A stretch of DNA of 64,000 nucleotides from an uncultured Lachnospiraceae bacterium (lineage in GTDB: Bacteria; Bacillota; Clostridia; Lachnospirales; Lachnospiraceae), in the NCBI GenBank assembly GCA_964449325.1, contig CAYUYJ010000013.1:9006-73005 (forward strand), given 5' to 3'. The translations under genes and the position numbers were made by a program. Numbering within the stretch: the stretch's first letter is position 1; the number at the start of each line of letters is the position of its first letter. This document shows positions 1 to 64,000 of the stretch, piece after piece. Below the pieces are notes generated by a model that was not told the DNA's origin, did no database searches, and saw only the letters and a program-made list of their open reading frames with translations.

Positions 1-33
1 TCCAAACATTACTCCAAACATACACATTCTCCT

Positions 34-966
34 TTATGACTCTAACAAGCTGCCTGTTTCTATATGATATCCAAGTAAAAAGTCCTTTACTGCCATTCGT
101 TTCTTGCCCTCTAACTGTACACTCGTTAAGGCAAGCTGTCCGTCTCCGGTATTGACTATAATTTCTGTCTTTGTTACCTCTGCAACCGTTCCCGGTTCTC
201 CGCAGACTTTTCTGTCCAATACCTCTGCTTCCCATATCTTTAATGTTTTTCCGTTCCGGAAAGTATAAGCACTGGGCCAGGAATTTAAGCCCCGGATAAG
301 CCGCTCGATTTCTGCCGCACTCTTCGTCCAGTCAATATGTCCAAGTTCTTTACTCAGTTTTCCTGCATGGGTGCTTAAGGAATCATCCTGCTTTTCCGGT
401 TTTACCGTACCGGCTTCTATTTGAGATAATACCTCCACAATCATTTTGCCACCTAAGACACTTAATTTTTCATACAGGCTTTCTCCCGTTTCCTTGGCGG
501 AAAGCTCTATGGATTCTTTTAGCAGTATATCCCCGGTATCCACTCCCACATCCATCTGCTGAATGGTTACGCCGGACTCCTTTTCTCCGTCAATAACTGC
601 CCACTGTATAGGCGCAGCACCACGATATTTTGGAAGAAGCGAAGCATGAATATTGATACATCCGTATTTCGGCATATCCAGTATTTCCTTGGACAGAATC
701 TGTCCGAATGCTGCCACTACAAAAATATCCGCACCAAAATCTCTAAGTGTCTCTACTGCTTCCTCTGTTTTTACCTTCACCGGCTGAAAAACCGGAAGAT
801 TATATTTGACTGCACACTGCTTAACAGGCGGAAACTGCATTTCCTTTCCTCTGCCCTTTGGCTTGTCAGGCTGCGTTACCACACCTACCACTTCATGTTC
901 CGACTGTACCAGCGCTTCCAGCGCATTCACCGCAAAATCCGGTGTACCCATAAACAAAACCTTCAT
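34..966 (-). CDS. fmt: methionyl-tRNA formyltransferase
   Basis: 310-aa ORF with MKVLFMGTPDFA N-terminus and HASLLPKYRGAAPIQ formyltransferase motif. It lies 3 nt downstream of def, the conserved def-fmt pair. Confidence 0.95.
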   Translation of the reverse strand: MKVLFMGTPDFAVNALEALVQSEHEVVGVVTQPDKPKGRGKEMQFPPVKQCAVKYNLPVFQPVKVKTEEAVETLRDFGADIFVVAAFGQILSKEILDMPKYGCINIHASLLPKYRGAAPIQWAVIDGEKESGVTIQQMDVGVDTGDILLKESIELSAKETGESLYEKLSVLGGKMIVEVLSQIEAGTVKPEKQDDSLSTHAGKLSKELGHIDWTKSAAEIERLIRGLNSWPSAYTFRNGKTLKIWEAEVLDRKVCGEPGTVAEVTKTEIIVNTGDGQLALTSVQLEGKKRMAVKDFLLGYHIETGSLLES

Positions 967-969
967 ATA

Positions 970-1473
970 CTACTCTTCCTCATCTACTTCTTCCGTATCC
1001 GTTACGTCCAGAAGCTTTCCTTCTACTTTTTCTACATAAAGATGTCCATCCAGATGGTCCAGCTCATGACAGATTGCTCTTGCCAGAAGTTCCGTACCCT
1101 CCAGCTCGTATTCTTCCATATTTTCATTGAGTGCCACTGCTTTTACATAATTGGGTCTTGTCACAACACCGCTTTTTCCCGGCACGGAAAGACATCCTTC
1201 CTGTCCGGTCTGTTCCCCATCGGATTCAATGATTCTGGGATTGATTAAGACAAACGGGTCCTCTCCGGTTACATCAATGACCACAATTCTTTTCAAAATT
1301 CCGACCTGAGGTGCTGCCAGACCTACGCCGTTTGCCTCATACATCGTATCTAACATATCCTCGATAAGTTCTTTGATTCTTGGTGTCATTTCCTTTACTT
1401 CTTTACAGGTTTTCGTCAAAACCTCATCACCGATTTCACGAATATTTCTGATTGCCATCTCGTTTTCCTCCAA
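970..1473 (-). CDS. def: peptide deformylase
   Basis: 167-aa ORF carrying all three deformylase motifs: [13 protein letters not shown] and HELDH. Confidence 0.95.
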
Positions 1474-1512
1474 CTGTTTTTCTTTTCCTGTATTTTCTAT
1501 ACTAATTCTATA

Positions 1513-3759
1513 CTAAAAAGTATTTATCGGGTCAAAATCAAACTGTACCGTTTCTGTTTTCAGCTGCTGCCTTTGTATTTCCTCCTCAAGCATATCCTTT
1601 ACCTGTATCAGATATTGGTATTCCCTGCATTTTAAATAAAATACAAAACGATATATATCATTGATTTTGCCGATTCCCGCTTTTGCCGGTCCGATTACCG
1701 ACATCTGCCGGTTCGTTCCCTGTTCCTTTGCTTCTTTTTTCACTTTCTCAGCAAGATAAACGGAAAGCTGTTCCCCCCGTTTTTCTTCCTTTGCCATAAT
1801 CTGTACCGCCACCATATGTGCGGCAGGGGGATAGGAAAGCAAATCCCGATAGGTCATTTCCGCTTCATAAAAGGCTTCATAATCCTGCGAGGCGGCATGA
1901 ACCACGCTGTAATGCTCCGGCTGATACGTCTGAATGACTACCTCTCCGGGATTTTCTCCTCGTCCAGCCCGTCCTGCAGCCTGTGTCAGAAGCTGAAAAG
2001 TACGTTCCCCCGCACGATAATCGTTTGCTGACAAAGAAAGGTCTGCTGCCAGAATCCCCACTAATGTCACATTAGGGAAATCATGCCCCTTCACAATCAT
2101 CTGGGTACCGACCAGAATATCCGCCTCCCCATTGGCAAAGGCAGACAAAATCTGCTCATAGCTTTCTTTTTTCCGGGTCGTATCGGCATCCATACGAAGC
2201 ACTCTTGCTTCCGGAAATTCCTTCCGCACCTGCTCTTCCACCTGTTCAGTTCCTGCCTTAAAGCCTAAAATATAAGGAGAACCGCAGGAAGGACACTTTT
2301 TCACCGCGGACTGTTCATAACCGCAATAATGACAAACCAGTTTTCCTCCCCGATGCTCGGAAAGAGAGACATCACAATGGGGACATTTCATCACCAGCCC
2401 GCAGGAACGGCAGGAAACAAAGCCGGCATAGCCCCTCCGGTTTAAAAACAGCATGGTCTGCTGCTTCTTTTGCAGCCGTTCGTCCAGCAATTCCTTTAAT
2501 TTTACACTAAAAACAGAACGGTTTCCACTCTTTAATTCTTCCCGTAAATCCACCGTATAAACCTCGGGAAGCTTTCCGCCCGTAAGCCGTTCCTTCAGGG
2601 TAAACAGTTTGTACTCTCCGCACTTTGCCCGGTAATATGCCTCCATGGACGGAGTTGCCGAGCCTAATACCACGCTTGCCCCATGCATCCTCGCGATTTC
2701 TATTGCTGTTTCCCTTGCATGGTATTTCGGCATGGTTTCACTTTTATAGCTGCTTTCGTGCTCTTCGTCAATAATAATCAATCCAATTTCAGGGAAAGGG
2801 GTAAACAAGGCCGAGCGGGGCCCGATAATCACATCGATTTCCCTTTTTTTGGCACGTTCAAACTGGTCGTACTTTTCTCCGTTTGAAAGTGTGGAGTTCA
2901 TCACCGATACCCGATCTCCAAAGCGCCTGTAAAACCGCATCAGTGTCTGATAAGTAAGGGCAATTTCGGGAATCAGTACAATGGAAGCCTTTTTCTTCTG
3001 TATCATACCTTCTATCAAGCCCATGTACACTTCTGTTTTTCCGCTTCCGGTAATACCATGAAGCAGATAAGTTCCCGGATTTCCCACCGAATAATCGGAA
3101 AGCACCGTGTCTACAATTTCCTGCTGTTTCTCACTCAATATCTTCCTGTCTTCCTGTGCGTTGGATGCTTTCACCGGATTACGATAAACACTTTGCCTGC
3201 TTACTTCTATTATGCCCTGACTTTCCAGACTTTTCACTGTGGAAGAGGATATATTCAGTTTTCCCGTTACCAGTTCATAGGGCAGTTCTTCTTCCGTAAT
3301 CAGTTCCTTTAAAAGCCTCTCCTTCGCCTTTTGATGCTTCCGTACCGCTTCCGCCCAAAACTCGTAAACTTCTTCCTCGCTCACCAATCGCTTTATTGTT
3401 TTCTTTTCCAGCTTCCGTATCTCTTTTTTTACCGGCAGCACGGTTTTCAGTGCCTGAATCATAGTGGAACCATAGGTGGTTTTCATCCACCATGCAAGCC
3501 GTATGGCATTTGTCTCTGCGCTGACAGTCCCTTCTGCCACACGGCTGATTTCCTTTAATCTTGTCACGTCAAATTCCGCTTTGTCCGTTACTTCAATCAC
3601 ATATCCCTTTAAAGGTTTATTGCCCGTTCCGAAGGGCACCTCTACACAGGTTCCGACTTCGATTTTTCCGCGAAGTCTGTCAGGTATTTTATATTGAAAC
3701 GGTCGGTCAACCTTTTCATGGGAAATATCCACAATAATATTGGCAAAGTTACCTTCCAA
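1513..3759 (-). CDS. priA: primosomal replication-restart helicase PriA
   Basis: 748-aa ORF with Walker A GITGSGKT, a DEEH box, and paired Cys clusters (CRSCG..CPHCD, CHYCG..CPSCG) typical of the PriA zinc-binding insert. Confidence 0.93.
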   Translation of the reverse strand: MEGNFANIIVDISHEKVDRPFQYKIPDRLRGKIEVGTCVEVPFGTGNKPLKGYVIEVTDKAEFDVTRLKEISRVAEGTVSAETNAIRLAWWMKTTYGSTMIQALKTVLPVKKEIRKLEKKTIKRLVSEEEVYEFWAEAVRKHQKAKERLLKELITEEELPYELVTGKLNISSSTVKSLESQGIIEVSRQSVYRNPVKASNAQEDRKILSEKQQEIVDTVLSDYSVGNPGTYLLHGITGSGKTEVYMGLIEGMIQKKKASIVLIPEIALTYQTLMRFYRRFGDRVSVMNSTLSNGEKYDQFERAKKREIDVIIGPRSALFTPFPEIGLIIIDEEHESSYKSETMPKYHARETAIEIARMHGASVVLGSATPSMEAYYRAKCGEYKLFTLKERLTGGKLPEVYTVDLREELKSGNRSVFSVKLKELLDERLQKKQQTMLFLNRRGYAGFVSCRSCGLVMKCPHCDVSLSEHRGGKLVCHYCGYEQSAVKKCPSCGSPYILGFKAGTEQVEEQVRKEFPEARVLRMDADTTRKKESYEQILSAFANGEADILVGTQMIVKGHDFPNVTLVGILAADLSLSANDYRAGERTFQLLTQAAGRAGRGENPGEVVIQTYQPEHYSVVHAASQDYEAFYEAEMTYRDLLSYPPAAHMVAVQIMAKEEKRGEQLSVYLAEKVKKEAKEQGTNRQMSVIGPAKAGIGKINDIYRFVFYLKCREYQYLIQVKDMLEEEIQRQQLKTETVQFDFDPINTF

Positions 3760-5230
3760 TGTCTGCTCTTCCTCTTTCCTCTAAAATATCCCGGATCAAA
3801 TCTCTCTCATCCATCGGATATTTCACGCCTTTGATTTCCTGATAGTCCTCATGCCCTTTGCCGGCAAGTACAATAATGTCTCCCGGTTCTCCAATGTCAA
3901 TGGCATAGGCAATGGCTTCTTTTCTGTCACAGATTTCCACATATTTTCCATCTGTTTTTCCGATTCCCTCTTTAATATCGTCAATAATTGCCTGCGGCTC
4001 CTCGAATCTCGGATTATCGGACGTAATAATGGTCAAATCCGCCAGCCTTCCGCTGACCTCGCCCATTTCATAACGGCGAAGCTTAGAGCGGTTTCCCCCA
4101 CAGCCAAAAAGACAAATCAGCCGATGAGGTTTATATTCCTTCAGGGTGGAAAGCAGACTTTCCAGACTCATGGCATTGTGAGCGTAATCAATCATCAGTG
4201 TAAAGTCATCGGATACTTTCACCATCTCAATCCGCCCCTTCACTCTGGCTGCTAAAAGCGCTGCTTTCATTCTTTCCTCATCCACGTTAAAATGTCTGCA
4301 CACTGCAATTGCCGCCAATGCATTATACACGCTGAAACGTCCCGGTGTTGCCACCTCGACAAAAGAATCCATGAGCCCCTTTACATGGAAGCTGACACCG
4401 ATATGACCGCCTTTTGTTACCAGTTCCAGATTTTCGGCACGCAAATCCGCCTTTTTAGAGAACCCGAAGGTCTCCAGCTTACAGGTATGCCCCTCCACCA
4501 CGCTTTCGCAATGAACGTCATCCACATTCACAATCCCTGTTTTGCACTGCTTAAACAGAAGTCCCTTGCACATACGGTATTCTTCAAAGCTTTCATGCTC
4601 ATTAGGGCCGATATGATCCGGCTCTAAATTGGTAAAAATTCCGATGTCAAATACGAAGCCCTGGGTTCTGTGAAGCTTCAGACCCTGAGAAGAAACCTCC
4701 ATGACTACCGCATCCATGCCGGCATCCGCCATCTCTTTAAAATACTTTTGAAGCAAAAAGGACTCCGGTGTTGTATTTTCCGCATGAATATGCTTCTCGC
4801 CGATAATTACCTCAATGGTACCGATTAGTCCTACTTTTAAACCCGCCTGCTCCAGAATCGATTTAATCAGATAAGTCGTGGTGGTCTTTCCTTTTGTTCC
4901 GGTAATACCGATAACCTTCAGTTTTTCCGCCGGATTTCCAAAGTATGCGGCAGAAATAAACGCCATGGCATAACGGGTGTTATCAACTTCAATAACCGTC
5001 GTGTTTTTCCCTGCTTCTACAGGTTTGGATACTACAAGCGCTACAGCACCCTTTTCTGCCGCTTCCTTAGCAAATTCGTGTCCGTCAAAGTTTGCTCCTT
5101 CAATGCAGATAAAAAGACAGCCCTTTGTAATTTTACGGGAGTCGTATACGACTTCCGTGATTTCTACATCTGTAGTTCCCTGCACACAGGTATAAGAGAG
5201 CTTTTGTAACAGTTCATTTAGTTTTGGCAT
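3749..5230 (-). CDS. murE: UDP-N-acetylmuramoyl-L-alanyl-D-glutamate--2,6-diaminopimelate ligase
   Basis: 493-aa ORF with Mur-ligase P-loop GITGTKGKTTT and a DNPR motif (TSDNPRFEEP), which marks meso-DAP-adding MurE enzymes. Its 3' end overlaps the priA start by 11 nt. Confidence 0.9.
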   Translation of the reverse strand: MPKLNELLQKLSYTCVQGTTDVEITEVVYDSRKITKGCLFICIEGANFDGHEFAKEAAEKGAVALVVSKPVEAGKNTTVIEVDNTRYAMAFISAAYFGNPAEKLKVIGITGTKGKTTTTYLIKSILEQAGLKVGLIGTIEVIIGEKHIHAENTTPESFLLQKYFKEMADAGMDAVVMEVSSQGLKLHRTQGFVFDIGIFTNLEPDHIGPNEHESFEEYRMCKGLLFKQCKTGIVNVDDVHCESVVEGHTCKLETFGFSKKADLRAENLELVTKGGHIGVSFHVKGLMDSFVEVATPGRFSVYNALAAIAVCRHFNVDEERMKAALLAARVKGRIEMVKVSDDFTLMIDYAHNAMSLESLLSTLKEYKPHRLICLFGCGGNRSKLRRYEMGEVSGRLADLTIITSDNPRFEEPQAIIDDIKEGIGKTDGKYVEICDRKEAIAYAIDIGEPGDIIVLAGKGHEDYQEIKGVKYPMDERDLIRDILEERGRADIGR

Positions 5231-5526
5231 GCAATTTCGCTCCTTTTCGGTAGTTTAGAGGATTATTTCAAATTCATTATATACATATTATTCCATCTAA
5301 ATAAGATAACATAATAGGGTGTTTTTTTCAATACCGGCAGCCTGCACCACGCCTTAGGAATGCTGAATATTATCGTCCTTTGTCGTGTTTGAAGCCGATT
5401 TTATAAATACTTAATAAACCCGTTTTTTCTTTATAAATTCATTACATTTTGAACACATTTTGAACACATTTTCCACTTATAGTATTTATTAGATAGTTGA
5501 TGAACTCACTATCTCCCCCCTCATAA

Positions 5527-5569
5527 GAAATGAAAACCCCCGGTTTCCCGCCGGGGGTTTTCGTTTTCC
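5527..5569 (-). terminator. intrinsic terminator downstream of recJ (possibly bidirectional)
   Basis: GC-rich stem CCCCCGG/CCGGGGG (5537-5557) flanked by T-runs on both strands. It begins about 30 nt after the recJ stop. Confidence 0.7.
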
Positions 5570-5589
5570 AAACCTTTTCTTCCGCACGC

Positions 5590-7311
5590 TTATTTGTAGT
5601 TCTGCATTACTATCTGTATGCTCCTTTTCCCCATATATTCATGAAAAGAAGGATAATACGTAATAAAAATACTCTCTCTTTGTCTATAATATGCCCCAAA
5701 GGTCTCCACATCTCCGAAATACATCATTTCATACACCTTTCCGAAGCTGTCCCGTATTTTGTATTTCCCTACATTATGGTTTTTCCCGAGAAGCTGCTCT
5801 GCCAAAACTACGATTCCTTTTTGTGCAAACACAGGCTTACTGTTTCCTACACCAAAAGGCTCCAGTTTTTCCAGTTCCGTCACAAATTCCGTTGTTACCT
5901 GCGATAAGGGAAGCGCAATATCAATATGTACCTTCTCTTCAAAATCCTCCTCGTTCAGTGTACACGCTTCATTTAATGCCTTCCGAAAGGCTTCCACATT
6001 CTCTTCCCTTAGTGAAAGCCCCGCCGCCATCTTGTGACCACCGAACTTCGTATACAGTTCCTTGCATACACACATCTCTTCATACATATTGTAGCTTTCG
6101 ACAGACCGGCCGGAGCCTTTTACCTCTTCTTCCCCTCTGGTCAGTACAAAGGTTGGCTTTCCGTATTTTTCCCGCACCCTTCCGGCAATAATTCCGGCAA
6201 GGCTTTCATGGCACTCCGGCAAAAACAGCACCAATACCCTATCCTGCTTTATGGAAGTGGTCTCCACCTGAGAAATTGCCTGTTCCAATCCTTCTGCAGT
6301 CAAATCTTTTCTGGCATCATTTAACTCTTTTAAATCTACTGCCGCCTGTATTGCCTTATCATAATCCTTTTCCTGAAGAAGTTCCAATGCCCTCACTGCC
6401 GTATCCAATCTCCCCGTCGCATTCAGACAAGGCCCCAGAATAAAGCCGATATGATAAGGAGAGAGCTTTTTTCCTTCCAGACCGGTTGCCCGAAGCAGGG
6501 CACGAAGCCCTACATTCGTTGTGTTCTCCATAAGCTCTAACCCTTTTTTTACCAAAATCCGGTTCTCATCCTTTAACTCCATCACATCACCTACCGTTGC
6601 AAACGCTGCAAACTGCAACAGCTCCTCCATCAGCTCCTGATGGGCATTTTCCTTACCTGAAGCCCGAAGCAGTGCTTCTACCAGCTTATAGGCAACCACT
6701 GCCCCGCAAATCCCGTCAAAGGGGTAGGGGCAATCCTCCTGTTTCGGGTCTATCACCGCTGCCGCCGGGGGTAACGTATAAACTTTTTTCCCCTCCTCTT
6801 CCGTAAAGGGCACCTCATGATGGTCGGTCACAATGGTGGTAATCCCCAATGTATTCCCATAGGCAATCTGCCCTGCTGCCGCAATGCCGTTATCGCAGGT
6901 TACAATGGTCTGTACACCCGCATCACAGGCTTCCTCAATCAAGGTCTCGTTCAATCCGTAACCATCCTTGATGCGATGGGGAATTGCAGTGTCCACATTT
7001 CCGCCGAGAGCCCGGATACCGCTTGATAAAATATAGGCTGCACAAATTCCATCTATATCATAATCACCGATAACCCGTATTTTTTCTTTCGTTTCCATAC
7101 GGGGCAGTAAAAGCTCCACCGCCTTTTTCATATCCTTCATAAGAAAAGGGTCATAGAGTGCATGCAAATCTCCGGATAAATATTTTTGTATGTCCCCTTC
7201 TTCTACTATGTCTCTGTTTCGTATCAGCCTTGCCAAAATCGGACTGATACCGAATTTTTTTGCAATCCCTTCAAAATCCGCCCGCTTCGCGGTAATAAAC
7301 CACTGTGCCAT
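5590..7311 (-). CDS. recJ: single-stranded-DNA-specific exonuclease RecJ
   Basis: 573-aa ORF with DHH-family motifs (GDYDIDG, VTDHH) and DHHA1-like GGHKMAAG. Confidence 0.9.
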   Translation of the reverse strand: MAQWFITAKRADFEGIAKKFGISPILARLIRNRDIVEEGDIQKYLSGDLHALYDPFLMKDMKKAVELLLPRMETKEKIRVIGDYDIDGICAAYILSSGIRALGGNVDTAIPHRIKDGYGLNETLIEEACDAGVQTIVTCDNGIAAAGQIAYGNTLGITTIVTDHHEVPFTEEEGKKVYTLPPAAAVIDPKQEDCPYPFDGICGAVVAYKLVEALLRASGKENAHQELMEELLQFAAFATVGDVMELKDENRILVKKGLELMENTTNVGLRALLRATGLEGKKLSPYHIGFILGPCLNATGRLDTAVRALELLQEKDYDKAIQAAVDLKELNDARKDLTAEGLEQAISQVETTSIKQDRVLVLFLPECHESLAGIIAGRVREKYGKPTFVLTRGEEEVKGSGRSVESYNMYEEMCVCKELYTKFGGHKMAAGLSLREENVEAFRKALNEACTLNEEDFEEKVHIDIALPLSQVTTEFVTELEKLEPFGVGNSKPVFAQKGIVVLAEQLLGKNHNVGKYKIRDSFGKVYEMMYFGDVETFGAYYRQRESIFITYYPSFHEYMGKRSIQIVMQNYK

Positions 7312-7384
7312 CTTTTCTCCACTTTCTAAAAAGAAAGCTGCCGCATTCTTTACGACAGCTTTTCTTCTTTCTTGATTTTCTAAT

Positions 7385-9661
7385 TTATTTTGCTTCTTTT
7401 TTCTTGCCTAACTTCGTGCGGAGCACATACCACAAGGCACCGGTGATGCATACGGAGGAATAAGTACCGCACACAATACCAACCATCAGAGGCAGTGCAA
7501 ATTCACGAATGGAGCTTACGCCCATTACAAAGAGCACGGCTACCATAACAAAGGTAGTCAGGGAAGTAAATACGCTTCTTGAAAGTGTCTGTGTAATACT
7601 TCTGTTTACCACTTCCACCAAATCATCCTTCTTACCCATAAGTGCCATATTTTCACGAATACGGTCAAAAATAACAATCGTTGCATTGACAGAGTAACCT
7701 ACAATTGTAAGCATACATGCAATAAAGGTACTTCCTACGGAAATTCTTGCTGCCGCATAGAAGGTCAGCACTACCAGCACATCATGAATCAAAGCAATAA
7801 CACTGCTGGCACCGAAACGTACGTCTTTAAAGCGGAACCAGATATAAATCAGCATAAATACTGCCGCAACGATAACTGCAAGCAAAGATTCCATGCGCAT
7901 TTCCGAAGAAATGGTTGAACTGATGCTTTCGGTTGTAATGGAAGCTGCATCCACACCGAAGTTTTCCGTCATAACGGTTTCCAGTTCTTCACGCTCTTCC
8001 ATATTTAACGCTCTGGTTTTGAAGATAACCTCGTTAGTTCCTTCTACCTTCTGTGTCTGTACGTTTCCGTCTCCGGTAATATCTTCAATCATCGGAACAA
8101 CATTGGCATCAATATCGGCAAGTGCCATATCTTCATTAAAGGTAACGTTTGTAGAGGTACCGCCTTTAAATTCCAGACTGAAATTCAACGCATCGTTTCC
8201 GGCAGCTTTCTGTCCTGCCATAATTCCGAAGCCTGCCAAAACAATGACACCGGAAAGAATAAAGAATACCGCTTTTTTAGAAAGGAAATTAACGGTTTTC
8301 CGCTCCTTTGTCACACCGTAGAGCTTCTCACTCTTACATCCTAAATGATAGAACGCATTTAGCAACAGTCTTGTAACTACGAGAGACGTAAACAGGGAAA
8401 GCACAATACCCAGTGCTAATGTATACGCAAAGCCCTTAATTGAACCGGAGCCGATGATAGCAAGAACCGCTGCAGCGATTAACGTGGTAATATTTCCGTC
8501 AATAATGGCAGACAGCGCTTTTTCAAAACCAATTTTCATTGCACTGCTTACGGTTTTGCCGGTTGCCAGTTCTTCACGGATTCTTGCGAAAATAATCACG
8601 TTTGCATCCACCGCCATACCGATGGAAAGAATGATACCTGCCACACCCGGAAGGGTCAATGTAATATCAAAACCATACAATAAAACAACAATCAAAGCTA
8701 CATATAATAACAAAGCAAGCGATGCTGCAAGTCCCGGAAGGAAATAAATTGCTATCATTAAGAGAATCACGATTACAAGGCCAATGGCACCTGCCTTTAA
8801 GCTTGTCTCAATAGCTTCCGAGCCAAGCTGTGCACCAACCACCTTGGAATGCAGCTCTTCCAGTTCCAGCTTCAAACCGCCGATACGAATCGTGGAAGCA
8901 AGCTTCTCTGCCTCCTCAAAGGAACCCATACCGGAAATTTCTGCCGTACCACCGTTAATCACGCTGTTTACCTGCGGTGCACTGACAATCTTACCATCAT
9001 AATAAATAGCAATCGATTCTCCGGCATTGTAAGCAGCCTCCGTTGCCTGCGCAAACTTCACACTTCCTTCGTCCGTCAGTTCCAACTGTACCACATAATC
9101 CGTTCTCTCCATCTTATCTACTCTGGAGCCTGCCTGTGCTTCTGCCACATCCGTACCGGTCAGCACAATAGAACTGTCTGCTTCAATTTCCTCAATCGGT
9201 TTATTCAATACATAAACAATTTTCATTTCCCCGGTTGTTTCATCCGTACCGTAGGACTGAACATAATTCTGATTTCCCTCATCGTCAGTCTGTTTAATAA
9301 AGTAAAGGGAACCCGGCTTTCCAAGTTCTTCCAGAATCGCATTGGCATCCGATACACCCGGAATTTCAATATTGATTCTGTCTGTACCTTCCTGATAAAC
9401 CTGTGCTTCCGTACTGTAAGTAAATACACGCTGTTGCAGCTTGTAAATCGTATCCGCCATATCCTTGCTGTCCGGTTCTTCTTCACCGACTACCTGATAT
9501 GTAATACTTACACCGCCTGCCAAATCCAGTCCCAAAGAAATACTGGACGCAGAACCCGCTTTTTCTTCACCGAAGCCTGCAATTGCCGTATAGGAACAAA
9601 GTCCAAGCAAAAGTGCAAAAACAAGCAGAACGATGACGCTTTTTGTTTTCTTGTTTTTCAT
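7385..9661 (-). CDS. secDF: protein translocase subunit SecDF (fused)
   Basis: 758-aa ORF. It has an N-terminal TM, a large extracytoplasmic loop and six TMs (SecD-like), then a second loop plus six-TM block (SecF-like). Its position next to recJ is typical for Firmicutes. Confidence 0.9.
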   Translation of the reverse strand: MKNKKTKSVIVLLVFALLLGLCSYTAIAGFGEEKAGSASSISLGLDLAGGVSITYQVVGEEEPDSKDMADTIYKLQQRVFTYSTEAQVYQEGTDRINIEIPGVSDANAILEELGKPGSLYFIKQTDDEGNQNYVQSYGTDETTGEMKIVYVLNKPIEEIEADSSIVLTGTDVAEAQAGSRVDKMERTDYVVQLELTDEGSVKFAQATEAAYNAGESIAIYYDGKIVSAPQVNSVINGGTAEISGMGSFEEAEKLASTIRIGGLKLELEELHSKVVGAQLGSEAIETSLKAGAIGLVIVILLMIAIYFLPGLAASLALLLYVALIVVLLYGFDITLTLPGVAGIILSIGMAVDANVIIFARIREELATGKTVSSAMKIGFEKALSAIIDGNITTLIAAAVLAIIGSGSIKGFAYTLALGIVLSLFTSLVVTRLLLNAFYHLGCKSEKLYGVTKERKTVNFLSKKAVFFILSGVIVLAGFGIMAGQKAAGNDALNFSLEFKGGTSTNVTFNEDMALADIDANVVPMIEDITGDGNVQTQKVEGTNEVIFKTRALNMEEREELETVMTENFGVDAASITTESISSTISSEMRMESLLAVIVAAVFMLIYIWFRFKDVRFGASSVIALIHDVLVVLTFYAAARISVGSTFIACMLTIVGYSVNATIVIFDRIRENMALMGKKDDLVEVVNRSITQTLSRSVFTSLTTFVMVAVLFVMGVSSIREFALPLMVGIVCGTYSSVCITGALWYVLRTKLGKKKEAK

Positions 9662-9682
9662 GATTTTCCTCCAAATTTCGCT

Positions 9683-11104
9683 CTATTCTGCAAGAGCCGC
9701 TTTTATCATAATTGCACATTCCACACGTTTTTTCTGCAGTTCACAGCCTACTTCGTAAACATCATTTATCTTCCCTGTAAAGTTATAGGAATTTGCCGCA
9801 CAACCGCCACTGCAATAAAACTTGGCAAAGCAATTTTTACATTTTTCCTTGGCATAGACATTGCAGCTTTTAAACTCATTGCAAATGTCCTGTTTCACAA
9901 TGCCTTCATCCACATTTCCCAATAAAAATTCTTCCTGTCCCACAAACTGATGGCAGGGATAGAAGTCACCCCAAGGGGTTACAGCAAGGTATTCCGTCCC
10001 TGAGCCACAACCCGAAAGTCGTTTTGCCACACAGGGGCCGCCCTCCAAATCAATCATAAAATGGAAGAAATTGAAACCGTTTCCTTCTTTGCGGCGTTTA
10101 ATGATTTCCTTCGCCAGCTTGTCATATTCTTCCATCAGTTTCGGAATATCTTCTTTCCTAAATGCATAATCCTCTTCCGGTTTTGCCACAACCGGCTCTA
10201 CCGAAATCTGCTTAAAGCCCAAATCCGCCAGATGAAGTACATCCTCTGAGAAGTCCAAATTGTGGTGGGTAAATGTACCGCGCACATAATAATTCATCTG
10301 GTCACGGCTCTCTGCCACTTTCTGAAACTTCGGCACAATCATATCATAGCTGCCCTGCCCGCCACGGAACGGACGCATTTTATCGTGAACTTCCTTTCTT
10401 CCGTCTATACTCAAAACGATATTGCTCATTTCTTTATTGGCGAATTCCAGAATTTCATCATCCAGTAAAACACCGTTTGTAGTCAGCGTAAAACGGAATT
10501 TCTTATGATGAGGCTCCTCCAAAGATCTGCCGTAAGCTACCAGATCCTTTACCACCTGCCAGTTCATAAGCGGTTCGCCTCCGAAGAAATCCACTTCCAG
10601 ATTCACCCGGTTTCCGGAGTTGGCAACCAGAAAATCCAGCGCCTTTTTCCCCACCTCGAAACTCATAAGAGCTCTTCTTCCGTGGTACTCTCCTTCCTCT
10701 GCAAAGCAATAACGGCAGGCGAGATTACAGTCATGCGCTATATGCAGACACAGTGCCTTTACCACCGTTTCCCGGTTTTTAAAGTCAAAAACATAATTTT
10801 CATAAATATCCGAGGTAAAAAGTTGTCCTCTTTTTTCCAGTTCCATAACCTCTTCCACAGCCTCTTCAATTTCTTCCTGTGAAAAAGGAAGTTCGGTACA
10901 ACCTAAAACCGCCATTTTAATTGTATCCAGATCCTTGATGCCTTCCATCACTAACGGCTCGACAAGCGGAATCATGTCATAAACAATGTCATCCACTACA
11001 TGAACGGAACCACTGTTTACGTCCATAACGATATTGTACCCGTTATTTTTATACTGATGTATCACAATACTTATTCCTTTCAGTTTCTTTTTCCTTATTA
11101 CCAT
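9683..11104 (-). CDS. scfB: SCIFF peptide maturase (radical SAM/SPASM thioether-forming enzyme)
   Basis: 473-aa ORF with radical-SAM CNLACRYC (CxxxCxxC) and a Cys-rich SPASM C-terminus (CxxCxxxxxCxGGC). It lies directly downstream of a SCIFF precursor. The true start may be the GTG at 11065 (VIHQYKNNGYNIV), which follows an AAAGGA SD. Confidence 0.9.
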   Translation of the reverse strand: MVIRKKKLKGISIVIHQYKNNGYNIVMDVNSGSVHVVDDIVYDMIPLVEPLVMEGIKDLDTIKMAVLGCTELPFSQEEIEEAVEEVMELEKRGQLFTSDIYENYVFDFKNRETVVKALCLHIAHDCNLACRYCFAEEGEYHGRRALMSFEVGKKALDFLVANSGNRVNLEVDFFGGEPLMNWQVVKDLVAYGRSLEEPHHKKFRFTLTTNGVLLDDEILEFANKEMSNIVLSIDGRKEVHDKMRPFRGGQGSYDMIVPKFQKVAESRDQMNYYVRGTFTHHNLDFSEDVLHLADLGFKQISVEPVVAKPEEDYAFRKEDIPKLMEEYDKLAKEIIKRRKEGNGFNFFHFMIDLEGGPCVAKRLSGCGSGTEYLAVTPWGDFYPCHQFVGQEEFLLGNVDEGIVKQDICNEFKSCNVYAKEKCKNCFAKFYCSGGCAANSYNFTGKINDVYEVGCELQKKRVECAIMIKAALAE

Positions 11105-11108
11105 AAAT

Positions 11109-11132
11109 AAGCAGCGATATAAATCGCTGCTT
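11109..11132 (-). other. perfect 10-bp hairpin between SCIFF precursor and maturase genes
   Basis: AAGCAGCGAT-ATAA-ATCGCTGCTT lies in the 60-nt spacer between the two genes. It is a candidate attenuator or processing/stability element that sets the precursor:enzyme ratio. Confidence 0.5.
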
Positions 11133-11164
11133 ACATAAATTCTGCATTTTCCAACCTGTTTTGC

Positions 11165-11308
11165 TTATTTTACCTTTTCACAGCTCTGGTTACCAACAGT
11201 ACAGGATGTTTTACAAGCTGACTGGCAGGATGTCTGGCACTCACCGCAGCCGCCTTTTTTCATGGATTCTTTTAAATCTCTTGTGTTTAATGTTTTAATA
11301 TGTTTCAT
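11165..11308 (-). CDS. scfA: six-cysteine ranthipeptide precursor SCIFF
   Basis: Hand translation gives MKHIKTLNTRDLKESMKKGGCGECQTSCQSACKTSCTVGNQSCEKVK (47 aa, six Cys). A GGAGG SD lies 7 nt upstream. The ORF is below the ORF-track length cutoff. Confidence 0.9.
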   Translation of the reverse strand: MKHIKTLNTRDLKESMKKGGCGECQTSCQSACKTSCTVGNQSCEKVK

Positions 11309-11450
11309 CAGATTGCCTCCTTATGCATCCGTTTCCAATCTCTTTTTGAAAACCGTCGCTTAATAATCTACTGTAGTATAGCATAGTTTCCTTGCAAGGT
11401 AAAGCATTTTTTCGCTAACTCCGCACTAACTCCGCATGCTTACGCATCCC

Positions 11451-11804
11451 TTAACTCAGCATACCGCCTAACATGCCGCTTCCTGCACAAATCAGAAAGG
11501 TTGTCAGACCTTTTCCGAAAATAACCTGAAAATCCTGCTTTATCAGAAGCGAAACGACAAGCAATACAACAAAATAAAGCACCCCGATAAGCAGCCCCCA
11601 GAGGAACTGTCTTTTTACTTCCGTCTTTCCTGCAATGAAACCGGCAACAAAACAGCTTACGGCATAAATAATCATAATGCCGATTTTTACCGTACCCTCC
11701 CGCAGTTGCATCTTATATAAAGCAAAAGAAAGTATGACCAGCATCACCGCTGTGATTATGTATGCAAAAGAAAGCTTTTTTAAAATGGAAAGCGTTTTTT
11801 CCAA
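11451..11804 (-). CDS. small integral membrane protein (four predicted TM segments)
   Basis: 117-aa hydrophobic ORF upstream of the SCIFF pair. It is possibly the TIGR04086-type membrane protein often annotated beside SCIFF loci. That family assignment is from memory and not verified. Confidence 0.6.
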   Translation of the reverse strand: MEKTLSILKKLSFAYIITAVMLVILSFALYKMQLREGTVKIGIMIIYAVSCFVAGFIAGKTEVKRQFLWGLLIGVLYFVVLLVVSLLIKQDFQVIFGKGLTTFLICAGSGMLGGMLS

Positions 11805-11925
11805 TTCATTTCCCTTTCATTTTATTTTCTATATATATATTCTTTATAGATTGATAACTTGACAATCATTTATACATATTATAAGATTTCGTTAAAACTA
11901 CATAAGAATAGGAGTTGGTTAAATT

Positions 11926-13239
11926 TTGGATACCTCCGGTGTCATACAATTGATTTCACTGTTTGTTTTGTTAGTGCTCTCCGGCTTTTTTTCATCTGCC
12001 GAAACTGCATTTACAACCGTGAACCGGGTCCGCATACGTACTCTTGTAGAGGAAGGGAGTAAACGGGCGGTGACCACGCAGAAGATTCTGGATAACTACA
12101 GCAAAATGCTGAGTACCATCCTCATTGGCAACAACATTGTAAACCTGACTGCATCTTCTCTTGCAACTACTCTTGCAATCAAAATCTGGGGCAGCTTTGC
12201 AGTTGGTATTGCAACCGGAATATTGACCATTCTGGTGTTGCTTTTCGGAGAAATCGTTCCGAAAAACCTCGCCATGCTTTATTCCGAAAAAATTTCGCTT
12301 ATGTACTCCGGCATCATTTATTCTCTGATGCTTTTGTTCACTCCCGTTATCTTTATTGTGGACGGGCTTTCAAACGGTATTATGAAGCTGCTTCATATTG
12401 ACCCGAACAAGAAAATGTCACTGATGACAGAAAGCGAATTAAAAACCTATGTGGATGTCAGCCATGAAGACGGTGTTATCGAATCGGAAGAACGTGAAAT
12501 CATTTACAACGTGTTTGATTTTTCCGATGCTGTTGCAAAGGATATTATGATTCCTCGAATTGATATGGTAACTGCTGATTTAGAAACAAGCTACAAGGAT
12601 TTGTTATCTGTTTTCCGTGAATCCATGTATACTCGGATTCCGGTTTATGAAGGTGATAAAGATAATATTATCGGTCTTGTCAATATTAAGGATTTCTTTT
12701 TAGTGGAAGACGAAGCACATTTTCATATTAAGGACATCCTTCGGGACGCCTATTATACTTATGAATTTAAGAAAACAGCGGACTTAATGATGGAAATGCG
12801 TGACCGGACAAACAACGTTGCATTCGTATTAAACGAATACGGCTCCACGGTAGGTATGATAACTTTAGAAGATTTGCTGGAAGAAATCGTCGGGGAAATC
12901 CGGGATGAATATGACGAGGACGAAGAAGAATTCATCCAAAAAATTGATGACAACACATATCTTGTGGAAGGCGGCATGAAGCTTGATGATATCAACGATG
13001 CTTTAGATACCGCTCTGGATTCCGAAGATTACGATTCCCTTGGCGGTTTAATGATAGAAAAACTGGACAGGCTGCCGGAAGAAGGCGAAGAAATTCTTTT
13101 AGATTCCGGTATCAGTCTGAAGGCACAGGGCATTGTGCACAATCGCATTACAAAGGTATTAATGTCAATTCCCGAAAAAGTGCCTGATGAAGCAGATGCT
13201 TCTGCTCCTGAAAATGAATCGGAAACAGCCGATGTATGA
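11926..13239 (+). CDS. CNNM/DUF21-CBS-CorC_HlyC family protein (hemolysin-family, putative divalent-cation efflux)
   Basis: 437-aa ORF with an N-terminal four-TM DUF21-like block containing FFSSAETAF, a CBS pair, and an acidic CorC/HlyC-type C-terminal domain. The start is an apparent TTG. Confidence 0.85.
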   Translation: MDTSGVIQLISLFVLLVLSGFFSSAETAFTTVNRVRIRTLVEEGSKRAVTTQKILDNYSKMLSTILIGNNIVNLTASSLATTLAIKIWGSFAVGIATGILTILVLLFGEIVPKNLAMLYSEKISLMYSGIIYSLMLLFTPVIFIVDGLSNGIMKLLHIDPNKKMSLMTESELKTYVDVSHEDGVIESEEREIIYNVFDFSDAVAKDIMIPRIDMVTADLETSYKDLLSVFRESMYTRIPVYEGDKDNIIGLVNIKDFFLVEDEAHFHIKDILRDAYYTYEFKKTADLMMEMRDRTNNVAFVLNEYGSTVGMITLEDLLEEIVGEIRDEYDEDEEEFIQKIDDNTYLVEGGMKLDDINDALDTALDSEDYDSLGGLMIEKLDRLPEEGEEILLDSGISLKAQGIVHNRITKVLMSIPEKVPDEADASAPENESETADV

Positions 13240-13298
13240 TTTCTCAATACATCGGCTGTTTTATGTTTTCACTTTTTATTCTGCATTTCCAATTCAAA

Positions 13299-15767
13299 TC
13301 AACGATTTTCATTCACATAGATTCTCGCACGGCTCTGTATGATATCCGCTACCTCTTTGGCACTCTTCTGTCCCGCAAAGAACCCTTCGGCTTCTTCCAT
13401 AATGATATTCAACAAATCCTCATCGTATGTTACGGTCTGGTCTATGGAGAATATAAAATCTTCTACCTTCTGCACTTCCGCTTCTGTCATCGGCGGAATA
13501 ATCACCTCTAAGCCATTCACGTAATATGTATCATCATATTCTACCTTATTATTATTTTCATCCAGATAATAAGGCTTCTGCATTGCTTCCTTCTTCAGTT
13601 CCTCGTAGCGTTCCAGATTGGTCGGGAATCCCCAGGTTTCTTTCTGGTACTCATAAGTTAAAAAGTATCTTAAAAATTCCCATGCTCCGTCTTTATATGC
13701 CGATTTAGCAGACATGGCAAAGCTGGTATTGTAATCAAAAGCCGAGCCTTTTTTATTGTCTGACGGAAATCCAATCAAAGTAATCGGTTCTCCGAAAGTT
13801 CCCTTCTCTAATCGGTTGTATTGCGCAAAATCGGACAAATAGCTGATAGACAACAATGCTTTCCCATCCCGGTAAAGATTATCATAACCTTCCCAATAAG
13901 ACTCATCCTGAAATTTTACATCATCCCAACTCTCCGGAAACGGTTTGACAAACTCCAACAGTTTCACAAAACCTTCCGAATTAAAATTGCACTCTCCTGT
14001 TTCCCAATTAATAAACTGCTCACTGGACATCTGCATCCAGTTAGCCATAATGGAACTGCGGATACTGTCATAAAAAACTTCCGTTCCTTCCGGTTTGGAC
14101 TGAACCAGAGCGTTTAATTCATCCAAAGTCCATCCGCTTCCTGTGCCTACGTCAGCAGTCTTTCCTGCCACTGTAATTACCGAGAACGTAGGAACCAGCT
14201 TATACAGCTTTCCGTCTGTACTGAACGCATCCATTACATTGGTTAAAAGCTTGCTTCTGTTCAATTCTTCGTCCGCATCAATATAGGGATATAAGTCTTC
14301 AAACAGCCCTTTTGCAATATAACTTTCCACCGGCAGGGAAGAATTCAGTTGCAGAATGTCCGGTACATTGCCGGATACAATATCCGTATTCAGTTTTGTA
14401 TATGCCTGTGTGTAATCATCTTCCGTATTATAGACAGAATAGTCTTTAATCTGGATTCGATAATTTTCATTGCTCTTATTAAATTCCACAACATGCTTTC
14501 TTACATTATAATCAATGTAATTGCAGGCAAGTGTCAGAAGCTTTTTATCTTTTATCTCCTTCGGATCAACCTTGGTAAATAATCCGTAATTGACTGTTCC
14601 GTCAGTATAGGAATAATAACTTGCATAAAACTGCGTATTACTGATTCCGAAAATATTATACAGGCTATCCGAATCCAAATCGGAATCCACAAAGTTCATT
14701 AACTCTGTTACCGCCTCATCCCCCAGATTATAACCATAGAGGGAAGACATATTCGTTAAAAACAAATCATAACCATACCCCGGATAGAACGAGTAATTAT
14801 AGGAATTTCCCGGAATCTTATACTCCTCAGAAAGTTCTCCCGTCAGGGTATCCAGTTCTTTAATGTACTGCCCTTTTTCGCCCCAAAAGCTTATCATCAC
14901 CTTGCCGCTGTCGGAAACCATTACATTTCCGGAATTCTCTTCGTCCAGCTTAAACTCCTTTACAAGCTCACTGTCCTTAGAGTATACCAGCACCTTTTTG
15001 TTATCAAGGAACAAAAGAATCTGTCCCTGTTTATCACAAACAAGAGAGTTTACATAAAGGCTCTGCTCTTCTTCGGCAAATTCATCCAAAGAAACACTCC
15101 ACACATCCGTTCCGTCCGGATTCTTTTTCACCAGATTCCGATGTTCTTCCCAAATATAATTGTCCGGGTCACTACTGTCTTCAAAATAGTTTTCCGAAAT
15201 ACAATAGATGGCCTCTTCTCCTACTGCCGGTTCACACTGACCAATCCACGTATTCGCTTCCAATTCGGTCTCGTTATAGGAAAGCCGATTTCCTTCATAA
15301 TCATAAACAGCAAAGAAAAGCTTCTGAATCTCTGCCGGATACTCTTCCATCACACCGAAATCCTCATCAACTGCTACCGGTTCAACCGAACTCAATGCTT
15401 TTTCCATATCCTCCTGTGCAGTCTCTTCCGATGCGGTTTCTGCTTCAGTCGTCCCCTCTCTTGGCTGAATCGGTGTAACTTCCGTCTGCTCTGTCTGGCT
15501 TTCTCCTTCCGTATCGGCTTCGTTATCTTCAACAGTTTCCCATTTGTAGCCCATCGCTACCATCCGGTTTTCAAAAAAGAATACTTCATTTACGGAATTC
15601 ATATCCAAATCTTTTAGTTCCAAAGTTTCCATTTTGTAGACATGTTCCTTGGAAGCTGCCGTGTTCGTTGAAGTTTGAACGGTTTCCTCCTTTTTACCGC
15701 ATCCTCCAAGCACTGTAGACAGTACCAGCAATCCACTGATAAAAACTGCTAATTTTCTCTTTTTCAT
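13299..15767 (-). CDS. giant extracellular solute-binding lipoprotein (paralog 2)
   Basis: 822-aa ORF with lipobox LGGC. The C-terminal ~450 aa is SBP-like and ends ...AKEVADIIQSRARIYVNENR, near-identical to the end of the 20831-23056 protein. The N-terminal ~350 aa is an extra acidic, repeat-like domain. Confidence 0.8.
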   Translation of the reverse strand: MKKRKLAVFISGLLVLSTVLGGCGKKEETVQTSTNTAASKEHVYKMETLELKDLDMNSVNEVFFFENRMVAMGYKWETVEDNEADTEGESQTEQTEVTPIQPREGTTEAETASEETAQEDMEKALSSVEPVAVDEDFGVMEEYPAEIQKLFFAVYDYEGNRLSYNETELEANTWIGQCEPAVGEEAIYCISENYFEDSSDPDNYIWEEHRNLVKKNPDGTDVWSVSLDEFAEEEQSLYVNSLVCDKQGQILLFLDNKKVLVYSKDSELVKEFKLDEENSGNVMVSDSGKVMISFWGEKGQYIKELDTLTGELSEEYKIPGNSYNYSFYPGYGYDLFLTNMSSLYGYNLGDEAVTELMNFVDSDLDSDSLYNIFGISNTQFYASYYSYTDGTVNYGLFTKVDPKEIKDKKLLTLACNYIDYNVRKHVVEFNKSNENYRIQIKDYSVYNTEDDYTQAYTKLNTDIVSGNVPDILQLNSSLPVESYIAKGLFEDLYPYIDADEELNRSKLLTNVMDAFSTDGKLYKLVPTFSVITVAGKTADVGTGSGWTLDELNALVQSKPEGTEVFYDSIRSSIMANWMQMSSEQFINWETGECNFNSEGFVKLLEFVKPFPESWDDVKFQDESYWEGYDNLYRDGKALLSISYLSDFAQYNRLEKGTFGEPITLIGFPSDNKKGSAFDYNTSFAMSAKSAYKDGAWEFLRYFLTYEYQKETWGFPTNLERYEELKKEAMQKPYYLDENNNKVEYDDTYYVNGLEVIIPPMTEAEVQKVEDFIFSIDQTVTYDEDLLNIIMEEAEGFFAGQKSAKEVADIIQSRARIYVNENR

Positions 15768-15788
15768 CTTCTCCCTCCGTTCTTGTAC

Positions 15789-16907
15789 TTAATTCAAATC
15801 TGCTTCCTGTTCGGTTTTCTTTTTGTACTTCCTCACTCCTTTTCCGATACCCTTTATTCCTTTCCCCAGCACTCCAAAAAACTTTTTCAAAAGTTCCGGA
15901 ATATCTTTCCGGTTCCATGTACGTCTTTTCCAAAGTTTTACAAGTAATATTGCCACCAAAACAACCGGAATCAATAAAAGGAGAACTTGAAACAACAGCA
16001 CCAATGCAAGGATATCCTCCCATCCTCTTGCCACATTTTCCCAGTACGGATAAATAATTGCTTTTTGGCTCATGGAGCGACTGCCAAAACCAAGAAAAAC
16101 CTTGCCTAAAGAAAGAACGGAAAAGCGGGCGGAATTCTCCACACACTCCATCGTGTCTTCTGATATCCCGATATTTTCCTTTACTTTTTTTAGTGCATAC
16201 CCGGTAATCGGATTAGGCATTACGATTTCATAACAGCTTATGCCCTGACTCTTCCCATAATTCTCCAAAGTATGCAAGGATACATAGACAGTTGTAGTAT
16301 TATTTCCTGCTGCATCATTTAAGTGTCCTTCTGCTCTTTCAATTACACCCGATACAATATGCGGTACTCCGCCGATACTTACCTGCATTCCTGCCACATC
16401 ATTAGAGCCGAACAGCTGCCATGCCGTGTCTTCATCAATCACTACATAATCCTGCATCAAGGCATCCCCGGAAAACAAACTGCCGTTTAACAGCTTTAAG
16501 GGGTGAAAAAGGAAAAAATCCCCCTCCACACCGAATGCCTTTGCTTCTACTGTTTTCTTTCCGTTTGCCAGTGTAATTTTCCCCGTCGCACTGTAGGCAT
16601 CTGCCCACATTCTCGCCCCTTCATTTACACTGGCACCGGTTATGGATTCTTCTTTTAAAACAGAATTCAGCTTGGCTTCAAATCCTTTAATGGTATCTCT
16701 TGTTACCTCTGTGCCCTGCGAAAAGAAACAACTGATTTGTGCGGATTCGCTCACATTGGACCATCGCTTTGCCATCTGCTGCTCCTGTAATCCATTTGTC
16801 ACAACCTTGCAAAAGCAACAAAGTATCAGAAAAAACAGTAAGGAAACTGCCCCTGTAATGCAGCAGATTATCTGTCGTAATGTTAAGTTTTTTGTTCCGT
16901 TTTTCAC
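15789..16907 (-). CDS. MacB-like periplasmic-core-domain membrane protein lacking the FtsX 4-TM module
   Basis: 372-aa ORF. One N-terminal TM is followed by an extracytoplasmic domain with MacB_PCD-like stretches (FGVEGDFFLFHPLKLLNGSLF, DYVVIDEDTAWQLFG), a single C-terminal TM and a Lys-rich tail. Confidence 0.6.
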   Translation of the reverse strand: MKNGTKNLTLRQIICCITGAVSLLFFLILCCFCKVVTNGLQEQQMAKRWSNVSESAQISCFFSQGTEVTRDTIKGFEAKLNSVLKEESITGASVNEGARMWADAYSATGKITLANGKKTVEAKAFGVEGDFFLFHPLKLLNGSLFSGDALMQDYVVIDEDTAWQLFGSNDVAGMQVSIGGVPHIVSGVIERAEGHLNDAAGNNTTTVYVSLHTLENYGKSQGISCYEIVMPNPITGYALKKVKENIGISEDTMECVENSARFSVLSLGKVFLGFGSRSMSQKAIIYPYWENVARGWEDILALVLLFQVLLLLIPVVLVAILLVKLWKRRTWNRKDIPELLKKFFGVLGKGIKGIGKGVRKYKKKTEQEADLN

Positions 16908-16931
16908 AAAAAACGCCTCCTGCCTGTTTCC

Positions 16932-18884
16932 TTAATTATCTGTCAAACGCACCTGTTTTCCTGCCTCTACCGGTTTGGTTGCGGTTGTTATTACATATTC
17001 ATAACCATATAAGGCTCCCGAGACTGCCGTCTGTGTATCATCCGAAGCCAATACCTGTACATCAATTCTCGTGGCAATGTAACGATTACCGAGAGGGCTG
17101 CTTTTTGACTCTACTATCAGAATAAATTTGCCGTTATTATCTTCACGAATAGCACTATTGGGAACAATCAGTTCATAGTTCGCACTCTTTTGCCCTACGG
17201 AAAGACTGACAGACTGTCCTGCCGTTACCTCTTCTCCTGTCACATTAAATACAAGCAGCTTGTTTTGGGACGGATTTGCCGGGTCCGGCTTAATGGCTGA
17301 TAAGGTTACTGTCAAATCATTATAATACCAAGAGTTTTGCAACTCTGCAACATCTCCCACACTGACCTTCTTCGCCTGCTCATTTGTAACGGAAAAGCTT
17401 GTTGTAAAACCTTTTCCTGCCACCTGAATAACCGCTGCATTTTCGCCCGGCTTTGTGGTTTCTCCGGAAGCATAGCTTACAGACATAATCTTACCGGAAA
17501 CCGGAGCCGTAATGACCGGATTAGCCGTTTCTTCTTCTATCTTAGCAATTTCTTCCTTCTTTTCCTTTACTTTTTCACGAGCTCTGGCAATTTCATCACT
17601 CTGGAATCCCAGATTCAATTCACCTGCCACATCCGCAAGTATCTGGGTCTGTTCTTCCTGTGCCTGAGCAATCTGTGCATCTATGCTTGTAATAGCTGCG
17701 GTAAGCTGTGCTTTCTGGTCTGCAAGGCTCTTCTGTTGCTCGGCAACGTCTGTGGAAGTAGAGCCGGCGTTTAGATTGGCAATGGTCTGGTTACAGTTTG
17801 CGACCTGCTGTTCGGCAGATGCTTTCGCTGACTGGGCATTCGCAAGTTCCTGCTGTTTTCCGGCAAAGCTTACTGCTACGGACTTGGCAGAATTGTAAGC
17901 TGCTACTGCCGTCTCATATTCAGCCTGTTTTGCCTTGATTATTGCCTCCCATGTAATTCCTTGGTCTTTATAGTCCGTCAACCAAGCCTTCATTGTATCA
18001 CCTGTAAAAATACCATCATTGCCTATATGCGTATCATCATCAATATCATATATTTTATTATCATTATGATCCCATCCAGATGAATTTGCATGCGCCCTAA
18101 TTGTATTCACAATTTGTTCTCTTGCCTGCATATCCGCTTCAGCAGCTGCCATTTGCTGTTTTGCCATTTCTTGAGATGTCACCGTTCCAAACCATGCCGT
18201 CAAAGATTCTATCTGCGCTTTCGCCGTATCCAACTGCGCCTGCGCCACGTTCAACTGCTTTGTTGCTTCATTTACTTTTGCTTCCTTTTCTGCCGCATTA
18301 TACGTTGTAGAATTGGCAAGCAGGCTTTCCTGACTTGTAATATTGGCAACACTTGCCTCATACCCTGCCTTTGTGCTTTGCAGATTTGCCAGTTTATCCT
18401 TTGCCGCCTGTACCTTTGCCTGTGCCGTTGCAAGAGAATCCGTATTTCCGCTCTGCACTCCTGCAATAGTACCTGCTGACAATGTTCCGTCCAAAATCTT
18501 CGTTTCATAAGTAAGAATCGCATTATCCAAAGCTGTTTCCAAAGTAACCAATTCTGCCCTTGCTGCTTTTAATTCTTCACTTTCTTTCTGCTCCAATACA
18601 AAAATCGTGTCACCCTTTTCCACATCATCCCCGGTTTTTACGGCAACGCTTTCGATGACACGGGTGTCATTGATAATTAAGTTGTAAGGGTCACTTGCTT
18701 CAATGGTACCGGTCCCACGTACCTTTGCCGTTATGCTGCCGCTTTGTACATACTGGGTTGCCACCTCCGGCAGGGAATAATTCATAATTGTATTGGAAAA
18801 AAAGGTCAGTACCAGCATCACTGTCAAAAAGATAATCAATGCGTTCTTAACCCAATCCCGCCTTTTTGTTGACTTCTCGTTCAT
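16932..18884 (-). CDS. HlyD/membrane-fusion-family periplasmic adaptor with very long coiled coil
   Basis: 650-aa ORF. It has an N-terminal TM, a lipoyl-like hairpin (GDDVEKGDTIFVLE ... VTAPVSGKIMSV), ~350 aa of Ala/Gln-rich coiled coil, and a C-terminal beta-barrel region. Confidence 0.8.
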   Translation of the reverse strand: MNEKSTKRRDWVKNALIIFLTVMLVLTFFSNTIMNYSLPEVATQYVQSGSITAKVRGTGTIEASDPYNLIINDTRVIESVAVKTGDDVEKGDTIFVLEQKESEELKAARAELVTLETALDNAILTYETKILDGTLSAGTIAGVQSGNTDSLATAQAKVQAAKDKLANLQSTKAGYEASVANITSQESLLANSTTYNAAEKEAKVNEATKQLNVAQAQLDTAKAQIESLTAWFGTVTSQEMAKQQMAAAEADMQAREQIVNTIRAHANSSGWDHNDNKIYDIDDDTHIGNDGIFTGDTMKAWLTDYKDQGITWEAIIKAKQAEYETAVAAYNSAKSVAVSFAGKQQELANAQSAKASAEQQVANCNQTIANLNAGSTSTDVAEQQKSLADQKAQLTAAITSIDAQIAQAQEEQTQILADVAGELNLGFQSDEIARAREKVKEKKEEIAKIEEETANPVITAPVSGKIMSVSYASGETTKPGENAAVIQVAGKGFTTSFSVTNEQAKKVSVGDVAELQNSWYYNDLTVTLSAIKPDPANPSQNKLLVFNVTGEEVTAGQSVSLSVGQKSANYELIVPNSAIREDNNGKFILIVESKSSPLGNRYIATRIDVQVLASDDTQTAVSGALYGYEYVITTATKPVEAGKQVRLTDN

Positions 18885-18910
18885 TTCTTTCTTCCTCCAC
18901 TATCTGCTCA

Positions 18911-19873
18911 TTAGCCTTTGATACCGCCCTGATAGGTTATACCCTCTACCAGATAATCTTCACCATAGAGGAACACCAAAAGGCTTGGCACCATATATAT
19001 TGTTGCAACGGCGAAAGCAAGTCCGATTTCACCGGCATTTATTTTCGATAAAAATACGGATAAGGGATGCATTTCTGCATCGGATAATAAAATCAGCGGC
19101 TGCTCTACCATATTCCAATAATCAATAAAAATTAAAATTGCAACGGAACAGATAGCGCCTTTACAAAGCGGCATACAAATCTGCCTGAACACCTGCCATT
19201 CTCCGGCACCGTCTATCTTCGCCGCTTCGATAACCGATACGGGAATACGACGCATGAATTTTGTAAGCAGATATACCGCAAACGGAGAAAAAATACCCGG
19301 CAGCCAGATTGCCCACCTTGTATCGACCAGATGCAACCAGTTTGATACAAGATAATTCGGCACCAGCGTAACCTGATAAGGCATCAGTGTCAAAATAATA
19401 TAACTAAAAAAAATGATTTCCTTTATTCTTCCGCGAAATCTGGTAAAACTGTATGCTGCCAGTGAAGCGGTTCCCAACTGAAACACTACAATCGGCACAA
19501 CATAAATAACCGAATTCCAAAATTTTAATAAATATTCGGGACTTTTAAAAAGCACCGTAATGTACTGACTAAAGGATACCATATCCGGTATAAATTTCAA
19601 ATTTACTTTTTCCGAAATATAAACCTTTCCTCCCGTATCCGTCGTTGCAAATACGGTACCGTAATTGGATGAAATTTCCGATGCCGACATAAACGAATTG
19701 GTTATTGTCAAAATAATCGGCAAAAGAAAACATATTGCAAAAATTGCCGTTAAAACCGTCAGCACCGTAATACATACATCATGCTTCCATTTCCTTTTTC
19801 GGGAAAGCTTTTTCTTTTTCACAGTGGGCACAGCAAGTTGTGGTGCCTGTAGCGTTTTTTGTTTCCTGCTCAT
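18911..19873 (-). CDS. carbohydrate-type ABC transporter permease
   Basis: 320-aa six-TM ORF with the EAA loop EAAKIDGAGEWQVFRQICMPL. It overlaps the upstream permease gene by 4 nt. Confidence 0.88.
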   Translation of the reverse strand: MSRKQKTLQAPQLAVPTVKKKKLSRKRKWKHDVCITVLTVLTAIFAICFLLPIILTITNSFMSASEISSNYGTVFATTDTGGKVYISEKVNLKFIPDMVSFSQYITVLFKSPEYLLKFWNSVIYVVPIVVFQLGTASLAAYSFTRFRGRIKEIIFFSYIILTLMPYQVTLVPNYLVSNWLHLVDTRWAIWLPGIFSPFAVYLLTKFMRRIPVSVIEAAKIDGAGEWQVFRQICMPLCKGAICSVAILIFIDYWNMVEQPLILLSDAEMHPLSVFLSKINAGEIGLAFAVATIYMVPSLLVFLYGEDYLVEGITYQGGIKG

Positions 19874-20805
19874 CCTTCCACATCCTTTCCGAAATGATTC
19901 TCCGTCACAAACAGGATGCCAATGATAACAATCATAACGAGTGACATCACAATCGCTGCCGCAGATAATTTCTGGTAATCAAGATTACGGAAGGTATTAT
20001 TCATAAAATGCTGAAGCATGTATATGGAGTCAAAGGGGTAGTCTCCCGACAAGAGATAAATTTCCCGAAACACCTTAAAGGAATTAATCAGGGACAAAAT
20101 CGTAACGAACAATGTGGTGGAAGATAAATACCTGATTTTAATATGTATGAAAATCTGCCACCTTGAAGCACTTTCCAGTCTTGCTACTTCTATCAGGTCT
20201 TTCGGTATGCTTCCGATTGCCGCCATAAATAAAATCATATTATATCCCAGATTTTTCCAAAGAAACAACAGGATAACCACAACCTGTCCGTACCCGGATT
20301 TCAGCCAGTCTATCTTTTCCACGCCGAAATTAGCAAGAAAATCGTTTACTACACCATTATAGTGAAACAATACCTGCCAGATTAACACGATGGAAGCTAC
20401 CGGAACCATCATAGGACTTAAAAAGAAAGAACGGAACTGACTCCGAAAGGGAATTTTACAGTCCAATGCTGCTGCCAGTACCAAAGACAACACAACTGCA
20501 AGCGGCACCGCGACAGCGGAAAATTTCAATGTATTCAAAGCAGCAAGTCGAAAAGAAGAATTACCGAGCACATTTTTAAAATTGTCTAAAAAAACAAAAT
20601 TGTGACTGATTGGATTGTCCACCACCGCATAATAAATGACTACAAAAAAGGGCAGGATAAAAAAGAGTAAAACGCCAATTAGGCTTGGCGCTAAATATAG
20701 CGCCGAGCCTGCTCTTTCTTTCCATACTCTTTTTTTGTTCACATGACCTTTCTTTGGTCTGATTTTCTTTGCGGACACGTCATCCTTTTGCCTTATCTTC
20801 TTCAA
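19870..20805 (-). CDS. carbohydrate-type ABC transporter permease
   Basis: 311-aa six-TM ORF with the EAA-like loop EVARLESASRWQIFIHIKIRYL. Confidence 0.88.
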   Translation of the reverse strand: MKKIRQKDDVSAKKIRPKKGHVNKKRVWKERAGSALYLAPSLIGVLLFFILPFFVVIYYAVVDNPISHNFVFLDNFKNVLGNSSFRLAALNTLKFSAVAVPLAVVLSLVLAAALDCKIPFRSQFRSFFLSPMMVPVASIVLIWQVLFHYNGVVNDFLANFGVEKIDWLKSGYGQVVVILLFLWKNLGYNMILFMAAIGSIPKDLIEVARLESASRWQIFIHIKIRYLSSTTLFVTILSLINSFKVFREIYLLSGDYPFDSIYMLQHFMNNTFRNLDYQKLSAAAIVMSLVMIVIIGILFVTENHFGKDVEG

Positions 20806-20830
20806 GCAAATCCTCTTTTCCGTTTTTTAT

Positions 20831-23056
20831 TTATCTGTTTTCATTCACATAAATCTTTACACGACTTTGAATAATATCAGCTACATCCTTGGCAGTCTTT
20901 TGTCCTTCAAAATAAGCAGCCGCTTCTTCTGTAATAATATTACCGATTTCTTCATTGTAGCCGGCAACTCCATCCACGCTGTCAATCAATGCTTTTACAG
21001 CATCTACCTCTTCCTGTGTCGCAGCGTAAATCTCTACTTCAAAATCATCATAGTTCCAAGTGGTTTTTGGCTGTTCAATCTTTTGCCCGTTTTCATCCTC
21101 GGTATACTCCGGTGTCATGTCTTTTTCAAACTTAGCATCCAATGCGGATTTCAGTACCGGGAAATACCATTCTATGTCTTCTTTTTGGTATTCCTCCGTT
21201 AAGAAGCTTTTCAAGAATTCCCATGCCCCTTCTTTATTTTCTGCTTTGGCATTGATTCCCAAAGCACCTGTTACATTGATATAAGAACCGGTTCCTCCGT
21301 TAGACGGAAATCCGATAAAGGTAACAGGTTCTCCGAATATCTTCGCATACATCTGATAAGACTGCATATCGGAAATGGCAATTTCCTGCAGTAAAAGTTT
21401 ACCGCCTTGAATTTTGGAAGGAACGCTTTCATCATCCTCATTATACTCTACTTCCTTCGGAAACTGATTGGCAAACTCCAATATTTTTTCAAAATAACCG
21501 TCATCAAACGAACATTCACCCGTTTCCCAGTTAATAAAGCTATCCAGCGACATATGGCACATATAGTACAAAATAGTTTCTTTGGAACAATAATTAAACA
21601 ATTCTGTTCCTTCCGGCTTTGAATTCATAAGCGCCATCACGTCATCTATCGTCCAGCCTTGTTTTTCACCTACGTCCGAGGTTTTTCCCATAACGGTAAG
21701 AATTGTAAAGGACGGAACAAGTCCATAAAGTTTACCGCCGACTTCATAGGCGCTAAACACATTTTCCACATAATCCTCGCGCTTTAAGTCCCTTTCCACA
21801 TAAGGGGTCAAATCTTCCAAAATACCTTTTGCAATATACATATCCGTACTGCCAAAAGATAAATCAATGATATCCGGTCCATTTCCCGAGACCACCTCAT
21901 TATTCATCTGTGTCATTCCGACTTCCCAATCATCCTCAGAATATTCTTTTACTTCTATTCGATATTTTTCATTCGTTTTATTAAAATTAATCACATTTTT
22001 CTTTACGTTGGAATCCAGATACAACGCGCCTAATGTAATTGTCTCTTTCTGCGTAATCTCTGATGCCGCTTTCTTTGTCAGATAAATAAATTCTGTCTTC
22101 GCTTCTTCTTCATCCCAGTTTTGAGAAATCGCCAGAATTCTTCCATCCTCCAGCATTGCAATAGTACGGACATCATCTCCGTTAATATCACAATTCACCC
22201 AGTTCAGAAGTTCTTCATTAGATTCTGTTTCCATATTGTAAGAAAATACACCGTTTCCGTTGCTTCCAATAATCGTATTTTCCTCTCCTGCCGTAAATCC
22301 GTTATAAACATCCGGGAGATTCTGATAGGTTTTCCCTAATTTTTTTGTTTCTGCATCAATTTCCGCAAGTACCGTGTTTCCTTCATTTCCCCAATAAGTA
22401 ACGGCAACCTTTCCGTTTGGCAATGTAAACATGGAATTCAGCCAACTCTCTGTTGTCAACCGGCCAGTCTGTTTTCCATCCTTATCCAGAATCCGGACTT
22501 CATTATCCCCTATTGCCAAATAAATATTTCCGTCACTGTCTGCAGCCAGATACTGAATATAAAAGGATTCCATCTCTTTTCCCATTTCTGTGATATCCTG
22601 ACTTTGCAGTTCTGAACCATCCTGCGCATAACGCTTCAGAAAATAGTTTTCTGTAATTTCTTCTTCCCCTTCACTTGTATTTAAAACCGTCAGAAAATTT
22701 CCTTCTTCATCAATATATAAACAATTTATATAGCTGTTTTGTTCTACCTCAATCGGAAGCACCGTCGCCTGTGTCTCTCCGATTTTTAAACTTTTTACTT
22801 CCTGTTTAAACGTATCGGTTTCTTCATTATAATTACCCTCCACATAATAAACCGTACCGTTTTTTATTATCATGGTACCTATATCACCGACATCTACACT
22901 TTGATATTCTGCCGTATAAACAAAATCTTTTCCCTTTTCTTCTTTTCCTGTCTTTGATGTGCCGTCTTCTTTTCCCCCACAGCCTGCAAGGGAACCGATA
23001 CATCCCACAGACAATAAAAGACAAAGCAGTTTTTTGCAAATACTTTTCTTTTTCAT
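20831..23056 (-). CDS. giant extracellular solute-binding lipoprotein (paralog 1)
   Basis: 741-aa ORF with lipobox LAGC. The N-terminal ~330 aa is beta-rich and repeat-like, and the C-terminal domain is SBP-like. It is the first gene of the operon. Confidence 0.8.
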   Translation of the reverse strand: MKKKSICKKLLCLLLSVGCIGSLAGCGGKEDGTSKTGKEEKGKDFVYTAEYQSVDVGDIGTMIIKNGTVYYVEGNYNEETDTFKQEVKSLKIGETQATVLPIEVEQNSYINCLYIDEEGNFLTVLNTSEGEEEITENYFLKRYAQDGSELQSQDITEMGKEMESFYIQYLAADSDGNIYLAIGDNEVRILDKDGKQTGRLTTESWLNSMFTLPNGKVAVTYWGNEGNTVLAEIDAETKKLGKTYQNLPDVYNGFTAGEENTIIGSNGNGVFSYNMETESNEELLNWVNCDINGDDVRTIAMLEDGRILAISQNWDEEEAKTEFIYLTKKAASEITQKETITLGALYLDSNVKKNVINFNKTNEKYRIEVKEYSEDDWEVGMTQMNNEVVSGNGPDIIDLSFGSTDMYIAKGILEDLTPYVERDLKREDYVENVFSAYEVGGKLYGLVPSFTILTVMGKTSDVGEKQGWTIDDVMALMNSKPEGTELFNYCSKETILYYMCHMSLDSFINWETGECSFDDGYFEKILEFANQFPKEVEYNEDDESVPSKIQGGKLLLQEIAISDMQSYQMYAKIFGEPVTFIGFPSNGGTGSYINVTGALGINAKAENKEGAWEFLKSFLTEEYQKEDIEWYFPVLKSALDAKFEKDMTPEYTEDENGQKIEQPKTTWNYDDFEVEIYAATQEEVDAVKALIDSVDGVAGYNEEIGNIITEEAAAYFEGQKTAKDVADIIQSRVKIYVNENR

Positions 23057-23181
23057 AATTTCCTCCCTTTTGCTTTCAATATACTCATGTTTTCATTGTA
23101 TACCATATTCACAAAAGTTTCATCTTAAGAATTTATGAAGTCCTTATTGCAAGTGTGGTCCGGCTTTGCCGACTGCCATAA

Positions 23182-23208
23182 CAAAAAAGAGACGTATTTC
23201 TACGTCTC
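23182..23208 (-). terminator. intrinsic terminator of the HD-GYP gene
   Basis: The minus strand reads GAGACGTA-GAAA-TACGTCTC followed by TTTTTTG. The stem overlaps the stop codon. Confidence 0.7.
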
Positions 23209-23959
23209 ATCCTGCACATCTTATTTCTTCTTTTCTTCCCAAAAATGCATCCACAAGAACCGGATCAAAATGGGTTCCCGAAGAATCACGGATTATCTGA
23301 AATGCCTTCTCATAAGAATAAGCTTCTTTATAGCATCTCTCAGAGGTCAGTGCATCAAATACATCCGCAACTGCCATAATTCTGGCACATAACGGAATCT
23401 CCTCACCGGAAATTCCATTCGGATAACCGCTTCCGTCCCACTTTTCATGATGGCACAATGCCATATCGTAGGCCAAATGCAGATAATCCTCCTCGCTCAC
23501 TTCGCATAGCACTGATTCCAGCATTTCTCTTCCGACACGAGGATGCTCTTTGATTTTTTCAAACTCTTCCTCCGTCAGCTTTCCGGGCTTGTTCAATATA
23601 GTATCAGATACAGCAATTTTCCCTACATCATGGAGCGGTGCCGCATTGCTTATCTTCTCCACATACTCTTCATCAACGCCGTACATTCCCCGCTCTTTTA
23701 ATTCACTTGCCAAAATTCTCACATAAGTACTGGTTCTCTTTACATGTTTACCGGTACAATCGTCCCGTTTCTCAATCATATCGGCAAAACTTAAGATTAC
23801 CTTTTTCTGAATGTCATCCAATTGCTTATCCATTTCATCCAGTCTGTCCTTCATCCGCTTGGAGTATTGGCGTCTTTCATATACAAGCAATACATACAAC
23901 TCCACAACAATTGCAAGCAACAATACGATTGTAAGCGCTTTCAAAATTGTGTAAATCAT
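23207..23959 (-). CDS. membrane-anchored HD-GYP domain protein (putative c-di-GMP phosphodiesterase)
   Basis: 250-aa ORF with an N-terminal TM, then HDVGK and HHEKWDGSGYP motifs. Confidence 0.85.
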   Translation of the reverse strand: MIYTILKALTIVLLLAIVVELYVLLVYERRQYSKRMKDRLDEMDKQLDDIQKKVILSFADMIEKRDDCTGKHVKRTSTYVRILASELKERGMYGVDEEYVEKISNAAPLHDVGKIAVSDTILNKPGKLTEEEFEKIKEHPRVGREMLESVLCEVSEEDYLHLAYDMALCHHEKWDGSGYPNGISGEEIPLCARIMAVADVFDALTSERCYKEAYSYEKAFQIIRDSSGTHFDPVLVDAFLGRKEEIRCAG

Positions 23960-24145
23960 CCCTTATATATCCCCTTCTTTTTGAAGTAATTTGATTAAAA
24001 TGCATTCCCCTCATGCATTCATGTTACAAACTATATGATATATAAAGAATGAAGAAATAGCAAGACTTATTTTACAAAAATTTTACATTTTGAGCTTTTT
24101 TTAACACTTTTTTTATTTTTTCGACACCATACAGCAGCCGAACCC

Positions 24146-24673
24146 CTATTGTATAGTTTCTATAATTCCTCTCGCAATTGCATCGGCTGTCTCATAAAAC
24201 TTCGTATCAAAAAGATAATTGTCGGTATCGGAGTTAATAAATCCGACTTCAACCAGCACAGTGGGAATTGACGTTCTCCTCAAAACTACAAGATTCTGCC
24301 GTTCATTAACCCCCTGATTGATAAAGCCGACCTGTTCTAACTGCGCATTAATATTTTCTGCCATCCGTCCTGCCACGCTATATCGATTGTATACCAGGCT
24401 TTCCACGCCGGAATACTGATTCGGATAAGGACTGGAATTACGATGAATCGACACTGCATAATCTGCTCCCGACTCATTAATCATTCTCGCTTTTTCAATA
24501 GGAAGGTCGTACACATCCTCTGTCCTTGTATACAAAACATTTACTCCTGAGCTTTGTAAAATATCACCGATTGCCAATGTCAGTCGAAGATTGTCATCTT
24601 TTTCCATTCTTCCGTTATAGGTTGCACCCCAGTCGGCACCACCGTGTCCTGCATCTAAAATAACTGTTGCCAT
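24146..24673 (-). CDS. N-acetylmuramoyl-L-alanine amidase (Amidase_3 family)
   Basis: 175-aa ORF beginning MATVILDAGHGG, with SIHRNS and later motifs of the zinc amidase fold. Confidence 0.85.
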   Translation of the reverse strand: MATVILDAGHGGADWGATYNGRMEKDDNLRLTLAIGDILQSSGVNVLYTRTEDVYDLPIEKARMINESGADYAVSIHRNSSPYPNQYSGVESLVYNRYSVAGRMAENINAQLEQVGFINQGVNERQNLVVLRRTSIPTVLVEVGFINSDTDNYLFDTKFYETADAIARGIIETIQ

Positions 24674-24826
24674 TCTATACCTCTTGTTTTTTCCTTCTAT
24701 GACAATATATGCAAAACACGAATGGTTGCTATTTCTCTTTTATCACCCGATAGATTTATTCAACAATTTTATCCACTAATGCTTCTATATGAATCTTCAT
24801 GGTGTCCAGACATGGTATCGGACAAT
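24673..24826. repeat. left direct repeat (DR-L) of the accessory island
   Basis: This 154-nt copy matches 38384-38538, with 5 substitutions and a T6/T7 length difference by my manual alignment. It corresponds to the racemase 3' end plus the racemase-amidase spacer. Confidence 0.9.
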
Positions 24827-26868
24827 GCATCCTTAATGGCAGTACGGGCTTCTGCAAGCTTTGTGCCCTTAGCCTCATTGTAGTTGCTGGCTATCAATGC
24901 GTTACTGGCATTCATTTCAGGCACAGTGCTTCCGGATGCTGTCTCACCAGCCGAAGCTGCAGCTTCAACTGTTGTTGTGGACATTTGATAAAAGGTATAG
25001 TTTGGAACTTCCTTGGTGTAGCAGTGATAGGTACGCTTGTAGTCATCCTCACAATAGCGGAACTGCATGTTAACAATGTACTGGTTACCACCCATAGAAA
25101 CAAATAAGTCTTCAGTGGTAGGAGTTCCCGCCATTGCTTCATACTTCTCGGCGTCAAGTCCTCCCTGTTTTATCTGAGCAAACGGGCCTTCGATAACTTG
25201 CTGGAAAGTATAAGTCTTTTTGTCGCCAGTAGAGTATACAATCCAGTGGCAGCTCTCATTAGTTAACGGAACAGACTGCCCTCCTGCTCTGACATTGACG
25301 TCCATAGCATAAGCAACGGAAAGCATACCGTTGTCATTAAGACTTGGTCCAAGCATATCTGTAGCTAGGTCGAAAGTTTTTGTCTCGTTCTCCAGTGCTT
25401 CAAAGAACTCCGCTTTGCTTAGCGTAATCTCCTGAGTAAAGCTACCTGTAGAATTGTGGATACCGTTTCCTGTACGAGTCTTTCCACTACTCTTTATTTT
25501 ATCTACATTTGTGGTAAAGCTGTTCTGTCCTAAGTGATAGGTTTTGATTTCCAGAGTCGCTGTGTCTGCTCCAAGACTATTGAACCAACTTTCCCATAGA
25601 GCATAGTTCTCCTGTGCAATGCACAATTCTCCCACGTCATTGGAATAGTCCGGTTTTTCACTGGTGTAAACAATCTGGTCTTCACAGTAACCTGCACTGT
25701 TAGGAATAGCATATTGAGCATTGATGTGCCAGTCAAAGTATCCGGTAGGAATCCCTGCGACTCCGGCTCCCCCAATAGTAACAATAGTACAACCATTGAT
25801 ACCTTTTTCTGAGCCGCCGGCAGATAGAGTCTGCCATGCTGTCTGTGCCCAGAGAGAACGTGTTCCGGAACTAGGCAAGAATTTGATTGTGCCGGGTTTC
25901 CATGTGGTAGCGAAGAATCGCTTTACCCAACGATAAGGCCATGTATCGTAGTCGTTTGTTCCGCTGTCATAGCCACAGAGACTGGCGATTGCCTTGTCCG
26001 TAAGTGAAGTGACTGTTCCGCCATAAGCATTCAAATCTGTTGTCAGAAGTGCTTCGTAAGCGGTCTGTCCGCCAATACGTAGACACATGTCAGATGGTGC
26101 TGCGAAGTAATTGGCACCATCGCCAACAACGACACCGCAGACTTCAATGACGATTACGACCGGGTGCGTGGAAGCGCTGCCGGAAGTAAGCTCGCTCTGC
26201 CACAGCTGGTAGAGCCCTTGATTGATTCCGTCAAGGGAAGCAAGTTCGGACATGAGGGCGTCGATGACGCCAGCCTCCGGCACAATGTAGAGGGAACCGT
26301 CGTCACGAGCAGCAACGTTGACTCCATCCGGAGTATTCGTGTATATGCATTGCAAAACCTTTTCAGCAGTAGAACCGGCAGGCGCGGTGACGCAGGCATG
26401 TCCACGGTAATCTTCGGTAGCAAGGGAAGTTCCGTGTCCATAAACGAATGAGGCTCCCTGCGTAGCAACATAGTATTTGGCACCGTATTGCTGAACAGCT
26501 AAGGCTTTGGAATCTATGTCGTTAGCGTAGACAACGTCTTCATTTGTGAGCTGTGCAAGTCCCATACGGAATACCAAGGCGTTGCTGCCATCACTGTCGG
26601 CGGCAGTGAATCCTGCCTTGGAGTTGGATTTATTCTTACCTCGTACGGAAGTATCATTGGCACCAGCTGTGGATGTGGAAGCATCAGCGGGGAGTGAGTC
26701 GGTTTCTTCGAGGAACGTAATATCGTTATTCATCTCTTCATTTTCTTGTTCTGCCTGTTTTTTACTCTCTTCCCAAGCTGGCTCTTGTCCTAAAGCATAA
26801 GCGGTAATACATGCTAAAACAAATATACAAGATAGTCCTATTGCGATTATTTTCTTTATATTCTTCAA
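24769..26868 (-). CDS. secreted protein of unknown function
   Basis: 699-aa ORF with a signal-peptide-like N-terminus (MKNIKKIIAIGLSCIFVLACITAYALG) and an acidic linker. I recognise no motif. The last 18 codons lie inside DR-L. Confidence 0.7.
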   Translation of the reverse strand: MKNIKKIIAIGLSCIFVLACITAYALGQEPAWEESKKQAEQENEEMNNDITFLEETDSLPADASTSTAGANDTSVRGKNKSNSKAGFTAADSDGSNALVFRMGLAQLTNEDVVYANDIDSKALAVQQYGAKYYVATQGASFVYGHGTSLATEDYRGHACVTAPAGSTAEKVLQCIYTNTPDGVNVAARDDGSLYIVPEAGVIDALMSELASLDGINQGLYQLWQSELTSGSASTHPVVIVIEVCGVVVGDGANYFAAPSDMCLRIGGQTAYEALLTTDLNAYGGTVTSLTDKAIASLCGYDSGTNDYDTWPYRWVKRFFATTWKPGTIKFLPSSGTRSLWAQTAWQTLSAGGSEKGINGCTIVTIGGAGVAGIPTGYFDWHINAQYAIPNSAGYCEDQIVYTSEKPDYSNDVGELCIAQENYALWESWFNSLGADTATLEIKTYHLGQNSFTTNVDKIKSSGKTRTGNGIHNSTGSFTQEITLSKAEFFEALENETKTFDLATDMLGPSLNDNGMLSVAYAMDVNVRAGGQSVPLTNESCHWIVYSTGDKKTYTFQQVIEGPFAQIKQGGLDAEKYEAMAGTPTTEDLFVSMGGNQYIVNMQFRYCEDDYKRTYHCYTKEVPNYTFYQMSTTTVEAAASAGETASGSTVPEMNASNALIASNYNEAKGTKLAEARTAIKDALSDTMSGHHEDSYRSISG

Positions 26869-26887
26869 TTTATTAGGCTCCTTTCGT

Positions 26888-26895
26888 TGAAAAAG
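26888..26895. repeat. IS66 target-site duplication, left copy (TGAAAAAG)
   Basis: The identical 8-mer abuts both IS ends. An 8-bp TSD is the IS66-family norm. Confidence 0.85.
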
Positions 26896-27037
26896 GTAAG
26901 CGCTTAAATTTTGCCCGGATAGAATAATCCTCAGAAATCTTTCATAATGGAGTTAGTGTTGTAGTCTTTTGCTACGACTCGAAACTCAAGTGTTCTGTAT
27001 GTTAGACACTTTTACTACGATTATGGAGGATTCTATT

Positions 27038-27457
27038 ATGGCAAGATTTCAAAGCCCTCGCCGTTCTGACGAAGAATGGTTCCAACTCATCAACGAATGC
27101 CGCAGAAGCGGCCTGTCAGATTCCTTATGGTGTAAGCAGCAGGCCATCCCTGTTTCTTCTTTTTTCTGTGCAGTGCGCAGATTACGGGAAAAGGCATATG
27201 CGCTCCCGGAGCGTGAACGTTCCATTGATATCGTTTCGAATCCGCTTCCTTGTCAGGATGTGGTACGAATTGATATAGAACCGAATCCTTTAACAGTAAA
27301 GGAACCGGAATCTTTGCAGGTAATTCCTGCAACGCACCTTGACAATTCACATACAGTTGAAATAGAAGTTCACGGGATGAACATTCGTATCTTTAATGGT
27401 GTTGACACAGGACTCCTTAAGACAGTCCTTTCTTCTTTGGGAGGTGCCGGATGCTAG
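27038..27457 (+). CDS. tnpA: IS66 accessory protein TnpA (orf1)
   Basis: 139-aa ORF from the ATG preceded by GGAGGA. It has the position and size of IS66 orf1, and its stop overlaps the tnpB start. Confidence 0.8.
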   Translation: MARFQSPRRSDEEWFQLINECRRSGLSDSLWCKQQAIPVSSFFCAVRRLREKAYALPERERSIDIVSNPLPCQDVVRIDIEPNPLTVKEPESLQVIPATHLDNSHTVEIEVHGMNIRIFNGVDTGLLKTVLSSLGGAGC

Positions 27458-27810
27458 GTGATATCTCAGGAGTAAGGGAAATCTACATTGTGACAGGGTA
27501 CACCGATATGAGAAAGTCTTTGGATGGATTATGTGCCATCATCGAAGAGCAGTTCTCTATGAGTGTGTCATCCAGTGCCCTTTATCTTTTTTGCGGGAAG
27601 AAATGTGACCGCATCAAGGCACTCCTTCGCGAGCCTGATGGAATGACTCTTTTGTATAAAAGGCTTTCCGTATCACAGGGAAGGTACCGTTGGCCCAGAA
27701 ACAAATCCGAGGTAAGAAACCTTACCTGGCAGGAGTTTGACTGGCTGATGTCCGGTCTTGATATCGATCAACCCAAGGCAATCAAAGTGGATTACAGTGC
27801 TGCTTCGTAG
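27451..27810 (+). CDS. tnpB: IS66 Orf2-like protein TnpB
   Basis: 119-aa ORF with characteristic IS66 Orf2 sequence (IYIVTGYTDMRKSLDGL..., LYLFCGKKCDRIK). Confidence 0.88.
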   Translation: MLGDISGVREIYIVTGYTDMRKSLDGLCAIIEEQFSMSVSSSALYLFCGKKCDRIKALLREPDGMTLLYKRLSVSQGRYRWPRNKSEVRNLTWQEFDWLMSGLDIDQPKAIKVDYSAAS

Positions 27811-27910
27811 TGTCGAAAAGTACGATGTTTTCGGCATTTTAGGCTATCAAAAATTACTCAAAAGTGGTATAATAAAGACAGTTAAAACCACCGTTTTGAG
27901 GAGAAAAAAA

Positions 27911-29551
27911 GTGGCCAGAAATTCTTTGGAATCCCGTCTCATGGAGCAGAGCGACATGATCATGCAACTGAATAAGACGATCCTTTCTCTGCAGCAGACC
28001 ATAGAGAGTTTCAATGCCAAAGAAGCTGCTATGCTGCAGGAGATACAAACCCTTAAGGAGCAGAATGACTATCTTACCAAGAAGCTCTTTGGGAAATCCA
28101 GCGAAAAGAATCCCTGGGATATGGAAGGTCAGCTCAATCTTTTCAATGAGGTCGAGCAGGAACAGAATACATCATTACTTGAAGAAGAACAGGAAGAAAC
28201 AAAAACCGTTACTTTCACGGTTAAAAAAGGCCGTTCTACCGACAAGGATCGTTATGCAGGTCTTCCTGTAGAAAAAAAGTATCTGGATGTTCCTGAAGAA
28301 GAACGCTTCTGTCCGGATTGTGAGTCACCGCTTTTAGAAATCGGCGAAACCTTCGTACGCAGGGAACTGAAGTTCAAACCTGCATCTTTTAAGGTGGTTG
28401 AGTATTACAGTAAGAACTACAAGTGCCCTAAATGTTCTCCGAACCTGAAAACACCTGTAATCGTACAGGGAAAGGATGGAAGGGCTCATATGCTCCACGG
28501 CATGGCCTCTGCTTCTACTGTTGCCTGGGTGATGTCCCAAAAGTATGTCAATGCGATGCCTCTTTACCGTATCGAAAGAGATTTTAAACAATACGGTGTA
28601 AATATCACCAGAGCAACACTTGCCAACTGGGTCATTCAGAATACAGACCGTTTTTTTTCACCCTTTTATAACTATCTGCATAAGCTGCTGCTAAAACGGG
28701 TCTTTATCATGGCAGATGAAACCGTTGTACAGGTGCTTCATGAAGAAGACCGCAGACCGGAAAGCAAGTCCTACATGTGGATTTTCCGAAGTGGCGAAGA
28801 TGGACAGGAGCCCATCATCCTCTATCAGTATTCTCCCACCAGAGCAGGAGAAACAGCCACGGATTTCCTGGATGATTTTTCAGGATATATCATGTGTGAC
28901 GGATACAGTGGTTACAATAAGCTAAAGAAAGCCAAACGAACCACCTGCTGGTCTCACGTCAGGAGATATCTTCTGGATGCCATCCCCAAAGGAAAAAAGA
29001 TGGACTACACACTGCCTGCTGTACAGGGGGCTATGTATGTAGACAAGCTTTTCCACTTGGAAAAGGAAATCAAAAAGAAGCACAAAAATGACTACGAATC
29101 CATAAAAGCAGCCCGCCTCGAGAAAGAAGTACCTGTTCTGGAGGGCTTTTGGTCGTGGTTTGAGAAACAGCATGCCGTAAAAGGATCCAGAATGGAGAAA
29201 GCCCTTACCTACATCCAAAACAGAAGGTCTGATATGATGACCTATCTGGAGGATGGGCGTTGCAGTTTCTGCAATAACCTAAGCGAAATCGAGGTAAAAC
29301 CCATTGCACTTGGAAGAAAGAATTATCTCTTCTCTGACACTACCGCAGGTGCGGATTCCAGTGCTGTCATTTATTCTCTGGTAGAAACTGCCAAAGCGAA
29401 TGGACTGAACATGTACCATTATCTCTGGTATCTGTTGGAAGAATTGCCCCAAACAGACTTATCAGAAGAAGCCTTTGAAAAGTATCTGCCCTGGAATCCG
29501 GAAGTAAAAACTGCCCTGGAAGAAAAAGCACAAAAACTTCTGGAAGATTAA
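27911..29551 (+). CDS. tnpC: IS66-family DDE transposase TnpC
   Basis: GTG start after GAGGAG. It has an N-terminal leucine-zipper-like helix, a CPDC..CPKC zinc-ribbon, and DDE-region strings MADETVVQV, CDGYSGY and CWSHVRR. Confidence 0.9.
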   Translation: MARNSLESRLMEQSDMIMQLNKTILSLQQTIESFNAKEAAMLQEIQTLKEQNDYLTKKLFGKSSEKNPWDMEGQLNLFNEVEQEQNTSLLEEEQEETKTVTFTVKKGRSTDKDRYAGLPVEKKYLDVPEEERFCPDCESPLLEIGETFVRRELKFKPASFKVVEYYSKNYKCPKCSPNLKTPVIVQGKDGRAHMLHGMASASTVAWVMSQKYVNAMPLYRIERDFKQYGVNITRATLANWVIQNTDRFFSPFYNYLHKLLLKRVFIMADETVVQVLHEEDRRPESKSYMWIFRSGEDGQEPIILYQYSPTRAGETATDFLDDFSGYIMCDGYSGYNKLKKAKRTTCWSHVRRYLLDAIPKGKKMDYTLPAVQGAMYVDKLFHLEKEIKKKHKNDYESIKAARLEKEVPVLEGFWSWFEKQHAVKGSRMEKALTYIQNRRSDMMTYLEDGRCSFCNNLSEIEVKPIALGRKNYLFSDTTAGADSSAVIYSLVETAKANGLNMYHYLWYLLEELPQTDLSEEAFEKYLPWNPEVKTALEEKAQKLLED

Positions 29552-29688
29552 TTTCAAATGTATGTGAATTGTCAAGGTGCCTTGGCCATAGAAATATGGC
29601 CGGGTATTTTTATTTTAAAGAACCGGAAGGTTCATCAAAATCAGAAAATAGTGCTAAGTAGACAAACGGCTAAATTTTAAGCGCTTAC

Positions 29689-29696
29689 TGAAAAAG
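29689..29696. repeat. IS66 target-site duplication, right copy (TGAAAAAG)
   Basis: Identical to 26888-26895. Confidence 0.85.
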
Positions 29697-29723
29697 AGCC
29701 CTCGTATTGAAGACTCTTTATTA

Positions 29724-30590
29724 TTAATATCTTATATAATTTTCAGGTATTTCAGATAATTCTGTATTGTTTACGTTTGTAAGTTCATACTCTAAGTGTA
29801 CTGTACATGTGAGTTCGTCAGTAGAATATCGAACGGTTTGAATTGATATGTATTCACCAGGCGTATCTAAGTACAAATAAATATCAAATGTTAATGAGCC
29901 ATTCTCCGGCTTTAAGGTATCTGCATCAGCATATAAAAACTGAAGAAAAGTTTCTTCTGTATAATCAAGCAAGTTTTCTACATGTAGAGCTGGACGTCCA
30001 TTATACTCTGATACAGAGGATTTTTGAACAACGATAGCGATATCTTCGTCTGTTATTGAAAATAAATCAAAGAATTTTGCATAAGCTAATCGCTTGGTTT
30101 CAGTACCCTCTTTAAAACTTTTCCAATTGACATTAGCAGAATCGATGTAGTTTGTTGCATAAGTACCGTCCTCAAGGAAATAGTGTTTAGCATATGTGTC
30201 GTCTACTAAGTCTTCTTTATCAGCAGTATTCTGCTTTTCTTCCTCTAGGATGTTCCCATCTTCATCTACACTAATCCATGTATCCTCCCAGGTATGGTCG
30301 TCCATAGGATTTCCTTCTGAGTCTGTTCGGTCGGTATAATAGCGTGCTTTCCTGAAAGTATAGGAGTCATAGTCCATATCCCTTACCTGCTCCAAGAAAG
30401 CAACGATTTCTTCCTCTGTCATAGAGAGGGTTTCCTCTTCCTCCGCTGTAGATTCTTCCTCAATCGTAGATTCCTCGATGATAGTCTCTTCCACTGCTAC
30501 AGTAGACTCGGGAACTTCTTCCTCTGCGGTTTTCTCACAAGCTGTGAGGGTTAATGTTAATAATGTTACTAATAATAAATTTTTCTTCAT
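29724..30590 (-). CDS. lipoprotein of unknown function
   Basis: Start taken at MKKNLLLVTLLTLTLTAC (lipobox LTAC). A Glu-rich linker is followed by a ~200-aa domain with no motif I recognise. Confidence 0.7.
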   Translation of the reverse strand: MKKNLLLVTLLTLTLTACEKTAEEEVPESTVAVEETIIEESTIEEESTAEEEETLSMTEEEIVAFLEQVRDMDYDSYTFRKARYYTDRTDSEGNPMDDHTWEDTWISVDEDGNILEEEKQNTADKEDLVDDTYAKHYFLEDGTYATNYIDSANVNWKSFKEGTETKRLAYAKFFDLFSITDEDIAIVVQKSSVSEYNGRPALHVENLLDYTEETFLQFLYADADTLKPENGSLTFDIYLYLDTPGEYISIQTVRYSTDELTCTVHLEYELTNVNNTELSEIPENYIRY

Positions 30591-30728
30591 AATGATTATC
30601 TCCATTTCCCGGTGCAATCCAGAACTGCACCGATTTATTGTTCTATTGATATATGTAATAAAACGGATAATTCCGTTGGGTTTTCATAGGTAGAATTGAG
30701 GGAGTCGTGGGACTCTCTCGTGTTTGGT

Positions 30729-31019
30729 TTATTCTGCTATGTAGGCACCAAATCCGCCACAATTCATAAGAAAAGACATTTGCAATGATTGGAGCTCTTC
30801 CTTGGTCGGATTCTTGTTAGGCAGGTCTATTATTCCATCTACAAGTATCCGGAAGTAAAGCTGTAAAGCTTCTTTTCGAGTAGGTGTGATATCATAGCTG
30901 TCAAGGAACCCTTCAATGTTATTCCAGTCTACATTGTCAGGGTTCTCCGAAAAATACGTCGCTACATCATCAATAATGCGAATAAAGCCTTCAACACCAT
31001 GTCCATTAATTTTCTCCAT
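30729..31019 (-). CDS. hypothetical protein
   Basis: 96-aa ORF from the second ATG (MEKINGHG...), which is preceded by GAGGT. No recognisable motif. Confidence 0.5.
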   Translation of the reverse strand: MEKINGHGVEGFIRIIDDVATYFSENPDNVDWNNIEGFLDSYDITPTRKEALQLYFRILVDGIIDLPNKNPTKEELQSLQMSFLMNCGGFGAYIAE

Positions 31020-31651
31020 ATCATGTACCTCCATATTAAAGTTTTATTGTACTTTAATATAGCGGATGATTGTTTATTCTTGCGGAGTTGAGTTGACACC
31101 CAATCTAAATGATTGACCCTAAATCCTCCATAGAGTTGATTTCTTTTTTCAATTAGCTGCTTTTCTCCTATTAAGCGCTTCATGCAAGTTATTCCTGCTT
31201 TACGGGATTCTGAGCCACCATTAGAATCACAATAGGCTGTGAGCACTATTGGACGAATATTGTATTCAAATATTGCAGTAGCAGTTGTCAATACACAGCA
31301 GTCTGTATCAGCACCTACAATAAAAACATGTTTTGGAAATTCGCCGTCGTTTAACTGACACAATCTTTGGATAAAACTAGAATTGACACAATTATAAATA
31401 TACTTGTCCTCTGTATAGTCCATAGATTTCAACAACCCATCTGGAATAGATCTTTCTTGCTCTGTTTTAAGTCTTGACCAATTAAACATTTTCTCGTACA
31501 TGCTATTATCAGAATTCAAAAAGCGTGTTCCAATAACTACATCAAAAATCTTTGAATCTAGTAATTTTTCAATTTTTTTTTGATAACTCGATAGTATGTT
31601 TGTATCTTGTAAAACCGTTCTGCATATCAACTACAATTAATATGTTTTTCA
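30962..31651 (-). pseudogene. isochorismatase/cysteine-hydrolase family gene, frameshifted in an A9 run
   Basis: The ATG at 31651 gives MKNILIVVDMQNGFTRYKHTIELSKKN*, the typical family N-terminus, and stops at 31568. The long ORF continues in another frame with GADTDCCVLTTA (catalytic-Cys motif). Removing one A from the run at 31572-31580 joins the two frames. Confidence 0.75.
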
Positions 31652-31707
31652 TAAGGAACCCTTTCCTCATTTATTTAAATAATCTACTACCACTGCGCCT
31701 ATTGCTA

Positions 31708-31842
31708 TTACAAGTGTGGTAATAAGAAGTCTGCATCATCTGGGAATCTTCCCAAAGCCGTATCACGCGATTTTAGAAATCTTGCTTTCGCTGTACTAAA
31801 ATTAATAATAGGAATAGTTTCACTTTTAGCTTTGTCTGTCAT
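31708..31842 (-). CDS. small hypothetical protein (44 aa)
   Basis: Hand-translated as MTDKAKSETIPIINFSTAKARFLKSRDTALGRFPDDADFLLPHL. A strong SD (AAGAGGTG) lies 7 nt upstream. It sits just upstream of the hydrolase pseudogene. Confidence 0.4.
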   Translation of the reverse strand: MTDKAKSETIPIINFSTAKARFLKSRDTALGRFPDDADFLLPHL

Positions 31843-31898
31843 AATATTCACCTCTTAGTTTGTTACATTGTATTTAGTAACAAATTATGGTACACTAA

Positions 31899-31928
31899 CC
31901 TCATCAACTGATGTAGCAGTTGATGAGG
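31899..31928 (-). other. perfect 12-bp hairpin downstream of the DUF262 gene
   Basis: CCTCATCAACTG-N6-CAGTTGATGAGG, about 95 nt after the DUF262 stop. No clean U-tract follows, so a terminator role is uncertain. Confidence 0.45.
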
Positions 31929-32021
31929 CACCGAGCAGCTTGTAACAGTTCAAGCAAATTTTGCTCAGAAAGGAGTACATATGTGCACTCAATTCGATTA
32001 CTAGGAGGTACCAAATGGGAA

Positions 32022-33779
32022 TTACACGCGTACTGTTTCATTAGAGTGGCGGACATATTTTACCCCGTTGTAAAAACATGTTTCACCTATATTTTTGCTT
32101 TTAAATACAAGCAATTCTGTATCGTGGTAATCAAAAGGCTCGAAAGTCTCCAGAATGTACTCTTTAAGCTTTTCTGAAATAGGTTCGGTGTCTAGAAGCT
32201 TCCGTATGCGTCTGTAGTAAGAATCAGTACTGCCACATAATTTCTCAGCTTCTTTTGTTATACCCGGTATATAATGCTGGTTATTAATTAAAGCCTGCTC
32301 TTTGTAAGTACTGTACCAGCTATCATAGGCTTCTTTTGAATCAGCAACACCTAAAACAACTAATCCCTCCTCTTTGGCGCTAGTGGTGTTCGCCATTGCG
32401 ACAAGGGTTTTTGCTATATCGTGAATTACATTCATGTTGACAGATGTAGAAGAAAAATCAGATATACCGACTTTAAATTCTGTCATCTGCCTTTCAATTT
32501 TGGAGTAACCTAATCGTTTGTCTATTTCATCCTGTAGTTCACTATGTTTCTTTGCAATCTGCTTAACAAACGCCGGACGAAGTAGTTTATAGACTATATC
32601 TATTGTTTTGCTTACTTGAGCGTAATCAATCCGGGAGCTTTTTGTAAAAGCATCAAAACTGCCTGCTGCATCTTTTATTGCATTAGCTACCTCTTGATAA
32701 TTCGAAATTACAAACCCTTCTTCCAGCAGTCTGTACACTGCTATAAAAAGAACTTTAAAACATTCGTCTTTATTGCTTACGCGCCGGCTGCTAAATAGAA
32801 AAGATGAAAAATCAGAATTTACTGAGTCGAAAACCATATCTATTGTATCAAAGGTTTTCCTGAATTTGTTTTCCAGATTATCTTTGCCAAGTTCTGAAAT
32901 CCGATTCTCAATCTGGTTGTTCAGGATGGTACCTTTTTCGTACAGCTGGTCTAAACGGTCTTTACTCTTCTTAAAGTCTTTCAATAGAATCATAGCAAAT
33001 AAAGTCTCTATGATTTCTTCATCTTTAGACTCTTTGATATTCTGCGGGTCGATAAGATCATGCCTTCTCCAGAAGACTGCATCCAAGTCAACTCCATAAC
33101 CATACTGTTTATAGCCGACACTAATTTTAGGTATATCGCATAAGCAAATATGGTCATCGTAAGTATGGTCTAAGCGCACATCACTTGCTACGCGTCTAAC
33201 CAAATCAGGAAACTCTCCGACTGCCTTAGACTGTCTCAAATCATGTGAGGAGATTTGTCTTCCAGTTGAATTTATCCTACTGAATATCATATCCACAGTA
33301 GCATTATCCTTACCTGTTATTATAGCAGGAATCTGATATCTGCAGAATTCAATGCACAATTCTTTCGGCAGCAGTCTATCATGCTTCTTTAACTGCTTGT
33401 CCTGATTCATGAGCAGTTGAAATGTTTCATTATTAGCATTAGGGTCAAAGTAACAGTTTTCGTTGTTGTATTCAATTGAGAACTCTCCCAATACAAACGA
33501 GATAATAGCATTGAGTCGCTGCATTCCGTCGACTATCTCGAGAATGTTTCTTTTATTCTCAGAAGGAACATCATATTTAACCAAAAGAATTGCAGGCAAG
33601 GGTATTTCTCTAATCATGGAATCGATAAGGAGTCTTTTTTCATCGATTCCCCATACTAACTTTCTCTGGTATCTACGGTTAACATAAAACAGATTCTGTA
33701 CGTAATTAGCTATTATGTCATTTACAGTATATTTTTCTACAGTTAATGTGTTGCTCATAGTACGGTCACTCCAATTCAT
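32022..33779 (-). CDS. DUF262 (ParB/Srx-like NTPase) - AlbA_2/Schlafen-like fusion protein, defence-type
   Basis: Start taken at MNWSDRT (GGAGG SD 7 nt upstream), giving 585 aa. The N-terminus has DUF262 strings (RRYQRKLVW..., EIVDGMQRLNAI, the DGQQR-type motif). The C-terminal ~150 aa has the AlbA_2 pattern (MTEFKVGI..., IAKTLVAMANT, GLVVLGVAD, KYVRHSNETV). I see no DUF1524 His-Me nuclease motif. Confidence 0.8.
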   Translation of the reverse strand: MNWSDRTMSNTLTVEKYTVNDIIANYVQNLFYVNRRYQRKLVWGIDEKRLLIDSMIREIPLPAILLVKYDVPSENKRNILEIVDGMQRLNAIISFVLGEFSIEYNNENCYFDPNANNETFQLLMNQDKQLKKHDRLLPKELCIEFCRYQIPAIITGKDNATVDMIFSRINSTGRQISSHDLRQSKAVGEFPDLVRRVASDVRLDHTYDDHICLCDIPKISVGYKQYGYGVDLDAVFWRRHDLIDPQNIKESKDEEIIETLFAMILLKDFKKSKDRLDQLYEKGTILNNQIENRISELGKDNLENKFRKTFDTIDMVFDSVNSDFSSFLFSSRRVSNKDECFKVLFIAVYRLLEEGFVISNYQEVANAIKDAAGSFDAFTKSSRIDYAQVSKTIDIVYKLLRPAFVKQIAKKHSELQDEIDKRLGYSKIERQMTEFKVGISDFSSTSVNMNVIHDIAKTLVAMANTTSAKEEGLVVLGVADSKEAYDSWYSTYKEQALINNQHYIPGITKEAEKLCGSTDSYYRRIRKLLDTEPISEKLKEYILETFEPFDYHDTELLVFKSKNIGETCFYNGVKYVRHSNETVRV

Positions 33780-33791
33780 AATGATACCTCC

Positions 33792-33819
33792 ATTATAGCT
33801 TAATATATTATTTTGTAAA
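33792..33819 (-). promoter_or_regulatory. putative sigma-A promoter of the DUF262 gene
   Basis: The minus strand reads TTTACA-N16-TATAAT, and the -10 element ends 1 nt before the GGAGG SD. The region is AT-rich, so a chance match is possible. Confidence 0.35.
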
Positions 33820-33925
33820 TATAATGTTTTCCGTAGACATTGTCTCTGAATTAAAGAGAGTCGCTGCACACGTAGCATAAAAGTATTTACATATTGAGCA
33901 CATACTACTTTGTGTCGAACAAGCT

Positions 33926-33950
33926 GGGTACTAGTAACTTACTAGTACCC
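33926..33950. other. 25-nt near-perfect palindrome (12-bp arms)
   Basis: GGGTACTAGTAA-C-TTACTAGTACCC, followed on the plus strand by TTTCGCTTTAT. Confidence 0.6.
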
Positions 33951-34045
33951 TTTCGCTTTATAATTAATAGCGACAATTGAGACGCTACTGCTGACTTCTC
34001 AGCATAAATAAATTTGTAAAGGGGTACTTTTACCCTTCTTGCGGT

Positions 34046-34099
34046 GCTTATGCCAGGCATTACAGCTTTGGCTGTAATTGCAACGATTGTTGTGAAATG
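34046..34099. repeat. island repeat copy 1 (~55-nt element)
   Basis: GCTTATGCCAGGCATTACAGCTTTGGCTGTAATTGCAACGATTGTTGTGAAATG. It contains a perfect 8-bp dyad ATTACAGC/GCTGTAAT and the CAACGATTGTTG palindrome. Confidence 0.8.
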
Positions 34100-34164
34100 T
34101 GCCTGTTTTTAAAATTAAAATAAGCAATGCCATAGCCAGTGGATTTTCTTATTATGAGGCGCTT

Positions 34165-34219
34165 GATTATGTGTTGGTGTTACAGCTTTAGCTATAATTG
34201 CAACAATTGTTGTGAAATG
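34165..34219. repeat. island repeat copy 2
   Basis: GATTATGTGTTGGTGTTACAGCTTTAGCTATAATTGCAACAATTGTTGTGAAATG, 119 nt after copy 1. Confidence 0.8.
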
Positions 34220-34285
34220 CATACAAACTAAAAGGGGAAGGAATTCGTAGGGTATGCGCATGCCCAATGAATAGCCCTTCTGTTT

Positions 34286-34324
34286 GATTATGCGTTGGTA
34301 TTACAGCCTTAGCTATACAATGTT
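34286..34324. repeat. island repeat copy 3 (truncated/diverged)
   Basis: GATTATGCGTTGGTATTACAGCCTTAGCTATACAATGTT, 121 nt after copy 2. Confidence 0.7.
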
Positions 34325-34478
34325 ATCTACGGGAGCTTGCACTCCCATCATAGATACAGGAGGCAGATAGGGACAGCCCTCTTACTCATTGTCGAAGAAT
34401 ACAATAGAAACTTCTTAATACCTGTGACATAAACACTGCAAGAAAGATAAAAGATATTTTAGTAATACAGCATAGCTT

Positions 34479-34506
34479 GGATACCTATGCGAGCACATAG
34501 GTATCC
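34479..34506. other. perfect 11-bp stem hairpin
   Basis: GGATACCTATG-CGAGCA-CATAGGTATCC within the ORF-poor region. Confidence 0.6.
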
Positions 34507-34586
34507 AACTTGAATCCGCTGCTCTGTAAAAGAACTCAATACAATAAGATTTACAGTGCGGAACGCTGCAACTACATTTTAAAGGG

Positions 34587-34615
34587 GCTGGTAAGTTACC
34601 AGCTCTTTCCTTTTT
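34587..34615 (+). terminator. intrinsic-terminator-like hairpin plus T-tract (plus strand; possibly bidirectional)
   Basis: GCTGGTA-AGT-TACCAGC followed by TCTTTCCTTTTT on the plus strand. On the minus strand it lies 60 nt after the stop of the hexapeptide-repeat gene, with only a weak U-tract. Confidence 0.5.
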
Positions 34616-34662
34616 AGAGAATGACATATTACAAAACCTTTTCAAAAATTTGTCATCGGTAA

Positions 34663-35166
34663 TTAGGACAAAAGTGCTTTAAGTGCTGTGTTTACAGCCT
34701 CTTTGAACGCTTCATCGTCCAGTTCATTAATGCATGTAGGCATATAAAGAGCTGCATTGCTGACTAATTCAGTAATGTACGTAACGAATCGGTCGTCAGA
34801 CGTTATACTCAGCAGAGTCGCAGCGTTGTCTAAGTTGAGCTCACCAGAATTCTGAGTAGGCGCACTCTGTCCCAATAGTTTGGCTAGGTCACTATCTGTA
34901 CTTATATCAACACTGCCGTCAACTATAATATTTTCGCCAATATGCACATTACCATGCACTTTAGCATTTCCATGGACGATAGCAAATCCATGAACATGTG
35001 CACTTCCATAAACATGTGCGACTCCATAAACCTGAGCCTTTCCATAAATCTCAGCATCTCCAGAGACGCAAGCAAATCCACAGACATACGCATTCTCAGA
35101 AACCCGGGCATTCTTGGCAATATTCTGTACAGAATCTGCAGTTGATGAAGTGTATTTTATAATCAT
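34663..35166 (-). CDS. hexapeptide-repeat (left-handed beta-helix) protein with His/Tyr ladder
   Basis: Eleven consecutive 6-residue repeats: NARVSE NAYVCG FACVSG DAEIYG KAQVYG VAHVYG SAHVHG FAIVHG NAKVHG NVHIGE NIIVDG. A helical C-terminal ~70 aa follows. The start is uncertain (ATG 35166 or 35190, neither with a good SD). The upstream part of the tracked 248-aa ORF is judged spurious. Confidence 0.55.
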   Translation of the reverse strand: MIIKYTSSTADSVQNIAKNARVSENAYVCGFACVSGDAEIYGKAQVYGVAHVYGSAHVHGFAIVHGNAKVHGNVHIGENIIVDGSVDISTDSDLAKLLGQSAPTQNSGELNLDNAATLLSITSDDRFVTYITELVSNAALYMPTCINELDDEAFKEAVNTALKALLS

Positions 35167-35188
35167 TAACAAAGAAAGGAGGAAAAGC

Positions 35189-35485
35189 ATGGATAGTATT
35201 TCCAAGGACAAAAGTGAGCTTAAAGTAATTGCCACAGGGATTTTCGTGATTTTGTATCTTTGCACTGTAATAACAGCTGCCGATAAGCTACCCCTAGCTA
35301 TTGGCATTGCACTCTCGTTTACGAATATTATTAGTGCATCAATACTTTGCTGGATTGTAAGTATTACGTTTAAGCATTTACAAAATTTGTGGATATACCA
35401 ATTATCCAAACGCGTGTACTATGCAGCATTGTTGTTCTCAATGGCATTTGTTCCGTTTACTGTATCTCTTAATATTGGTAATTGA
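35189..35485 (+). CDS. small three-TM membrane protein
   Basis: 98-aa ORF (MDSISKDKSELK then three hydrophobic helices) with a strong AAAGGAGG SD 5 nt upstream. It is antisense to the 5' extension of the beta-helix ORF. Confidence 0.55.
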   Translation: MDSISKDKSELKVIATGIFVILYLCTVITAADKLPLAIGIALSFTNIISASILCWIVSITFKHLQNLWIYQLSKRVYYAALLFSMAFVPFTVSLNIGN

Positions 35486-35692
35486 TACGACACTGAACAG
35501 CTTATTTCAATTATCATTTCCTAGGCACATCTAATCTGGTTAGGTGTGTGTCTTTGTGCTTTCACGCTTATTTTTCATTTGATTTAATTAAGACTTTATT
35601 ACTCCAATTATATATGTACTATATGCCCAAAATTTGGCGTTCCTTTACGACTTAAATAGGGAAGACCATAAGCCTTCCCTGTAATCTTTGTC

Positions 35693-36070
35693 TTATCTTT
35701 TCCGTTGCTCCAACGTAGGCCGGAGCACATTGATGTCCCTGAAATACTCTAAATCCTCTCCCTCAAACCGTATCCACAAATCATCGCGATTCGTATGCCC
35801 GTGAGTGCATTTCACAATGTCGAAAGGATTATACTGAGTCAATCCCATAGACGCAAGGATTTCCTCTTTATCTGGTCTTCCTTCCTCAAAACATCTGTCT
35901 CTGAATTTATTCAAGACTGACTGTATTGTTTTTGGACGTCTGCCAAGAAACTTATAAGGTATCTCATCAGTAAACTCTTGGCAAGTAACCTCTTTGGTTT
36001 CTCTGTTTACCTCAACATGAGCCACTACAGTATTGATAAGCATCCAATCAAATATTAGCATCTTTTCCAT
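35693..36070 (-). CDS. HipA-kinase-associated small protein (possible detached HipA N-terminal-like module or antitoxin)
   Basis: 125-aa ORF whose start overlaps the HipA-like gene end by 16 nt, suggesting translational coupling. No HTH motif is evident. Confidence 0.6.
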   Translation of the reverse strand: MEKMLIFDWMLINTVVAHVEVNRETKEVTCQEFTDEIPYKFLGRRPKTIQSVLNKFRDRCFEEGRPDKEEILASMGLTQYNPFDIVKCTHGHTNRDDLWIRFEGEDLEYFRDINVLRPTLEQRKR

Positions 36071-36828
36071 GCAATACCCTCCGTTTCTGACAACGCTCTT
36101 AGAACTGTCTTTAGAGCACGTACACTCATTCTGTCACTGAAGTTCACGCTGTTGACAAAATCATCATAGTGCAACTCCAATAACCTATTGTTTACCAGAT
36201 TACGTGGGAAGTCTGTGTAAAATGGTTTTGCTGATATACTGCGGTAGTTCGTGTCAAAGTCTACCTCTAGCGGATATGAAAGCACATCCGACATGCAAGC
36301 TGCTCCATTATCAAAAATAGGAGCGGGTGAGTATTTGCCATCGGAGTAGAGGAAAGAAATATTTTTAAAATGTCGGTCATCATTTCTGGTCATAGCATCG
36401 ACACAGAGTATTGTGTCGATATAACTTTTTACATCAAATCCAACAATGCCAAATAAATAATCTCTCAAGTCATCATAGGAAATGGAATAGGATTGCAAGC
36501 CTTCATCCAGCAAATTCGCTACTGTCATTTCCACAGCATCTCCGACAAAATCTTGAGAATAACAACCAGAGCCAATCCTTTTTCCGTCCTCGTATATTAG
36601 GCACGCGCGGTACTTCACATAATCTTTCTCTGATAAGTCTGTAAAACTCAATAGGTGAGAGACGAGCACTTCTGCAGTATTCTCGTACCCTAAGCAATTC
36701 AATTTCACAAATTTATCGTTATGTTTCCATTTTATCTGATTGCCTAATGAGCTACTGAAGGCATCTAATCGCTCAGAACTTTTAACATGTATGATAGGTA
36801 AAGCATTAATACTAATATCTTCTAACAT
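36055..36828 (-). CDS. HipA-like Ser/Thr kinase core (short form)
   Basis: 257-aa ORF with a GxQxK-type loop (SLGNQIKWK), a HipA_C catalytic-loop-like TRNDDRHFKNISFL, and an APIFDNGAA Mg-binding-like motif. It lacks the ~150-aa N-terminal domain of canonical HipA. Confidence 0.75.
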   Translation of the reverse strand: MLEDISINALPIIHVKSSERLDAFSSSLGNQIKWKHNDKFVKLNCLGYENTAEVLVSHLLSFTDLSEKDYVKYRACLIYEDGKRIGSGCYSQDFVGDAVEMTVANLLDEGLQSYSISYDDLRDYLFGIVGFDVKSYIDTILCVDAMTRNDDRHFKNISFLYSDGKYSPAPIFDNGAACMSDVLSYPLEVDFDTNYRSISAKPFYTDFPRNLVNNRLLELHYDDFVNSVNFSDRMSVRALKTVLRALSETEGIAWKRC

Positions 36829-37122
36829 GTAACAATCTCCTTTCAGTTACCCAAATAATATTTTGGTCTGTCGCTTCAACAAGCATATCCTCGAAATCAA
36901 AATATAAAGCCGGCTTATCCTCTAACATAATGTATGTAGGCATTCACTCTCTGTATGGGTATTCACTGCAGTGCACGTAGTAACTTTTCTCTTTGGAGTC
37001 TCAGACAGCATAAACTCTAAACAAGTCAGCCAATCATTATCTTCACCGAATTCACTCTCAATAACGCCAAAACCATAGAGCTATTTTAGAACAATAGCCT
37101 CTTACATCTTTAAATTTCAACG

Positions 37123-37917
37123 TCATACTTCTACCTCTTTCCTTGCAAGCTGAATAGCCGGGTATATGTCTTCTACGTCCATAGAACCATAACAACTAGG
37201 CAGTAAAGACAAGAACTTTTCTTTCTGCTCAGCTGTATAGTCCCTAGTAATATGCTCTATATACACTTCTGTTTGAGATGTAGTAACTTCTTGAGCCACA
37301 AGCAGAACACAGTACTTCTGCATAAAGGAAATAAGTGCTGTGTCATCTGCTGTCTCATAGTAACGTACCAACAGCGTTTTGAACTCTCCAATACGTTCAA
37401 TAGGAACTTGGAATATGCCGATGTTGTTCTGTATTAGCACCTTATTAGCTATAAGCTGTGCAACTCTTTTATTGCCGTCAATAAACATTTGAGTACGTGC
37501 TACATAGCAGAAATACTTCAAGGCACGCAACGTAATGTCCGGAATCTGCTCGATAGCATTTAAAGCATCCAGAATGATTCCGGTATTGGGTATCTCAGGT
37601 TCCCATGTAGTACCACCAATTCTTACCGGTAGCGTTCTGATTGCACCTGCATCATGAAATAGCATGGCACCAACAATCTTATTGTATTCGCGCAATAGCA
37701 TAAGGCTATTGTCGTAGTCGATATTATCCAAAAGAAACTGCCATGCACGTTTCATGTTAATGATAAAGAGCACTTCTTCACTTGTAGTTGTGGTAGGTAC
37801 ATTAAGCAGTATCTCCTCTGTCTTAGGAAATGTTGTTCCAAGTCCCTCTAAGTTAGCACTCTTCCAGATACTATCGACTAAAAGTCTTTTTGCCATTGCA
37901 ATTGCTGAGTCTTTCAT
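37123..37917 (-). CDS. Fic/Doc-family protein with degenerate active-site motif
   Basis: 264-aa ORF from the ATG after GAGGTG. It has an N-terminal inhibitory-helix-like SANLEG ([S/T]xxxE[G/N]). The Fic core reads QMFIDGNKRVAQ instead of HxFx[D/E]GNGRxxR, with Gln (CAA, 37489-37491) in place of the catalytic His. Confidence 0.75.
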   Translation of the reverse strand: MKDSAIAMAKRLLVDSIWKSANLEGLGTTFPKTEEILLNVPTTTTSEEVLFIINMKRAWQFLLDNIDYDNSLMLLREYNKIVGAMLFHDAGAIRTLPVRIGGTTWEPEIPNTGIILDALNAIEQIPDITLRALKYFCYVARTQMFIDGNKRVAQLIANKVLIQNNIGIFQVPIERIGEFKTLLVRYYETADDTALISFMQKYCVLLVAQEVTTSQTEVYIEHITRDYTAEQKEKFLSLLPSCYGSMDVEDIYPAIQLARKEVEV

Positions 37918-38130
37918 AATGTACACCTCACATTCCTAATCGAATACATTTTAACAGAATTCTCTAATAGAGTAAAGACAGCGATTTTCACTAGAGAGTA
38001 GCGTCTACCTCCTCAAGCTTACTTTGCATACAAAAAGCAATAGTCTATGTCCGGAATCCAGTTGTCCTTAATTAGATAATCGACGACCTTTTTGATTTTC
38101 AATCTTCTCACCTTCTTTCTACATCCATTA

Positions 38131-38173
38131 CCCCAAAAAAGGTAAAAAAATAGCCCCTACTTTCGTAAGGGCT
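38131..38173 (-). terminator. intrinsic terminator just inside the island right end
   Basis: The minus strand reads AGCCCTTAC-GAAA-GTAGGGGCT followed by ATTTTTTTACCTTTTTTGGGG. It would stop read-through from the racemase gene into the island. Confidence 0.65.
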
Positions 38174-38383
38174 TGCCGATGAATCGCCAGATTCACCATA
38201 ACTGAATCAATTTTTACCGGTCAGTCGCCAGACCAACCATATCTGTATGCTTATCGTACATCGATATTATATGAAAAGTCAAATATTTTATGAACTATTC
38301 CTACATGCTATAACAACATATATTCACACAGGATTCCACAAAAACTATTGATGGATTGGCAGCTTGCATCCTGCAATCTTCCT

Positions 38384-38538
38384 TTCTATACCTCTTGTTT
38401 TTTTCCTTCTATGACAATATATGCAAAACACGAATGGTTGATATTCCTCTTTTATCACCCGATAGATTTATTCAACAATCCTATCCACTAATGCTTCTAT
38501 ATGAATCTTCATGGTATCCAGACATGGTATCGGACAAT
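38384..38538. repeat. right direct repeat (DR-R) of the accessory island
   Basis: This 155-nt copy contains the last 71 nt of the racemase ORF plus 84 nt downstream. Confidence 0.9.
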
Positions 38539-39160
38539 TCTCATCATTCAATGCCAACGGAAGTTCGGTACATCCAAGTACAATCGCTTCAATCCCGTCC
38601 CTTGTCTGCATATTCCTGATAACATCAAGCAGTTCCTGTCTTGTGGATTCCCTGACAATTCCCATCTCCAGTTCATTCGTAATTCTGTCATTTACCAGTT
38701 CCATCGTTTTTTCCGAAGGTGTCACAATTTCTATCCCCTGCCTTATAAACGGCTCCTTAAAAAAATCTCCCTTCATGGTAAATATGGTTCCCAAAAGACC
38801 GATTTTTCTCAATTTTCTTCGTTTTGCTTCCTCACAGACCACCTCCACGATACTTACCAGCGGAATCGGAGATTGCTTCTCTAATGAATCAAACACAATG
38901 TGCAATGTATTCGCTGACAACGCTGCAAATTCCGCACCGCCTCTTGCAAGGTTATGGATTGCCTGCAAAAGATACGCTGTCAATTCTTCATATTTTTCTT
39001 CCCGGCAATAAGACAATGCCCGATAAAGATTAATACTCTCTATGGAAAACTCCGGAAATTGTTTTCCGTCAGTTCCGGTATTTACCATGTGATTAATCTC
39101 CCGATAATAAACCAAAGTGGACTCCGGTCCTGTTCCGCCTACTAAGCCTAATTTTTTCAT
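38468..39160 (-). CDS. aspartate/glutamate-family amino-acid racemase (aspartate racemase-like)
   Basis: Start taken at MKKLGLVGGTGPEST (GGAGG SD), giving 230 aa. It carries both catalytic-Cys-region signatures of the Asp/Glu racemase family (GGTGPEST..., VLGCTELPL). Confidence 0.85.
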   Translation of the reverse strand: MKKLGLVGGTGPESTLVYYREINHMVNTGTDGKQFPEFSIESINLYRALSYCREEKYEELTAYLLQAIHNLARGGAEFAALSANTLHIVFDSLEKQSPIPLVSIVEVVCEEAKRRKLRKIGLLGTIFTMKGDFFKEPFIRQGIEIVTPSEKTMELVNDRITNELEMGIVRESTRQELLDVIRNMQTRDGIEAIVLGCTELPLALNDENCPIPCLDTMKIHIEALVDRIVE

Positions 39161-39191
39161 ATATACCTCCATACTGCAACGGCTTCCCAAA

Positions 39192-40454
39192 TCAAATGTT
39201 TTCCAACAATTTCTCCAGCCTTCCGAAGGTTTTCTTAAGTGCAACGGCAAGAGCCACTGTTAATGCTGCTGCCACAAAAAATACTATGTAAACACCACTC
39301 TTCAACACTTCAAACAAACTTCCGTAAATCGCCTGACCTATCGGTGATGCACACATCCCGATGCACATAGCACAGGATATAACCTTCCCTATTAAGTCTC
39401 CCGGCACAATCATTTGTAAATAGGACATAATCTGAATAGAAAACAAGGTTGCCAAAAACATCATCACAAAACAGCTAATCATAATAATAACATAAGAAAG
39501 CATGGCAGGAATCGGCAATAAAACAGCAACCCCAATCGGAATCAGCGTTAAAGCATCATAAAGAAGCAACAAATATCCGTTTCGTGCCTTCCATTTGTTC
39601 GCCAACATTCCGGCCCCCATTCCTCCGCATAAAGAACCGGCAGCCATAACACCTCCGGCATATCCATAAAGCTGATTTGCCGTTTCTGTATCAAAATCAA
39701 GCATCTGTGTTACAATAACAGGAAGTCCGATAATCATCAATGCACTCAGTACCATGTTGATGGCGGCAATGGCAATAGAAAACTGCATAATAAGCGGTTG
39801 TTTGTGTCTCATATAATGAAAACTTTCTTTCAAATCTCCAAATCCGATTGCAAAAATACTTCCCTCTGCTTCCTTCTTTTCAAACGGAATCCTAATAAAA
39901 ATTTCCATAACAGCAGATATCAGAAAACATACTCCGCTCACATACAAAATCGGTGTAATGCCAAAGAATCCGAACAATGCACCGCCAATAATCGGACCCA
40001 TCAATCCCGAAAAGGAGTTTACAAGATTGATTACTGCATTTCCCTGCATAATTTGCTCTCCGGAAAGAAGTGCCGGAATACTCGCCTGTACTGCCGGCTG
40101 ATAGGCTCCCTGTATTCCGTAAAGCAGAAACAGTGCCGTAAACAAAAGCCCCACAATATTCACATTTCCAATCAATACAATAATTCCTGTCACAAGCAGT
40201 GCGGTTGAAAAATCCAAAATCACCATAATGTTCCGTTTGTTGACACGGTCCGCAAAAATTCCTCCTATCGGTGCTAAGATAATCATTGGAATAAATGCGC
40301 ATGCACTTACAATTCCAAACAAGGCAGCCGAACCTGTCTCATTAAGCAAATACAACGGCAGTGCAAATCTTAAAATTGCATTCCCGAACAGGGAAATAAT
40401 CTGCCCCACTACTACCATTGTAAAATCACGACTCCACATTTTCTTTTTCTCCAT
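39192..40454 (-). CDS. MFS transporter
   Basis: 420-aa ORF with 12 predicted TM segments and the MFS loop motif GGIFADRVNKR between TM2 and TM3. It lies downstream of a TetR regulator. Confidence 0.85.
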   Translation of the reverse strand: MEKKKMWSRDFTMVVVGQIISLFGNAILRFALPLYLLNETGSAALFGIVSACAFIPMIILAPIGGIFADRVNKRNIMVILDFSTALLVTGIIVLIGNVNIVGLLFTALFLLYGIQGAYQPAVQASIPALLSGEQIMQGNAVINLVNSFSGLMGPIIGGALFGFFGITPILYVSGVCFLISAVMEIFIRIPFEKKEAEGSIFAIGFGDLKESFHYMRHKQPLIMQFSIAIAAINMVLSALMIIGLPVIVTQMLDFDTETANQLYGYAGGVMAAGSLCGGMGAGMLANKWKARNGYLLLLYDALTLIPIGVAVLLPIPAMLSYVIIMISCFVMMFLATLFSIQIMSYLQMIVPGDLIGKVISCAMCIGMCASPIGQAIYGSLFEVLKSGVYIVFFVAAALTVALAVALKKTFGRLEKLLENI

Positions 40455-40467
40455 GATACTCTCCTTC

Positions 40468-40488
40468 TTACATACCTTCGGTATGTAT
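40468..40488. promoter_or_regulatory. palindromic operator upstream of the MFS gene (putative TetR site 1)
   Basis: TTACATACC-TTC-GGTATGTAT lies immediately upstream of the MFS SD and nearly matches the site at 41190-41210. Confidence 0.6.
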
Positions 40489-40528
40489 CTGATTTTTTTA
40501 ATGGTCAGATTTCTCTGACCAAAAAGTC

Positions 40529-41176
40529 TTATTTTTCCGCCACATTCCGGTATGATTTTAACAAATCCATTACCTCCGGTGCAATCAGGTTAAGACCAAA
40601 ACCTTTTAGCAAATCGTTAATCAAAAGCATTCGATTGGAAAGCTGCACATCCGAAAGTGGAAAAATAATCGGATTCATCCACACGTCCGCTAAAAACATA
40701 ATAATATCGGCAAGTTCCTCCGGATATTCCGTTTTTATTGATCCATCCGCAGCTCCTTCCTTAACAACCGGCACAATGTATTCCGGCACAATGGTATAAG
40801 CGACCATTTTCAGATAATAGCTTAAAAGCCTCGGATTCTCCAACAAATTCGGTGTTACTGCAAACATTTCCTTCTGCTTTGGATTCACCATAGACTTGGA
40901 AAACATCTTTTCAAGCTTTTCCTTCCCATTCAGGGAACTGTCATCCCGAACCAAGCTCATCATATAAGCATTTTCCCTGCTTAAGCGTTCAACCACCGCA
41001 ATAAGAATCTCCTCTTTGGAACGAAAATGATGATATATGGCTCCCTTTGTCATTCCACCAAGTCCATCAATGATATCCTGAAGGGAAGTCTGGTCGTATC
41101 CTTTTTCTAAAAATAATTTTGTAGACACATCCAGAATCAATTGATACGTTTCTTCGGGATATTTATTTCTTGACAT
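40529..41176 (-). CDS. TetR/AcrR-family transcriptional regulator
   Basis: 215-aa ORF with an N-terminal TetR HTH (FLEKGYDQTSLQDIIDGLGGMTKGAIYHHFRSKEEI). Confidence 0.9.
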   Translation of the reverse strand: MSRNKYPEETYQLILDVSTKLFLEKGYDQTSLQDIIDGLGGMTKGAIYHHFRSKEEILIAVVERLSRENAYMMSLVRDDSSLNGKEKLEKMFSKSMVNPKQKEMFAVTPNLLENPRLLSYYLKMVAYTIVPEYIVPVVKEGAADGSIKTEYPEELADIIMFLADVWMNPIIFPLSDVQLSNRMLLINDLLKGFGLNLIAPEVMDLLKSYRNVAEK

Positions 41177-41189
41177 TCACTCACCGTCC

Positions 41190-41210
41190 TTACATACCGT
41201 TGGTATGTAT
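41190..41210. promoter_or_regulatory. palindromic operator upstream of the TetR gene (putative TetR site 2)
   Basis: TTACATACC-GTT-GGTATGTAT lies 14 nt upstream of the TetR start codon, with the same half-sites as site 1. Confidence 0.6.
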
Positions 41211-41307
41211 ATTAGCATATCGCAACACCAATGTCAACCGTATTTACTATTTTTTATTTCTCTTTTCATTCATCCTACTGCCCTTCCGAATTAGTATATC
41301 ATGTGTA

Positions 41308-42669
41308 TCAGGACGCCTTCTGCGATACCAAAGATTTTAGCTGCCATTTTCCCCGCCAATAGCGAATCAGACAAACAGCTGCTGTTGTAATCCATGTAGC
41401 CCCCGTTGTCACCCAGATACCCCAGAATCCAAGAAACGGAATTCTCGTCAGCACCTGTGAATAAACCACACGACACAATACCTCTGTGACACCGTTAATC
41501 ATAGCAAAACCGGTATCCCCACATCCATTCAAAACTGACCGTGGCACATAAATCATTCCCAGCCCGAAATAACATACACTGGTAATTTTAAGCGCCTTCG
41601 CACCAATCGCAATTACTTCCGGTTCGTTTACAAAAATCCCAATAATCTGTTCTGCAAAAAAGTAAGCAACCGGAATCATGCAAAGACTGAATACCAATAC
41701 CATAAGCGTCGCCTGACGGAATCCTTTTTTCACTCGTTCCAATTTTCCGGCTCCCATATTTTGTCCGCTAAAGGTTGTCAATGCAGTGCCGAGAGAAGAA
41801 AACGGTTGCTGCACAACCTGTTCAATCCGCCCGATAATGGTATAGCTTGCTATAACAGTCTCGCCAAATATATTCACAACCCCCTGCAATACCATACAGG
41901 ACACGGCTATCATGGAATTTTGCATGGCAATAGGAAGCCCTACTTTAACAGAACGTACAATAAGCTGTGGCTTCATCCGAAGCTGCTCTTTTGTCAATCG
42001 GAAATAGTCCACCTTGCGATACGCAAAAATGATACATGTAATTGCCGAAACTGCCTGTGCAATAATAGTCGCCAATGCCACACCAAATACACTCCACTGA
42101 AATCCCATGACAAACAATAAATCCAGTCCCACATTAACAACACTGGCCACAATCAAAAAATACAATGGTGTTTTAGAATCTCCCAATGCGCGAAGCATTG
42201 CCGCAATACCATTATATGCTGCTACAAAAATCACTCCGGCACAGGTAGTCCGCATATAGATAACAGAATCACCCATAATGGAAGCCGGAGTCTGCAATAG
42301 ACGCAATAATGCCGGAGAAAACAAAATCCCAACTACACTCACTATAATTGATGCTCCGGACAACACATAAATAGAATTTGCAATCATATTGCGAACATTG
42401 TTTTCGTCACCTGCTCCAAAATATTGTGCCACAATAATTCCGATGCCAATGGCAAGTCCTGCGCTTAAAGAAAAGAACAAAAAATTCATGGAGCCGCAAG
42501 TACCAACTGCCGCCAGTGCATCTGCACCTACATGATTTCCTACCACAATCGAATCTACCATATTATAGAACTGCTGAAATAAATTTCCCAATAAAAGGGG
42601 TAATGTAAATTCTATGATATGTCTTGCCGGACTTCCTACAGTCATATCTTTCACACTGTTTTTACTCAT
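41308..42669 (-). CDS. MATE-family efflux transporter
   Basis: Start taken at MSKNSVKDMTVGSP (AGAGGAG SD), giving 453 aa with 12 TM segments. MATE N-terminal signature: PLLLGNLFQQFYNMVDSIVVG. Confidence 0.88.
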   Translation of the reverse strand: MSKNSVKDMTVGSPARHIIEFTLPLLLGNLFQQFYNMVDSIVVGNHVGADALAAVGTCGSMNFLFFSLSAGLAIGIGIIVAQYFGAGDENNVRNMIANSIYVLSGASIIVSVVGILFSPALLRLLQTPASIMGDSVIYMRTTCAGVIFVAAYNGIAAMLRALGDSKTPLYFLIVASVVNVGLDLLFVMGFQWSVFGVALATIIAQAVSAITCIIFAYRKVDYFRLTKEQLRMKPQLIVRSVKVGLPIAMQNSMIAVSCMVLQGVVNIFGETVIASYTIIGRIEQVVQQPFSSLGTALTTFSGQNMGAGKLERVKKGFRQATLMVLVFSLCMIPVAYFFAEQIIGIFVNEPEVIAIGAKALKITSVCYFGLGMIYVPRSVLNGCGDTGFAMINGVTEVLCRVVYSQVLTRIPFLGFWGIWVTTGATWITTAAVCLIRYWRGKWQLKSLVSQKAS

Positions 42670-42848
42670 TTTTCCAATCTCCTCTTTGTGCTTTGTAACT
42701 CCTGCTGTCCCCTTGTTTTTCACTGAAAGAACTTTTCGTCTTTCTTCGGAAACTATCTGTAACACATTCTAATTTCTATATAACTTCTTTGCTATAAATA
42801 TATCGCACAAAAATTGTAAAAACCTATTTAAGTGAAAGCAAGGAACAC

Positions 42849-44149
42849 TCAACCAATCAGTACGGTTTTTCCTTCAAAGGCAAAGCCATAGCTGCGGATA
42901 TTTTCTCTTGAAATACCACGTGTCATCAACTGCGAAGCATACTGTTTTTCCTCTATCTGTAAAAGCGCTGCCTGTACGGTTTTTTCCAAACTTTCTTCTT
43001 TTTTCTTGTTTCTGACCTTAAACTCAAGAATGATGGCATCATCCTCACCCGGATTTACAGGCTCCAGCATCACATCATATCTGCCAAAACCACTCTCTTT
43101 ATTGGAACTGATGATATATTTCCCTTGCAAATCCACCAGAAGTCCGAGGACAAACCCATGATAAAACCGCTCAGGTTCCTCACCGGATGGTTCTTTTCCC
43201 GTGTCAAAATAACTGAATGTTTTGAGTGCCACACGGTTCATATAAGAATTCATGGCTTCCAAATCATCCTGCAGCAAAGCTTTGATAAAATCATTATAAT
43301 CCTCTTCCGCTTCCATAAACCAGTCATGAATCATATTACGGAACATCAGTCTGACCTCCAGATTGGTCAATGTAAGCTGATATTTTGGCAACGTTCCCTC
43401 CGGAATGTCACGGTAGCTTTCATAGGAAAGCACCTTTAAATATCCGCCGGCTAACAGAAGACTCCACACTGCCCTCTCATTGCCGTTCAATTGATTATAA
43501 ACAATCTGCTCGTCAATGACTGACTGAATACTCTCTCCACGAAGCAATACCTCAAACTTCTCTTTTATCTTTCGATTGCCTTCCCGCAAAAGCTTGCCTG
43601 CCAGGCTATTGGAACTGGTATTTGCCCAGTAAGTGGTATAATTTCCCTTATCCAGAAAGTTCAGAATAGACCATGGGTTATAAATCTCCTTATGCTCTCC
43701 AAAGATAAAGCCGTCATACCACCGCTTCACCTGCTCCTTTTCCTTGGAAAGTCCGCATTCCTCCAAAGCGGCAAACACTTCGCTCTCTGTAAAACCAAAG
43801 GAAGTGGCATACTTATCTGCCTCCGTCATCCATTCGCAATTCCTTACATATGCATACTTAATATATAAATCAACAAGCAACTGGCATATTCTGTCTTTTG
43901 TTGCCTGATAGTCTCTCTCCTTCACCGTAGCAAAGGACAGACTGATAACCGGATATGTTCCCTGCAGTTCTCTATATTTCTCCTCCTTCCAGATGGAAAG
44001 TCCTTCAAATACCTCTCTATGTTCTGCATAATCAACAGAAAAAAACTGTTCCACCATTCCTTAATAAAAGAGGTTTTATCAATATAAAAACAATTCTTTT
44101 GTATCAAATCTCCAAAATTTTGTATTCCGATTGCCACAGTTCTTGCCAT
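42849..44149 (-). pseudogene. AAA-ATPase-like/PD-(D/E)XK (DUF1703-type) family gene with internal deletion and frameshift
   Basis: The N-terminal fragment MARTVAIGIQNFGDLIQKNCFYIDKTSFIKEWW (ATG 44149, GGAGG SD) runs out of frame. The main ORF resumes at MVEQFFSVDY... in another frame. The segment that in family members carries RPRRFGKS/T is absent. The junction sits on the 9-mer ATGGTGGAA (44049-44057). Confidence 0.6.
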
Positions 44150-44258
44150 AACTACCTCCAAAAAAATTCGCTACACCAAGTCTTTTCCTTAGTATAGCGA
44201 ATTATTCGCAAAATTACAATGAAATTGCTCTTCTTTATGGTTTATGCAGCCCCTCGAA

Positions 44259-46256
44259 CTATCTCAATGTAAAGGAGTCCGCCATCTGCTTTAAGCTCTG
44301 TGCACATTCATTTAACTGTTGGCTGATAGCCGTATTTTCTTCTGCACTTGCCGCATTGTTTTCAACGCTTTCAGCAACTTCCTTTAATTCTTCATTGACG
44401 TCCTCAATTGCCTTCTGCTGTTTCTCAACAAGCTCCACAATTTCATCAATATGCTGTTTTGACTGAACAGAATCGTCCATTCCCTGCTGAATGGTTGCGG
44501 AAGTAGCGGTAACCAGTTCTTTTCCCGCCAAAACAGCCGATTGGGATTCCACAATCAGCTTATCAATATTCTCACTTGCCTGTGCACTGGATGCAGCAAG
44601 CGTACTGATTTCACCTGCAACAACAGCAAAGCCCTTTCCTGCTTCCCCAGCCCGGGCTGCTTCAATGGAGGCGTTTAGCGAAAGCAGATTTGTCTGGGCT
44701 GCAATGCTCTTAATTGTTCCCACAAAACCTGCAATCTCGCCATAACATTGTTCGATGCTTTCCATTGCCCTTACAAGGTCGTCCATCTCACGGTTGCCTG
44801 TCTTCAAATGTTCCTTTGTAATTTCTGCCGTATCGCGGATAAAGATGGCACGTTCTGTAATCTGCTTTGTCTGCTCCGTCAACCGTGCCATATCGTCCGA
44901 TACATTGGCAACCGCCTCATTCTGCATAGAAGCACTCTGTGCCACACTCTCTGTTGTTTTCCCCAATTTATCTGCAAAATCCAATACACTCTCGGCTTCC
45001 CTGCTGATTTGTTTGAAGGATTCATTCAGATTGCTTACAATGCTTTCCAGTGCATCCTTAATCTGCACATAGCTTCCCTTAAACTCTCCGTCGATTGTAA
45101 CCGTCAGATTTTTATCCGAAATTGCCGTAACCGTATCGGAAATACTGTCAATATAAAACTTAAGACTCTCAATCGTTTCGTTAATGGCATCTGTCAGTTT
45201 CTCAATTTCCAGAGAATTCTTCTCTTCGTCAAATATTACTGACAAGTCGCCCTGTGCAACCCGTGTCATTTTCCCGCTGATGGATTCCATCGGCCGGAAC
45301 AGTATACTGATTTTTCCATGAACATCTTTCCTGATAACAGCAGTCAGCCACAGGTAAATCAGCAGATTTACACCAACAATCAAAACAAAGAAAAGCAATA
45401 TCGTATTTAAAGGTTTCACAGCAACCACATTCCAACCCGTTACCTCGGAAGTATTACCGATTCCAAATTTAAAACCGCCTTTATAATCCAAAAAAAGTCT
45501 TGTCGCCATATTTCCCTTCATAAAGGGCTCATATCTTCCCGCATTTACTTCCTGTACAGTATGGGTACTATCTCCGCTCATCGAATAGTCTTTATTCGGA
45601 TGTACGAGAATCGTTCCGTCAGAAGTAGTCAGGAACACATAGCTGCTTGTCGCATAACTTTCCTCAATAAGGGAAACCAGATTGTCCATATACATATCCA
45701 TTCCGACAACACCTGACACTTCTCCGTTTCGGTAGGTTGCTTTGGACAATGTAATACAGATTCCACCTGTCTGCAAATCCACATACGGGTCGGAAATATA
45801 TACTTTCTCCGGTTCTGCCTGTGCTCTCTTATACCATTCACGCTCTGTTACAATAAAGTCCTCCGGCGGCTGCCATCCTCCGCTCATAATGGTGACATTC
45901 TCGTCATAACAACTGTAAACCGCTGAAATCTGTTCATCCATCGTCACCATGGAATCCACATAGCTTAAAACATCCTCCCCTTCTTCAAGGGTTCCGCTAC
46001 TGATTCCGGATGCAATTGCCTCAAGCATACTTACCTTGCTCTGCATGGCGCGGTCAATTTGCTCCTTATAATCTCCGGCAGAACTACGGTTGTCTTTCAA
46101 AGTATACATGATTGCAAAAAAACCACCAATCAGGATGGATACCAAACATACAATAATCAGTGCGCGTCGCAGGAGCACTACAAACATGCGCCCAATTCTG
46201 CTGCTTAATCCTTCCTTTACGTTCTCTGTTTTCGTCTCATTTCCAATCTTATTCAT
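44259..46256 (-). CDS. methyl-accepting chemotaxis protein with extracellular Cache-like domain
   Basis: Domain order is TM, ~250-aa Cache-like sensor, TM, HAMP, then MCP signalling domain ([26 protein letters not shown]). The start is chosen at MNKIGNE (GGAGG 9 nt upstream). ATGs at 46262 and 46277 are alternatives. Confidence 0.88.
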
Positions 46257-49200
46257 CTGCATTTTCCTCCAAAACAAGGTTGTCGTATAATTCTTTGTAC
46301 TTCTCCATCAGTTCTCCATGGTGTGCACGAATGTAATCCAAATCTTTGGTTTTTGCCGCCATTTCCAGTTCCTTTGCCTGCGCCGACAGCTCTACGGCAC
46401 CGATGGTCAGGGAAGTACTTTTTAAAGCATGTACCGTAATACGATAGTTTTCCCAATCTTCCTTTGCTAAAAATTCTTCTAAAGCGGCGTGTTTATCGTT
46501 TTTCAGATATTCTCCTATCATTTCATGATAAAAATTCATATCATCCATACAGTAACTTAGACCTGTGCTGATGTCCAGTCCCGGAATTGCAGCAAGCCCC
46601 TTCACTTCCTCTGTTGCGGACTGCACACCTTCTTTTGCCTGCGCTTTTCCTGCAGCATGTGCACTCTCGGTGTTTTGTATATCTGCCGTTTCTTTCTGTG
46701 TATCCTCCAGCCGCCTAAGTGACAGCTTCTCCGGCGGCAGATATCTTAAAAGAACTGCATTCAGTTCTTTCTCCTGAATCGGTTTGGACAGATAATCCGC
46801 AAATCCCGCCTGCATGTATTCTTCCCTCGCCCCGAGAATTGCATTGGCTGTCAATATTACAACCGGCGTGGTAATGTTGGGATGATTTTCCATTTCCTTC
46901 ATTTGATGGAAGCATTCCACACCGTCCATGACCGGCATCAGATGATCCATGAAAATCAAATCATATTTATCCTTTTGTATCTTATCAAGCGCATCCATCC
47001 CGCTTTCCGCAGTATCCACTGCGACGGCCGTATATTTGAGCAGTCCTTTTGCCACCAAAAGATTCATAGGCACATCATCAACTACCAGAACCTTTGCATC
47101 CGGAGCATAAACCAACTCTGTCTCAAGGTTTTCCCTCTCCATCTGCTCATGATACCGCTTGGAAAAATCCCCGATTGGTTCATGATTCCTGATGTGCTGC
47201 TGTATTCTCGCCTGAAATGTGGAACCCTGTCCGTAGACACTGCTTACCGAAATCTCTCCGCCCATCATTTCCACCAGATTTTTGGTCAAATTGAGTCCTA
47301 AACCTGTTCCCTCAATATTTCGATTTCTCTTTTCATCCACTCTGGTGAAATTCTCAAACAGCCTGCCGATATCCTCCTTTTTGATACCGATTCCTGTGTC
47401 CTTCACAGTAATGACAAGCATCATGATGGCATCTCTTTTTCCCTCATAATCCACATGCAGTTCAATTTCTCCCTCATTTGTATATTTCACTGCGTTGGAA
47501 AGCAGATTATTGATAATCTGTCGTACCCGCACCTCATCCCCGTAAAGACCACAGGGCATGGACGGATTGATCGAAATAGAAAATTCCAGTCCCTTCTCTG
47601 CCGCCCTTGATGCAGTCATATTATAGCAGTCGTTTAATACGGAAAACAGTTCATACTCCACAGGAATAATTTCCAGCTTTCCCGACTCAATTTTAGAAAT
47701 ATCCAGAATATCATTAACAATGGAAAGTAACGACTGACTGGCACTCTGGATGTTTTTTCCATATTCTCGAAGTGTTTCATTATCCTCACACTCCCTGAGT
47801 AACATGGTATCCATACCGATAATTCCATTGATGGGAGTACGGATTTCGTGAGACATATTCGTCAAAAAGGTGCTCTTCGCATGATTGGCAGCCACCAGTT
47901 CTTCTTCATGCTCCAGGAGCTGTTTTCTCTGTTTTTCATAAAGATGGTTCTGATATTTTAAAATAATGCCAAAGATACAGGATACAAAGAAAATTGCCTG
48001 TATGACATCAAAAACCATATACCCCTCCGGCATCTCTACAAGAAGTTCCGGATATCTGTTTGCCACCAAAATACACCCCGTCATCGTAGCAAACCCTAAC
48101 AGGAACATAATCAGGCATGTCCAACCCTTCAATATCAGCCATGTGAAAATCAATCCCAAAACAAACCATACCGGCATACCGCTGTAAATACCTCCGGATG
48201 CAAAAAACATCAGCGGAAATACAATAATATTAGCTCCAAAGCAAATCAGCATTCCTGCCATCCGCATATTATTGGTTTTTACCGATAAATACATGGCACC
48301 AAATACCAAAAGCAAGATCAGCATGATAACAGCCACACTTTCATAGGCTCCCATCGCTAACGTGGCAATCAGAGCAGCTGATCCGCCAACTAATGCTGCT
48401 GTCAGGATTAAATGCATCATTCTCTGCTGAATGCTGTATTCCTCTTTCAGAATGGTATTCGCATACCAGTTGGTTACTCTTTTCACACTGCTTTCCCGTC
48501 TCGTCCTTTTATCATCCTTCTCTGCCGCAGTTCTTCTCTCTTTCCTGAAAAAGAACAATCCCCATGTTCCCTCTCCACTGTTACATGCAATTATTGATGA
48601 AGCCTTTTGAAAGTATATATGCTTAAAATGACATCTCTTTTCTACCTCATTTTTAATATATTCCAGCGTTTCCGCATCCAGATTTACATGGGCAATAAAA
48701 AGTATATCCTTGTCAATTCTCCATTTGTTTCTTAATGTACATTTTATATATTTGCTAATTACCTCTGCCCATTGTCCGACAAAAACATGTTTTGGCACAA
48801 TGTTTGCACCTTTCATGGTGAGCATGGGGTGCATAAGCATTCTTTCACAAATGTTATTGACTCCCTTGGAAAGTCTGCCGGAGCGATACAGAAACCGGGT
48901 TTCCTTTAAAACAAATCCGGAAGACACCAGATTTTCCGAATCAGAAAGTACGTTCAAAATCTGTGTCAGGGATGCACCCTCCTGCGCCATTTTTGCCGCT
49001 TTGATTACAAACAGTCCCATCCCGTCAGAAAGCTGTCCGGAATCGAATACTGACACATTAGAACACTTTTGTGCTGCTTTTACCGCATTGTAATAACCAT
49101 CACTGACCTTTTTTGCCATGGTAATATGCAAAATATGTTCTGCCACAGTCAGCTGTTTTGCAAAAAAAGCCTCATATTCCTCTACCGTAGGAGGGTCGGA

Positions 49201-49398
49201 AATAGCAAGCCTGTTTTCCTGTTCCATATAAAGCAACAAATCGTTCTGGTCTATTTCCACACCATCGACAAACCGTCCTGCCTCTGTCCGGACATAATAC
49301 GGATGAATGACAACTCCATACTGACTAATCAGTTCTTCCGGCAAATCGCATACACTGTCAGCTGTAATCAAAAGAGAAACTTTATTATGCATCTTCAC
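46249..49398 (-). CDS. DegV-domain / multi-TM / hybrid sensor histidine kinase (HisKA-HATPase-REC-Hpt)
   Basis: 1049-aa ORF. The N-terminal ~290 aa is DegV-like ([15 protein letters not shown]..., ...[14 protein letters not shown]). About six TMs follow, then H-box [11 protein letters not shown], the ATPase N/G boxes (NAVKYT, DTGIGI, GTGLGL), REC (DHLMPVMDG) and Hpt ([12 protein letters not shown]). Confidence 0.88.
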
Positions 49399-51466
49399 TT
49401 TTTCCTCCTTTCAGTACTTTTCGCAATGTACGCGACATTTCAGCCAATTCTATCGGTTTGGATACAAACTCATCAAAACCTTCCTTTAAGAACATTTCCC
49501 TTGCACCGCTCACTGCATTGGCAGTCAATGCAATAATCGGAATATTCCTGTAATGTCCGTTCCGCAACTCCCGTATTTTCTGCATGGCTACGATTCCATT
49601 CATCCCGGGCATCATATGATCCATAAAAATAATCTGATAGTCCGTGAAGCTACATTTCTCTATGGCAAGTTCTCCGCTTAAGCAGGTATCTGCCTCAATT
49701 CCATACGTGTCTAATACTCCCTTTGCTACCATCAGATTCATATGGTCATCATCTACTACCAGTGCACTGATATCTGTAAAATGTAAATCCTTTTCCTCTT
49801 CTTCCTTTCTATTTTGTCCGAATGTCCCGGGTACTATGGCATTTAACAGGTTCACCACCGCCATCACGTACACCGGTTTTCTCAAAATATGAATATTACT
49901 GTTCTTCGGCAGAATAAAAGTGTCATCAGCGAAGACTACCGTAAAAATCTTTTTACTTAGATCTTCGAAATAGTGCCTGTCCATCTCATATTCCCAGCTT
50001 GAAACAAACACATGGGTAAGCGGATTGGTTTCTACAATTTTTTTCAGTGCATCCAGTGAATCCACCTGACTGATATTTAATCCAAGACCACTTTTGATAT
50101 GACCGACCATCGTACCATAATATTGTGCAATCTCAGGACACACATATTTTTCTCCATTGAAATAGCATGCAACCAGGAAATCACTACTCTTTTTCACGCA
50201 GATAGATGCCTTATGATCCACCACCTGCTGCGGAATTACCACATGAACATGAGTTCCCTCGGAAACCTTGCTTTGAATGGATATAAATCCGCCCATGGCA
50301 GCTACCATTCCGTGCACAATTGCAAGTCCGAGACCAAGTCCTCCTGTTTTACGTTCAACATCGGAATCCCCTTGGTAGAAATGTGTAAATATCTGCTTAA
50401 GCTGCTCCTCGCTCATTCCTATGCCGGTATCCCATACATCAATATTCAGATTGATTCCATATTCTTCCTCTCTTTTTCCGATATACAAGTATGCCCCACC
50501 GGACTTCGTGAACTTGATTACATTATCCATAAGTGCCTGAATAATTTTTTTCAGTTTCCCTGCATCCCCATGTAACACCTTCGGAATATCCGGCTGTATA
50601 TCAATTGCTATATCCAGCTTTCGGTTCATCCTCTGCCATTGAATGCCGGAAACGGCATCATTGATTACGGACAGCGGCTCATAATCCTCGGCGGATACCT
50701 CCAGTGTATTCGTAATCAATTCCGAATAATCCAAAATATCGCTGACCTGACCATACAGGCGTCTTCCGGCACTCTGAATAGCCTCTATCTCCTTTCTCAG
50801 TCCGCTATCCAGTTCTCTGTGAAGAATAATCTCACTCATGCCGTTAACCGCATTAATCGGAGTGCGTAACTCATGTGAAACATTGACAAGAAACCTCTCA
50901 CTCTCCCGCCTTGCATTGAGCAGTTCCTTTTCCATTTTATCCAACAGCATCGTCTCCCGATTCCGGTACCTGATAAACACTCTGGAAATAAAAACGGCAC
51001 ACAAAAGACATACGATACCAAGAATCACCCTCATCCAGATAATCTGCTCTGTACCCGGACCAATAAATCCGGTTACAAAAAAATGCCACAAAAGAACGAC
51101 CGGAAAAGCAGATGCTATCAAATAGATTAACATCATATTCTGCTGTGCAGACAGGATACTCATTAACAGACAAAGTATAATCGGAACATCCGTTGCAGAA
51201 TTCCCATGTCCGCCGTAATACAGCACACCGCCCAGTGCAACAATAGTATAAAAACAGATTCTCGCATTTGCTGTTCCCACCTGAAAGAAATGCACAATCC
51301 AACAGGAAAGAATGAATACTCCGGTTAAAGGACCTATAATCTGCCAGAATTTCCAATTGGCAGTCACCATAACCACCACAAGCAATATCTCCAAAACAGT
51401 GATTAGTGTTATAAATGTCATATGAAATAATGTCTGAATTTCTTTTTCGGATTTTCTTTCTCTCAC
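49385..51466 (-). CDS. hybrid sensor histidine kinase (multi-TM sensor, HisKA-HATPase, linker domain, REC)
   Basis: 693-aa ORF with five or six N-terminal TMs, H-box VSHELRTPINAV, ATPase G boxes (DTGIGM, GGLGLGL), a ~150-aa intervening domain, and REC (DHMMPGMNG). Its stop overlaps the DegV-kinase start by 14 nt. Confidence 0.88.
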   Translation of the reverse strand: MRERKSEKEIQTLFHMTFITLITVLEILLVVVMVTANWKFWQIIGPLTGVFILSCWIVHFFQVGTANARICFYTIVALGGVLYYGGHGNSATDVPIILCLLMSILSAQQNMMLIYLIASAFPVVLLWHFFVTGFIGPGTEQIIWMRVILGIVCLLCAVFISRVFIRYRNRETMLLDKMEKELLNARRESERFLVNVSHELRTPINAVNGMSEIILHRELDSGLRKEIEAIQSAGRRLYGQVSDILDYSELITNTLEVSAEDYEPLSVINDAVSGIQWQRMNRKLDIAIDIQPDIPKVLHGDAGKLKKIIQALMDNVIKFTKSGGAYLYIGKREEEYGINLNIDVWDTGIGMSEEQLKQIFTHFYQGDSDVERKTGGLGLGLAIVHGMVAAMGGFISIQSKVSEGTHVHVVIPQQVVDHKASICVKKSSDFLVACYFNGEKYVCPEIAQYYGTMVGHIKSGLGLNISQVDSLDALKKIVETNPLTHVFVSSWEYEMDRHYFEDLSKKIFTVVFADDTFILPKNSNIHILRKPVYVMAVVNLLNAIVPGTFGQNRKEEEEKDLHFTDISALVVDDDHMNLMVAKGVLDTYGIEADTCLSGELAIEKCSFTDYQIIFMDHMMPGMNGIVAMQKIRELRNGHYRNIPIIALTANAVSGAREMFLKEGFDEFVSKPIELAEMSRTLRKVLKGGKSEDA

Positions 51467-51490
51467 TTGTTTCCTCCGTCTGTCTCTTCC

Positions 51491-54400
51491 TTACATTTGC
51501 TCTGTTACTTTACGGATAAGGTTCTTTAACACCTGATAGTGTTCTGTCAGTGCCTTATGGTTAGCTACGACTTCTTCCGTATGACCCTCTTTTGCTGCCA
51601 TTTCCTGCATTCGTGCCTCCTCGGAAAGCTCCGCTGCACCAATGGTTTTTGCGTTACTCTTCAAAGCATGCACTGTAATCCGGTAATTTTCCCAGTCCGC
51701 TTTCTGAAGAAAGTCTTCCAATTCCTCATCCTTTTTCCCTTCAGCAAATTCATTCAGCATCTCTATATAAAACATTTTGCTTTCCGCACAGAAGGCTAAT
51801 CCTTCCTTAACATCCAACTGTGGTATCTGCATGGAAAAGATCTGTAATTCCTCCGGTGAGAAAGAATCCTCCGGTGTCATATCCTGCATATTTTGCGGCT
51901 CAATCTTCTCCGTTTTTTCTGAAACCTCCTGACTTGCAGTCTCCTGTACGGATGCTTTCTTTTTTTCTTTATTCTTAAAACCAACCTTTTCTTTCGGAAG
52001 GTACTCTGCCAATATCTTCTCCAGTCCTTCCACAACGATTGGCTTTGAAAGGTAATCGTCAAAACCTTCTGCCAGATATTGTTCCTTCGCACCTGTAATT
52101 GCATTGGCAGTCATGACAATAATCTTTGTATACACCGGTAGGAATTTGCTTTTCCTTAAAGCCTTCATTGTCTCAATGCCATCCATCTCCGGCATCATAT
52201 GATCCATGAAAATAATATCATACTGCTTTTTCTCCACCATTCGGATGCACTCCATACCGCTTGATGCCGTATCTACTTTGATACTGCTTCGTTTTAACAG
52301 TCCCACTGCCACTTTCAGATTCATCTGATTATCATCAACAATCAGAATTTCCGCATCAGGAGCGTAAAGATATCCTTTTTCCTCTTTCTTCATTTTTTCC
52401 TTTTGAATAACATTGTGTCCAACCGGTGTCCGGTCTACAATTCTCTGTTTTAAGTCAAAAGAAAATTTGGAGCCTTTCCCGTACTCACTCTCAACCTCCA
52501 AAGAGCTTCCCATCATTTTCAGCAGACTCTGCACGATGGAAATTCCCAGTCCGGTTCCTTCAACATTGTGATTTTTTTCTTCATCCAGTCTCTGGAAGGA
52601 TTCGAAAAGCTTTCCCATATCTTCTTTTCGGATACCGATACCGGTATCGATTACCTCCACATGAAGGAGGATATCTTCCGTTTCCTCTGCCACATCCTGT
52701 TTTTGAATAACCAGAGTCACTTTACCTTCCCTTGTATATTTCACTGCATTCGTCAAAAGATTGATGATAATCTGCCTTATTCTTACATCATCACCATACA
52801 GGGAGCACGGAAGCTTTTCATCAATCTTTAATTCCAGCAGCAGCCCCTTCTTTTCTGCCTTATCGGCTATCATATTTATCAAATCATTGATAAGATCCGA
52901 TGTATCGTACCGCACCGGAACTATCTCCATTTTTCCGTCTTCAATCTTGGAAAAATCAAGGATACTGTTAATCAACGCCAGCAAGGTCTTTCCGGCACTC
53001 TGAATGTTTTCCGCATATTCACAAATATCTTCGTCTTCACTTTCCCGAAGAATCATTTCATTCATGCCCAAAACTGCATTAATCGGGGTACGAATCTCAT
53101 GGCTCATCTGTGCCAGAAATTGAGATTTTGCCTGTGTAGCCTGCACTGCTTCATCCGCTGCATCCTTTAAACGTACACTTACCGCCTGCTGCCATATCAG
53201 CAGTCTGCGTATCAGATATCTAACGGCAAAAATACAAAATCCAAACATCGGTAAGAAAGCCAGTATAAAAAAAACGATTCCGCCGTAGATTGACCACCAG
53301 TCCTTTACCACCATGATGGTAAAGTTGGAAACATCATCATGCTCCGAAATACACGCCTTATATTTTCCATCGTAATCCTTCAAAACACTGATTTCCGAGT
53401 TTTTGGAATACACCTTCGCATAATTTAAATCCCGTACATTTACAGAACTGTTTCCGGAGAGCTGATATTCTTCATTCGGATGATTGATAATGATTCCGTT
53501 ATTATTTATCAGAAAAGCATATCCATCCTCCGAATAGGTATTCTGCATAACCTCAGTCAGCTTATCCAGATTAAAGTCAATCGCAAACACTCCCAAAAAA
53601 GTACCATCTTTTCCATAAACCCTTTTGGAAAAGGTTAAATAGTACCTCTTCTCCTGTGTATCATAGTAGGGGCTGGAAATGAAAAAGCCCTCCTTATCAC
53701 TCATGGTATCCGCATACCATGGATAAGCCTGCAATATGTAATCCTCCCCCGGCACCCATCCATTGTTCATGATTACTTTCCATGAAGTATCCGGATTGCC
53801 TATATACACAAGCGAAATTTCAGGATAATTTTCTGCAACAGCATTCAAATAAGCGGTTGCCTGCGAACGTTCCTCCAACAATTCAGGCTGTGCTGCTATG
53901 GAATGACAAAACATTTCCAATATGGTCTTCCTGTCTTCCATCCATTCAATCAGTTTTGCATTATAGCCACTCACTTCTTCTGACATACGGGTTGCACCCA
54001 AGTCCAGAAGCATCGTGTCGCAAAAGAACAAAATCAGAAACATTGCTATGATAAGCACGCCCGTGACCTGCCATCTGGTTCTTTTTCCGATACGGGACTC
54101 CGTCTCTTCCCTGTCGGTTTTCGTTGCCTTTCTTTTCTGCCCCTCATCTGCCTTTGTGAGCCCGGAATAGGAAAAAAGATTATCCAGCATATTCGACAAC
54201 AGCAGTGCCGATTCTTGAATTTTGTCAATATTATCTTTTAAGTCGGTACTCATGCTCAAGGATTTCCTGTTACTCGAATTCAGTATCCTTTTTAACGGTG
54301 TCTTAAGCTCAGAGGATAAATTGGACAGAAAATTTTCCTTGACAGACAGAGCCTTTTCAGCCCGCATACGGTCATTCTGGGCACGAATATATAGCACAAC

Positions 54401-55345
54401 CACGATTCCTATCAGCAAAAGATTCAACAACGAATTTCTTATTAACTGAAGATAACTTTCTTTATACAGTTCCCATTCCTGTACACTCAAAATCAAATAC
54501 CAGTTGTTCTGTGTACGGGTAAAAAACACCTTGTTTTTCTTCCCGTTAATATTACTGTCAAAGGATAACTGCTCTTTTCTCTGTACGGTAATCTCTCGGA
54601 ACACATTATCATACTCCGGCAGTGCTTCCGACAGGCTTTTCCCAAGATAATCCGCATTCGCATAGCCGATAATCATTCCCTCATCATTGACAATGAGAGC
54701 CTCACTCTTATTATCACTCTGCATTTCCTCAATGGAATTCTGTATTTTGGACAAACTGAAATCCAGTGCCACGATACTTCTTCTGTCAGAAAGCAGTTCG
54801 GCTACCGTAAAGCACATATTTCCTGTAACAAGGTCTACATAGGGAGGAGAAATATAAATATCACCGGGATTTTGCTTCAGTGTCTCTGAATACCAGATTC
54901 GCTCCTCCACCTTAAAATCTTCCGGCAGATCATACCCCGGCAGAATAATATATTCATCACGCACCAGAAAAGTATTCATACAGACACCGTCCGACAACTG
55001 CTTCTGTAATATGCTCTGTTTCCTGAAAAAATCGGTCATTTCTTCCTTGGAAGCCCCTTGTTCCATACGTTCTTCCACTTGATTTGCCAAAATGGAAGTC
55101 ATATATTCCGATTCCGAAAGCATCGACTGCAGATTCCCGGTAATGCTTTCCGCCTGATTCTGTCCAATGGTTTCTATCTGCCTTACAGTCATGCTGTAAA
55201 TCAGCAAAATATTAAGAAGAAGCACAATTACCAAAACAACAAAAACCGCGCCGATAAAGCCATAACTGGTTTTTTTCCCATGCCCAAAGCCGAACTTTTT
55301 CCGTAATGAATCCTTTGTCTTTTCAAACATACTCCACAGCCTCAC
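51491..55345 (-). CDS. hybrid sensor histidine kinase with two tandem TM-Cache-TM modules (HisKA-HATPase-REC-Hpt)
   Basis: 1284-aa ORF with four TMs bracketing two Cache-like extracellular domains. A degenerate H-box LSSELKTPL follows module 1, and the bona fide H-box [12 protein letters not shown] follows module 2. Then come the ATPase (DTGIGI, GTGLGI), REC (DHMMPEMDG) and Hpt (HALKSNAKTIGA). Confidence 0.88.
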   Translation of the reverse strand: MRLWSMFEKTKDSLRKKFGFGHGKKTSYGFIGAVFVVLVIVLLLNILLIYSMTVRQIETIGQNQAESITGNLQSMLSESEYMTSILANQVEERMEQGASKEEMTDFFRKQSILQKQLSDGVCMNTFLVRDEYIILPGYDLPEDFKVEERIWYSETLKQNPGDIYISPPYVDLVTGNMCFTVAELLSDRRSIVALDFSLSKIQNSIEEMQSDNKSEALIVNDEGMIIGYANADYLGKSLSEALPEYDNVFREITVQRKEQLSFDSNINGKKNKVFFTRTQNNWYLILSVQEWELYKESYLQLIRNSLLNLLLIGIVVVLYIRAQNDRMRAEKALSVKENFLSNLSSELKTPLKRILNSSNRKSLSMSTDLKDNIDKIQESALLLSNMLDNLFSYSGLTKADEGQKRKATKTDREETESRIGKRTRWQVTGVLIIAMFLILFFCDTMLLDLGATRMSEEVSGYNAKLIEWMEDRKTILEMFCHSIAAQPELLEERSQATAYLNAVAENYPEISLVYIGNPDTSWKVIMNNGWVPGEDYILQAYPWYADTMSDKEGFFISSPYYDTQEKRYYLTFSKRVYGKDGTFLGVFAIDFNLDKLTEVMQNTYSEDGYAFLINNNGIIINHPNEEYQLSGNSSVNVRDLNYAKVYSKNSEISVLKDYDGKYKACISEHDDVSNFTIMVVKDWWSIYGGIVFFILAFLPMFGFCIFAVRYLIRRLLIWQQAVSVRLKDAADEAVQATQAKSQFLAQMSHEIRTPINAVLGMNEMILRESEDEDICEYAENIQSAGKTLLALINSILDFSKIEDGKMEIVPVRYDTSDLINDLINMIADKAEKKGLLLELKIDEKLPCSLYGDDVRIRQIIINLLTNAVKYTREGKVTLVIQKQDVAEETEDILLHVEVIDTGIGIRKEDMGKLFESFQRLDEEKNHNVEGTGLGISIVQSLLKMMGSSLEVESEYGKGSKFSFDLKQRIVDRTPVGHNVIQKEKMKKEEKGYLYAPDAEILIVDDNQMNLKVAVGLLKRSSIKVDTASSGMECIRMVEKKQYDIIFMDHMMPEMDGIETMKALRKSKFLPVYTKIIVMTANAITGAKEQYLAEGFDDYLSKPIVVEGLEKILAEYLPKEKVGFKNKEKKKASVQETASQEVSEKTEKIEPQNMQDMTPEDSFSPEELQIFSMQIPQLDVKEGLAFCAESKMFYIEMLNEFAEGKKDEELEDFLQKADWENYRITVHALKSNAKTIGAAELSEEARMQEMAAKEGHTEEVVANHKALTEHYQVLKNLIRKVTEQM

Positions 55346-55355
55346 CTGTTAATTT

Positions 55356-56348
55356 CTATTTAAGCGCTTCATAATCATCCGGAACCGTAATTCCTAATGC
55401 TTCACAATTCTCCGGATTATATTTCTTGGTAACCTTTTCCGCATAACGAACATCAATTTCTCCCGGATTTTTTCCCTCAGCTAAAATCTCATATGCCATC
55501 TCGCCTGCAGTATAACCTATGTCATAATAGCTGATTGACAGAGTTGCAATTCCTGCTTCACATAATCCTTCCTCTCCGGCAATCATCGGAACCTTCTCCG
55601 AAATCAAAATTTTTTTCAGAATATCTGCCTGAGATGCTATCGTATTATCTGTTGGGATATAAAGCACGTCACATTCCGCTGCCGCCTTCTGTACCTTCTT
55701 CTCCAGTTCCTCTTTATCTGTTATGGTATAGGTTTCAAAAGCTATCCCCTTTTCTGTAAGAACAGCACCCATCTTCTGTGCCTGAAAAATAGAGTTTGTC
55801 TCGACAGAACAATAGACGATGCCAACCTTTTCAGCATCCGGAACAAGTTCCTGAATCATATCTGCCTGACTCTCTATCGGTGCCAAATCAGAGGTTCCTG
55901 TTACATTCACACCGGATGCTCCGTTCCATTCTCTCATATTCAAGGCCGTTCCATAATCCGTAATGGAGGTTGCCACAATCGGAATTGTATTCGTAGCCTG
56001 TGCAGCAGCCATTAAAGCAGATGTTGCATTTGCCATAATCAAATCCATATCCGCTGATACGAAACCATTTAAAATATCCTGACAATCCTGTGTGCTGCCT
56101 TGCGCTATCTGAACATCAAATACAACTTTTTCACCCAGTTTCTCAGTCAATGCATCCTGAAAGCCTCTCGTCGCTTCATCTAATGCTGCATGTTCTTCCC
56201 ACTGACAGATTCCGATGTGATACTTTCCGTCATCCTCTTTTGCCTTCTCCTGATTACCGCAAGCAGTCAGGCTGCATACCAATGCAGCAAGTATTGCCAG
56301 GGAAACTTTTCCTCCGGTTTTTTTTCTGTTTTTCATTTTTGTTTTCAC
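55356..56348 (-). CDS. ABC-type periplasmic-binding-fold lipoprotein (orphan SBP, ABC_sub_bind-like)
   Basis: 330-aa ORF with lipobox LTAC and an alternating beta/alpha pattern typical of type I PBPs. There is no adjacent permease or ATPase. Confidence 0.75.
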   Translation of the reverse strand: MKTKMKNRKKTGGKVSLAILAALVCSLTACGNQEKAKEDDGKYHIGICQWEEHAALDEATRGFQDALTEKLGEKVVFDVQIAQGSTQDCQDILNGFVSADMDLIMANATSALMAAAQATNTIPIVATSITDYGTALNMREWNGASGVNVTGTSDLAPIESQADMIQELVPDAEKVGIVYCSVETNSIFQAQKMGAVLTEKGIAFETYTITDKEELEKKVQKAAAECDVLYIPTDNTIASQADILKKILISEKVPMIAGEEGLCEAGIATLSISYYDIGYTAGEMAYEILAEGKNPGEIDVRYAEKVTKKYNPENCEALGITVPDDYEALK

Positions 56349-56369
56349 TCCTCGTATCTTTGTAACATT

Positions 56370-57806
56370 TTATATCTCACGCATCCGATATTCCGTATCC
56401 TCATCGATTATGGTTAACATCACATCGGCAAAGTATGGGTCAAACTGCGTACCTTTTCCCTTTTCAATCTCACCTCGTACCACCTCCTGTGGCAACACAT
56501 CACGATAACTGCGCTTTGAAGTCATAGCATCATATGCATCGGCAACACCGATAATTCTTGCCACCTCCGGAATTTCTTCGCCCTTTAGCTTATCCGGATA
56601 ACCTCTGCCGTCATAGCGCTCATGATGCCACCTTGCCCCGATTCCGATATTCGGAAGTTCTGAAATATTCTTAAGGATATCACTTCCAATCACAGGATGC
56701 GTCTTAATGATTTCGTATTCTTCATCCGTCAGTCTGGAAGTCTTATTGATAATCTCATCCGGTACACCAATCTTGCCAATATCGTGCAGAAGCCCCATAT
56801 AATAGATGTCCTCCTGCTCCTTCTCACTCTTGCCGATTCGCTTTGCAATCTCTTTTGCATATTCTGCCACGCGGGTGGAATGACCATTTGTATATTTATC
56901 CTTGGCATCAATGGTTCCCGCAAGTGTACGCATAATCTGTAAAGACATGCGCTCTACCTTCCGTCTTCTCTCCTCTGCTCTCCATGTCTGCTTTTCAACC
57001 TCCTGCTGCAGATTTTTCTGCAGACGGTCAAGCTGCAAAATACGGCTTACGCGCTGTATCATAATATCCGCAACAAAAGGCTTTGTGATAAAATCAAGTG
57101 CACCTTCCTTAAAGCATCTTATCTCTGTCTCCCTGTCATCATCCGCTGTCAGGAAAATTACGGGAATACTCCGGCAACCGTCGTCAGCCTGAAGCTGCTT
57201 CATAACCTCAAATCCATCCATTCCGGGCATATGCAAATCCAACAGAATCAATTCAGGACGTTTGTCCTTTAAGAAGTCCAAAGCTCTTTCACCCGAATCC
57301 ACGCTGCTTACCTGAAATTTTCCCTCTAACATTTTCTCTGCCATCCGCAGATTCATGCTATTATCATCCACTACAAGAATATGCGGCAAGATTTCCGTCT
57401 GCTCTTGCACTGTCTGCCCTTCCGTCTCCGATTTTCCAAGGATTTTTTGCAAATGATACAACAGTTTTCTGTAATTCTCCATTGTACTGCCGTGATGCTC
57501 TCTGATAAAACCAAGGTCACTTGCCTTTGCCGCCATTTCCAGCGACTTTGCCTTATCAGAAACCTCGACAGCTCCAATAGAAAGAGAGGTGCTCTTCAGC
57601 GCATGCACCAAAATCCGGTAATTCTCCCAATCTTCCTTCTGATAGGCTGCCTCTATACTGTCATATTTCTGATTATCCAAATAGGAAAGCAGCATTTCTT
57701 TATAAAATTCCTCGCTGTCACAGCAGTAAGAAAGCCCTGTGGTAACATCCAATATCGTATCCAGTTTTCCGATAAAATTCTCTTGACTATTACTTGTTGA
57801 TGACAT
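56370..57806 (-). CDS. Hpt-REC-HD-GYP response regulator (putative c-di-GMP phosphodiesterase output)
   Basis: 478-aa ORF with an N-terminal Hpt ([12 protein letters not shown]), REC (LLDLHMPGMDG), and a C-terminal HD-GYP (HDIGKIGV, HHERYDGRGYP). Confidence 0.88.
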   Translation of the reverse strand: MSSTSNSQENFIGKLDTILDVTTGLSYCCDSEEFYKEMLLSYLDNQKYDSIEAAYQKEDWENYRILVHALKSTSLSIGAVEVSDKAKSLEMAAKASDLGFIREHHGSTMENYRKLLYHLQKILGKSETEGQTVQEQTEILPHILVVDDNSMNLRMAEKMLEGKFQVSSVDSGERALDFLKDKRPELILLDLHMPGMDGFEVMKQLQADDGCRSIPVIFLTADDDRETEIRCFKEGALDFITKPFVADIMIQRVSRILQLDRLQKNLQQEVEKQTWRAEERRRKVERMSLQIMRTLAGTIDAKDKYTNGHSTRVAEYAKEIAKRIGKSEKEQEDIYYMGLLHDIGKIGVPDEIINKTSRLTDEEYEIIKTHPVIGSDILKNISELPNIGIGARWHHERYDGRGYPDKLKGEEIPEVARIIGVADAYDAMTSKRSYRDVLPQEVVRGEIEKGKGTQFDPYFADVMLTIIDEDTEYRMREI

Positions 57807-57815
57807 AACCTACTC

Positions 57816-58181
57816 CTATTCCAAGAGTGTATCCACACTCTCATACAACTTTTGCGGCAAGATTGGTTTTTGGATAAATCCCTGTACTGCGTATTCTCCG
57901 TTTGCCACCGCCTGTTCCATGTCCTCGGATGAAGATAAAAACGCTATCGGAAGCTCTGCCCATTCACTTCTTGCACGGATTGCATCCAGCGTTTCCATTC
58001 CATTCATTACCGGCATTTCCACATCCAAAAGAACCAAATCTACTGCTTCCTCCTGCAAAAGAGCAAGGGCTGCCTGCCCCGAATCCGCTTTTTTCACATC
58101 ATAGCCCTGCTTCTTAAGAAGCATTTCTGCCATTCGTAAATTCATGGCATCATCATCGACAACTAAAATTGTTTTTCCCAT
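57816..58181 (-). CDS. single-domain response regulator (CheY-like REC)
   Basis: 121-aa ORF with ILVVDDD..., LLDVEMPVMNG and a conserved K-region. It is the first gene of the signalling operon. Confidence 0.9.
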   Translation of the reverse strand: MGKTILVVDDDAMNLRMAEMLLKKQGYDVKKADSGQAALALLQEEAVDLVLLDVEMPVMNGMETLDAIRARSEWAELPIAFLSSSEDMEQAVANGEYAVQGFIQKPILPQKLYESVDTLLE

Positions 58182-58383
58182 TTATCATTCTCTCCTGTCT
58201 TTTATGACTTAAGTTAACTCTCTTTTCCGTAATAATTCGTTAAAAATCGACAACTTTATTATACATATTAAAGAAGAATAAGTAAACTATCCAAATGGGT
58301 ATATTTTCCTATTTGGAGGTTCTTTTTTCCATATCACTGATTTTTTCCGTTATTAAATCCAATACGTGTAATATCTTCACATC

Positions 58384-58418
58384 AAAAAAGCTCTCCTCCG
58401 CAGTTGGAGTAAAGAGCT
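58384..58418 (-). terminator. intrinsic terminator upstream of the signalling operon
   Basis: The minus strand has an imperfect hairpin (GCTCTTTACTCC-AACTGC-GGAGGAGAGC) followed by TTTTTTG, downstream of the 58472-58888 gene. Confidence 0.6.
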
Positions 58419-58471
58419 GTATTCGTTACACTGACCTTCCTATTCGGCACCATTTATTAAAATTTGTTATA

Positions 58472-58888
58472 CTATATTTTTTTATCAAATAATGATTTAT
58501 TCTCCTTGTTTGTCATACTCATAAAAGTATCTTTATCGTTATGAGGAAACAGTAATTCCATATACAAATTTCCCAACAAACTCTTTACCTGCTCAGCATC
58601 AATATCCGTAACGGGGAAATCATGAATTTCCATGCGCTTTAAATTCTCCAAAACCGTATCTATATTCTGCTGCTCAGAAGCTTCCGGTTTCACTTCCTCA
58701 CTTAATGGTTCTGAGGCGGCCGGTTCCATAATCGGCTTCGTTTCAGGAATATTGTATACTACATTCTTGCATGTTTTTTCAAAGCATTCCGGAGCATACT
58801 CTGCCAGATAGCGCAAATCATCCATCGTTAAGGTTTGTTTATTATGTATTTTAAGATAAATATTAACAAGATGAGTATCTTTTCCCAT
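58472..58888 (-). CDS. hypothetical protein
   Basis: 138-aa ORF from MGKDTHLVNIY (TAGGAG SD). No recognisable motif. Confidence 0.55.
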   Translation of the reverse strand: MGKDTHLVNIYLKIHNKQTLTMDDLRYLAEYAPECFEKTCKNVVYNIPETKPIMEPAASEPLSEEVKPEASEQQNIDTVLENLKRMEIHDFPVTDIDAEQVKSLLGNLYMELLFPHNDKDTFMSMTNKENKSLFDKKI

Positions 58889-58963
58889 AATTGCTCCTAT
58901 CGTGAATCTCAAAATTATTATTCTTCCTATAATTATTATCGGATCATTCCAACAATATCATAA

Positions 58964-60352
58964 TCAATGACTTTTTGCACATATTCCCGCATAGCCGAAT
59001 CCGCATATAACTGCCCCGCATATTGCAGCAACCAGACATGGCGAGTTCCACACCAGTAACGTCCGGTAATTATAATGTATAATATAAGGAAACGCCGCAA
59101 CAATAACAGACAATGTGGAAAAAACAATTGCCTTGGTAACCCCATGCTTTATGCTTCTGTTTCTTCTTTCCCAAATGCATATTCCAACAAACAGTTCCAT
59201 CAGGCATATTATCACACTTATGAAATCTGCCAATGCAATTCCGTCCACAAAAAATCCGATTTTTACTGTTTCCCCGCAAAGCATACGAAATATCCCATCT
59301 GCGGTGGCTGTAGCTGCTGCACTGCTGATATTGGACAATGCAAAAACTGCTTTCGTTCCATCCCGACAGACAATCACTTGAGAAGAAAAATTCGGATTAT
59401 TACCACTATGACTAAAATAACTGTCATATAGATTCCAACCTGCCCAATAGTTCTGTCCTTTCTCTATCGGATAAGAATGAGATTCCCTGATGGCAGCATA
59501 CACCTTTTCCAAGGATTCCGTCATATCCTTTTCCAATATGCCCATCTGCGCTTTCATCCATATCATCAAATCTTCAGTAGTCGATACCAGATACCCGGCT
59601 GCCGTATTGCCGTAAAAAGCCGGTGCATCGTATTCCTGTACCCTCATCAGCAGGTAACGATAGCCCTGTGCCAATTGTTCTGTTTTTGCATCGTCAACTC
59701 TGAAATAACTGTCCTTCATGCCTAATGGTTCCAGCACATTCTGCTCTATGTATTCTTCATATGTTATCCCCGTTACTTCTTCCAAAACAAGAGCTAAAAC
59801 ATCATAATTAATGGTTGCATAGCTATGTACTGTCCCCGGTGGATTATCCAGTTCCACTGATTGAATCTTTCTGACTGTCTGCTCTAACAGACCGGTATCG
59901 CTACTCGTACCGGTGGGCAACGTGGAAACCGTCCATACCGGAATACCACTTGTATGACACAATAAATGTTCGATTGTCACATCCGCCTTTTCACCATCAT
60001 AAACAGGCTCAAACCACGGCAGATATTCCCTGACTGAATCCTTTCTGTCAAGCAGTCCATCCTGCTCTAACAGCAGAATCCCCAGCGCAGTAAACGCTTT
60101 GGTCGTAGACCCCAATTCATATTGTGTATTCCCGGCTGCTTTCACTTTTGCGCTTTTATCTGCATATCCGACATTGATATAGCGTTCCCGATTATCCTTC
60201 CAAACGACTATAGACATCCCCGGTACATTGGCTATTTCGCACATTTTCTCAACGTATTCGTCTGCCTGTTCTATCGCATATTCCTTTGTGTCATAATGTG
60301 CTAATACATAACTTGCCAGACATAAAATTATGATTACGCCAACTGTTCCCAC
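58964..60352 (-). CDS. beta-lactamase-related serine hydrolase with C-terminal membrane region
   Basis: 462-aa ORF with an N-terminal TM, an SxxK motif (GSTTKAF), a YxN-like region, and three or four C-terminal TM helices. Confidence 0.8.
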   Translation of the reverse strand: MGTVGVIIILCLASYVLAHYDTKEYAIEQADEYVEKMCEIANVPGMSIVVWKDNRERYINVGYADKSAKVKAAGNTQYELGSTTKAFTALGILLLEQDGLLDRKDSVREYLPWFEPVYDGEKADVTIEHLLCHTSGIPVWTVSTLPTGTSSDTGLLEQTVRKIQSVELDNPPGTVHSYATINYDVLALVLEEVTGITYEEYIEQNVLEPLGMKDSYFRVDDAKTEQLAQGYRYLLMRVQEYDAPAFYGNTAAGYLVSTTEDLMIWMKAQMGILEKDMTESLEKVYAAIRESHSYPIEKGQNYWAGWNLYDSYFSHSGNNPNFSSQVIVCRDGTKAVFALSNISSAAATATADGIFRMLCGETVKIGFFVDGIALADFISVIICLMELFVGICIWERRNRSIKHGVTKAIVFSTLSVIVAAFPYIIHYNYRTLLVWNSPCLVAAICGAVICGFGYAGICAKSH

Positions 60353-60412
60353 TATTCAACATATAGCACCTACCATCACTCGTTAAATAGTGGATACTCA
60401 CAGTAATATATA

Positions 60413-60874
60413 TTATCTGTTACCATAGGAATGAGGGTGATATACTTCAATATCGTTGTAATACTTTTCATGAATCACCATAGTGTCCCTATACATTTCT
60501 TTTTCCGCCGGATTATAGTTCCAGATTACATAAGGTTTTATAATATATAACTCATTCTTTTCTCTTTCAAAAATTTCTTTATATTGCGGAAATCTTTTAT
60601 CATAAATCGCTCTTCCTGCCCGGTATTCATCCGTACCATACTCAACAATGCCTGCTTCTCCATGGATTTGAAGCGTGCCGACAGTAACCGCAACTACTTT
60701 GTTATTAGAAATATTTTTGCATTTTAATGTATCTGAGTAACTGCCAAAATACAGATTACAGTTATCATCATAGGAAAAACACACGACCGAATTGTCCGGA
60801 TAATTCTTTCCATATGTAGCCAAACTCATTAATGTCTGCTTACTTAATAGTTGTAACACTGTATTTTTTTCCAT
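60413..60874 (-). CDS. pyridoxamine 5'-phosphate oxidase-like (split-barrel FMN-binding) family protein
   Basis: 153-aa ORF. The pattern MSLATYGKN...VCFSYD...LYFGSY resembles the PNPOx-like fold. The assignment rests on general similarity only. Confidence 0.55.
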   Translation of the reverse strand: MEKNTVLQLLSKQTLMSLATYGKNYPDNSVVCFSYDDNCNLYFGSYSDTLKCKNISNNKVVAVTVGTLQIHGEAGIVEYGTDEYRAGRAIYDKRFPQYKEIFEREKNELYIIKPYVIWNYNPAEKEMYRDTMVIHEKYYNDIEVYHPHSYGNR

Positions 60875-61010
60875 ATTGACCTCTGCTCTCTTTGATATAG
60901 TAAAAATTTTCCTTTCCCATTATATAGTACCCTAATCTTTTCTACAACAACATTTTTTCATCTGCCTTCAATACCCCCGCTATCAGAAAATGCTTCCTAT
61001 TTTAGACACG

Positions 61011-62924
61011 CTACACCTGAATCTCCAACTTGTCTTGCTCGTTACCTTTAGAACTATATCTAATAAGTTTTCCGCTTTCCTTTTCATACCATCCATAGCC
61101 TGTCCATATAAAACTATATTTCGATATGACGGTGCTAATTTTGATACATTCATAAGAAATCCCTGACACCTCAATGATTTCAATTCCTTCTTTGCGAGAG
61201 GTAAATTCTGTCATTTCCAGCGCTCCTCGATTTTCACCTGTTCCAATGGAGAAGTAGTTAATTTCCTCTTCCTGTGCTTTGGCAAACGAGCAAAGATTGA
61301 ATTCTCCCATCTGCATCCACAGTTTCCCACTCATATCAAAGCGTTTATCAACGGTCTTTCCATTAAATTGGCCTGACAACGATACATTACCATTTTCCCA
61401 GACTCCATAAAGTTGATTGCCTCCGGACTCGTTATTATAAGCCCACTCCTTTGTCAACAAGTTTTGTTCACAAACAAAATGTTCTTTTATTGCAATGCCA
61501 TTATCATAAATGCATTCTATTTCAGCAGTGCATTCGTTTTCCTGTTTCTGCATAATTAGCCTTCTGCGACCAAGTTTGCTTTCTTTTTTATGAAGTTCAT
61601 CCTTGTAAAGAAGATTTAAAGATTTTTCAAAATTAAAATTTGGTAATACAACGCTTTTTTGAGTATTCTTTGAAAAAACCATTTTACCTTTTTTCCAAAC
61701 AACTTCAATATCCTGAATGTTTTGAATATCTACGAGCGGATTACTATTCAATAAAATCAAATCAGCATCTTTTCCTATCTCAACTGTGCCGGTTTCATCA
61801 AGAATCCCCAAATATTCAGCACCGTTGCGGGTAGCTGTCACAATTGCCTGCATCGGCGTAAGTCCTGCCTGCACATAATAAGCAAGTTCCTTGTGAACCA
61901 CATCTCCTGACAAAACTTCTAACATATTATCTGTCCCAAGTGCAATTTTGATTCCTGCATCAAAGATGAATTTCAAGTTGTGCATGCTGTGGCAAAATAA
62001 CGTTTTATCATGCTCATAAGTCAATGCATTGATGGTGGGAATATAATACGCCCCCTGCTCTTTCCAAAGAGAAAGAATAGCATCTGTTGCATCAATATCA
62101 ACATCTGTAATCCCATGGTCAATTCCATAGATACCGGCCTGAAGCAATTCCATAACATCAGCCTTGTTTCTAACATGCGCTGACACCAATAAATTACACT
62201 TACTTCCTTCATCAATAATCACTTTCACAAGACCAATTTCCAATTTTTTAATATAAAGCTCTGTATCAAAATAGAAATACTGACCACCTTGATAGACAAT
62301 TTTAATAAAATCCACCTTGTTTTCCGCCAGTTCTCTTACAATCTGTCGCGCCTCCTCCTCCGTGGAAATCTCAGCCGCCAGTTCTTTGCGTATCCATTGA
62401 TTATCCCCGCCAAGTGTGATTGCCGGATGTCCATCTCTCGCAGTAATATTAGGTCCTACCACAAGCAGCCTTGGTCCAATAATTTCTCCACTGTTAATTT
62501 TATCTTTCAACTGATAAATGAAGTGACGTGGAGAGCCCAACTCCTTAATGGTTGTAATTCCATAAGGAAAAATATTTTCCCGAAAAATCATCGGCACTTT
62601 ATTATTTAGAAATTCGTTGCTTTCAGCTTCACTCTTATTTGTCGTCCCTTGCATATGGGTGTGCGAGTCAATCAAACCGGGCATGAGTGTCTTACCCTTT
62701 GCATCTATTACTTTTACGTTATGTACACAAATGTCTTTTTCAGAAATTTGTGTAATTTTCCCATGTTCAATTAGAACATTCTGATTCATGAATTCGTTCC
62801 CATTGCCATCTATAACATGGACATCCTTTATTAACACACAATCATCTTCAACAGATAATCTTTTTTTAGAAAAAAACAGAATTCCTACCAATATGACAAG
62901 TATTGCCAATATAATATAACTCAT
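61011..62924 (-). CDS. membrane-anchored amidohydrolase-family protein with extra C-terminal domain
   Basis: 637-aa ORF with an N-terminal TM, then metal-dependent hydrolase strings (LMPGLIDSHTHM, ...SAHV..., GTDN..., GKDADLILL). A further ~210 aa follows with no motif I recognise. Confidence 0.8.
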   Translation of the reverse strand: MSYIILAILVILVGILFFSKKRLSVEDDCVLIKDVHVIDGNGNEFMNQNVLIEHGKITQISEKDICVHNVKVIDAKGKTLMPGLIDSHTHMQGTTNKSEAESNEFLNNKVPMIFRENIFPYGITTIKELGSPRHFIYQLKDKINSGEIIGPRLLVVGPNITARDGHPAITLGGDNQWIRKELAAEISTEEEARQIVRELAENKVDFIKIVYQGGQYFYFDTELYIKKLEIGLVKVIIDEGSKCNLLVSAHVRNKADVMELLQAGIYGIDHGITDVDIDATDAILSLWKEQGAYYIPTINALTYEHDKTLFCHSMHNLKFIFDAGIKIALGTDNMLEVLSGDVVHKELAYYVQAGLTPMQAIVTATRNGAEYLGILDETGTVEIGKDADLILLNSNPLVDIQNIQDIEVVWKKGKMVFSKNTQKSVVLPNFNFEKSLNLLYKDELHKKESKLGRRRLIMQKQENECTAEIECIYDNGIAIKEHFVCEQNLLTKEWAYNNESGGNQLYGVWENGNVSLSGQFNGKTVDKRFDMSGKLWMQMGEFNLCSFAKAQEEEINYFSIGTGENRGALEMTEFTSRKEGIEIIEVSGISYECIKISTVISKYSFIWTGYGWYEKESGKLIRYSSKGNEQDKLEIQV

Positions 62925-63151
62925 TTTGTGTCCTCCTGTTCGTTTAATCTTCCGGTTTCAAAAACAGTACCGGCAATCTGCGAAAATAAATTTTTGGGCG
63001 GTATCGCAATACCTCGTTCTACATCACCGAGAACAATCAAAGTATCTCCCGGGTGGATATCAAAAATCTCCCTTGCCTCTTTCGGAATCACAAATTGCCC
63101 TTTTTCCCCCACCTTAACTGTCCATGCATATTTATCAGTTGCTTTTTTCAA
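62921..63151 (-). CDS. AbrB/MazE/SpoVT-family DNA-binding protein
   Basis: 76-aa ORF with a SpoVT-AbrB swapped-hairpin signature (KVGEKGQFVIPKEAREIFDIHPGDTLIV). It overlaps the amidohydrolase start by 4 nt. Confidence 0.8.
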   Translation of the reverse strand: MKKATDKYAWTVKVGEKGQFVIPKEAREIFDIHPGDTLIVLGDVERGIAIPPKNLFSQIAGTVFETGRLNEQEDTK

Positions 63152-63397
63152 TATAAAACCTCCATTCTGTTAAGTATGAAAAGTATGAATTTTATGATTA
63201 TATTACCATTACATACCTTTTGTGTCAATAGAAACCTTCTGTCTCACCAAGAAAATAACCAATGTCCAATGCCAAGTGTATTTTTTCTTGACAGATTTAG
63301 TCTTATATGATACTTTTCAAGTGGGGTTTTTATTCAAAAAGTCACTTGAGCTTTTGAATATTACATATTTATATCAAAACTTAACTGTAGGAGTAAT

Positions 63398-64000
63398 ATG
63401 TCACAATTTAAAAAAGAAGATAAAGAACAAATACAAAAAAATATTCTACTCACCGGAGAACATTTTTTTAGTGAACTCGGTCTAAAAAAAACAACGGCGG
63501 AACAGATTTCAAATCAGGTAGGCATTGCAAAGGGAACTTTTTACCATTTTTATCCCAACAAAGAAAGCCTTTTTTTAGAAATTTATATCCAAAAGCAACA
63601 TGATTTATTTGCAAAAGCACTAAAATGTTTATATACAACCCCATCTTTACCACCCCGTGAAAAATGTTATCAAATCATGCTTATCATCATCAATGGTTTC
63701 TGTAACGATCCAATTTTAAGCATGACCGATACTGCAATGTGGAAAAAAATTAAATCAAAAGTTTCAAAAAAGCTTTCATCTGCAAATGATATTGCTGACA
63801 CAGCTTTTTTTAATGAACTTATCAAAAATGGAATTACTTTTCGGTATCCCTTAGACCTCATTCTGGAAATTATACAATTAACATGTATGAATGCTGTTTT
63901 ATTGAAACAAAAAAACGCAAATGCGCAAAAAATTGAAATTCTGCTGCGAGGAACAATTATGTATTTAGTGGAGGAAGAAAATGAAAAAGAAGATTCAGAA
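63398..64000 (+). CDS. TetR/AcrR-family transcriptional regulator (3' end beyond window)
   Basis: Hand-translated from the ATG at 63398 (GTAGGAG SD): MSQFKKEDKEQIQKNILLTGEHFFSELGLKKTTAEQISNQVGIAKGTFYHFYPNKESLF..., a TetR HTH. The frame stays open to the window edge. It is absent from the ORF track, presumably because no stop is reached. Confidence 0.8.
   Translation, partial: MSQFKKEDKEQIQKNILLTGEHFFSELGLKKTTAEQISNQVGIAKGTFYHFYPNKESLFLEIYIQKQHDLFAKALKCLYTTPSLPPREKCYQIMLIIINGFCNDPILSMTDTAMWKKIKSKVSKKLSSANDIADTAFFNELIKNGITFRYPLDLILEIIQLTCMNAVLLKQKNANAQKIEILLRGTIMYLVEEENEKEDSE

Follow-up and report, generated by a model that had tools for sequence, protein, structure and literature searches.

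A ~13.6-kb island separates an aspartate/glutamate racemase gene from an amidase gene in the 64-kb stretch of DNA analysed here (the window). In our assessment the island is, with a probability of about 0.55, what erosion has left of foreign DNA inserted where the 3′ end of the racemase gene meets the amidase, an old integration scar resembling that of e14 in icd. The site is now a strain-variable hotspot of accessory genes of the toxin/defence type.

The island is enclosed by two direct repeats, DR-L (24673-24826) and DR-R (38384-38538). MAFFT alignment, repeat finding and BLAST of the window against itself agree on this pair. In the self-BLAST, 24670-24826 matches 38381-38538 over 158 columns at 95.6% identity (E = 2e-66), and the pair is the sole high-identity repeat within the 64 kb. 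The copies differ by five substitutions and one T6/T7 length difference (A6/A7 on the coding strand), so that the alignment of the 154/155-bp repeats in the initial annotation is reproduced computationally. Each copy consists of the 3′-terminal 71 nt of the racemase gene, followed by the spacer as far as the amidase ATG. DR-R completes the racemase gene (38468..39160, minus strand, 230 aa; Asp_Glu_race, 7e-40). Read on the same strand, it provides the last 71 nt of the reading frame (38468-38538), which ends at 38468, and an 84-nt spacer copy (38384-38467), as had been described. DR-L, also on the minus strand, feeds the amidase gene (24146..24673, minus strand, N-acetylmuramoyl-L-alanine amidase, 175 aa; Amidase_3, 3e-41). 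It combines a displaced, unused copy of the racemase 3′ end with an 83-nt spacer that contains the amidase ribosome-binding site; the AGAGG motif and the direct contact with the amidase start, here the ATG at 24673, had likewise been recognized. The outer 71 nt of DR-L still translate as the racemase C-terminus, except for one synonymous change and one AGG>AAA (R>K) replacement, although with only two differing codons in the duplicated coding part the number is too small to prove selection. The DR-R sequence is identical in 6/6 other contigs from the racemase side. The divergence between DR-L and DR-R is ~4%, versus 0-1.6% between strains.

The duplicated segment was once a single, continuous junction. 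The amidase is a core gene whose downstream synteny is kept in sister species, and the ~45 nt of spacer nearest to the amidase (TGCATAyATTrT.ATAGAAG..AGAGGT) are conserved 5′ of the amidase in these species (84-89% amidase identity). DR-R therefore holds amidase-native sequence, and DR-L holds racemase-native sequence. This supports, at the level of sequence, the view that racemase, spacer and amidase were once contiguous and that the repeats duplicate their junction; removing one repeat together with the interior would restore it, as first proposed. The racemase-amidase adjacency is specific to the source species. In sister species, ACPS, AraC or a hydrolase is encoded 5′ of the amidase, and where genes were gained at the same amidase-upstream spot, no such repeats were found. 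Because the junction is species-specific, an element carrying 155 bp of it must have acquired them from the source lineage, a provenance that is compatible with Campbell-type homologous integration equally well.

By its composition the interior is foreign. The GC content ranges from 0.34 to 0.50 across the island, against ~0.39-0.41, in a mosaic of blocks of differing GC, and the GC skew is ~0, compared with -0.25 to -0.30 in the flanks, despite equal gene orientation. In content, the interior is accessory. Its genes lie on the minus strand, beginning on the amidase side with a 699-aa ORF (24769..26868) that has no Pfam family and a GC content of up to 0.50. An intact IS66-family element follows on the plus strand (26896..29688), with tnpA, tnpB and tnpC, terminal inverted repeats of the GTAAGCG type beginning GTAAGCGCTTAAA, and a perfect 8-bp target duplication, TGAAAAAG, at 26888-26895 and 29689-29696; it is a simple insertion that came later. 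Beyond it lie a predicted lipoprotein of 288 aa with no family assigned (29724..30590) and a partial isochorismatase-family ORF overlapping a 101-aa ORF (30729..31630). This ORF matches profile positions 44-164 only and is probably degraded. The next gene (32022..33779) is a candidate for nuclease-type defence; counted from the second ATG, its 585-aa product has GmrSD_N (DUF262) and AlbA_2 domains and matches PADLOC NsnA (2e-26). A decayed non-coding stretch with degenerate repeats at ~120-nt spacing (33879..34662) precedes a 248-aa ORF of doubtful start (34663..35409), which contains a short repeat resembling a beta-helix and weakly matches Bactofilin and phrog_7964. A HipA_C-like gene of 257 aa (36055-36828; PADLOC PDC-M03A) and an overlapping 125-aa gene (35693-36070) together occupy 35693..36828. 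Last is a Fic/Doc-family gene of 264 aa (37123..37917; PADLOC PDC-S04, phrog_11900). The profile matches thus bear out the Fic/Doc-like, DUF262-AlbA_2 and IS66 assignments of the initial annotation. Its split HipA-like gene stands as a two-ORF pair, but the HipA_C score of 27.9 bits is under the Pfam cut-off of 30.5, and the same layout is kept in other strains, so that no fresh frameshift is involved. Taken together, the Fic, HipA_C-like, NsnA-like, PDC-M03A and PDC-S04 matches, along with ParE/Phd in a variant of the island, indicate cargo of the toxin/defence type.

Genes for mobility are missing from this cargo. Pfam scans covered every island ORF down to 100 aa and, elsewhere in the window, most of those with 130 aa or more, and in these scans no recombinase was found; only the IS66 DDE transposase matched. 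Within the island we found no integrase or integrase fragment, no excisionase, no phage or conjugation gene, and no oriT, relaxase or packaging gene, and its non-coding gaps hold no long ORFs. The statement that the island carries no integrase, relaxase or phage genes is thereby corroborated. Integrative mobilizable elements (IMEs) by definition retain an integrase, usually with an oriT or a relaxase. The island has neither an integrase of its own together with an oriT, a relaxase or another hijacking module, nor an element-encoded tyrosine or serine recombinase. Two imperfect 17-nt direct repeats had been put forward, with an imperfect dyad next to DR-R, as possible arm or core sites of a recombinase. 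They do exist, in the non-coding segment between DR-R and the Fic gene (38140..38383, minus strand), which also contains a terminator-like hairpin (38173-38152), but they are part of a longer 35-nt imperfect direct repeat (38173-38207 / 38214-38248, 74%). A dyad adjoining DR-R was looked for and not found, and nothing points to recombinase binding.

The left junction is no intact end of an element but cuts a gene. In relatives of 981-3,500 aa, only the first ~650-730 residues have a counterpart in the 699-aa ORF, whose last 17 codons traverse the racemase copy of DR-L in another reading frame. The ORF is a 3′-truncated N-terminal part of this protein family. Because it covers only the start of its relatives and terminates within DR-L in the wrong frame, the left junction is of secondary origin, and DR-L has a truncation joint at its outer edge. 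DR-L consequently no longer gives the length that the repeat first had, or any core site. Intact ends with a defined crossover core were not seen, and an identical core is 42 nt long at most.

The same locus was compared among 13 metagenomic contigs of the same species, from a small sample of 11 metagenomes. The expected empty site, with the racemase directly followed by the amidase, was not found in any of them: all 13 break inside the repeat or continue into the island. Nor was an alternative location of the island seen in the 11 samples, and searches of JGI metagenomes and IMG/VR yielded no DR core. At least three versions of differing content occupy this one position, those of the window, of contigs L015 and L005, and of contig P0287. 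The second version (sample ERZ27271044) shares the racemase, DR, Fic, HipA-like and 125-aa genes, with the Fic gene 100% identical, and continues with ParE/Phd and then with the 125-aa gene again, in truncated form. At its left joint, which differs from that of the window and also cuts a gene, this truncated copy is fused straight to the spacer at ATCGGGTG, with a microhomology of only 2 nt, and k = 31 contigs from three more samples stop exactly at the same joint. The third version is indicated by a 91-aa ORF in P0287 that has the same fusion tail of the 699-aa ORF and DR-L, preceded by different sequence. The island middle (35564-24827) is in one piece only in the window's contig. From DR-R through most of the HipA-like gene, strains differ at one position in 2.49 kb, despite 1.0-1.6% divergence of their racemase-side flank, which argues for recent exchange. 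The tract of low divergence also reaches the amidase and HD genes (0.2-0.3%), as is the case in ordinary homologous exchange.

The most likely origin of this arrangement would be site-specific integration of the e14/icd type, by an element that arrived with a copy of the target 3′ end and of the sequence downstream. Integration duplicated ~155 bp, of which 71 nt belong to the racemase 3′ end and the rest is the entire spacer. A later deletion would have removed the recombinase and the original left end, and the island would then have been altered by deletion, internal module replacement, exchange of homologous DNA among strains and a single IS66 insertion. It would have no autonomous mobility today, RecA recombination between the two repeats being its sole remaining route of loss. 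In E. coli, e14 and phage 21 use the 3′ end of a protein gene, icd, in the same way, with one repeat copy completing the gene and the displaced fragment (icdC) at the far end; homology past the stop codon has been described for the e14 icd/icdC arrangement (PMC13626634). Our own computation for e14 finds, at each end, 165 nt copied from the icd 3′ end, ~93% identical and homologous beyond the stop codon. The repeats of e14 and the island are thus alike in length (~150-165 nt), in identity (93-96%) and in that the changes are mostly silent or conservative. However, e14 still has intE/xisE and phage genes, and SOS induction leads to its excision, whereas no recombinase or phage gene was found in the island, its excised or empty form was not seen in the 11 samples, and its far-end junction cuts a gene. 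Because no integrase, excisionase or phage/conjugation gene remains, it is the repeat architecture by itself that argues for a site-specific origin. The proposal that an element integrated into the 3′ end of a gene with a replacement 3′ end therefore gains from the junction duplication, the foreign interior devoid of recombinase genes and the e14 precedent, and loses from the missing empty site among the 13 contigs and from the left joints, which truncate a gene both in the window and, at a different point, in the second version.

A tentative alternative, which we consider a serious minority view, is that one RecA-dependent crossover of the Campbell type brought in a circle with a captured ~155-bp racemase/amidase junction, formed, e.g., when an element was wrongly excised in a related strain. 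Such a crossover needs no site-specific recombinase and automatically leaves the homologous segment as flanking direct repeats. It would account for the recombinase found nowhere in the window, for a repeat that covers a species-specific junction including the non-coding spacer up to the amidase ATG, and for the outer edge of DR-L, an illegitimate joint within a gene, of the kind to be expected where an aberrantly excised circle closed; the second illegitimate joint, in the spacer of the L015/L005 version with its 2 nt of microhomology, fits as well. On the other hand, integrase-mediated elements such as e14 give the same architecture, the truncation joints could equally be later deletions, and with copies ~4% apart, against 0-1.6% between strains, the captured copy would need a source outside the sampled diversity.

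It is unlikely that the island is a still-mobile, recombinase-less IME or satellite-like island with the repeats as attL/attR and an integrase acting in trans. The resemblance of the repeats to att sites and the near-identical DR-R-Fic-HipA-like block within more diverged flanks are what recent spread would produce. Against this stand the lack of an empty site and of another location in the 11 samples, and of the DR core in JGI metagenomes and IMG/VR, the left ends that vary between versions and cut genes, the missing oriT, relaxase and packaging gene, and the extension of the low-divergence tract into the amidase and HD genes. We regard it as similarly improbable that the island, or only its DR-R/Fic/HipA-like module, is still moving, through an integrase in trans or RecA acting on an 80-155-bp junction copy; if it were, the near-identical 2.5-kb block would reflect recent mobility and not ordinary homologous exchange.

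Slightly more doubtful still is a duplication of the junction in situ, by replication slippage or staggered-break repair, foreign DNA having been trapped between the copies, or inserted later and independently between two tandem copies, and no mobile element at all. The repeats correspond precisely to a single unbroken stretch of native sequence, mobility genes are absent and the interior is a mosaic of GC blocks, all of which would fit. Yet the copies have diverged beyond the difference between strains, in-place decay would have no bias towards synonymous or conservative changes (with n = 2 codons), and sister species with gene gains at the same spot show no repeats. A contig chimera joined via the repeat is very improbable: only the window's contig spans the entire island, and short-k assemblies all break in the repeat, but three independent contigs (L006, L015, L019) cross DR-R into the island, seven join spacer to amidase, an ENA contig (P0287) encodes the same fusion tail, and the copies carry distinct alleles at five sites.

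Setting these alternatives aside for the preferred reading, an eroded integration scar, the island is akin to grounded or decayed genomic islands, likewise bounded by att-like repeats, reduced to cargo and eroded by deletions and IS insertion; like these it also resembles IMEs in its boundaries, but differs from IMEs in the integrase, oriT or relaxase that were not found. As in E. coli hotspot #37 and the core defence hotspots of P. aeruginosa, where variable toxin/defence cargo, often without recognizable mobility genes, occupies a fixed position (PMC10121019; PMC10250203), its cargo varies between strains. Those hotspots were defined over hundreds of genomes and are not characterized by long flank duplication, whereas the island is known from only ~11 metagenome samples and has a 155-bp flank duplication.

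The island is an ordinary kind of feature, and nothing points to a new mechanism. Since the strain comparison gave truncation joints, several versions and no empty site, long direct repeats by themselves do not prove a mobile element; the locus would also be a clean case of an att-like flank duplication outliving the recombinase that made it. The NsnA-like GmrSD_N/AlbA_2, Fic and HipA_C-like modules may interest those who catalogue defence systems, as may the N-terminal domain of a giant unannotated protein family in the 699-aa ORF. The main value of the finding is in annotation: the locus marks a hotspot of variable toxin/defence content in a Lachnospiraceae species of the gut that is uncultured.

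All genes in the part of the window that holds the racemase, the island and the amidase lie on the minus strand. The racemase gene (38468-39160; Asp_Glu_race, 7e-40) and the amidase gene (24146-24673; Amidase_3, 3e-41) each adjoin one copy of a direct repeat, DR-R on the racemase side (38384-38538) and DR-L on the amidase side (24673-24826), with the island between them. Aligned, the two copies differ at 5 substituted positions and by a single base in the length of one run, and BLAST of the window against itself gave 95.6% identity over 158 columns (E = 2e-66), with no second pair of comparable quality in the 64 kb. DR-R consists of the 3′-terminal 71 nt of the racemase ORF and the 84 nt that follow its stop codon; the spacer part of DR-L reaches the amidase ATG and includes the AGAGG of that gene. 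The repeats, their coordinates and their composition had thus been correctly described in the initial annotation, as judged by computed alignment, self-BLAST and ORF positions. They are spaced 13,712 nt start to start, with an interior of 13,557 nt.

Read in the racemase frame, the outer 71 nt of DR-L give CPIPCLDTMKIHIEALVDKIVE and then a stop; relative to the real racemase C-terminus, one change is synonymous and the other is AGG>AAA (R>K). About 45 nt 5′ of the amidase ATG are conserved between the inner half of the spacer and sister species, whose amidases are 84-89% identical; the amidase-proximal spacer motif common to sister species is TGCATAyATTrT.ATAGAAG..AGAGGT. DR-R therefore carries sequence native to the amidase. 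Removal of the interior and one repeat would return the order racemase-spacer-amidase, and the sequences show that both repeats descend from one ancestral junction of this kind. A search of the island for decayed racemase or amidase homology yielded only the repeats; an 'LPL' extension upstream of DR-L, considered as further homology, is too short to count.

The left end of the island falls in a 699-aa ORF (24769-26868) with no family assignment, which crosses the outer edge of DR-L and, reading the racemase copy in another frame, stops 17 codons further on. An all-against-all HMMER search gave 55 relatives. Those that are not fragments are all 981-3,547 aa long, and the 699-aa query matches no more than roughly the first 600-730 residues of any of them. 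From these alignments the 3′ portion of the gene is missing, which makes the left junction a truncation joint. DR-L as it now stands therefore does not finish at a true end of the element, and the repeat may once have extended further. The 699-aa ORF (with P0128 and P0276-P0299) represents a ~650-residue domain with a signal-peptide-like N-terminus that heads very large proteins. Nothing in Pfam, NCBIfam or PHROG matches the domain, the protein has no relative in IMG/VR, and the family was seen in metagenome assemblies only.

Other versions of the island exist. From the MatE gene onward, contig L015 (ERZ27271044) matches the window across the racemase, DR-R, the Fic gene, the HipA-like gene and a 125-aa gene, as far as 35564. 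Past this point it carries a ParE/Phd pair that the window does not have, followed by an 83-nt fragment of the 125-aa gene whose 5′ end differs. This fragment is fused straight to the spacer at ...ACTG/ATCGGGTG, 4 nt past the racemase-stop position. L005, a contig from the same sample, starts at that fusion base and runs on into the amidase, and the racemase contigs of three more samples stop at the last 31-mer before ATCGGGTG. The left repeat of this second version is therefore ~80 nt of spacer only, its outer edge again a joint inside a gene. In L015 (7159-8074) and L005, ParE/Phd and the truncated 125-aa duplicate replace the segment 35563-24827 of the window. The exact Phd protein is on 244 contigs, some very long, so that ParE/Phd appears to be a promiscuous cassette. 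A third version is represented by P0287, an ORF of 91 aa from a 1,093-nt ENA contig, which shares the window's fusion tail, ending in TAIKDALSDTMSGHHEDSYRSISG and a stop, and differs from the window upstream of residue ~622. By its sequence, P0287 independently confirms the window's left junction. Variants of the HipA-like and 125-aa genes (P0251/P0255) occur on a Logan contig of 13,050 nt.

We compared the window with the L015 group to map their divergence. The racemase-side flank, up to 38614, differs at ~1 position per 75 nt (1.0-1.6%), the segment 38613-36125 (DR-R, the non-coding region, Fic and most of the HipA-like gene) at 1 position, and 36124-35570 by 4.5%, after which homology ends. 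On the amidase side, the amidase and HD genes are 0.2-0.3% divergent and the next gene 2.3%. The rise from 0.04% to 4.5% falls within the 125-aa gene and the 3′ end of its HipA-like neighbour. This pattern points to a recombination breakpoint inside the toxin module at 36124-35570, and to recent sharing of the right-hand module between lineages. The low-divergence tracts also extend into flanking core genes, as ordinary homologous exchange would give, and the pattern does not discriminate between mechanisms.

The source species is uncultured, Lachnospiraceae-like and rare in public data, without a GTDB species representative; against such representatives the racemase found no close genome, just relatives at 47-64%, and its closest relatives (74-77%) do not share the synteny. 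Look-ups by exact protein found 13 contigs of the same species (96.8-100% identical) in 11 samples; the flank of L001, from SRR14160763, is 100% identical. An empty site, for which a search had been proposed, was found in none of them: no contig joins the racemase directly to the amidase. All seven amidase-side contigs begin within the spacer, 29-78 nt 5′ of the ATG, while three racemase-side contigs end ~34 nt past the stop codon and three continue into the Fic side of the island. The k = 31 Logan contigs break precisely where the first or last 31-mer specific to a single repeat copy lies; de Bruijn assemblers break at repeats in just this manner. The repeat was found in every sample that could be judged. 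Its 36-nt invariant core had 0 matches in JGI metagenomes and IMG/VR.

Pfam scans found no integrase, relaxase, excisionase or phage structural gene in the island, as the initial annotation had held, nor among the large ORFs across the rest of the window. The window contains no tRNA or tmRNA, and 23-40 kb no Rfam family at E up to 1. Two 17-mers near the right end had been proposed as arm or core sites; they belong to a 35-nt direct repeat (38173-38207 and 38214-38248, 74% identical), and nothing ties them to recombination. The imperfect dyad reported beside DR-R was searched for and not found. The 160 nt around the 35-nt repeat have a stable predicted fold (z = -4.3), owed for the most part to a terminator-like hairpin at 38173-38152. 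On the minus strand of this stretch (38140-38300, between DR-R and Fic), both repeat copies begin ATGGT..TCTGGCGA and the strong hairpin follows, with no Rfam match; the stretch could be a small RNA or a leader of the Fic/HipA-like module. Elsewhere in the window (42849-44057 and 46249-57806), the MatE gene has a PD-(D/E)XK_9/AAA-ATPase-like protein as its neighbour; after this protein come clustered paralogs, hybrid histidine kinases and response regulators (one a fusion to DegV), in which 70-85% repeats occur internally.

The island is a mosaic. GC skew is -0.25 to -0.30 in both flanks versus about -0.1 to +0.07 within it, despite nearly all island genes sharing the flank orientation, and GC ranges from 0.34 to 0.50. 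Profile searches bore out the gene content first proposed (Fic, HipA-like, DUF262-AlbA_2, IS66 and decayed ORFs), with the HipA_C-like 257-aa gene, which overlaps the 125-aa gene, scoring under the Pfam cut-off. The DUF262-AlbA_2 product is a GmrSD_N+AlbA_2 protein (PADLOC NsnA, 2e-26); the remaining ORFs include a lipoprotein, a 248-aa ORF and a partial ORF of the isochorismatase family. The IS66 copy (26896-29688) is intact (tnpA/B/C), with GTAAGCG-type inverted repeats. Its perfect 8-bp target duplication, TGAAAAAG, marks a later simple insertion, which rules it out as importer of the 699-aa gene. Its region is unmatched among PLSDB plasmids; its exact TnpB protein is on 291 contigs in public assemblies, and the element is thus widespread and probably active. 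The 0.8 kb of decayed non-coding sequence at 33879-34662, with no ORF of at least 80 aa except the tail of the adjoining DUF262 ORF, is probably a decayed repeat-containing gene. It holds degenerate repeats ~120 nt apart (34060-34099 and 34180-34219, 93%, and a weaker third unit); TRF reported no repeat at 33.8-34.7 kb.

Sister species conserve the synteny downstream of the amidase (SBP, permeases and further genes) and not that upstream. Across their loci (L022-L032), 0, 2 or 5 different genes separate ACPS from the amidase: ACPS-amidase in the 87% relatives, ACPS-esterase-AraC-amidase, or ACPS-esterase-AraC with DUF6608-LytTR-hydrolase and then the amidase (including L032). None of these upstream genes is present in the window, and the entire amidase-upstream neighbourhood of the source species (at least 39 kb) is unlike that of sister species. 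No racemase lies near the amidase in the sister species examined, so the racemase-amidase junction is specific to the source lineage. These comparisons indicate that the 5′ side of the amidase is a recurrent gene-gain site and a synteny break across related Lachnospiraceae.

The repeat architecture matches that of the prophage e14 in E. coli icd (PMC13626634). Computed on MG1655, the terminal 165 nt of icd fall within the prophage, with an icdC copy of 165 nt at its opposite end; the copies are ~93% identical, and homology runs ~45 nt beyond the stop codon through the terminator. This likeness supports the proposal of the initial annotation, an integration that replaced the racemase 3′ end, as the most likely origin. 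However, e14 retains intE/xisE and excises, whereas the island lacks a recombinase, terminates in truncation joints and has no known empty site. We favor, at a probability of roughly 55%, an old site-specific integration at the racemase 3′ end that would have been followed by decay. Markedly less probable is a Campbell-type homologous integration, a single crossover by a circle with a captured copy of the lineage-specific junction, which would leave an identical picture. That this recombinase-less island is still mobile in trans is improbable, and local duplication with capture of foreign DNA slightly more so; sister loci with genes gained upstream of the amidase have no comparable flank duplication. 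An assembly artefact is highly improbable, given that P0287 carries the left-junction fusion independently. An old integration followed by decay is our preferred reading. The repeats are real. The locus they mark is an ordinary accessory island, decayed and lacking a recombinase, in a strain-variable hotspot.

What the first reader, a model, noticed from the sequence alone, without database searches (positions are those of the whole stretch)
33780..34662. ~880-nt ORF-poor, hairpin-dense region with three ~55-nt repeats at ~120-nt spacing between defence-like genes: candidate structured RNA, RNA-antitoxin-like array or decayed mini-toxin genes
Seen: there is no credible ORF between the DUF262 start (33779) and the stop of the beta-helix gene (34663).

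Three copies of one element lie at 34046-34099, 34165-34219 and 34286-34324.
- Each carries the dyad TTACAGC-N4-GCTGTAA. Copy 1 has a perfect 8-bp stem.
- Copies 2 and 3 share one C.A mismatch on the plus strand. That position would be a G.U pair in a minus-strand RNA.
- Each dyad is followed by the CAAC(A/G)ATTGTTG palindrome.

The region also contains unusually long perfect hairpins: 33926-33950 (12-bp arms), 34479-34506 (11-bp stem), and several 5-7-bp GC stems. It ends with GCTGGTA..TACCAGC plus TCTTTCCTTTTT, a plus-strand terminator-like signal.

There is also a coding-like reading.
- Copy 1 encodes a 20-aa hydrophobic peptide, MPGITALAVIATIVVKCACF (34050-34112).
- Copy 2 in the homologous frame reads LCVGVTALAIIATIVVKCIQTKRGRNS, a TM helix plus basic tail resembling a type I toxin. 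One extra nucleotide puts the conserved ATG out of frame.
- From that ATG, copies 2 and 3 encode MCWCYSFSYNCNNCCEMHTN and MRWYYSLSYTMLSTGACTPIIDTGGR.

Inference: this is one of three things. It could be a structured ncRNA or repeat-RNA associated with the neighbouring DUF262 or beta-helix genes. It could be a decayed tandem family of small toxic-peptide genes. Or it could be iterated protein-binding sites. None of these is explained by the annotated features.
Basis: partly seen in the sequence, partly recalled or inferred. Interest (0 to 1): 0.72.

Follow-up and report, generated by a model that had tools for sequence, protein, structure and literature searches.

The report
Broken small membrane-protein gene and orphan terminators
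The repeat-rich "empty" stretch is most likely not a structured RNA: it looks like the wreck of a plus-strand gene pair (a gene cut off by the DUF262 defence gene, and a tiny membrane-protein gene) in a patchwork defence island, so it is largely ordinary.

Summary
The repeats and hairpins are real. One related contig (L013, 92-95% identical over window 33834-34686) explains most of the region.

- **The repeats are coding sequence.** In L013 an intact 82-aa plus-strand ORF runs through them. Window copy 1 is its N-terminus and copy 2 is its C-terminal membrane helix plus basic tail. In the window the middle of the ORF is replaced by non-homologous sequence. That leaves a 20-aa stub and a copy with no start codon.
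- **Later copies are degenerate.** Copy 3 is decayed in the same way in both strains. A fourth partial copy lies inverted at 34400-34453.
- **The 12-bp hairpin is an orphaned terminator.** It ended a plus-strand gene ("X", 186 aa in L013) whose interior the DUF262 cassette replaced. The last 14 codons of X survive at 33836-33880.
- **The closing hairpin (34582-34608) is a plus-strand terminator** kept in both strains.
- **There is no link to the neighbouring genes.** L013 carries the module without the DUF262 or beta-helix gene. Seven loci with DUF262 homologues lack it.
- **No known family matches.** Rfam gives nothing. The small protein has no true relative among 1.84 billion representative proteins.

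Verdict: a mosaic of gene relics. A type-I-toxin-like role for the small gene is not excluded.

The parts
32003..32027 (+). Surviving RBS (AGGAGG), ATG (32015) and first 4 codons of plus-strand gene X. This lies outside the finding but is needed to explain it.
   Evidence: L013 1-20 is 100% identical to window 32008-32027; sequence read.
32028..33833 (-). DUF262/GmrSD_N + AlbA_2 cassette (ORF 32022-33779, with its own promoter-like site and leader at 33780-33833). It replaces about 500 nt of gene X interior.
   Evidence: Pfam and PADLOC hits. This stretch has no blastn match in L013, where 501 nt of gene X lie between the same flanks.
33834..33880 (+). Relic 3' end of gene X: the last 14 codons DIVSELKRVAAHVA plus TAA (33836-33880).
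   Evidence: tblastn of the L013 gene X product: 81% identity over 16 aa at 33830-33877. Nucleotide alignment.
33926..33959 (+). T1: intrinsic terminator of gene X (12-bp stem plus TTTCGCTTT), now orphaned.
   Evidence: Terminator scans of the window and of L013. In L013 a 9-bp core stem is kept and the changes fall in the inner stem and loop. It lies 44 nt after the gene X stop in L013.
34027..34112 (+). Copy 1: leader plus a 20-aa ORF (34050-34112, MPGITALAVIATIVVKCACF). This is the N-terminus of the P0126-type gene joined to a C-terminal-type core, followed by an early stop.
   Evidence: Window 33834-34078 matches L013 522-765 at 94.7%. Alignment. Translations.
34079..34165 (+). An 87-nt stretch that stands in place of the 135-nt middle of the ORF in L013. 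It is made of the 3' half of copy 1 plus a decayed spacer, with four in-frame stops.
   Evidence: Not alignable to L013 766-900. Weakly similar to the copy 2-copy 3 spacer. Stops seen in frame +0.
34166..34250 (+). Copy 2: the C-terminal hydrophobic helix plus basic tail (LCVGVTALAIIATIVVKCIQTKRGRNS*). It has no start codon and is preceded by an in-frame TGA at 34164-34166.
   Evidence: Orthologous to L013 901-985, the C-terminus of P0126. 4 synonymous and 3 non-synonymous codon changes in this frame.
34233..34283 (+). H2: a long hairpin that overlaps the stop codon of the small ORF.
   Evidence: Folding energy is -20.8 / -18.6 kcal/mol on the plus strand against -11.6 / -14.7 on the minus strand, in the window and L013 respectively.
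34284..34350 (+). Copy 3: a degenerate copy (5' core only, frame shifted by +1, no start codon). It is decayed in the same way in L013.
   Evidence: L013 1021-1053.
34400..34453 (-). Copy 4: an inverted partial copy of the leader, the ATG and the first codons. It is complementary to 34027-34055 if both are transcribed on the plus strand.
   Evidence: Inverted repeat I1, 29 nt at 83%. blastn E=0.005, and E=3e-4 for L013 copy 1 against it. Alignment. One difference from L013 in 54 nt.
34477..34508 (.). A 13-bp perfect hairpin of unknown role. The stem is identical in L013 and both differences fall in the 6-nt loop.
34582..34616 (+). T2: a plus-strand intrinsic terminator that closes the module.
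   Evidence: Terminator scans in both alleles. On my reading of the two sequences, two window G.U pairs at the base of the plus-strand stem read as A-U in L013.
34619..34686 (+). A 37-nt piece (34619-34655) resembling gene X codons 17-29 (ENDILQNLFKN against WNDRLQNIFKN), then the end of the shared module. Positions 34666-34686 supply the last 7 codons of the 248-aa minus-strand gene.
   Evidence: blastn against L013 55-91 (89%) and 1358-1393. Homology with L013 stops at 34686.

Best explanation
Window 33834-34686 is the remnant of a plus-strand transcription unit, wedged between minus-strand cassettes of a mosaic defence/TA island.

**Original layout (as in L013):** gene X (186 aa, unknown function), then terminator T1, then a small membrane-protein gene, then a long 3' region, then terminator T2.

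**The small gene.** Its product is 82 aa, with hydrophobic segments at about residues 1-35 and 52-76 and a KRGR tail. Its N-terminal and C-terminal helices are internal repeats.

**What happened in the window.**
1. The DUF262 cassette replaced the interior of gene X. This left X's RBS and first codons at 32003-32027, its last 14 codons at 33836-33880, and its terminator (the 12-bp hairpin).
2. The small gene is broken. Its middle is replaced by a decayed extra copy of the C-terminal unit carrying four stops. What remains is a 20-aa stub (copy 1), a start-less C-terminal copy (copy 2), an older dead copy (copy 3) and an inverted fragment (copy 4).

**The dyads.** TTACAGC-N4-GCTGTAA is simply the DNA that encodes I-T-A-L-A-V-I. 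CAACAATTGTTG encodes A-T-I-V-V.

**Shown versus inferred.**
- Shown: the homology, the breakpoints, the ORF states and the conserved terminators.
- Inferred: that the plus-strand ORF is a real gene, the direction of the rearrangements, and that the window allele is non-functional.
For: - **The homologue.** A peptide search with copy 1 plus copy 2 found one protein, P0126 (82 aa, E=2.4e-6), whose N- and C-termini match copies 1 and 2.
- **The shared module.** Its contig L013 is 94.7% identical to window 33834-34078 and 92.4% identical to 34166-34686. The flanks are unrelated.
- **Gene X.** Its tail and start are in the window on either side of the DUF262 cassette.
- **Terminators.** T1 and T2 score as plus-strand terminators in both alleles.
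- **Reading frame.** Between the window and L013, the plus membrane-helix frame has 5 synonymous and 4 conservative non-synonymous codon changes. The wobble-sharing antisense frame has 3 and 7. The other four frames have 0-1 synonymous changes.
- **Third-position bias.** 11 of 17 orthologous and paralogous differences fall on the third codon position of that frame (p=0.008, or 0.024 after correcting for three phases).
- **Codon usage.** The plus ORF scores +3.5 bits and the minus ORF -18.6 bits.
- **Hydropathy.** P0126 has two hydrophobic segments, residues 1-35 and 52-76.
- **No alternative family.** No Rfam family matches. No link to DUF262 homologues.
Against: - Only one related allele exists, so there is little power to detect selection or covariation.
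- The small ORF has no Shine-Dalgarno sequence within 19 nt of its GTG or ATG in either allele, although gene X and DUF262 both have strong ones.
- No promoter-like site was found upstream of it in either allele.
- An 84-codon open frame in AT-rich DNA is not by itself improbable.
- P0126 has no true homologue among 1.84 billion representative proteins, so it could be a fortuitous ORF.
- The cores are 91-93% identical while the spacers are almost unalignable. That needs gene conversion or selection on the cores, and simple decay does not predict it.
- About 360 nt between the ORF stop and T2 stay unexplained, including the perfect 13-bp hairpin.
Confidence: 0.62

Rival explanations
1. The module is a working, or recently working, type-I-toxin-like locus. 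A small hydrophobic peptide or protein is encoded on a plus-strand mRNA. Its start region (34027-34055) is sequestered by pairing with the complementary copy-4 segment (34425-34453) in the 3' UTR, much like fold-back inhibition in hok mRNA. An unidentified antisense RNA would neutralise it. The tandem copies would be paralogous toxin genes, as in Ibs/Sib or Ldr/Rdl.
For: - Copy 1 is a 20-aa hydrophobic peptide. The copy 2 frame is a membrane helix plus a KRGR tail.
- Tandem copies lie about 120 nt apart.
- 29-38 nt of complementarity between the 5' leader and the 3' region is present in both alleles and forms in the plus-strand minimum-energy fold.
- The copy-4 segment is the best conserved part of the module (1 difference in 54 nt).
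- The setting is a TA/defence island (HipA-like, Fic, DUF262; DarG-like macro domain in L013).
- Lack of a free Shine-Dalgarno sequence would fit tight translational control.
Against: - No match to any type I toxin family in Pfam, nor to any antitoxin RNA in Rfam. The fstAT match (17 bits, E=7.5) is noise and is not reproduced in L013.
- There is no Shine-Dalgarno sequence at all, rather than a sequestered one.
- The scans of the two alleles found no shared minus-strand promoter-like site over the repeats.
- Copies 2 and 3 cannot be translated in the conserved frame.
- The intact relative is 82 aa with 2-3 hydrophobic segments, larger than typical type I toxins.
- The higher conservation of copy 4 is not statistically significant (my estimate is about p=0.1).
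- There is no covariation in the long-range helix.
Confidence: 0.12
2. The real gene is on the minus strand: a 109-aa ORF in L013 (673-1002) and a 50-aa ORF in the window (34115-34267). The repeats would be its coding sequence, and the plus ORF would be a shadow of it.
For: - Both alleles have a Shine-Dalgarno-like motif (GAGGGGG in L013, GAAGGG in the window) 7 nt before the TTG start.
- The frame is open for 109 codons in L013.
- It shares wobble positions with the plus frame, so the third-position bias fits it as well.
- It has the same orientation as the flanking cassettes.
Against: - It shows 3 synonymous against 7 non-synonymous changes, including M>I, G>V and C>W. The plus frame shows 5 against 4.
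- Its codon-usage score is -18.6 bits, against +3.5.
- Its T/P/A/S-rich composition and its lack of stops are what one expects in the antisense frame of an I/T/A/V-rich ORF with few Tyr, His or Gln.
- The gene caller chose the plus strand.
- Both conserved terminators are oriented for the plus strand.
Confidence: 0.1
3. The dyads are iterated binding sites for a dimeric DNA-binding protein (operators, a partition site or an origin), spaced about 120 bp apart.
For: Each core holds an 18-bp inverted repeat, TTACAGC-N4-GCTRTAA. The window cores of copies 1 and 2 also hold a gapless 12-bp palindrome. The first dyad is present in all three L013 cores.
Against: - The gapless palindrome is missing from copy 3 and from the L013 orthologue (CAACGATTATAG).
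- Differences follow a 3-nt periodicity, as in coding sequence.
- The module and its nearest neighbouring genes contain no recognisable replication, partition or regulator gene.
- The dyad pattern was not found as a family in the genome, metagenome or viral collections.
Confidence: 0.05
4. It is a structured non-coding RNA or a ToxI-like repeat RNA (type III antitoxin style) that serves the DUF262 gene or the beta-helix gene.
For: - On the minus strand the order is repeats, then a hairpin, then DUF262.
- Folding is more stable than shuffled sequence, most strongly on the minus strand (z=-9.1).
- The shared C.A mismatch of copies 2 and 3 would be a G.U pair in a minus-strand RNA.
Against: - L013 keeps the module but has neither the DUF262 nor the beta-helix gene.
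- Seven loci with DUF262 homologues lack it.
- There is no Rfam match.
- Whole units are only 41-55% identical, unlike processed antitoxin repeats.
- The G.T position in copy 1's second palindrome favours the opposite strand.
- The low folding energy goes with inverted gene fragments and terminators.
- DUF262/GmrSD proteins are DNA endonucleases, not RNases (established knowledge of the family).
Confidence: 0.03

Closest known systems
Gene remnants and orphaned intrinsic terminators at cassette junctions of mosaic defence/TA islands
   Same: A gene (X) was cut by an incoming defence cassette, leaving its RBS and first codons, its last codons and its terminator. The flanks are unrelated in a 93%-identical relative. 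An IS66 element lies next door. The neighbouring 248-aa gene borrows its last 7 codons from the module.
   Different: Nothing essential. The specific genes (X and the 82-aa protein) are orphans with no family.
Tandemly duplicated type I toxin loci (Ibs/Sib, Ldr/Rdl, Fst/RNAII; hok mRNA fold-back inhibition)
   Same: A small hydrophobic ORF with a membrane helix and a basic tail. Tandem copies about 120 nt apart. An intergenic position in a TA-rich island. 5'-3' complementarity that could mask the start codon.
   Different: No sequence or covariance-model match to any of these families. No Shine-Dalgarno sequence. No antisense promoter or antitoxin RNA identified. Only one translatable copy (20 aa). 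The intact relative is 82 aa. Toxicity is untested.
Type III ToxI-like antitoxin RNA repeat arrays
   Same: Direct repeats followed by a hairpin, upstream of a defence gene on the same strand.
   Different: Only 35-55-nt cores are conserved and whole units are 41-55% identical. There is no ToxN/AbiEii-type RNase. The module occurs without the DUF262 gene and the DUF262 gene occurs without the module.
Small multi-helix membrane proteins built from internally duplicated transmembrane helices
   Same: The N-terminal and C-terminal helices of P0126 share G(I/V)TALA(V/I)I. Clustered differences between orthologous cores suggest gene conversion between paralogous cores.
   Different: There are no homologues, so neither the fold nor the function can be assigned.

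Membership tests
Type I toxin-antitoxin system | A small (usually under 60 aa) hydrophobic toxin ORF that can be translated (start codon plus ribosome-binding site) | tested here: inconclusive
   Copy 1 gives a 20-aa hydrophobic ORF with ATG or GTG but no Shine-Dalgarno sequence within 19 nt. Copies 2 and 3 have no start in the conserved frame. The intact relative is 82 aa.
Type I toxin-antitoxin system | A cis- or trans-encoded antisense RNA with its own promoter that pairs with the toxin mRNA | tested here: not met
   The scans found no minus-strand promoter-like site over the repeats in the window and none shared by both alleles. No Rfam antitoxin family matches: fstAT scores 17 bits against a gathering score of 72, and is absent in L013. 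The consensus scans are crude, so this is weak negative evidence.
Type I toxin-antitoxin system | Sequence membership in a described toxin family (Fst/Ldr, Hok, Ibs, TxpA/BsrG, and so on) | tested here: not met
   Six-frame hmmscan of the region and of P0126 against Pfam, NCBIfam and PHROGs found no toxin family.
Type I toxin-antitoxin system | Toxicity of the peptide and neutralisation by the RNA | not testable with these tools
   This needs expression experiments.
Type III (ToxIN-like) toxin-antitoxin system | Near-identical short tandem RNA repeats directly upstream of the toxin gene | tested here: not met
   Units are 41-55% identical overall. TRF finds no array.
Type III (ToxIN-like) toxin-antitoxin system | An adjacent ToxN/CptN/TenpN-type endoribonuclease | tested here: not met
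   The neighbours are DUF262/GmrSD_N + AlbA_2 and a beta-helix protein. The module occurs without them in L013.
Known structured RNA families (Rfam 15, including OLE, GOLLD, ROOL, HEARO) | A covariance-model score at or above the family's gathering threshold | tested here: not met
   0 hits in the whole window at gathering thresholds. Only four sub-threshold matches at E of 0.19 or worse in 33500-34900. None in L013.
Rho-independent (intrinsic) terminator | A G+C-containing stem-loop followed directly by a T-run on the transcribed strand, placed after a gene end | tested here: met
   T1 (33926-33950 plus TTTCGCTTT) lies 45 nt after the gene X stop. T2 is 34582-34608 plus CCTTTTT. Both are detected on the plus strand in the window and in L013.
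Pseudogene / gene remnant | A homologous locus carries an intact ORF where this locus has truncation, stops or no start | tested here: met
   Gene X is 186 aa in L013, against 4 + 14 codons here. The small ORF is 82 aa in L013, against a 20-aa stub plus a start-less copy 2 with four intervening stops.

The most novel reading that the evidence does not exclude
The conserved 853-nt module is a previously undescribed, very rare type-I-toxin-like locus of Clostridia-type Firmicutes. A hydrophobic peptide or protein gene has a start region that is masked by a 29-38-nt long-range pairing with an inverted copy of its own leader (copy 4) in a 360-nt structured 3' UTR. The tandem cores are kept alike by gene conversion. 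The module persists as a stable anchor between swappable defence cassettes because it is addictive.
Probability: 0.1. Interest if true: 0.55.

Novelty: new member of a known kind. Interest (0 to 1): 0.22.

Why it matters
The main value is as a caution. A hairpin-dense, repeat-bearing, ORF-poor gap next to defence genes looked like a structured RNA or an antitoxin array. One related allele accounts for most of it as gene wreckage:
- an orphaned terminator;
- a truncated gene;
- a broken small membrane-protein gene whose helix-coding DNA happens to be palindromic.

It also shows at base-pair resolution how a DUF262 cassette replaced the inside of a resident gene, and how a neighbouring gene acquired a foreign 3' end.

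If the small gene proved to be a toxin with fold-back control, it would add a new, very rare type I family in Firmicutes.

Tried and rejected
**Searches for the region or its parts elsewhere**
- blastn of the region against PLSDB plasmids and INPHARED phages: no match.
- Wobble-degenerate core pattern and a three-copy consensus pattern scanned in genome contigs, metagenome contigs and viral contigs: no true hit. The four metagenome matches are chance hits in marine contigs with no flanking similarity.
- Exact scans for the copy-4 segment and the 13-bp hairpin in viral contigs: nothing.
- Search for other copies of the repeats or hairpins in the 64-kb window: none.

**Searches through neighbouring genes**
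- Exact-protein look-ups of neighbouring genes: only the same strain (L001 and L014, identical).
- Co-occurrence with DUF262: four homologues gave seven loci, none similar to the region.
- The beta-helix gene has no full-length homologues, so it gave no synteny information.

**Family and homology searches**
- Six-frame hmmscan against Pfam and PHROGs, to test for a decayed known gene: nothing.
- Exhaustive phmmer with P0126: only spurious hits to giant repeat proteins.
- tblastn of gene X against plasmids and phages, and the search for related loci in viral contigs for X and P0126: nothing.
Joining the two peptides solved this.

**Ideas rejected**
- The Cys-rich frame (MCWCYSFSYNCNNCCEMHTN), despite a GAGG 8 nt before its ATG: all its differences are non-synonymous.
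- Frame -2 as a decayed long gene (10 stops against 17-22 in the other frames): by my estimate not significant after correcting for six frames. It also runs through the hairpins.
Full report
**1. The observation**

The region lies between the start of a DUF262 (GmrSD_N + AlbA_2) gene and the stop of a 248-aa gene, both on the minus strand.
- The DUF262 ATG is at 33779, preceded by GGAGG. The 248-aa gene stops at 34663.
- No ORF exceeds 76 aa. None matches Pfam or PHROGs in any frame.
- The repeats are real:
  - Copies 1 and 2 share 40 nt at 92.5% identity, 120 nt apart (E=1e-11 against the window).
  - Copies 2 and 3 share 34 nt at 91% identity, 121 nt apart (E=2e-8).

- The second palindrome follows only copies 1 and 2.
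- The hairpin near 34479-34506 has 13-bp arms (34477-34508).
- Whole units are only 41-55% identical, so this is not a regular array.
- There is a fourth partial copy in inverted orientation at 34453->34400.

Both strands fold better than shuffled sequence (z = -5.6 and -9.1). The predicted folds are built from the inverted copies and the perfect hairpins.

**2. Context**

The window is a Firmicute-type chromosome segment: chemotaxis receptor, hybrid kinase, MatE, amidase, 41% G+C. An island at about 27-38 kb contains:
- IS66;
- an isochorismatase-like gene;
- DUF262 (NsnA-like in PADLOC, 1e-26);
- the 248-aa gene, with weak hexapeptide/YdcK beta-solenoid similarity;
- a HipA_C-like gene with a 125-aa partner;
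- a Fic gene.

There are no tRNA genes and no Rfam family anywhere in the window.

**3. Searches that found nothing**
- The region has no blastn match in plasmids or phages.
- Two degenerate patterns built from the repeat cores found nothing in 185,579 species genomes, the JGI metagenomes or IMG/VR. The only exceptions were four chance matches.
- DUF262 homologues at 66-68% identity sit in prophage or defence hot spots in seven loci. None has any similarity to the region.
- The 248-aa gene has no full-length homologue.
- Exact-protein look-ups returned only an identical strain.

**4. The decisive relative**

A protein search with the copy-1 and copy-2 peptides joined together gave one hit, P0126 (82 aa, E=2.4e-6):

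MTGITALAVIYHIVGAFALIIGVVSLWGTAVLFMAKGVQQKLNPYDVSFGEISPKLCVGVTALAIIATIIAKCIQTKRGRTS.

Its contig L013 (2.7 kb) aligns with the window as follows:
- Window 33834-34078 matches at 94.7%.
- Window 34166-34686 matches at 92.4%.
- The 135 nt encoding residues 11-55 of P0126 are replaced in the window by 87 non-homologous nucleotides (34079-34165).

This gives the following reading of the copies:
- Copy 1 is the N-terminus of this ORF. It is joined to the 3' half of a C-terminal-type unit and then hits stops.
- Copy 2 is the C-terminal helix and basic tail. An in-frame TGA lies just upstream and there is no start codon.
- Copy 3, copy 4, hairpin H2, the 13-bp hairpin and terminator T2 are all present in L013 too. 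Copy 3 is already degenerate there.

**5. The left and right ends**

Left end:
- L013 8-568 is an intact plus-strand gene X (186 aa, no family). Its last codons (…TLDIVSELKRVAARVA*) run into the shared module.
- The window keeps DIVSELKRVAAHVA* at 33836-33880.
- The 12-bp hairpin plus T-run follows 45 nt later. It is a plus-strand terminator in both alleles.
- Gene X's AGGAGG, ATG and four codons survive at window 32003-32027, on the other side of the DUF262 gene.
- So the 1.8-kb DUF262 cassette (32028-33833) replaced about 500 nt of gene X and orphaned its terminator.

Right end:
- Homology ends at 34686, which is 21 nt inside the 248-aa gene. That gene's last 7 codons are therefore module sequence. 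In L013 a different minus-strand gene ends exactly at the junction.
- A 37-nt piece after T2 (34619-34655) resembles gene X codons 17-29. It occurs twice in L013.

**6. Which strand codes?**

The plus membrane-helix frame and one minus frame share wobble positions, so both look constrained. Four lines of evidence favour the plus frame:
- Between the window and L013, the plus frame has 5 synonymous and 4 conservative non-synonymous changes (P/T, V/I, V/A, N/T). The minus frame has 3 and 7. The other frames have 0-1 synonymous changes.
- 11 of 17 orthologous plus paralogous differences fall on the shared third position (p=0.008, or 0.024 after correction).
- Codon usage scores +3.5 bits for the plus ORF and -18.6 bits for the minus ORF.
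- Both conserved terminators face the plus strand. P0126 has two clear hydrophobic segments and a basic tail.

Evidence against a real gene:
- There is no Shine-Dalgarno sequence and no promoter-like site in either allele.
- The minus ORF does have a GA(A/G)GGG motif 7 nt before its TTG.
- P0126 has no true homologue among 1.84 billion representatives.
- P0126 matches no family in Pfam, NCBIfam, PHROGs or PADLOC.

**7. The dyads**
- ATT ACA GCT TTG GCT GTA ATT encodes ITALAVI and is self-complementary.
- GCA ACA ATT GTT GTG encodes ATIVV.
- The second palindrome is lost in the L013 orthologue (ATT ATA GCA) through four clustered changes. The window's copies 1 and 2 agree with each other at those positions, which suggests gene conversion between paralogous cores.
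- Strand signals conflict. The C.A mismatch in copies 2 and 3 would be G.U on the minus strand. The G.T position in copy 1's second palindrome favours the plus strand.
- There is no compensatory change anywhere.
- Some one-sided changes keep plus-strand hairpins, on my reading:
  - T2: G.U in the window reads as A-U in L013.
  - The copy 3 hairpin gains a C-G pair in L013.

**8. Conclusion**

The region is best read as a mosaic of relics of a plus-strand unit: the gene X tail, T1, a broken small membrane-protein gene with degenerate extra copies, T2, and a gene-X-like scrap. It sits between minus-strand cassettes that differ between strains. I put this reading at about 0.6.

What simple decay does not explain:
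- the sharp contrast between the 91-93% identical cores and the unalignable spacers;
- the well-kept copy 4, which is complementary to the start region;
- the perfect 13-bp hairpin.

These features keep a type-I-toxin-like reading alive at about 0.1. A structured RNA, a ToxI-like array and protein-binding iterons are each unlikely, at about 0.05 or less.

With only one informative relative, more alleles and transcript mapping are needed to settle the question.

Noticed in passing
window 30638-30678; L013 1755-1795 and 2253-2293: A 41-nt element (TATTCTATTGATATATGYAAYAAAACGRATAATTCCGTTG, with a 6-bp hairpin AACGGA/TCCGTT) lies 15-20 nt upstream of the start of three unrelated minus-strand cassette genes in the two strains. 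It could be a shared junction, leader or terminator-promoter unit between swappable cassettes.
   Followed up: partly
window 32003-32027 and 33834-33880: The DUF262 cassette sits precisely inside a plus-strand gene (X). X's RBS and first 4 codons are on one side and its last 14 codons are on the other. About 500 nt of gene interior were replaced by 1.8 kb in the opposite orientation.
   Followed up: yes
window 34663-35409 (the 248-aa beta-helix gene): Only about 30% of the protein has homologues (hexapeptide / YdcK beta-solenoid). Its last 7 codons and its stop come from the shared module. It is probably a truncated or fused gene.
   Followed up: partly
window 33792-33819 (minus strand): An 11-of-12 promoter match (TTTACA-16-TATAAT) abuts the DUF262 GGAGG. 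A transcript starting from it would begin after the Shine-Dalgarno sequence. Either the DUF262 mRNA is nearly leaderless or the real promoter is the weaker match at 33846-33818.
   Followed up: no
L003 1390-1872: A ToxN_toxin (type III TA) gene lies two genes upstream of a DUF262 homologue in a metagenomic prophage-like locus. I did not check whether ToxI-like repeats precede it.
   Followed up: no
L002-L008: The closest DUF262-AlbA_2 homologues (66-68% identity) sit in prophage hot spots, next to tape-measure genes, S24/HTH repressors and an AIPR gene. This fits the protein being a mobile anti-phage cassette.
   Followed up: partly
window 34619-34655; L013 55-91 and 1358-1393: A 37-nt segment (GAATGACAKATTACAAAACMTTTTCAAAAAT...) occurs once inside gene X and once just after terminator T2. 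It is either a scrap of a second gene X copy or a short recombination-prone repeat.
   Followed up: partly
window 26969-29551: An IS66-family element (TnpA-like 162 aa, TnpC 597 aa) bounds the island on its left side.
   Followed up: no

Follow-up and report, generated by a model that had tools for sequence, protein, structure and literature searches.

A translationally coupled HipA-type core kinase and a putative free-standing lid domain on an accessory island of a Lachnospiraceae bacterium

Introduction

What does a HipA-like kinase gene encode that lacks the part for HipA's N-terminal domain, overlaps a small gene and has no HipB-type gene at its side? The textbook connection of toxin-antitoxin (TA) modules with translation arrest and antibiotic persistence runs through the HipA-type kinases. 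In the HipBST systems, a homologue of their N-terminal lid that is encoded as a separate protein, designated HipS, has been described as the antitoxin (PMC8262856; PMC10627512).

The locus was found in an uncultured gut Lachnospiraceae bacterium (assembly GCA_964449325.1, contig CAYUYJ010000013.1, positions 9,006 to 73,005). The whole stretch of 64,000 nucleotides that was analysed is called the window. The two genes are the following:

36055 to 36828, minus strand: Ser/Thr kinase core with the HipA/HipT/CtkA fold, 257 aa, without N-terminal lid domain (ORF, motifs, AF2 model)
35693 to 36070, minus strand: partner, 125 aa, stand-alone protein homologous to the N-terminal lid of full-length HipA-like kinases, with a HipS-like fold, putative antitoxin or regulatory subunit (AF2, Foldseek, HHalign)

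A minimal kinase of the HipA superfamily

The preliminary description of the locus had attributed HipA-type catalytic strings to the 257-aa ORF, and LGNQIKWK, RNDDRHFKNISFL and PIFDNGAA could each be located in its translation. It was also right that the ORF encodes a kinase core from which the N-terminal domain is absent. The catalytic motifs are complete. The Gly-rich loop reads S25-S26-S27-L-G29-N-Q-I-K33-W34, the catalytic motif is D151-R-H-F-K-N156, and D173 is the Mg-binding residue. An alignment of 22 homologues shows no variation at G29, K33, W34, K42, D151, R152, H153, N156 and D173. Conservation is at least 90% at N30 and Q31, and also at S27 from the serine run S25-S27 preceding the loop. 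The minimal kinase is predicted to be catalytically active, and as a member of the superfamily it would be expected to autophosphorylate on a Ser of the Gly-rich loop.

Sequence profiles recognise the protein only at a distance. Pfam HipA_C scores 27.9 bits, which does not reach the cut-off of 30.5, and covers residues 117-177 only; the sole NCBIfam match is YjjJ (E 0.016). The PADLOC PDC-M03A models match the kinase with an E-value of 2e-7. The catalytic loop can be aligned with that of HipT(Lp), and the HipT sequences in the PDB are reached with only E ~0.1. The AF2 model (pLDDT 94.3) retrieved CtkA with Foldseek, followed by HipT (7wcf, 8ezr, 7ab3) and HipA (4pu3, 3dnv), at a probability of 1.00 throughout and E-values from 3e-8 to 1e-3. 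Thus, the label "HipA-like" is correct but remote, because the motifs are present while the HipA_C score remains below its cut-off.

The closest structural counterpart is CtkA from Helicobacter pylori (PDB 3akk, 3akl), a HipA-related Ser/Thr kinase of compact build whose chains occupy the first seven places (E 3e-8, TM ~0.6). However, it shares only about 16% of its sequence with the 257-aa kinase, and the title of the PDB entry refers to a proinflammatory kinase. CtkA is reported to be a cell-translocating Ser/Thr kinase that acts on host cells. By this resemblance, the kinase of the window could be an exported effector, with the partner serving as its chaperone or immunity protein and not as a classical antitoxin. 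However, a Pfam scan found no secretion genes adjoining the pair, the family's remaining relatives in structure and sequence are kinases of TA modules, and relatives of the partner bear DNA-binding domains that are typical of cytoplasmic antitoxins. We therefore regard an exported effector as highly improbable.

The partner resembles the lid of HipA-type kinases

Searches of Pfam, NCBIfam and PHROGs with the 125-aa partner assigned it to no family. Its marginal matches were PADLOC PDC-M03B and phrog_8026, and the former is partial and weak, since only positions ~66-118 of the 232-250-position profiles were aligned. The AF2 model of the partner has a pLDDT of 92.6. When it was compared with 350,542 PDB chains using Foldseek, the best seven matches were all either the N-terminus of HipA (4pu4, 4pu3, 3dnv, 4pu5) or HipS (7ab3_E, 7ab3_B), with TM-scores of 0.45-0.56 over ~109 columns and weak E-values (0.14-1.7).

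The preliminary description had also suggested, with little certainty, that similar sequences occur at the N-terminus of some full-length HipA-like proteins. This suggestion proved right for about 120 proteins. For the HHalign comparison, the target set was the 355-400-aa subset (~370 aa) of 120 proteins annotated with HipA_C or PI3_PI4, and the partner family aligned with their N-terminal 140 aa at Prob 98% and E 2.2e-13 over 113 columns. The N-domain of a 383-aa protein encoded at L005, the closest relative locus, was also matched (hhalign, Prob 94%), as was the HipN-like N-domain at locus L102 (E 2e-6 in hmmsearch, P 1.7e-4 in hhalign). At the level of sequence profiles, the partner is linked to the HipS-like half of a PDC-M03B/HipN-type protein. 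A 376-aa protein (P0131) is a direct fusion of partner and kinase.

The expected relation to HipA N-terminal subdomains and HipS held for the fold, with HipA N-termini and HipS filling the first seven Foldseek places at weak E-values, and did not hold for profile similarity to Couple_hipA or to the HipS sequences in the PDB. In the Pfam search, Couple_hipA (PF13657) matched neither the partner nor any of 150 relatives. The search of PDB sequences with partner profiles built from 19 and 150 sequences gave nothing relevant, HipS included. When 12 Couple_hipA sequences taken from genomes of Clostridia served as targets in hhalign, significance was reached neither by the partner family (P 0.056) nor by the N-domain of the fused family (P 0.32), so that the tie of the partner to canonical HipS and HipA lids is one of fold and context and not of sequence. 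The findings support the view that the 125-aa protein is the detached N-terminal lid of HipA-type kinases.

Both genes are under purifying selection relative to L005. The kinase has a dN/dS value of 0.13 and the partner one of about 0.02 (0.023). Sequence identities within most of the clade likewise show the partner to be better conserved, with 64-73% versus 53-60% for the kinase. An antitoxin that is more conserved than its toxin reverses the pattern usually seen in type II systems.

Overlapping genes and expression signals

The 125-aa ORF had been described as overlapping the 3' end of the kinase gene by 16 nt, and the common stretch is 36055-36070. The signals at this junction and ahead of the kinase gene are as follows:

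36055 to 36082, minus strand: translational-coupling junction, with GGAGGG at 36077-36082 as Shine-Dalgarno (SD) sequence, the ATG of the partner at 36068-36070 and the TAA of the kinase at 36055-36057
36829 to 36842, minus strand: kinase ribosome-binding region, with AAGGAG at 36837-36842, 8 nt from the ATG
36944 to 37122, minus strand: intergenic region between the Fic gene and a remnant ORF, with two sigma-70-like matches at 37120-37091 and 37061-37033

The GGAGGG sequence lies 6 nt ahead of the partner ATG within the last codons of the kinase gene, and the ATG itself is embedded in the Ala-Trp codons of the kinase, which read GCA TGG in the window. An identical 16-nt overlap is present in L001, L002, L003, L005, L009, L010, L011 and L013, unrelated assemblies included. 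Moreover, W254 of the kinase is invariant among the 22 homologues, and the residue before it is Ala or Ser in all rows. Judging from the common overlap, the overlapping ATG of the relatives would fall in the same codons.

The intergenic region is the probable promoter region of the operon, and its part 36965-36944 is also found upstream of the pair in L005. In the promoter and terminator scans, the numbers of matches were no higher than in shuffled sequences. The sole hairpin below the partner stop codon (35525-35549) is oriented for the neighbour on the plus strand. Two short metatranscriptome contigs, both within the partner gene, constitute the RNA evidence, which thus bears on the partner alone and not on joint transcription with the kinase.

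A deletion upstream of the kinase gene

It had been noticed that the ~290 nt upstream of the kinase gene contain only ORF fragments. This is accurate and can be explained by a deletion of ~1.06 kb relative to L005, which is about 94% identical and carries a full-length 383-aa HipA-like kinase gene immediately upstream of the pair. The scar is a small ORF:

36812 to 36943, minus strand: 43-aa remnant ORF, deletion scar with the junction at ~36867/36868 (blastn and tblastn against L005)

In blastn, window positions 36965-36867 correspond to L005 4798-4896, and positions 36868-35145 correspond to L005 5960-7664 at 93.7% identity. The 383-aa protein combines a lid with a kinase, that is, a partner-like N-domain with PI3_PI4_kinase and HipA_C matches, and only its first 32 residues were matched in the window by tblastn. 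The 43-aa ORF extends over the kinase start, and the possibility that it is a leader or a third gene conserved among the loci was ruled out, since the upstream genes vary from locus to locus and the ORF is the deletion scar.

The loss of the 383-aa gene, together with an ORF-poor stretch in the surrounding island, would be in line with decay: the pair might be the remnant of a three-gene unit (383-aa kinase, core kinase and lid) that depended on the deleted gene and is now non-functional or neutral. Such a fate is improbable, given that L001, L003, L006 and L009-L013 have the pair but not the 383-aa gene and that full-length kinases are likewise found without the pair. In addition, both ORFs are intact with dN/dS values far below 1, and the deletion kept the upstream region, which now lies close to the kinase start.

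The module resides on an accessory island

The module and two further genes lie on an island flanked by direct repeats:

24687 to 38538, no strand assigned: accessory island of ~13.8 kb carrying the module, with 140-nt direct repeats at 24687-24826 and 38399-38538 that are 96% identical
32022 to 33878, minus strand: defence-type gene with GmrSD_N (DUF262) and Schlafen AlbA_2 domains (Pfam; PADLOC NsnA, E 2e-26)
37123 to 37926, minus strand: Fic/Doc-family gene, 267 aa (Pfam Fic, 25 bits; PADLOC PDC-S04; phrog_11900, E 9e-30)

An IS66 transposase gene was detected at 27758-29551 (Pfam), and the island also holds an isochorismatase-family ORF and the ORF-poor stretch. The G+C content is 0.34-0.39 over 31-38 kb; from 39 kb onwards it is 0.41-0.43, save for 0.39 at 42-43 kb. 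In the Fic/Doc-family neighbour, the motif reads QMFIDGNKR, with Gln where the catalytic His is expected; this gene is taken as part of the island's context and not of the module. In L001, a homologue of the GmrSD_N/AlbA_2 protein (60% identical) is encoded at a distance of 5 kb from the pair. The direct-repeat flanks, the IS66 element, the GmrSD-like gene, the Fic gene and the patchy occurrence of the partner together make up a mobile and defence-related context.

The absence of a HipB/XRE-type gene near the pair, which had been reported from the sequence, was found to extend over 32.0-38.6 kb, where none of 14 flanking ORFs has an HTH match. A hidden HTH or HipB gene among these ORFs is thereby ruled out.

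Gene order and distribution of the pair

The partnership postulated for this one locus is upheld by a survey of gene order: of the 84 kinase rows in the tree, 81 have the partner next to the kinase. In 10 of these loci, which form a single clade with a support of 100/100, the kinase gene comes first. At the 71 other loci the partner precedes the kinase, and there it is often joined to an HTH_3 or a MazE-type domain. In the sister clades, the partner domain constitutes the C-terminus of the upstream protein, whose N-terminus is HTH_3 (50 bits), MazE/AbrB or a resolvase-type HTH (HTH_7). This is the classic architecture of type II antitoxins. The base of the kinase tree gives no polarity for the change in gene order, and the HipI-like outgroup is itself kinase-first.

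The search with the partner matched 892 representative clusters at 50% identity, and the fused form consisting of lid and kinase accounts for at least 190 clusters. In a set of 201 genomes, chosen as one per genus (200 genera), the partner was present in 35, corresponding to about one in six of the sampled Lachnospiraceae genera. The distribution is patchy, as seen from a genome of the same genus that lacks the partner.

These comparisons bear on the possibility that kinase and partner are an obligate two-chain enzyme, the partner being a structural lid supplied in trans, like N-subdomain 1 in cis in HipA and in the fused ~370-aa relatives, and any regulator or trigger being located elsewhere or provided by a phage factor. 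In full-length kinases, which are presumably active, the domain homologous to the partner belongs to the same chain; natural fusions are known, and purifying selection is stronger on the partner than on the kinase. Moreover, translational coupling would suit a 1:1 assembly, and the clade of the window lacks a DNA-binding domain or any other hallmark of antitoxins. However, the free-standing lid homologue HipS acts as antitoxin in HipBST, as described in the papers cited above, and the sister clades have the domain upstream and joined to HTH_3, MazE/AbrB or resolvase-type HTH domains as in type II antitoxins, which favours the antitoxin reading. An obligate two-chain enzyme is thus possible, but we consider it rather unlikely.

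Relation to known systems

It had been supposed that the locus represents a differently permuted split of HipA. This is correct in so far as a HipA-type core kinase comes first and the N-terminal subdomain is encoded separately downstream. However, the order as such is not new, because the kinase-first modules hipJS and hipIN with a HipS-type partner were described in 2021 (Gerdes, Baerentsen & Brodersen, mBio, PMC8262856). According to the account given there, hipJS comprises 2 modules among 1,239, with HipJ kinases of 279-321 aa. As in hipJS, the genes of the window are bicistronic: a short core kinase without N-subdomain 1 comes first, a stand-alone HipS-type protein is encoded directly downstream, and there is no DNA-binding antitoxin. 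In contrast to the hipJS modules as described, the kinase has 257 aa and scores below the Pfam HipA_C cut-off, and the partner is not detected by Couple_hipA. A place for the kinase in the HipJ subclade, which is part of main clade XI, is doubtful, because the sequence set of that study was assembled with stringent E-values from the seeds HipA, HipT and YjjJ, and the kinase reaches HipT with only E ~0.1.

The hipIN/PADLOC PDC-M03 system is also kinase-first. Its downstream protein starts with a HipS-like domain whose relationship to the partner can be detected by sequence. However, the C-terminal half of HipN/PDC-M03B is a HIRAN domain, which the 125-aa partner lacks, and the PADLOC models match the window weakly and over part of their length.

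The HipBST systems of E. coli O127 and Legionella likewise have a kinase without N-subdomain 1 and a separate lid homologue of ~100 aa, and both models from the window match 7ab3 and 8ezr. However, HipBST consists of three genes in the order hipB (HTH), hipS and hipT, whereas the window has two genes, with the lid downstream and no HTH, and the sequences of the pair are not significantly similar to those of HipBST.

The ~370-aa full-length kinases of gut Bacillota that are annotated with HipA_C/PI3_PI4 (P0189-P0308 and the 383-aa protein of L005) share with the pair not only the N-terminal 140 aa homologous to the partner but also a related kinase part (Prob 81%, E 1e-5). They differ in having lid and kinase in one chain, in the order of HipA, and these proteins are uncharacterised. 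A literature search on hipJ, HipS-like proteins, CtkA antitoxins and PDC-M03 retrieved only the 2021 study and the structural papers on HipBST.

With respect to type II TA modules in general, the pair has the expected layout, consisting of adjacent, co-oriented, small and overlapping genes with a patchy distribution on accessory DNA. A DNA-binding, autoregulating antitoxin is absent from the clade of the window and present in the sister clades (HTH_3, MazE, HTH_7).

Proposed mode of action

The module is most likely a TA or phage-defence pair. We favour, as probable, the view that the genes form a bicistronic, translationally coupled HipA-superfamily module on a small accessory island, in which the lid partner would be the antitoxin by analogy with HipS and HipT. 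[quoted passage not shown] By the same analogy, we infer that the two proteins interact physically and that the partner inhibits a toxic kinase; its target and trigger are likewise proposed. The first gene encodes a minimal kinase without the lid, which corresponds to N-subdomain 1 of HipA, and the second encodes the lid as a 125-aa protein. The partner may dock on the kinase N-lobe by the Gly-rich loop and thereby keep the kinase inactive. If the partner were lost or titrated, for instance upon loss of the element or phage infection, the freed kinase could phosphorylate an essential target and cause growth arrest. The targets of HipA and HipT are aminoacyl-tRNA synthetases. The stoichiometry of the two proteins would be set through translational coupling, because the SD sequence and the ATG of the second gene lie inside the end of the first, and autoregulation by the antitoxin is not expected in the clade of the window because the partner there has no DNA-binding domain.

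Several observations speak against the preferred antitoxin reading. The fold match of the partner has E-values of 0.14-1.7 and TM-scores of ~0.5, and its profile similarity to Couple_hipA and to HipS in the PDB is not significant. Furthermore, the conservation of the partner exceeds that of the kinase, and the partner has neither a DNA-binding domain nor an evident labile tail. The homologous lid of HipA is an integral part of the active kinase and not an inhibitor. Thus, homology alone is no ground for predicting inhibition.

Implications for the HipA superfamily

The lineage is large and has no functional name in the sources that were searched, with its 892 partner clusters and at least 190 fused clusters. 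The partner family and the 257-aa kinase fall below every curated Pfam and NCBIfam cut-off, and annotation based on these collections may leave such modules unlabelled because neither gene passes the thresholds.

The lineage might also be viewed as a natural series of one lid, which is held in cis in the ~370-aa proteins and P0131, free and upstream together with HTH_3, MazE- or resolvase-type domains, or free and downstream alone. In the clade of the window, the unusually conserved partner might be more than a passive antitoxin and, as an obligate or sensor subunit, activate the kinase upon phage infection or element loss. This idea is unlikely in our assessment; if true, the pair would be a two-protein abortive-infection kinase without transcriptional autoregulation. 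The occurrence of the same lid as a fused domain, upstream with DNA-binding domains and downstream alone offers matched natural constructs that may reveal when a lid activates and when it inhibits a HipA-type kinase.

The kinase and its overlapping partner gene

The module consists of a 257-aa HipA-like kinase and a 125-aa partner, and the signals listed with the two genes were read from the sequence.

36055-36828, minus strand: kinase ORF, 257 aa, first gene of the pair
35693-36070, minus strand: partner ORF, 125 aa, second gene, sharing 16 nt with the kinase ORF
36837-36842, minus strand: AAGGAG ahead of the kinase ATG
36077-36082, minus strand: GGAGGG ahead of the partner ATG, formed by Glu-Gly codons of the kinase
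36068-36070, minus strand: partner ATG, lying within Ala-Trp codons of the kinase

With its Shine-Dalgarno sequence and start codon inside the kinase gene, the partner gene has a textbook layout for translational coupling. All HipA_C-type catalytic strings that the preliminary description had reported for the 257-aa ORF were found. Moreover, an alignment of 22 homologues (47-93% identity) revealed that G29, K33 and W34 of the Gly-rich loop, K42, the catalytic loop residues D151, R152, H153 and N156 and the Mg-binding D173 are invariant, with N30 and Q31 conserved at 90% or more. Judged by its sequence, the kinase is remote from the known families: Pfam HipA_C covers only residues 117-177 and scores 27.9 bits, below the cut-off of 30.5, NCBIfam yielded a trace of YjjJ and nothing else, and the 22-sequence profile hit Legionella HipT in the PDB with an E-value of only 0.11, the aligned stretch being exactly the catalytic and Mg-binding loops. 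The AlphaFold2 model (pLDDT 94.3) is uncertain only at residues 24-28, a Ser-rich stretch right before the Gly-rich loop. A Foldseek search of the PDB with this model returned CtkA from H. pylori as the top match (E 3e-8, TM about 0.6), followed by HipT from Legionella and E. coli and HipA from Shewanella and E. coli, all with a probability of 1.00. The kinase thus belongs to the HipA/CtkA fold as a minimal form, complete in its catalytic residues but without an N-terminal lid.

Compared with the closest relative locus (L005), both genes are under purifying selection, with a dN/dS of 0.128 in the kinase and 0.023 in the partner; the protein identities are 93.4% and 99.2%, respectively. The slower evolution of the partner is the opposite of the usual antitoxin/toxin pattern. 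Two short metatranscriptome contigs were found, both within the partner gene.

The partner resembles the lid of HipA

The partner shows 64-73% identity in most of its clade, with 21 invariant positions, and has no match among Pfam, NCBIfam and PDB sequences. The strongest of the five lines of evidence identifying it is its homology to fused kinases. The preliminary description had tentatively placed similar sequences at the N-terminus of some full-length HipA-like proteins, and this was verified by HHalign, which aligned the partner family with the N-terminal 140 aa of ~370-aa proteins over 113 columns (probability 98%, E 2.2e-13; 355-400-aa subset of 120 listed proteins). The ~370-aa family, annotated as HipA_C and/or PI3_PI4_kinase, numbers 190 or more clusters (90% identity), and its members are full-length fusions of lid and kinase in the order of HipA. 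The Couple_hipA profile does not recognise their N-terminal 140 aa, though this region is homologous to the partner; in two loci the family lies near IS605 OrfB-type genes, and no antitoxin is obvious there. Furthermore, a single contig encodes a 376-aa protein in which the partner domain is joined directly to a kinase of the same type as that in the window.

The structural model of the partner (pLDDT 92.6) points in the same direction. As the preliminary description had proposed, it was searched with Foldseek, and the seven best of 350,542 PDB chains are HipA or HipS, the antitoxin of the split HipBST system, with TM values of 0.45-0.56 and weak E-values of 0.14-1.7. HipS is covered over nearly its entire length, and the HipA matches presumably run through the N-terminal part. 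Since a profile comparison of the partner family with canonical Couple_hipA sequences was not significant, the link to canonical HipS is one of structure and architecture, not of sequence.

Gene order and partner architectures in relatives

One genome per species was scanned and the best 80 of 169 related loci were kept, mostly from Lachnospiraceae and other Clostridia, with a few from Erysipelotrichaceae, Muribaculaceae, Treponema and Paenibacillus. The survey of gene order suggested in the preliminary description revealed that, of 84 kinase rows in the tree, 81 have the partner domain next to the kinase.

10 tree rows: short partner downstream, mostly with the same 16-nt overlap (window included)
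71 tree rows: partner domain directly upstream, ending at the kinase start
1 tree row: independent flip with a long partner (L059)

All ten loci with the kinase first fall into a single clade (100/100 support). Since the tree gives no resolution at its base and its hipIN-like outgroup also has the kinase first, neither gene order can be named as the ancestral one.

Canonically, type II antitoxins place their toxin-binding domain after a DNA-binding one. In 51 of the 71 upstream-partner rows, the partner ORF, taken from its first start codon so that some extensions may be overcalled, reaches at least 60 aa N-terminal of the domain. A Pfam scan of ten extended partners detected HTH_3 in three (up to 50 bits), a MazE/AbrB-type domain in one and weak resolvase-type or other HTH domains in three, all just below the cut-off, while three have coiled-coil-like N-termini and no DNA-binding match. 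In the sister clades (L014-L088), proteins of 180-250 aa whose genes directly precede that of the kinase carry the lid as their C-terminal half (for instance, L038 3385-3963, L040 3436-4008, L023 3417-3971 and L015 3271-4014), and those combining an HTH_3, MazE/AbrB-type or resolvase-type HTH domain with the lid are in effect 'HipB-HipS fusions'. In another subtype, the N-terminal region is ~120 aa long, looks like a coiled coil, contains the conserved stretch 'KxYYYxQWR' and matches nothing in Pfam (L014 3292-3987, L054 3195-3953, L059 4717-5415); the last of these is the long partner encoded downstream of its kinase.

No better argument is at hand for the lid acting as the neutralising partner than the match between this sister-clade architecture and that of canonical type II antitoxins. 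In HipBST, HipS takes the place of N-subdomain 1 on HipT and inhibits it by inserting a bulky residue, like a wedge, into the pocket that the ejected Gly-rich loop forms (PMC10627512). By analogy, we think it reasonably probable that the 257-aa kinase is bound and kept silent by the 125-aa protein and that the freed kinase halts growth, thereby stabilising the island or aborting phage infection. Coupled translation would supply both proteins together, and the released kinase would phosphorylate an essential target. The main alternative, which we consider rather unlikely, is that the partner is the missing structural lid needed for kinase activity; the partner being more conserved than the kinase favours this, as does the fusion of the same lid domain in cis in hundreds of relatives.

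A deletion upstream of the pair

The preliminary description had noted only broken ORF fragments upstream of the kinase, which are explained by a comparison of window 36812-36965 with L005 4798-5977. L005, 93.7% identical over 1,726 nt, carries a 383-aa gene (4826-5977) directly upstream of the kinase, encoding a full-length HipA-like lid and kinase fusion. Window positions 36965-36867 match the stretch just upstream of this gene and its first ~70 nt, and the match from 36868 on starts 17 nt ahead of its stop codon. A ~1.06-kb deletion has therefore removed the gene in the window.

36812-36943, minus strand: 43-aa ORF, deletion scar, retaining ~25 first codons of the 383-aa gene and overlapping the kinase start

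Most other loci have the pair but not this third gene, and fused kinases are also present without the pair; thus, the pair is an independent unit.

The accessory island

24687-24826 and 38399-38538: 140-nt direct repeats, 96% identical, bounding a ~13.8-kb accessory island that carries the module
27758-29551: IS66 transposase, within the island
32022-33878, minus strand: defence-type fusion of GmrSD_N (DUF262) and Schlafen AlbA_2, PADLOC NsnA-like
37123-37926, minus strand: Fic/Doc-family gene adjacent to the module, PADLOC PDC-S04, phrog_11900 (E 9e-30)

No integrase was found among the ORFs scanned, and none of the ORFs at 32.0-38.6 kb encodes an HTH domain, bearing out the earlier observation that a HipB-type gene is missing nearby. 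A GmrSD-Schlafen homologue with 60% identity lies 5 kb from the pair on an unrelated human-gut contig (L001 11917-12786), and this second association suggests a recurrent defence-island gene set. The Fic/Doc protein has Gln at the expected catalytic His (QMFIDGNKR); L001 likewise has a Fic gene next to a HipA_C gene. The mobile-element cargo with the pair often holds more HipA_C genes, so that several HipA-like modules are clustered, for example a 350-aa gene after an 85-aa ORF (L001 7588-8897) and a 280-aa gene overlapped by a 185-aa ORF (L108 1-1050). Of 201 genomes sampled from the same bacterial family (200 genera), 35 contain the partner family, which is absent from a same-genus genome.

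Relation to known modules

The partner weakly matches PDC-M03B of PADLOC. In a genuine PDC-M03 locus (L102, G106:C8), the gene of a HipA_C kinase (38 bits) precedes that of a PDC-M03B protein, whose N-terminal half has Couple_hipA as top Pfam match (E 0.12); the C-terminal half of the PDC-M03B profile corresponds to HIRAN, for which a protein that matches this half reaches 50.7 bits. One targeted comparison was made, in which the profile of the partner matched the N-terminal domain of the L102 protein (hmmsearch E 2e-6; hhalign P 1.7e-4, 94 columns). Since a HipA_C kinase is here combined with a Couple_hipA-like/HIRAN protein, PDC-M03 looks like the hipIN module type, an equivalence that was not stated in the literature searched. 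The hipIN type is a short Hip kinase followed by a HipS-HIRAN protein (14 modules) and the hipJS type a short Hip kinase followed by a HipS-only protein (2 of 1,239 modules) (Gerdes, Baerentsen and Brodersen 2021; PMC8262856). As in the window, the kinase gene comes first and the lid-type gene second, and the layout was thus already known in 2021.

The lineage of this kinase and partner appears to be undescribed. Both proteins fall below every curated Pfam and NCBIfam cut-off, and the relatives include fusions of DNA-binding domains to the lid upstream of the kinase as well as cis fusions, of which the literature searched contained no description. Thus, the gene layout was already known and what appears to be new is the lineage, which is abundant in gut Bacillota.
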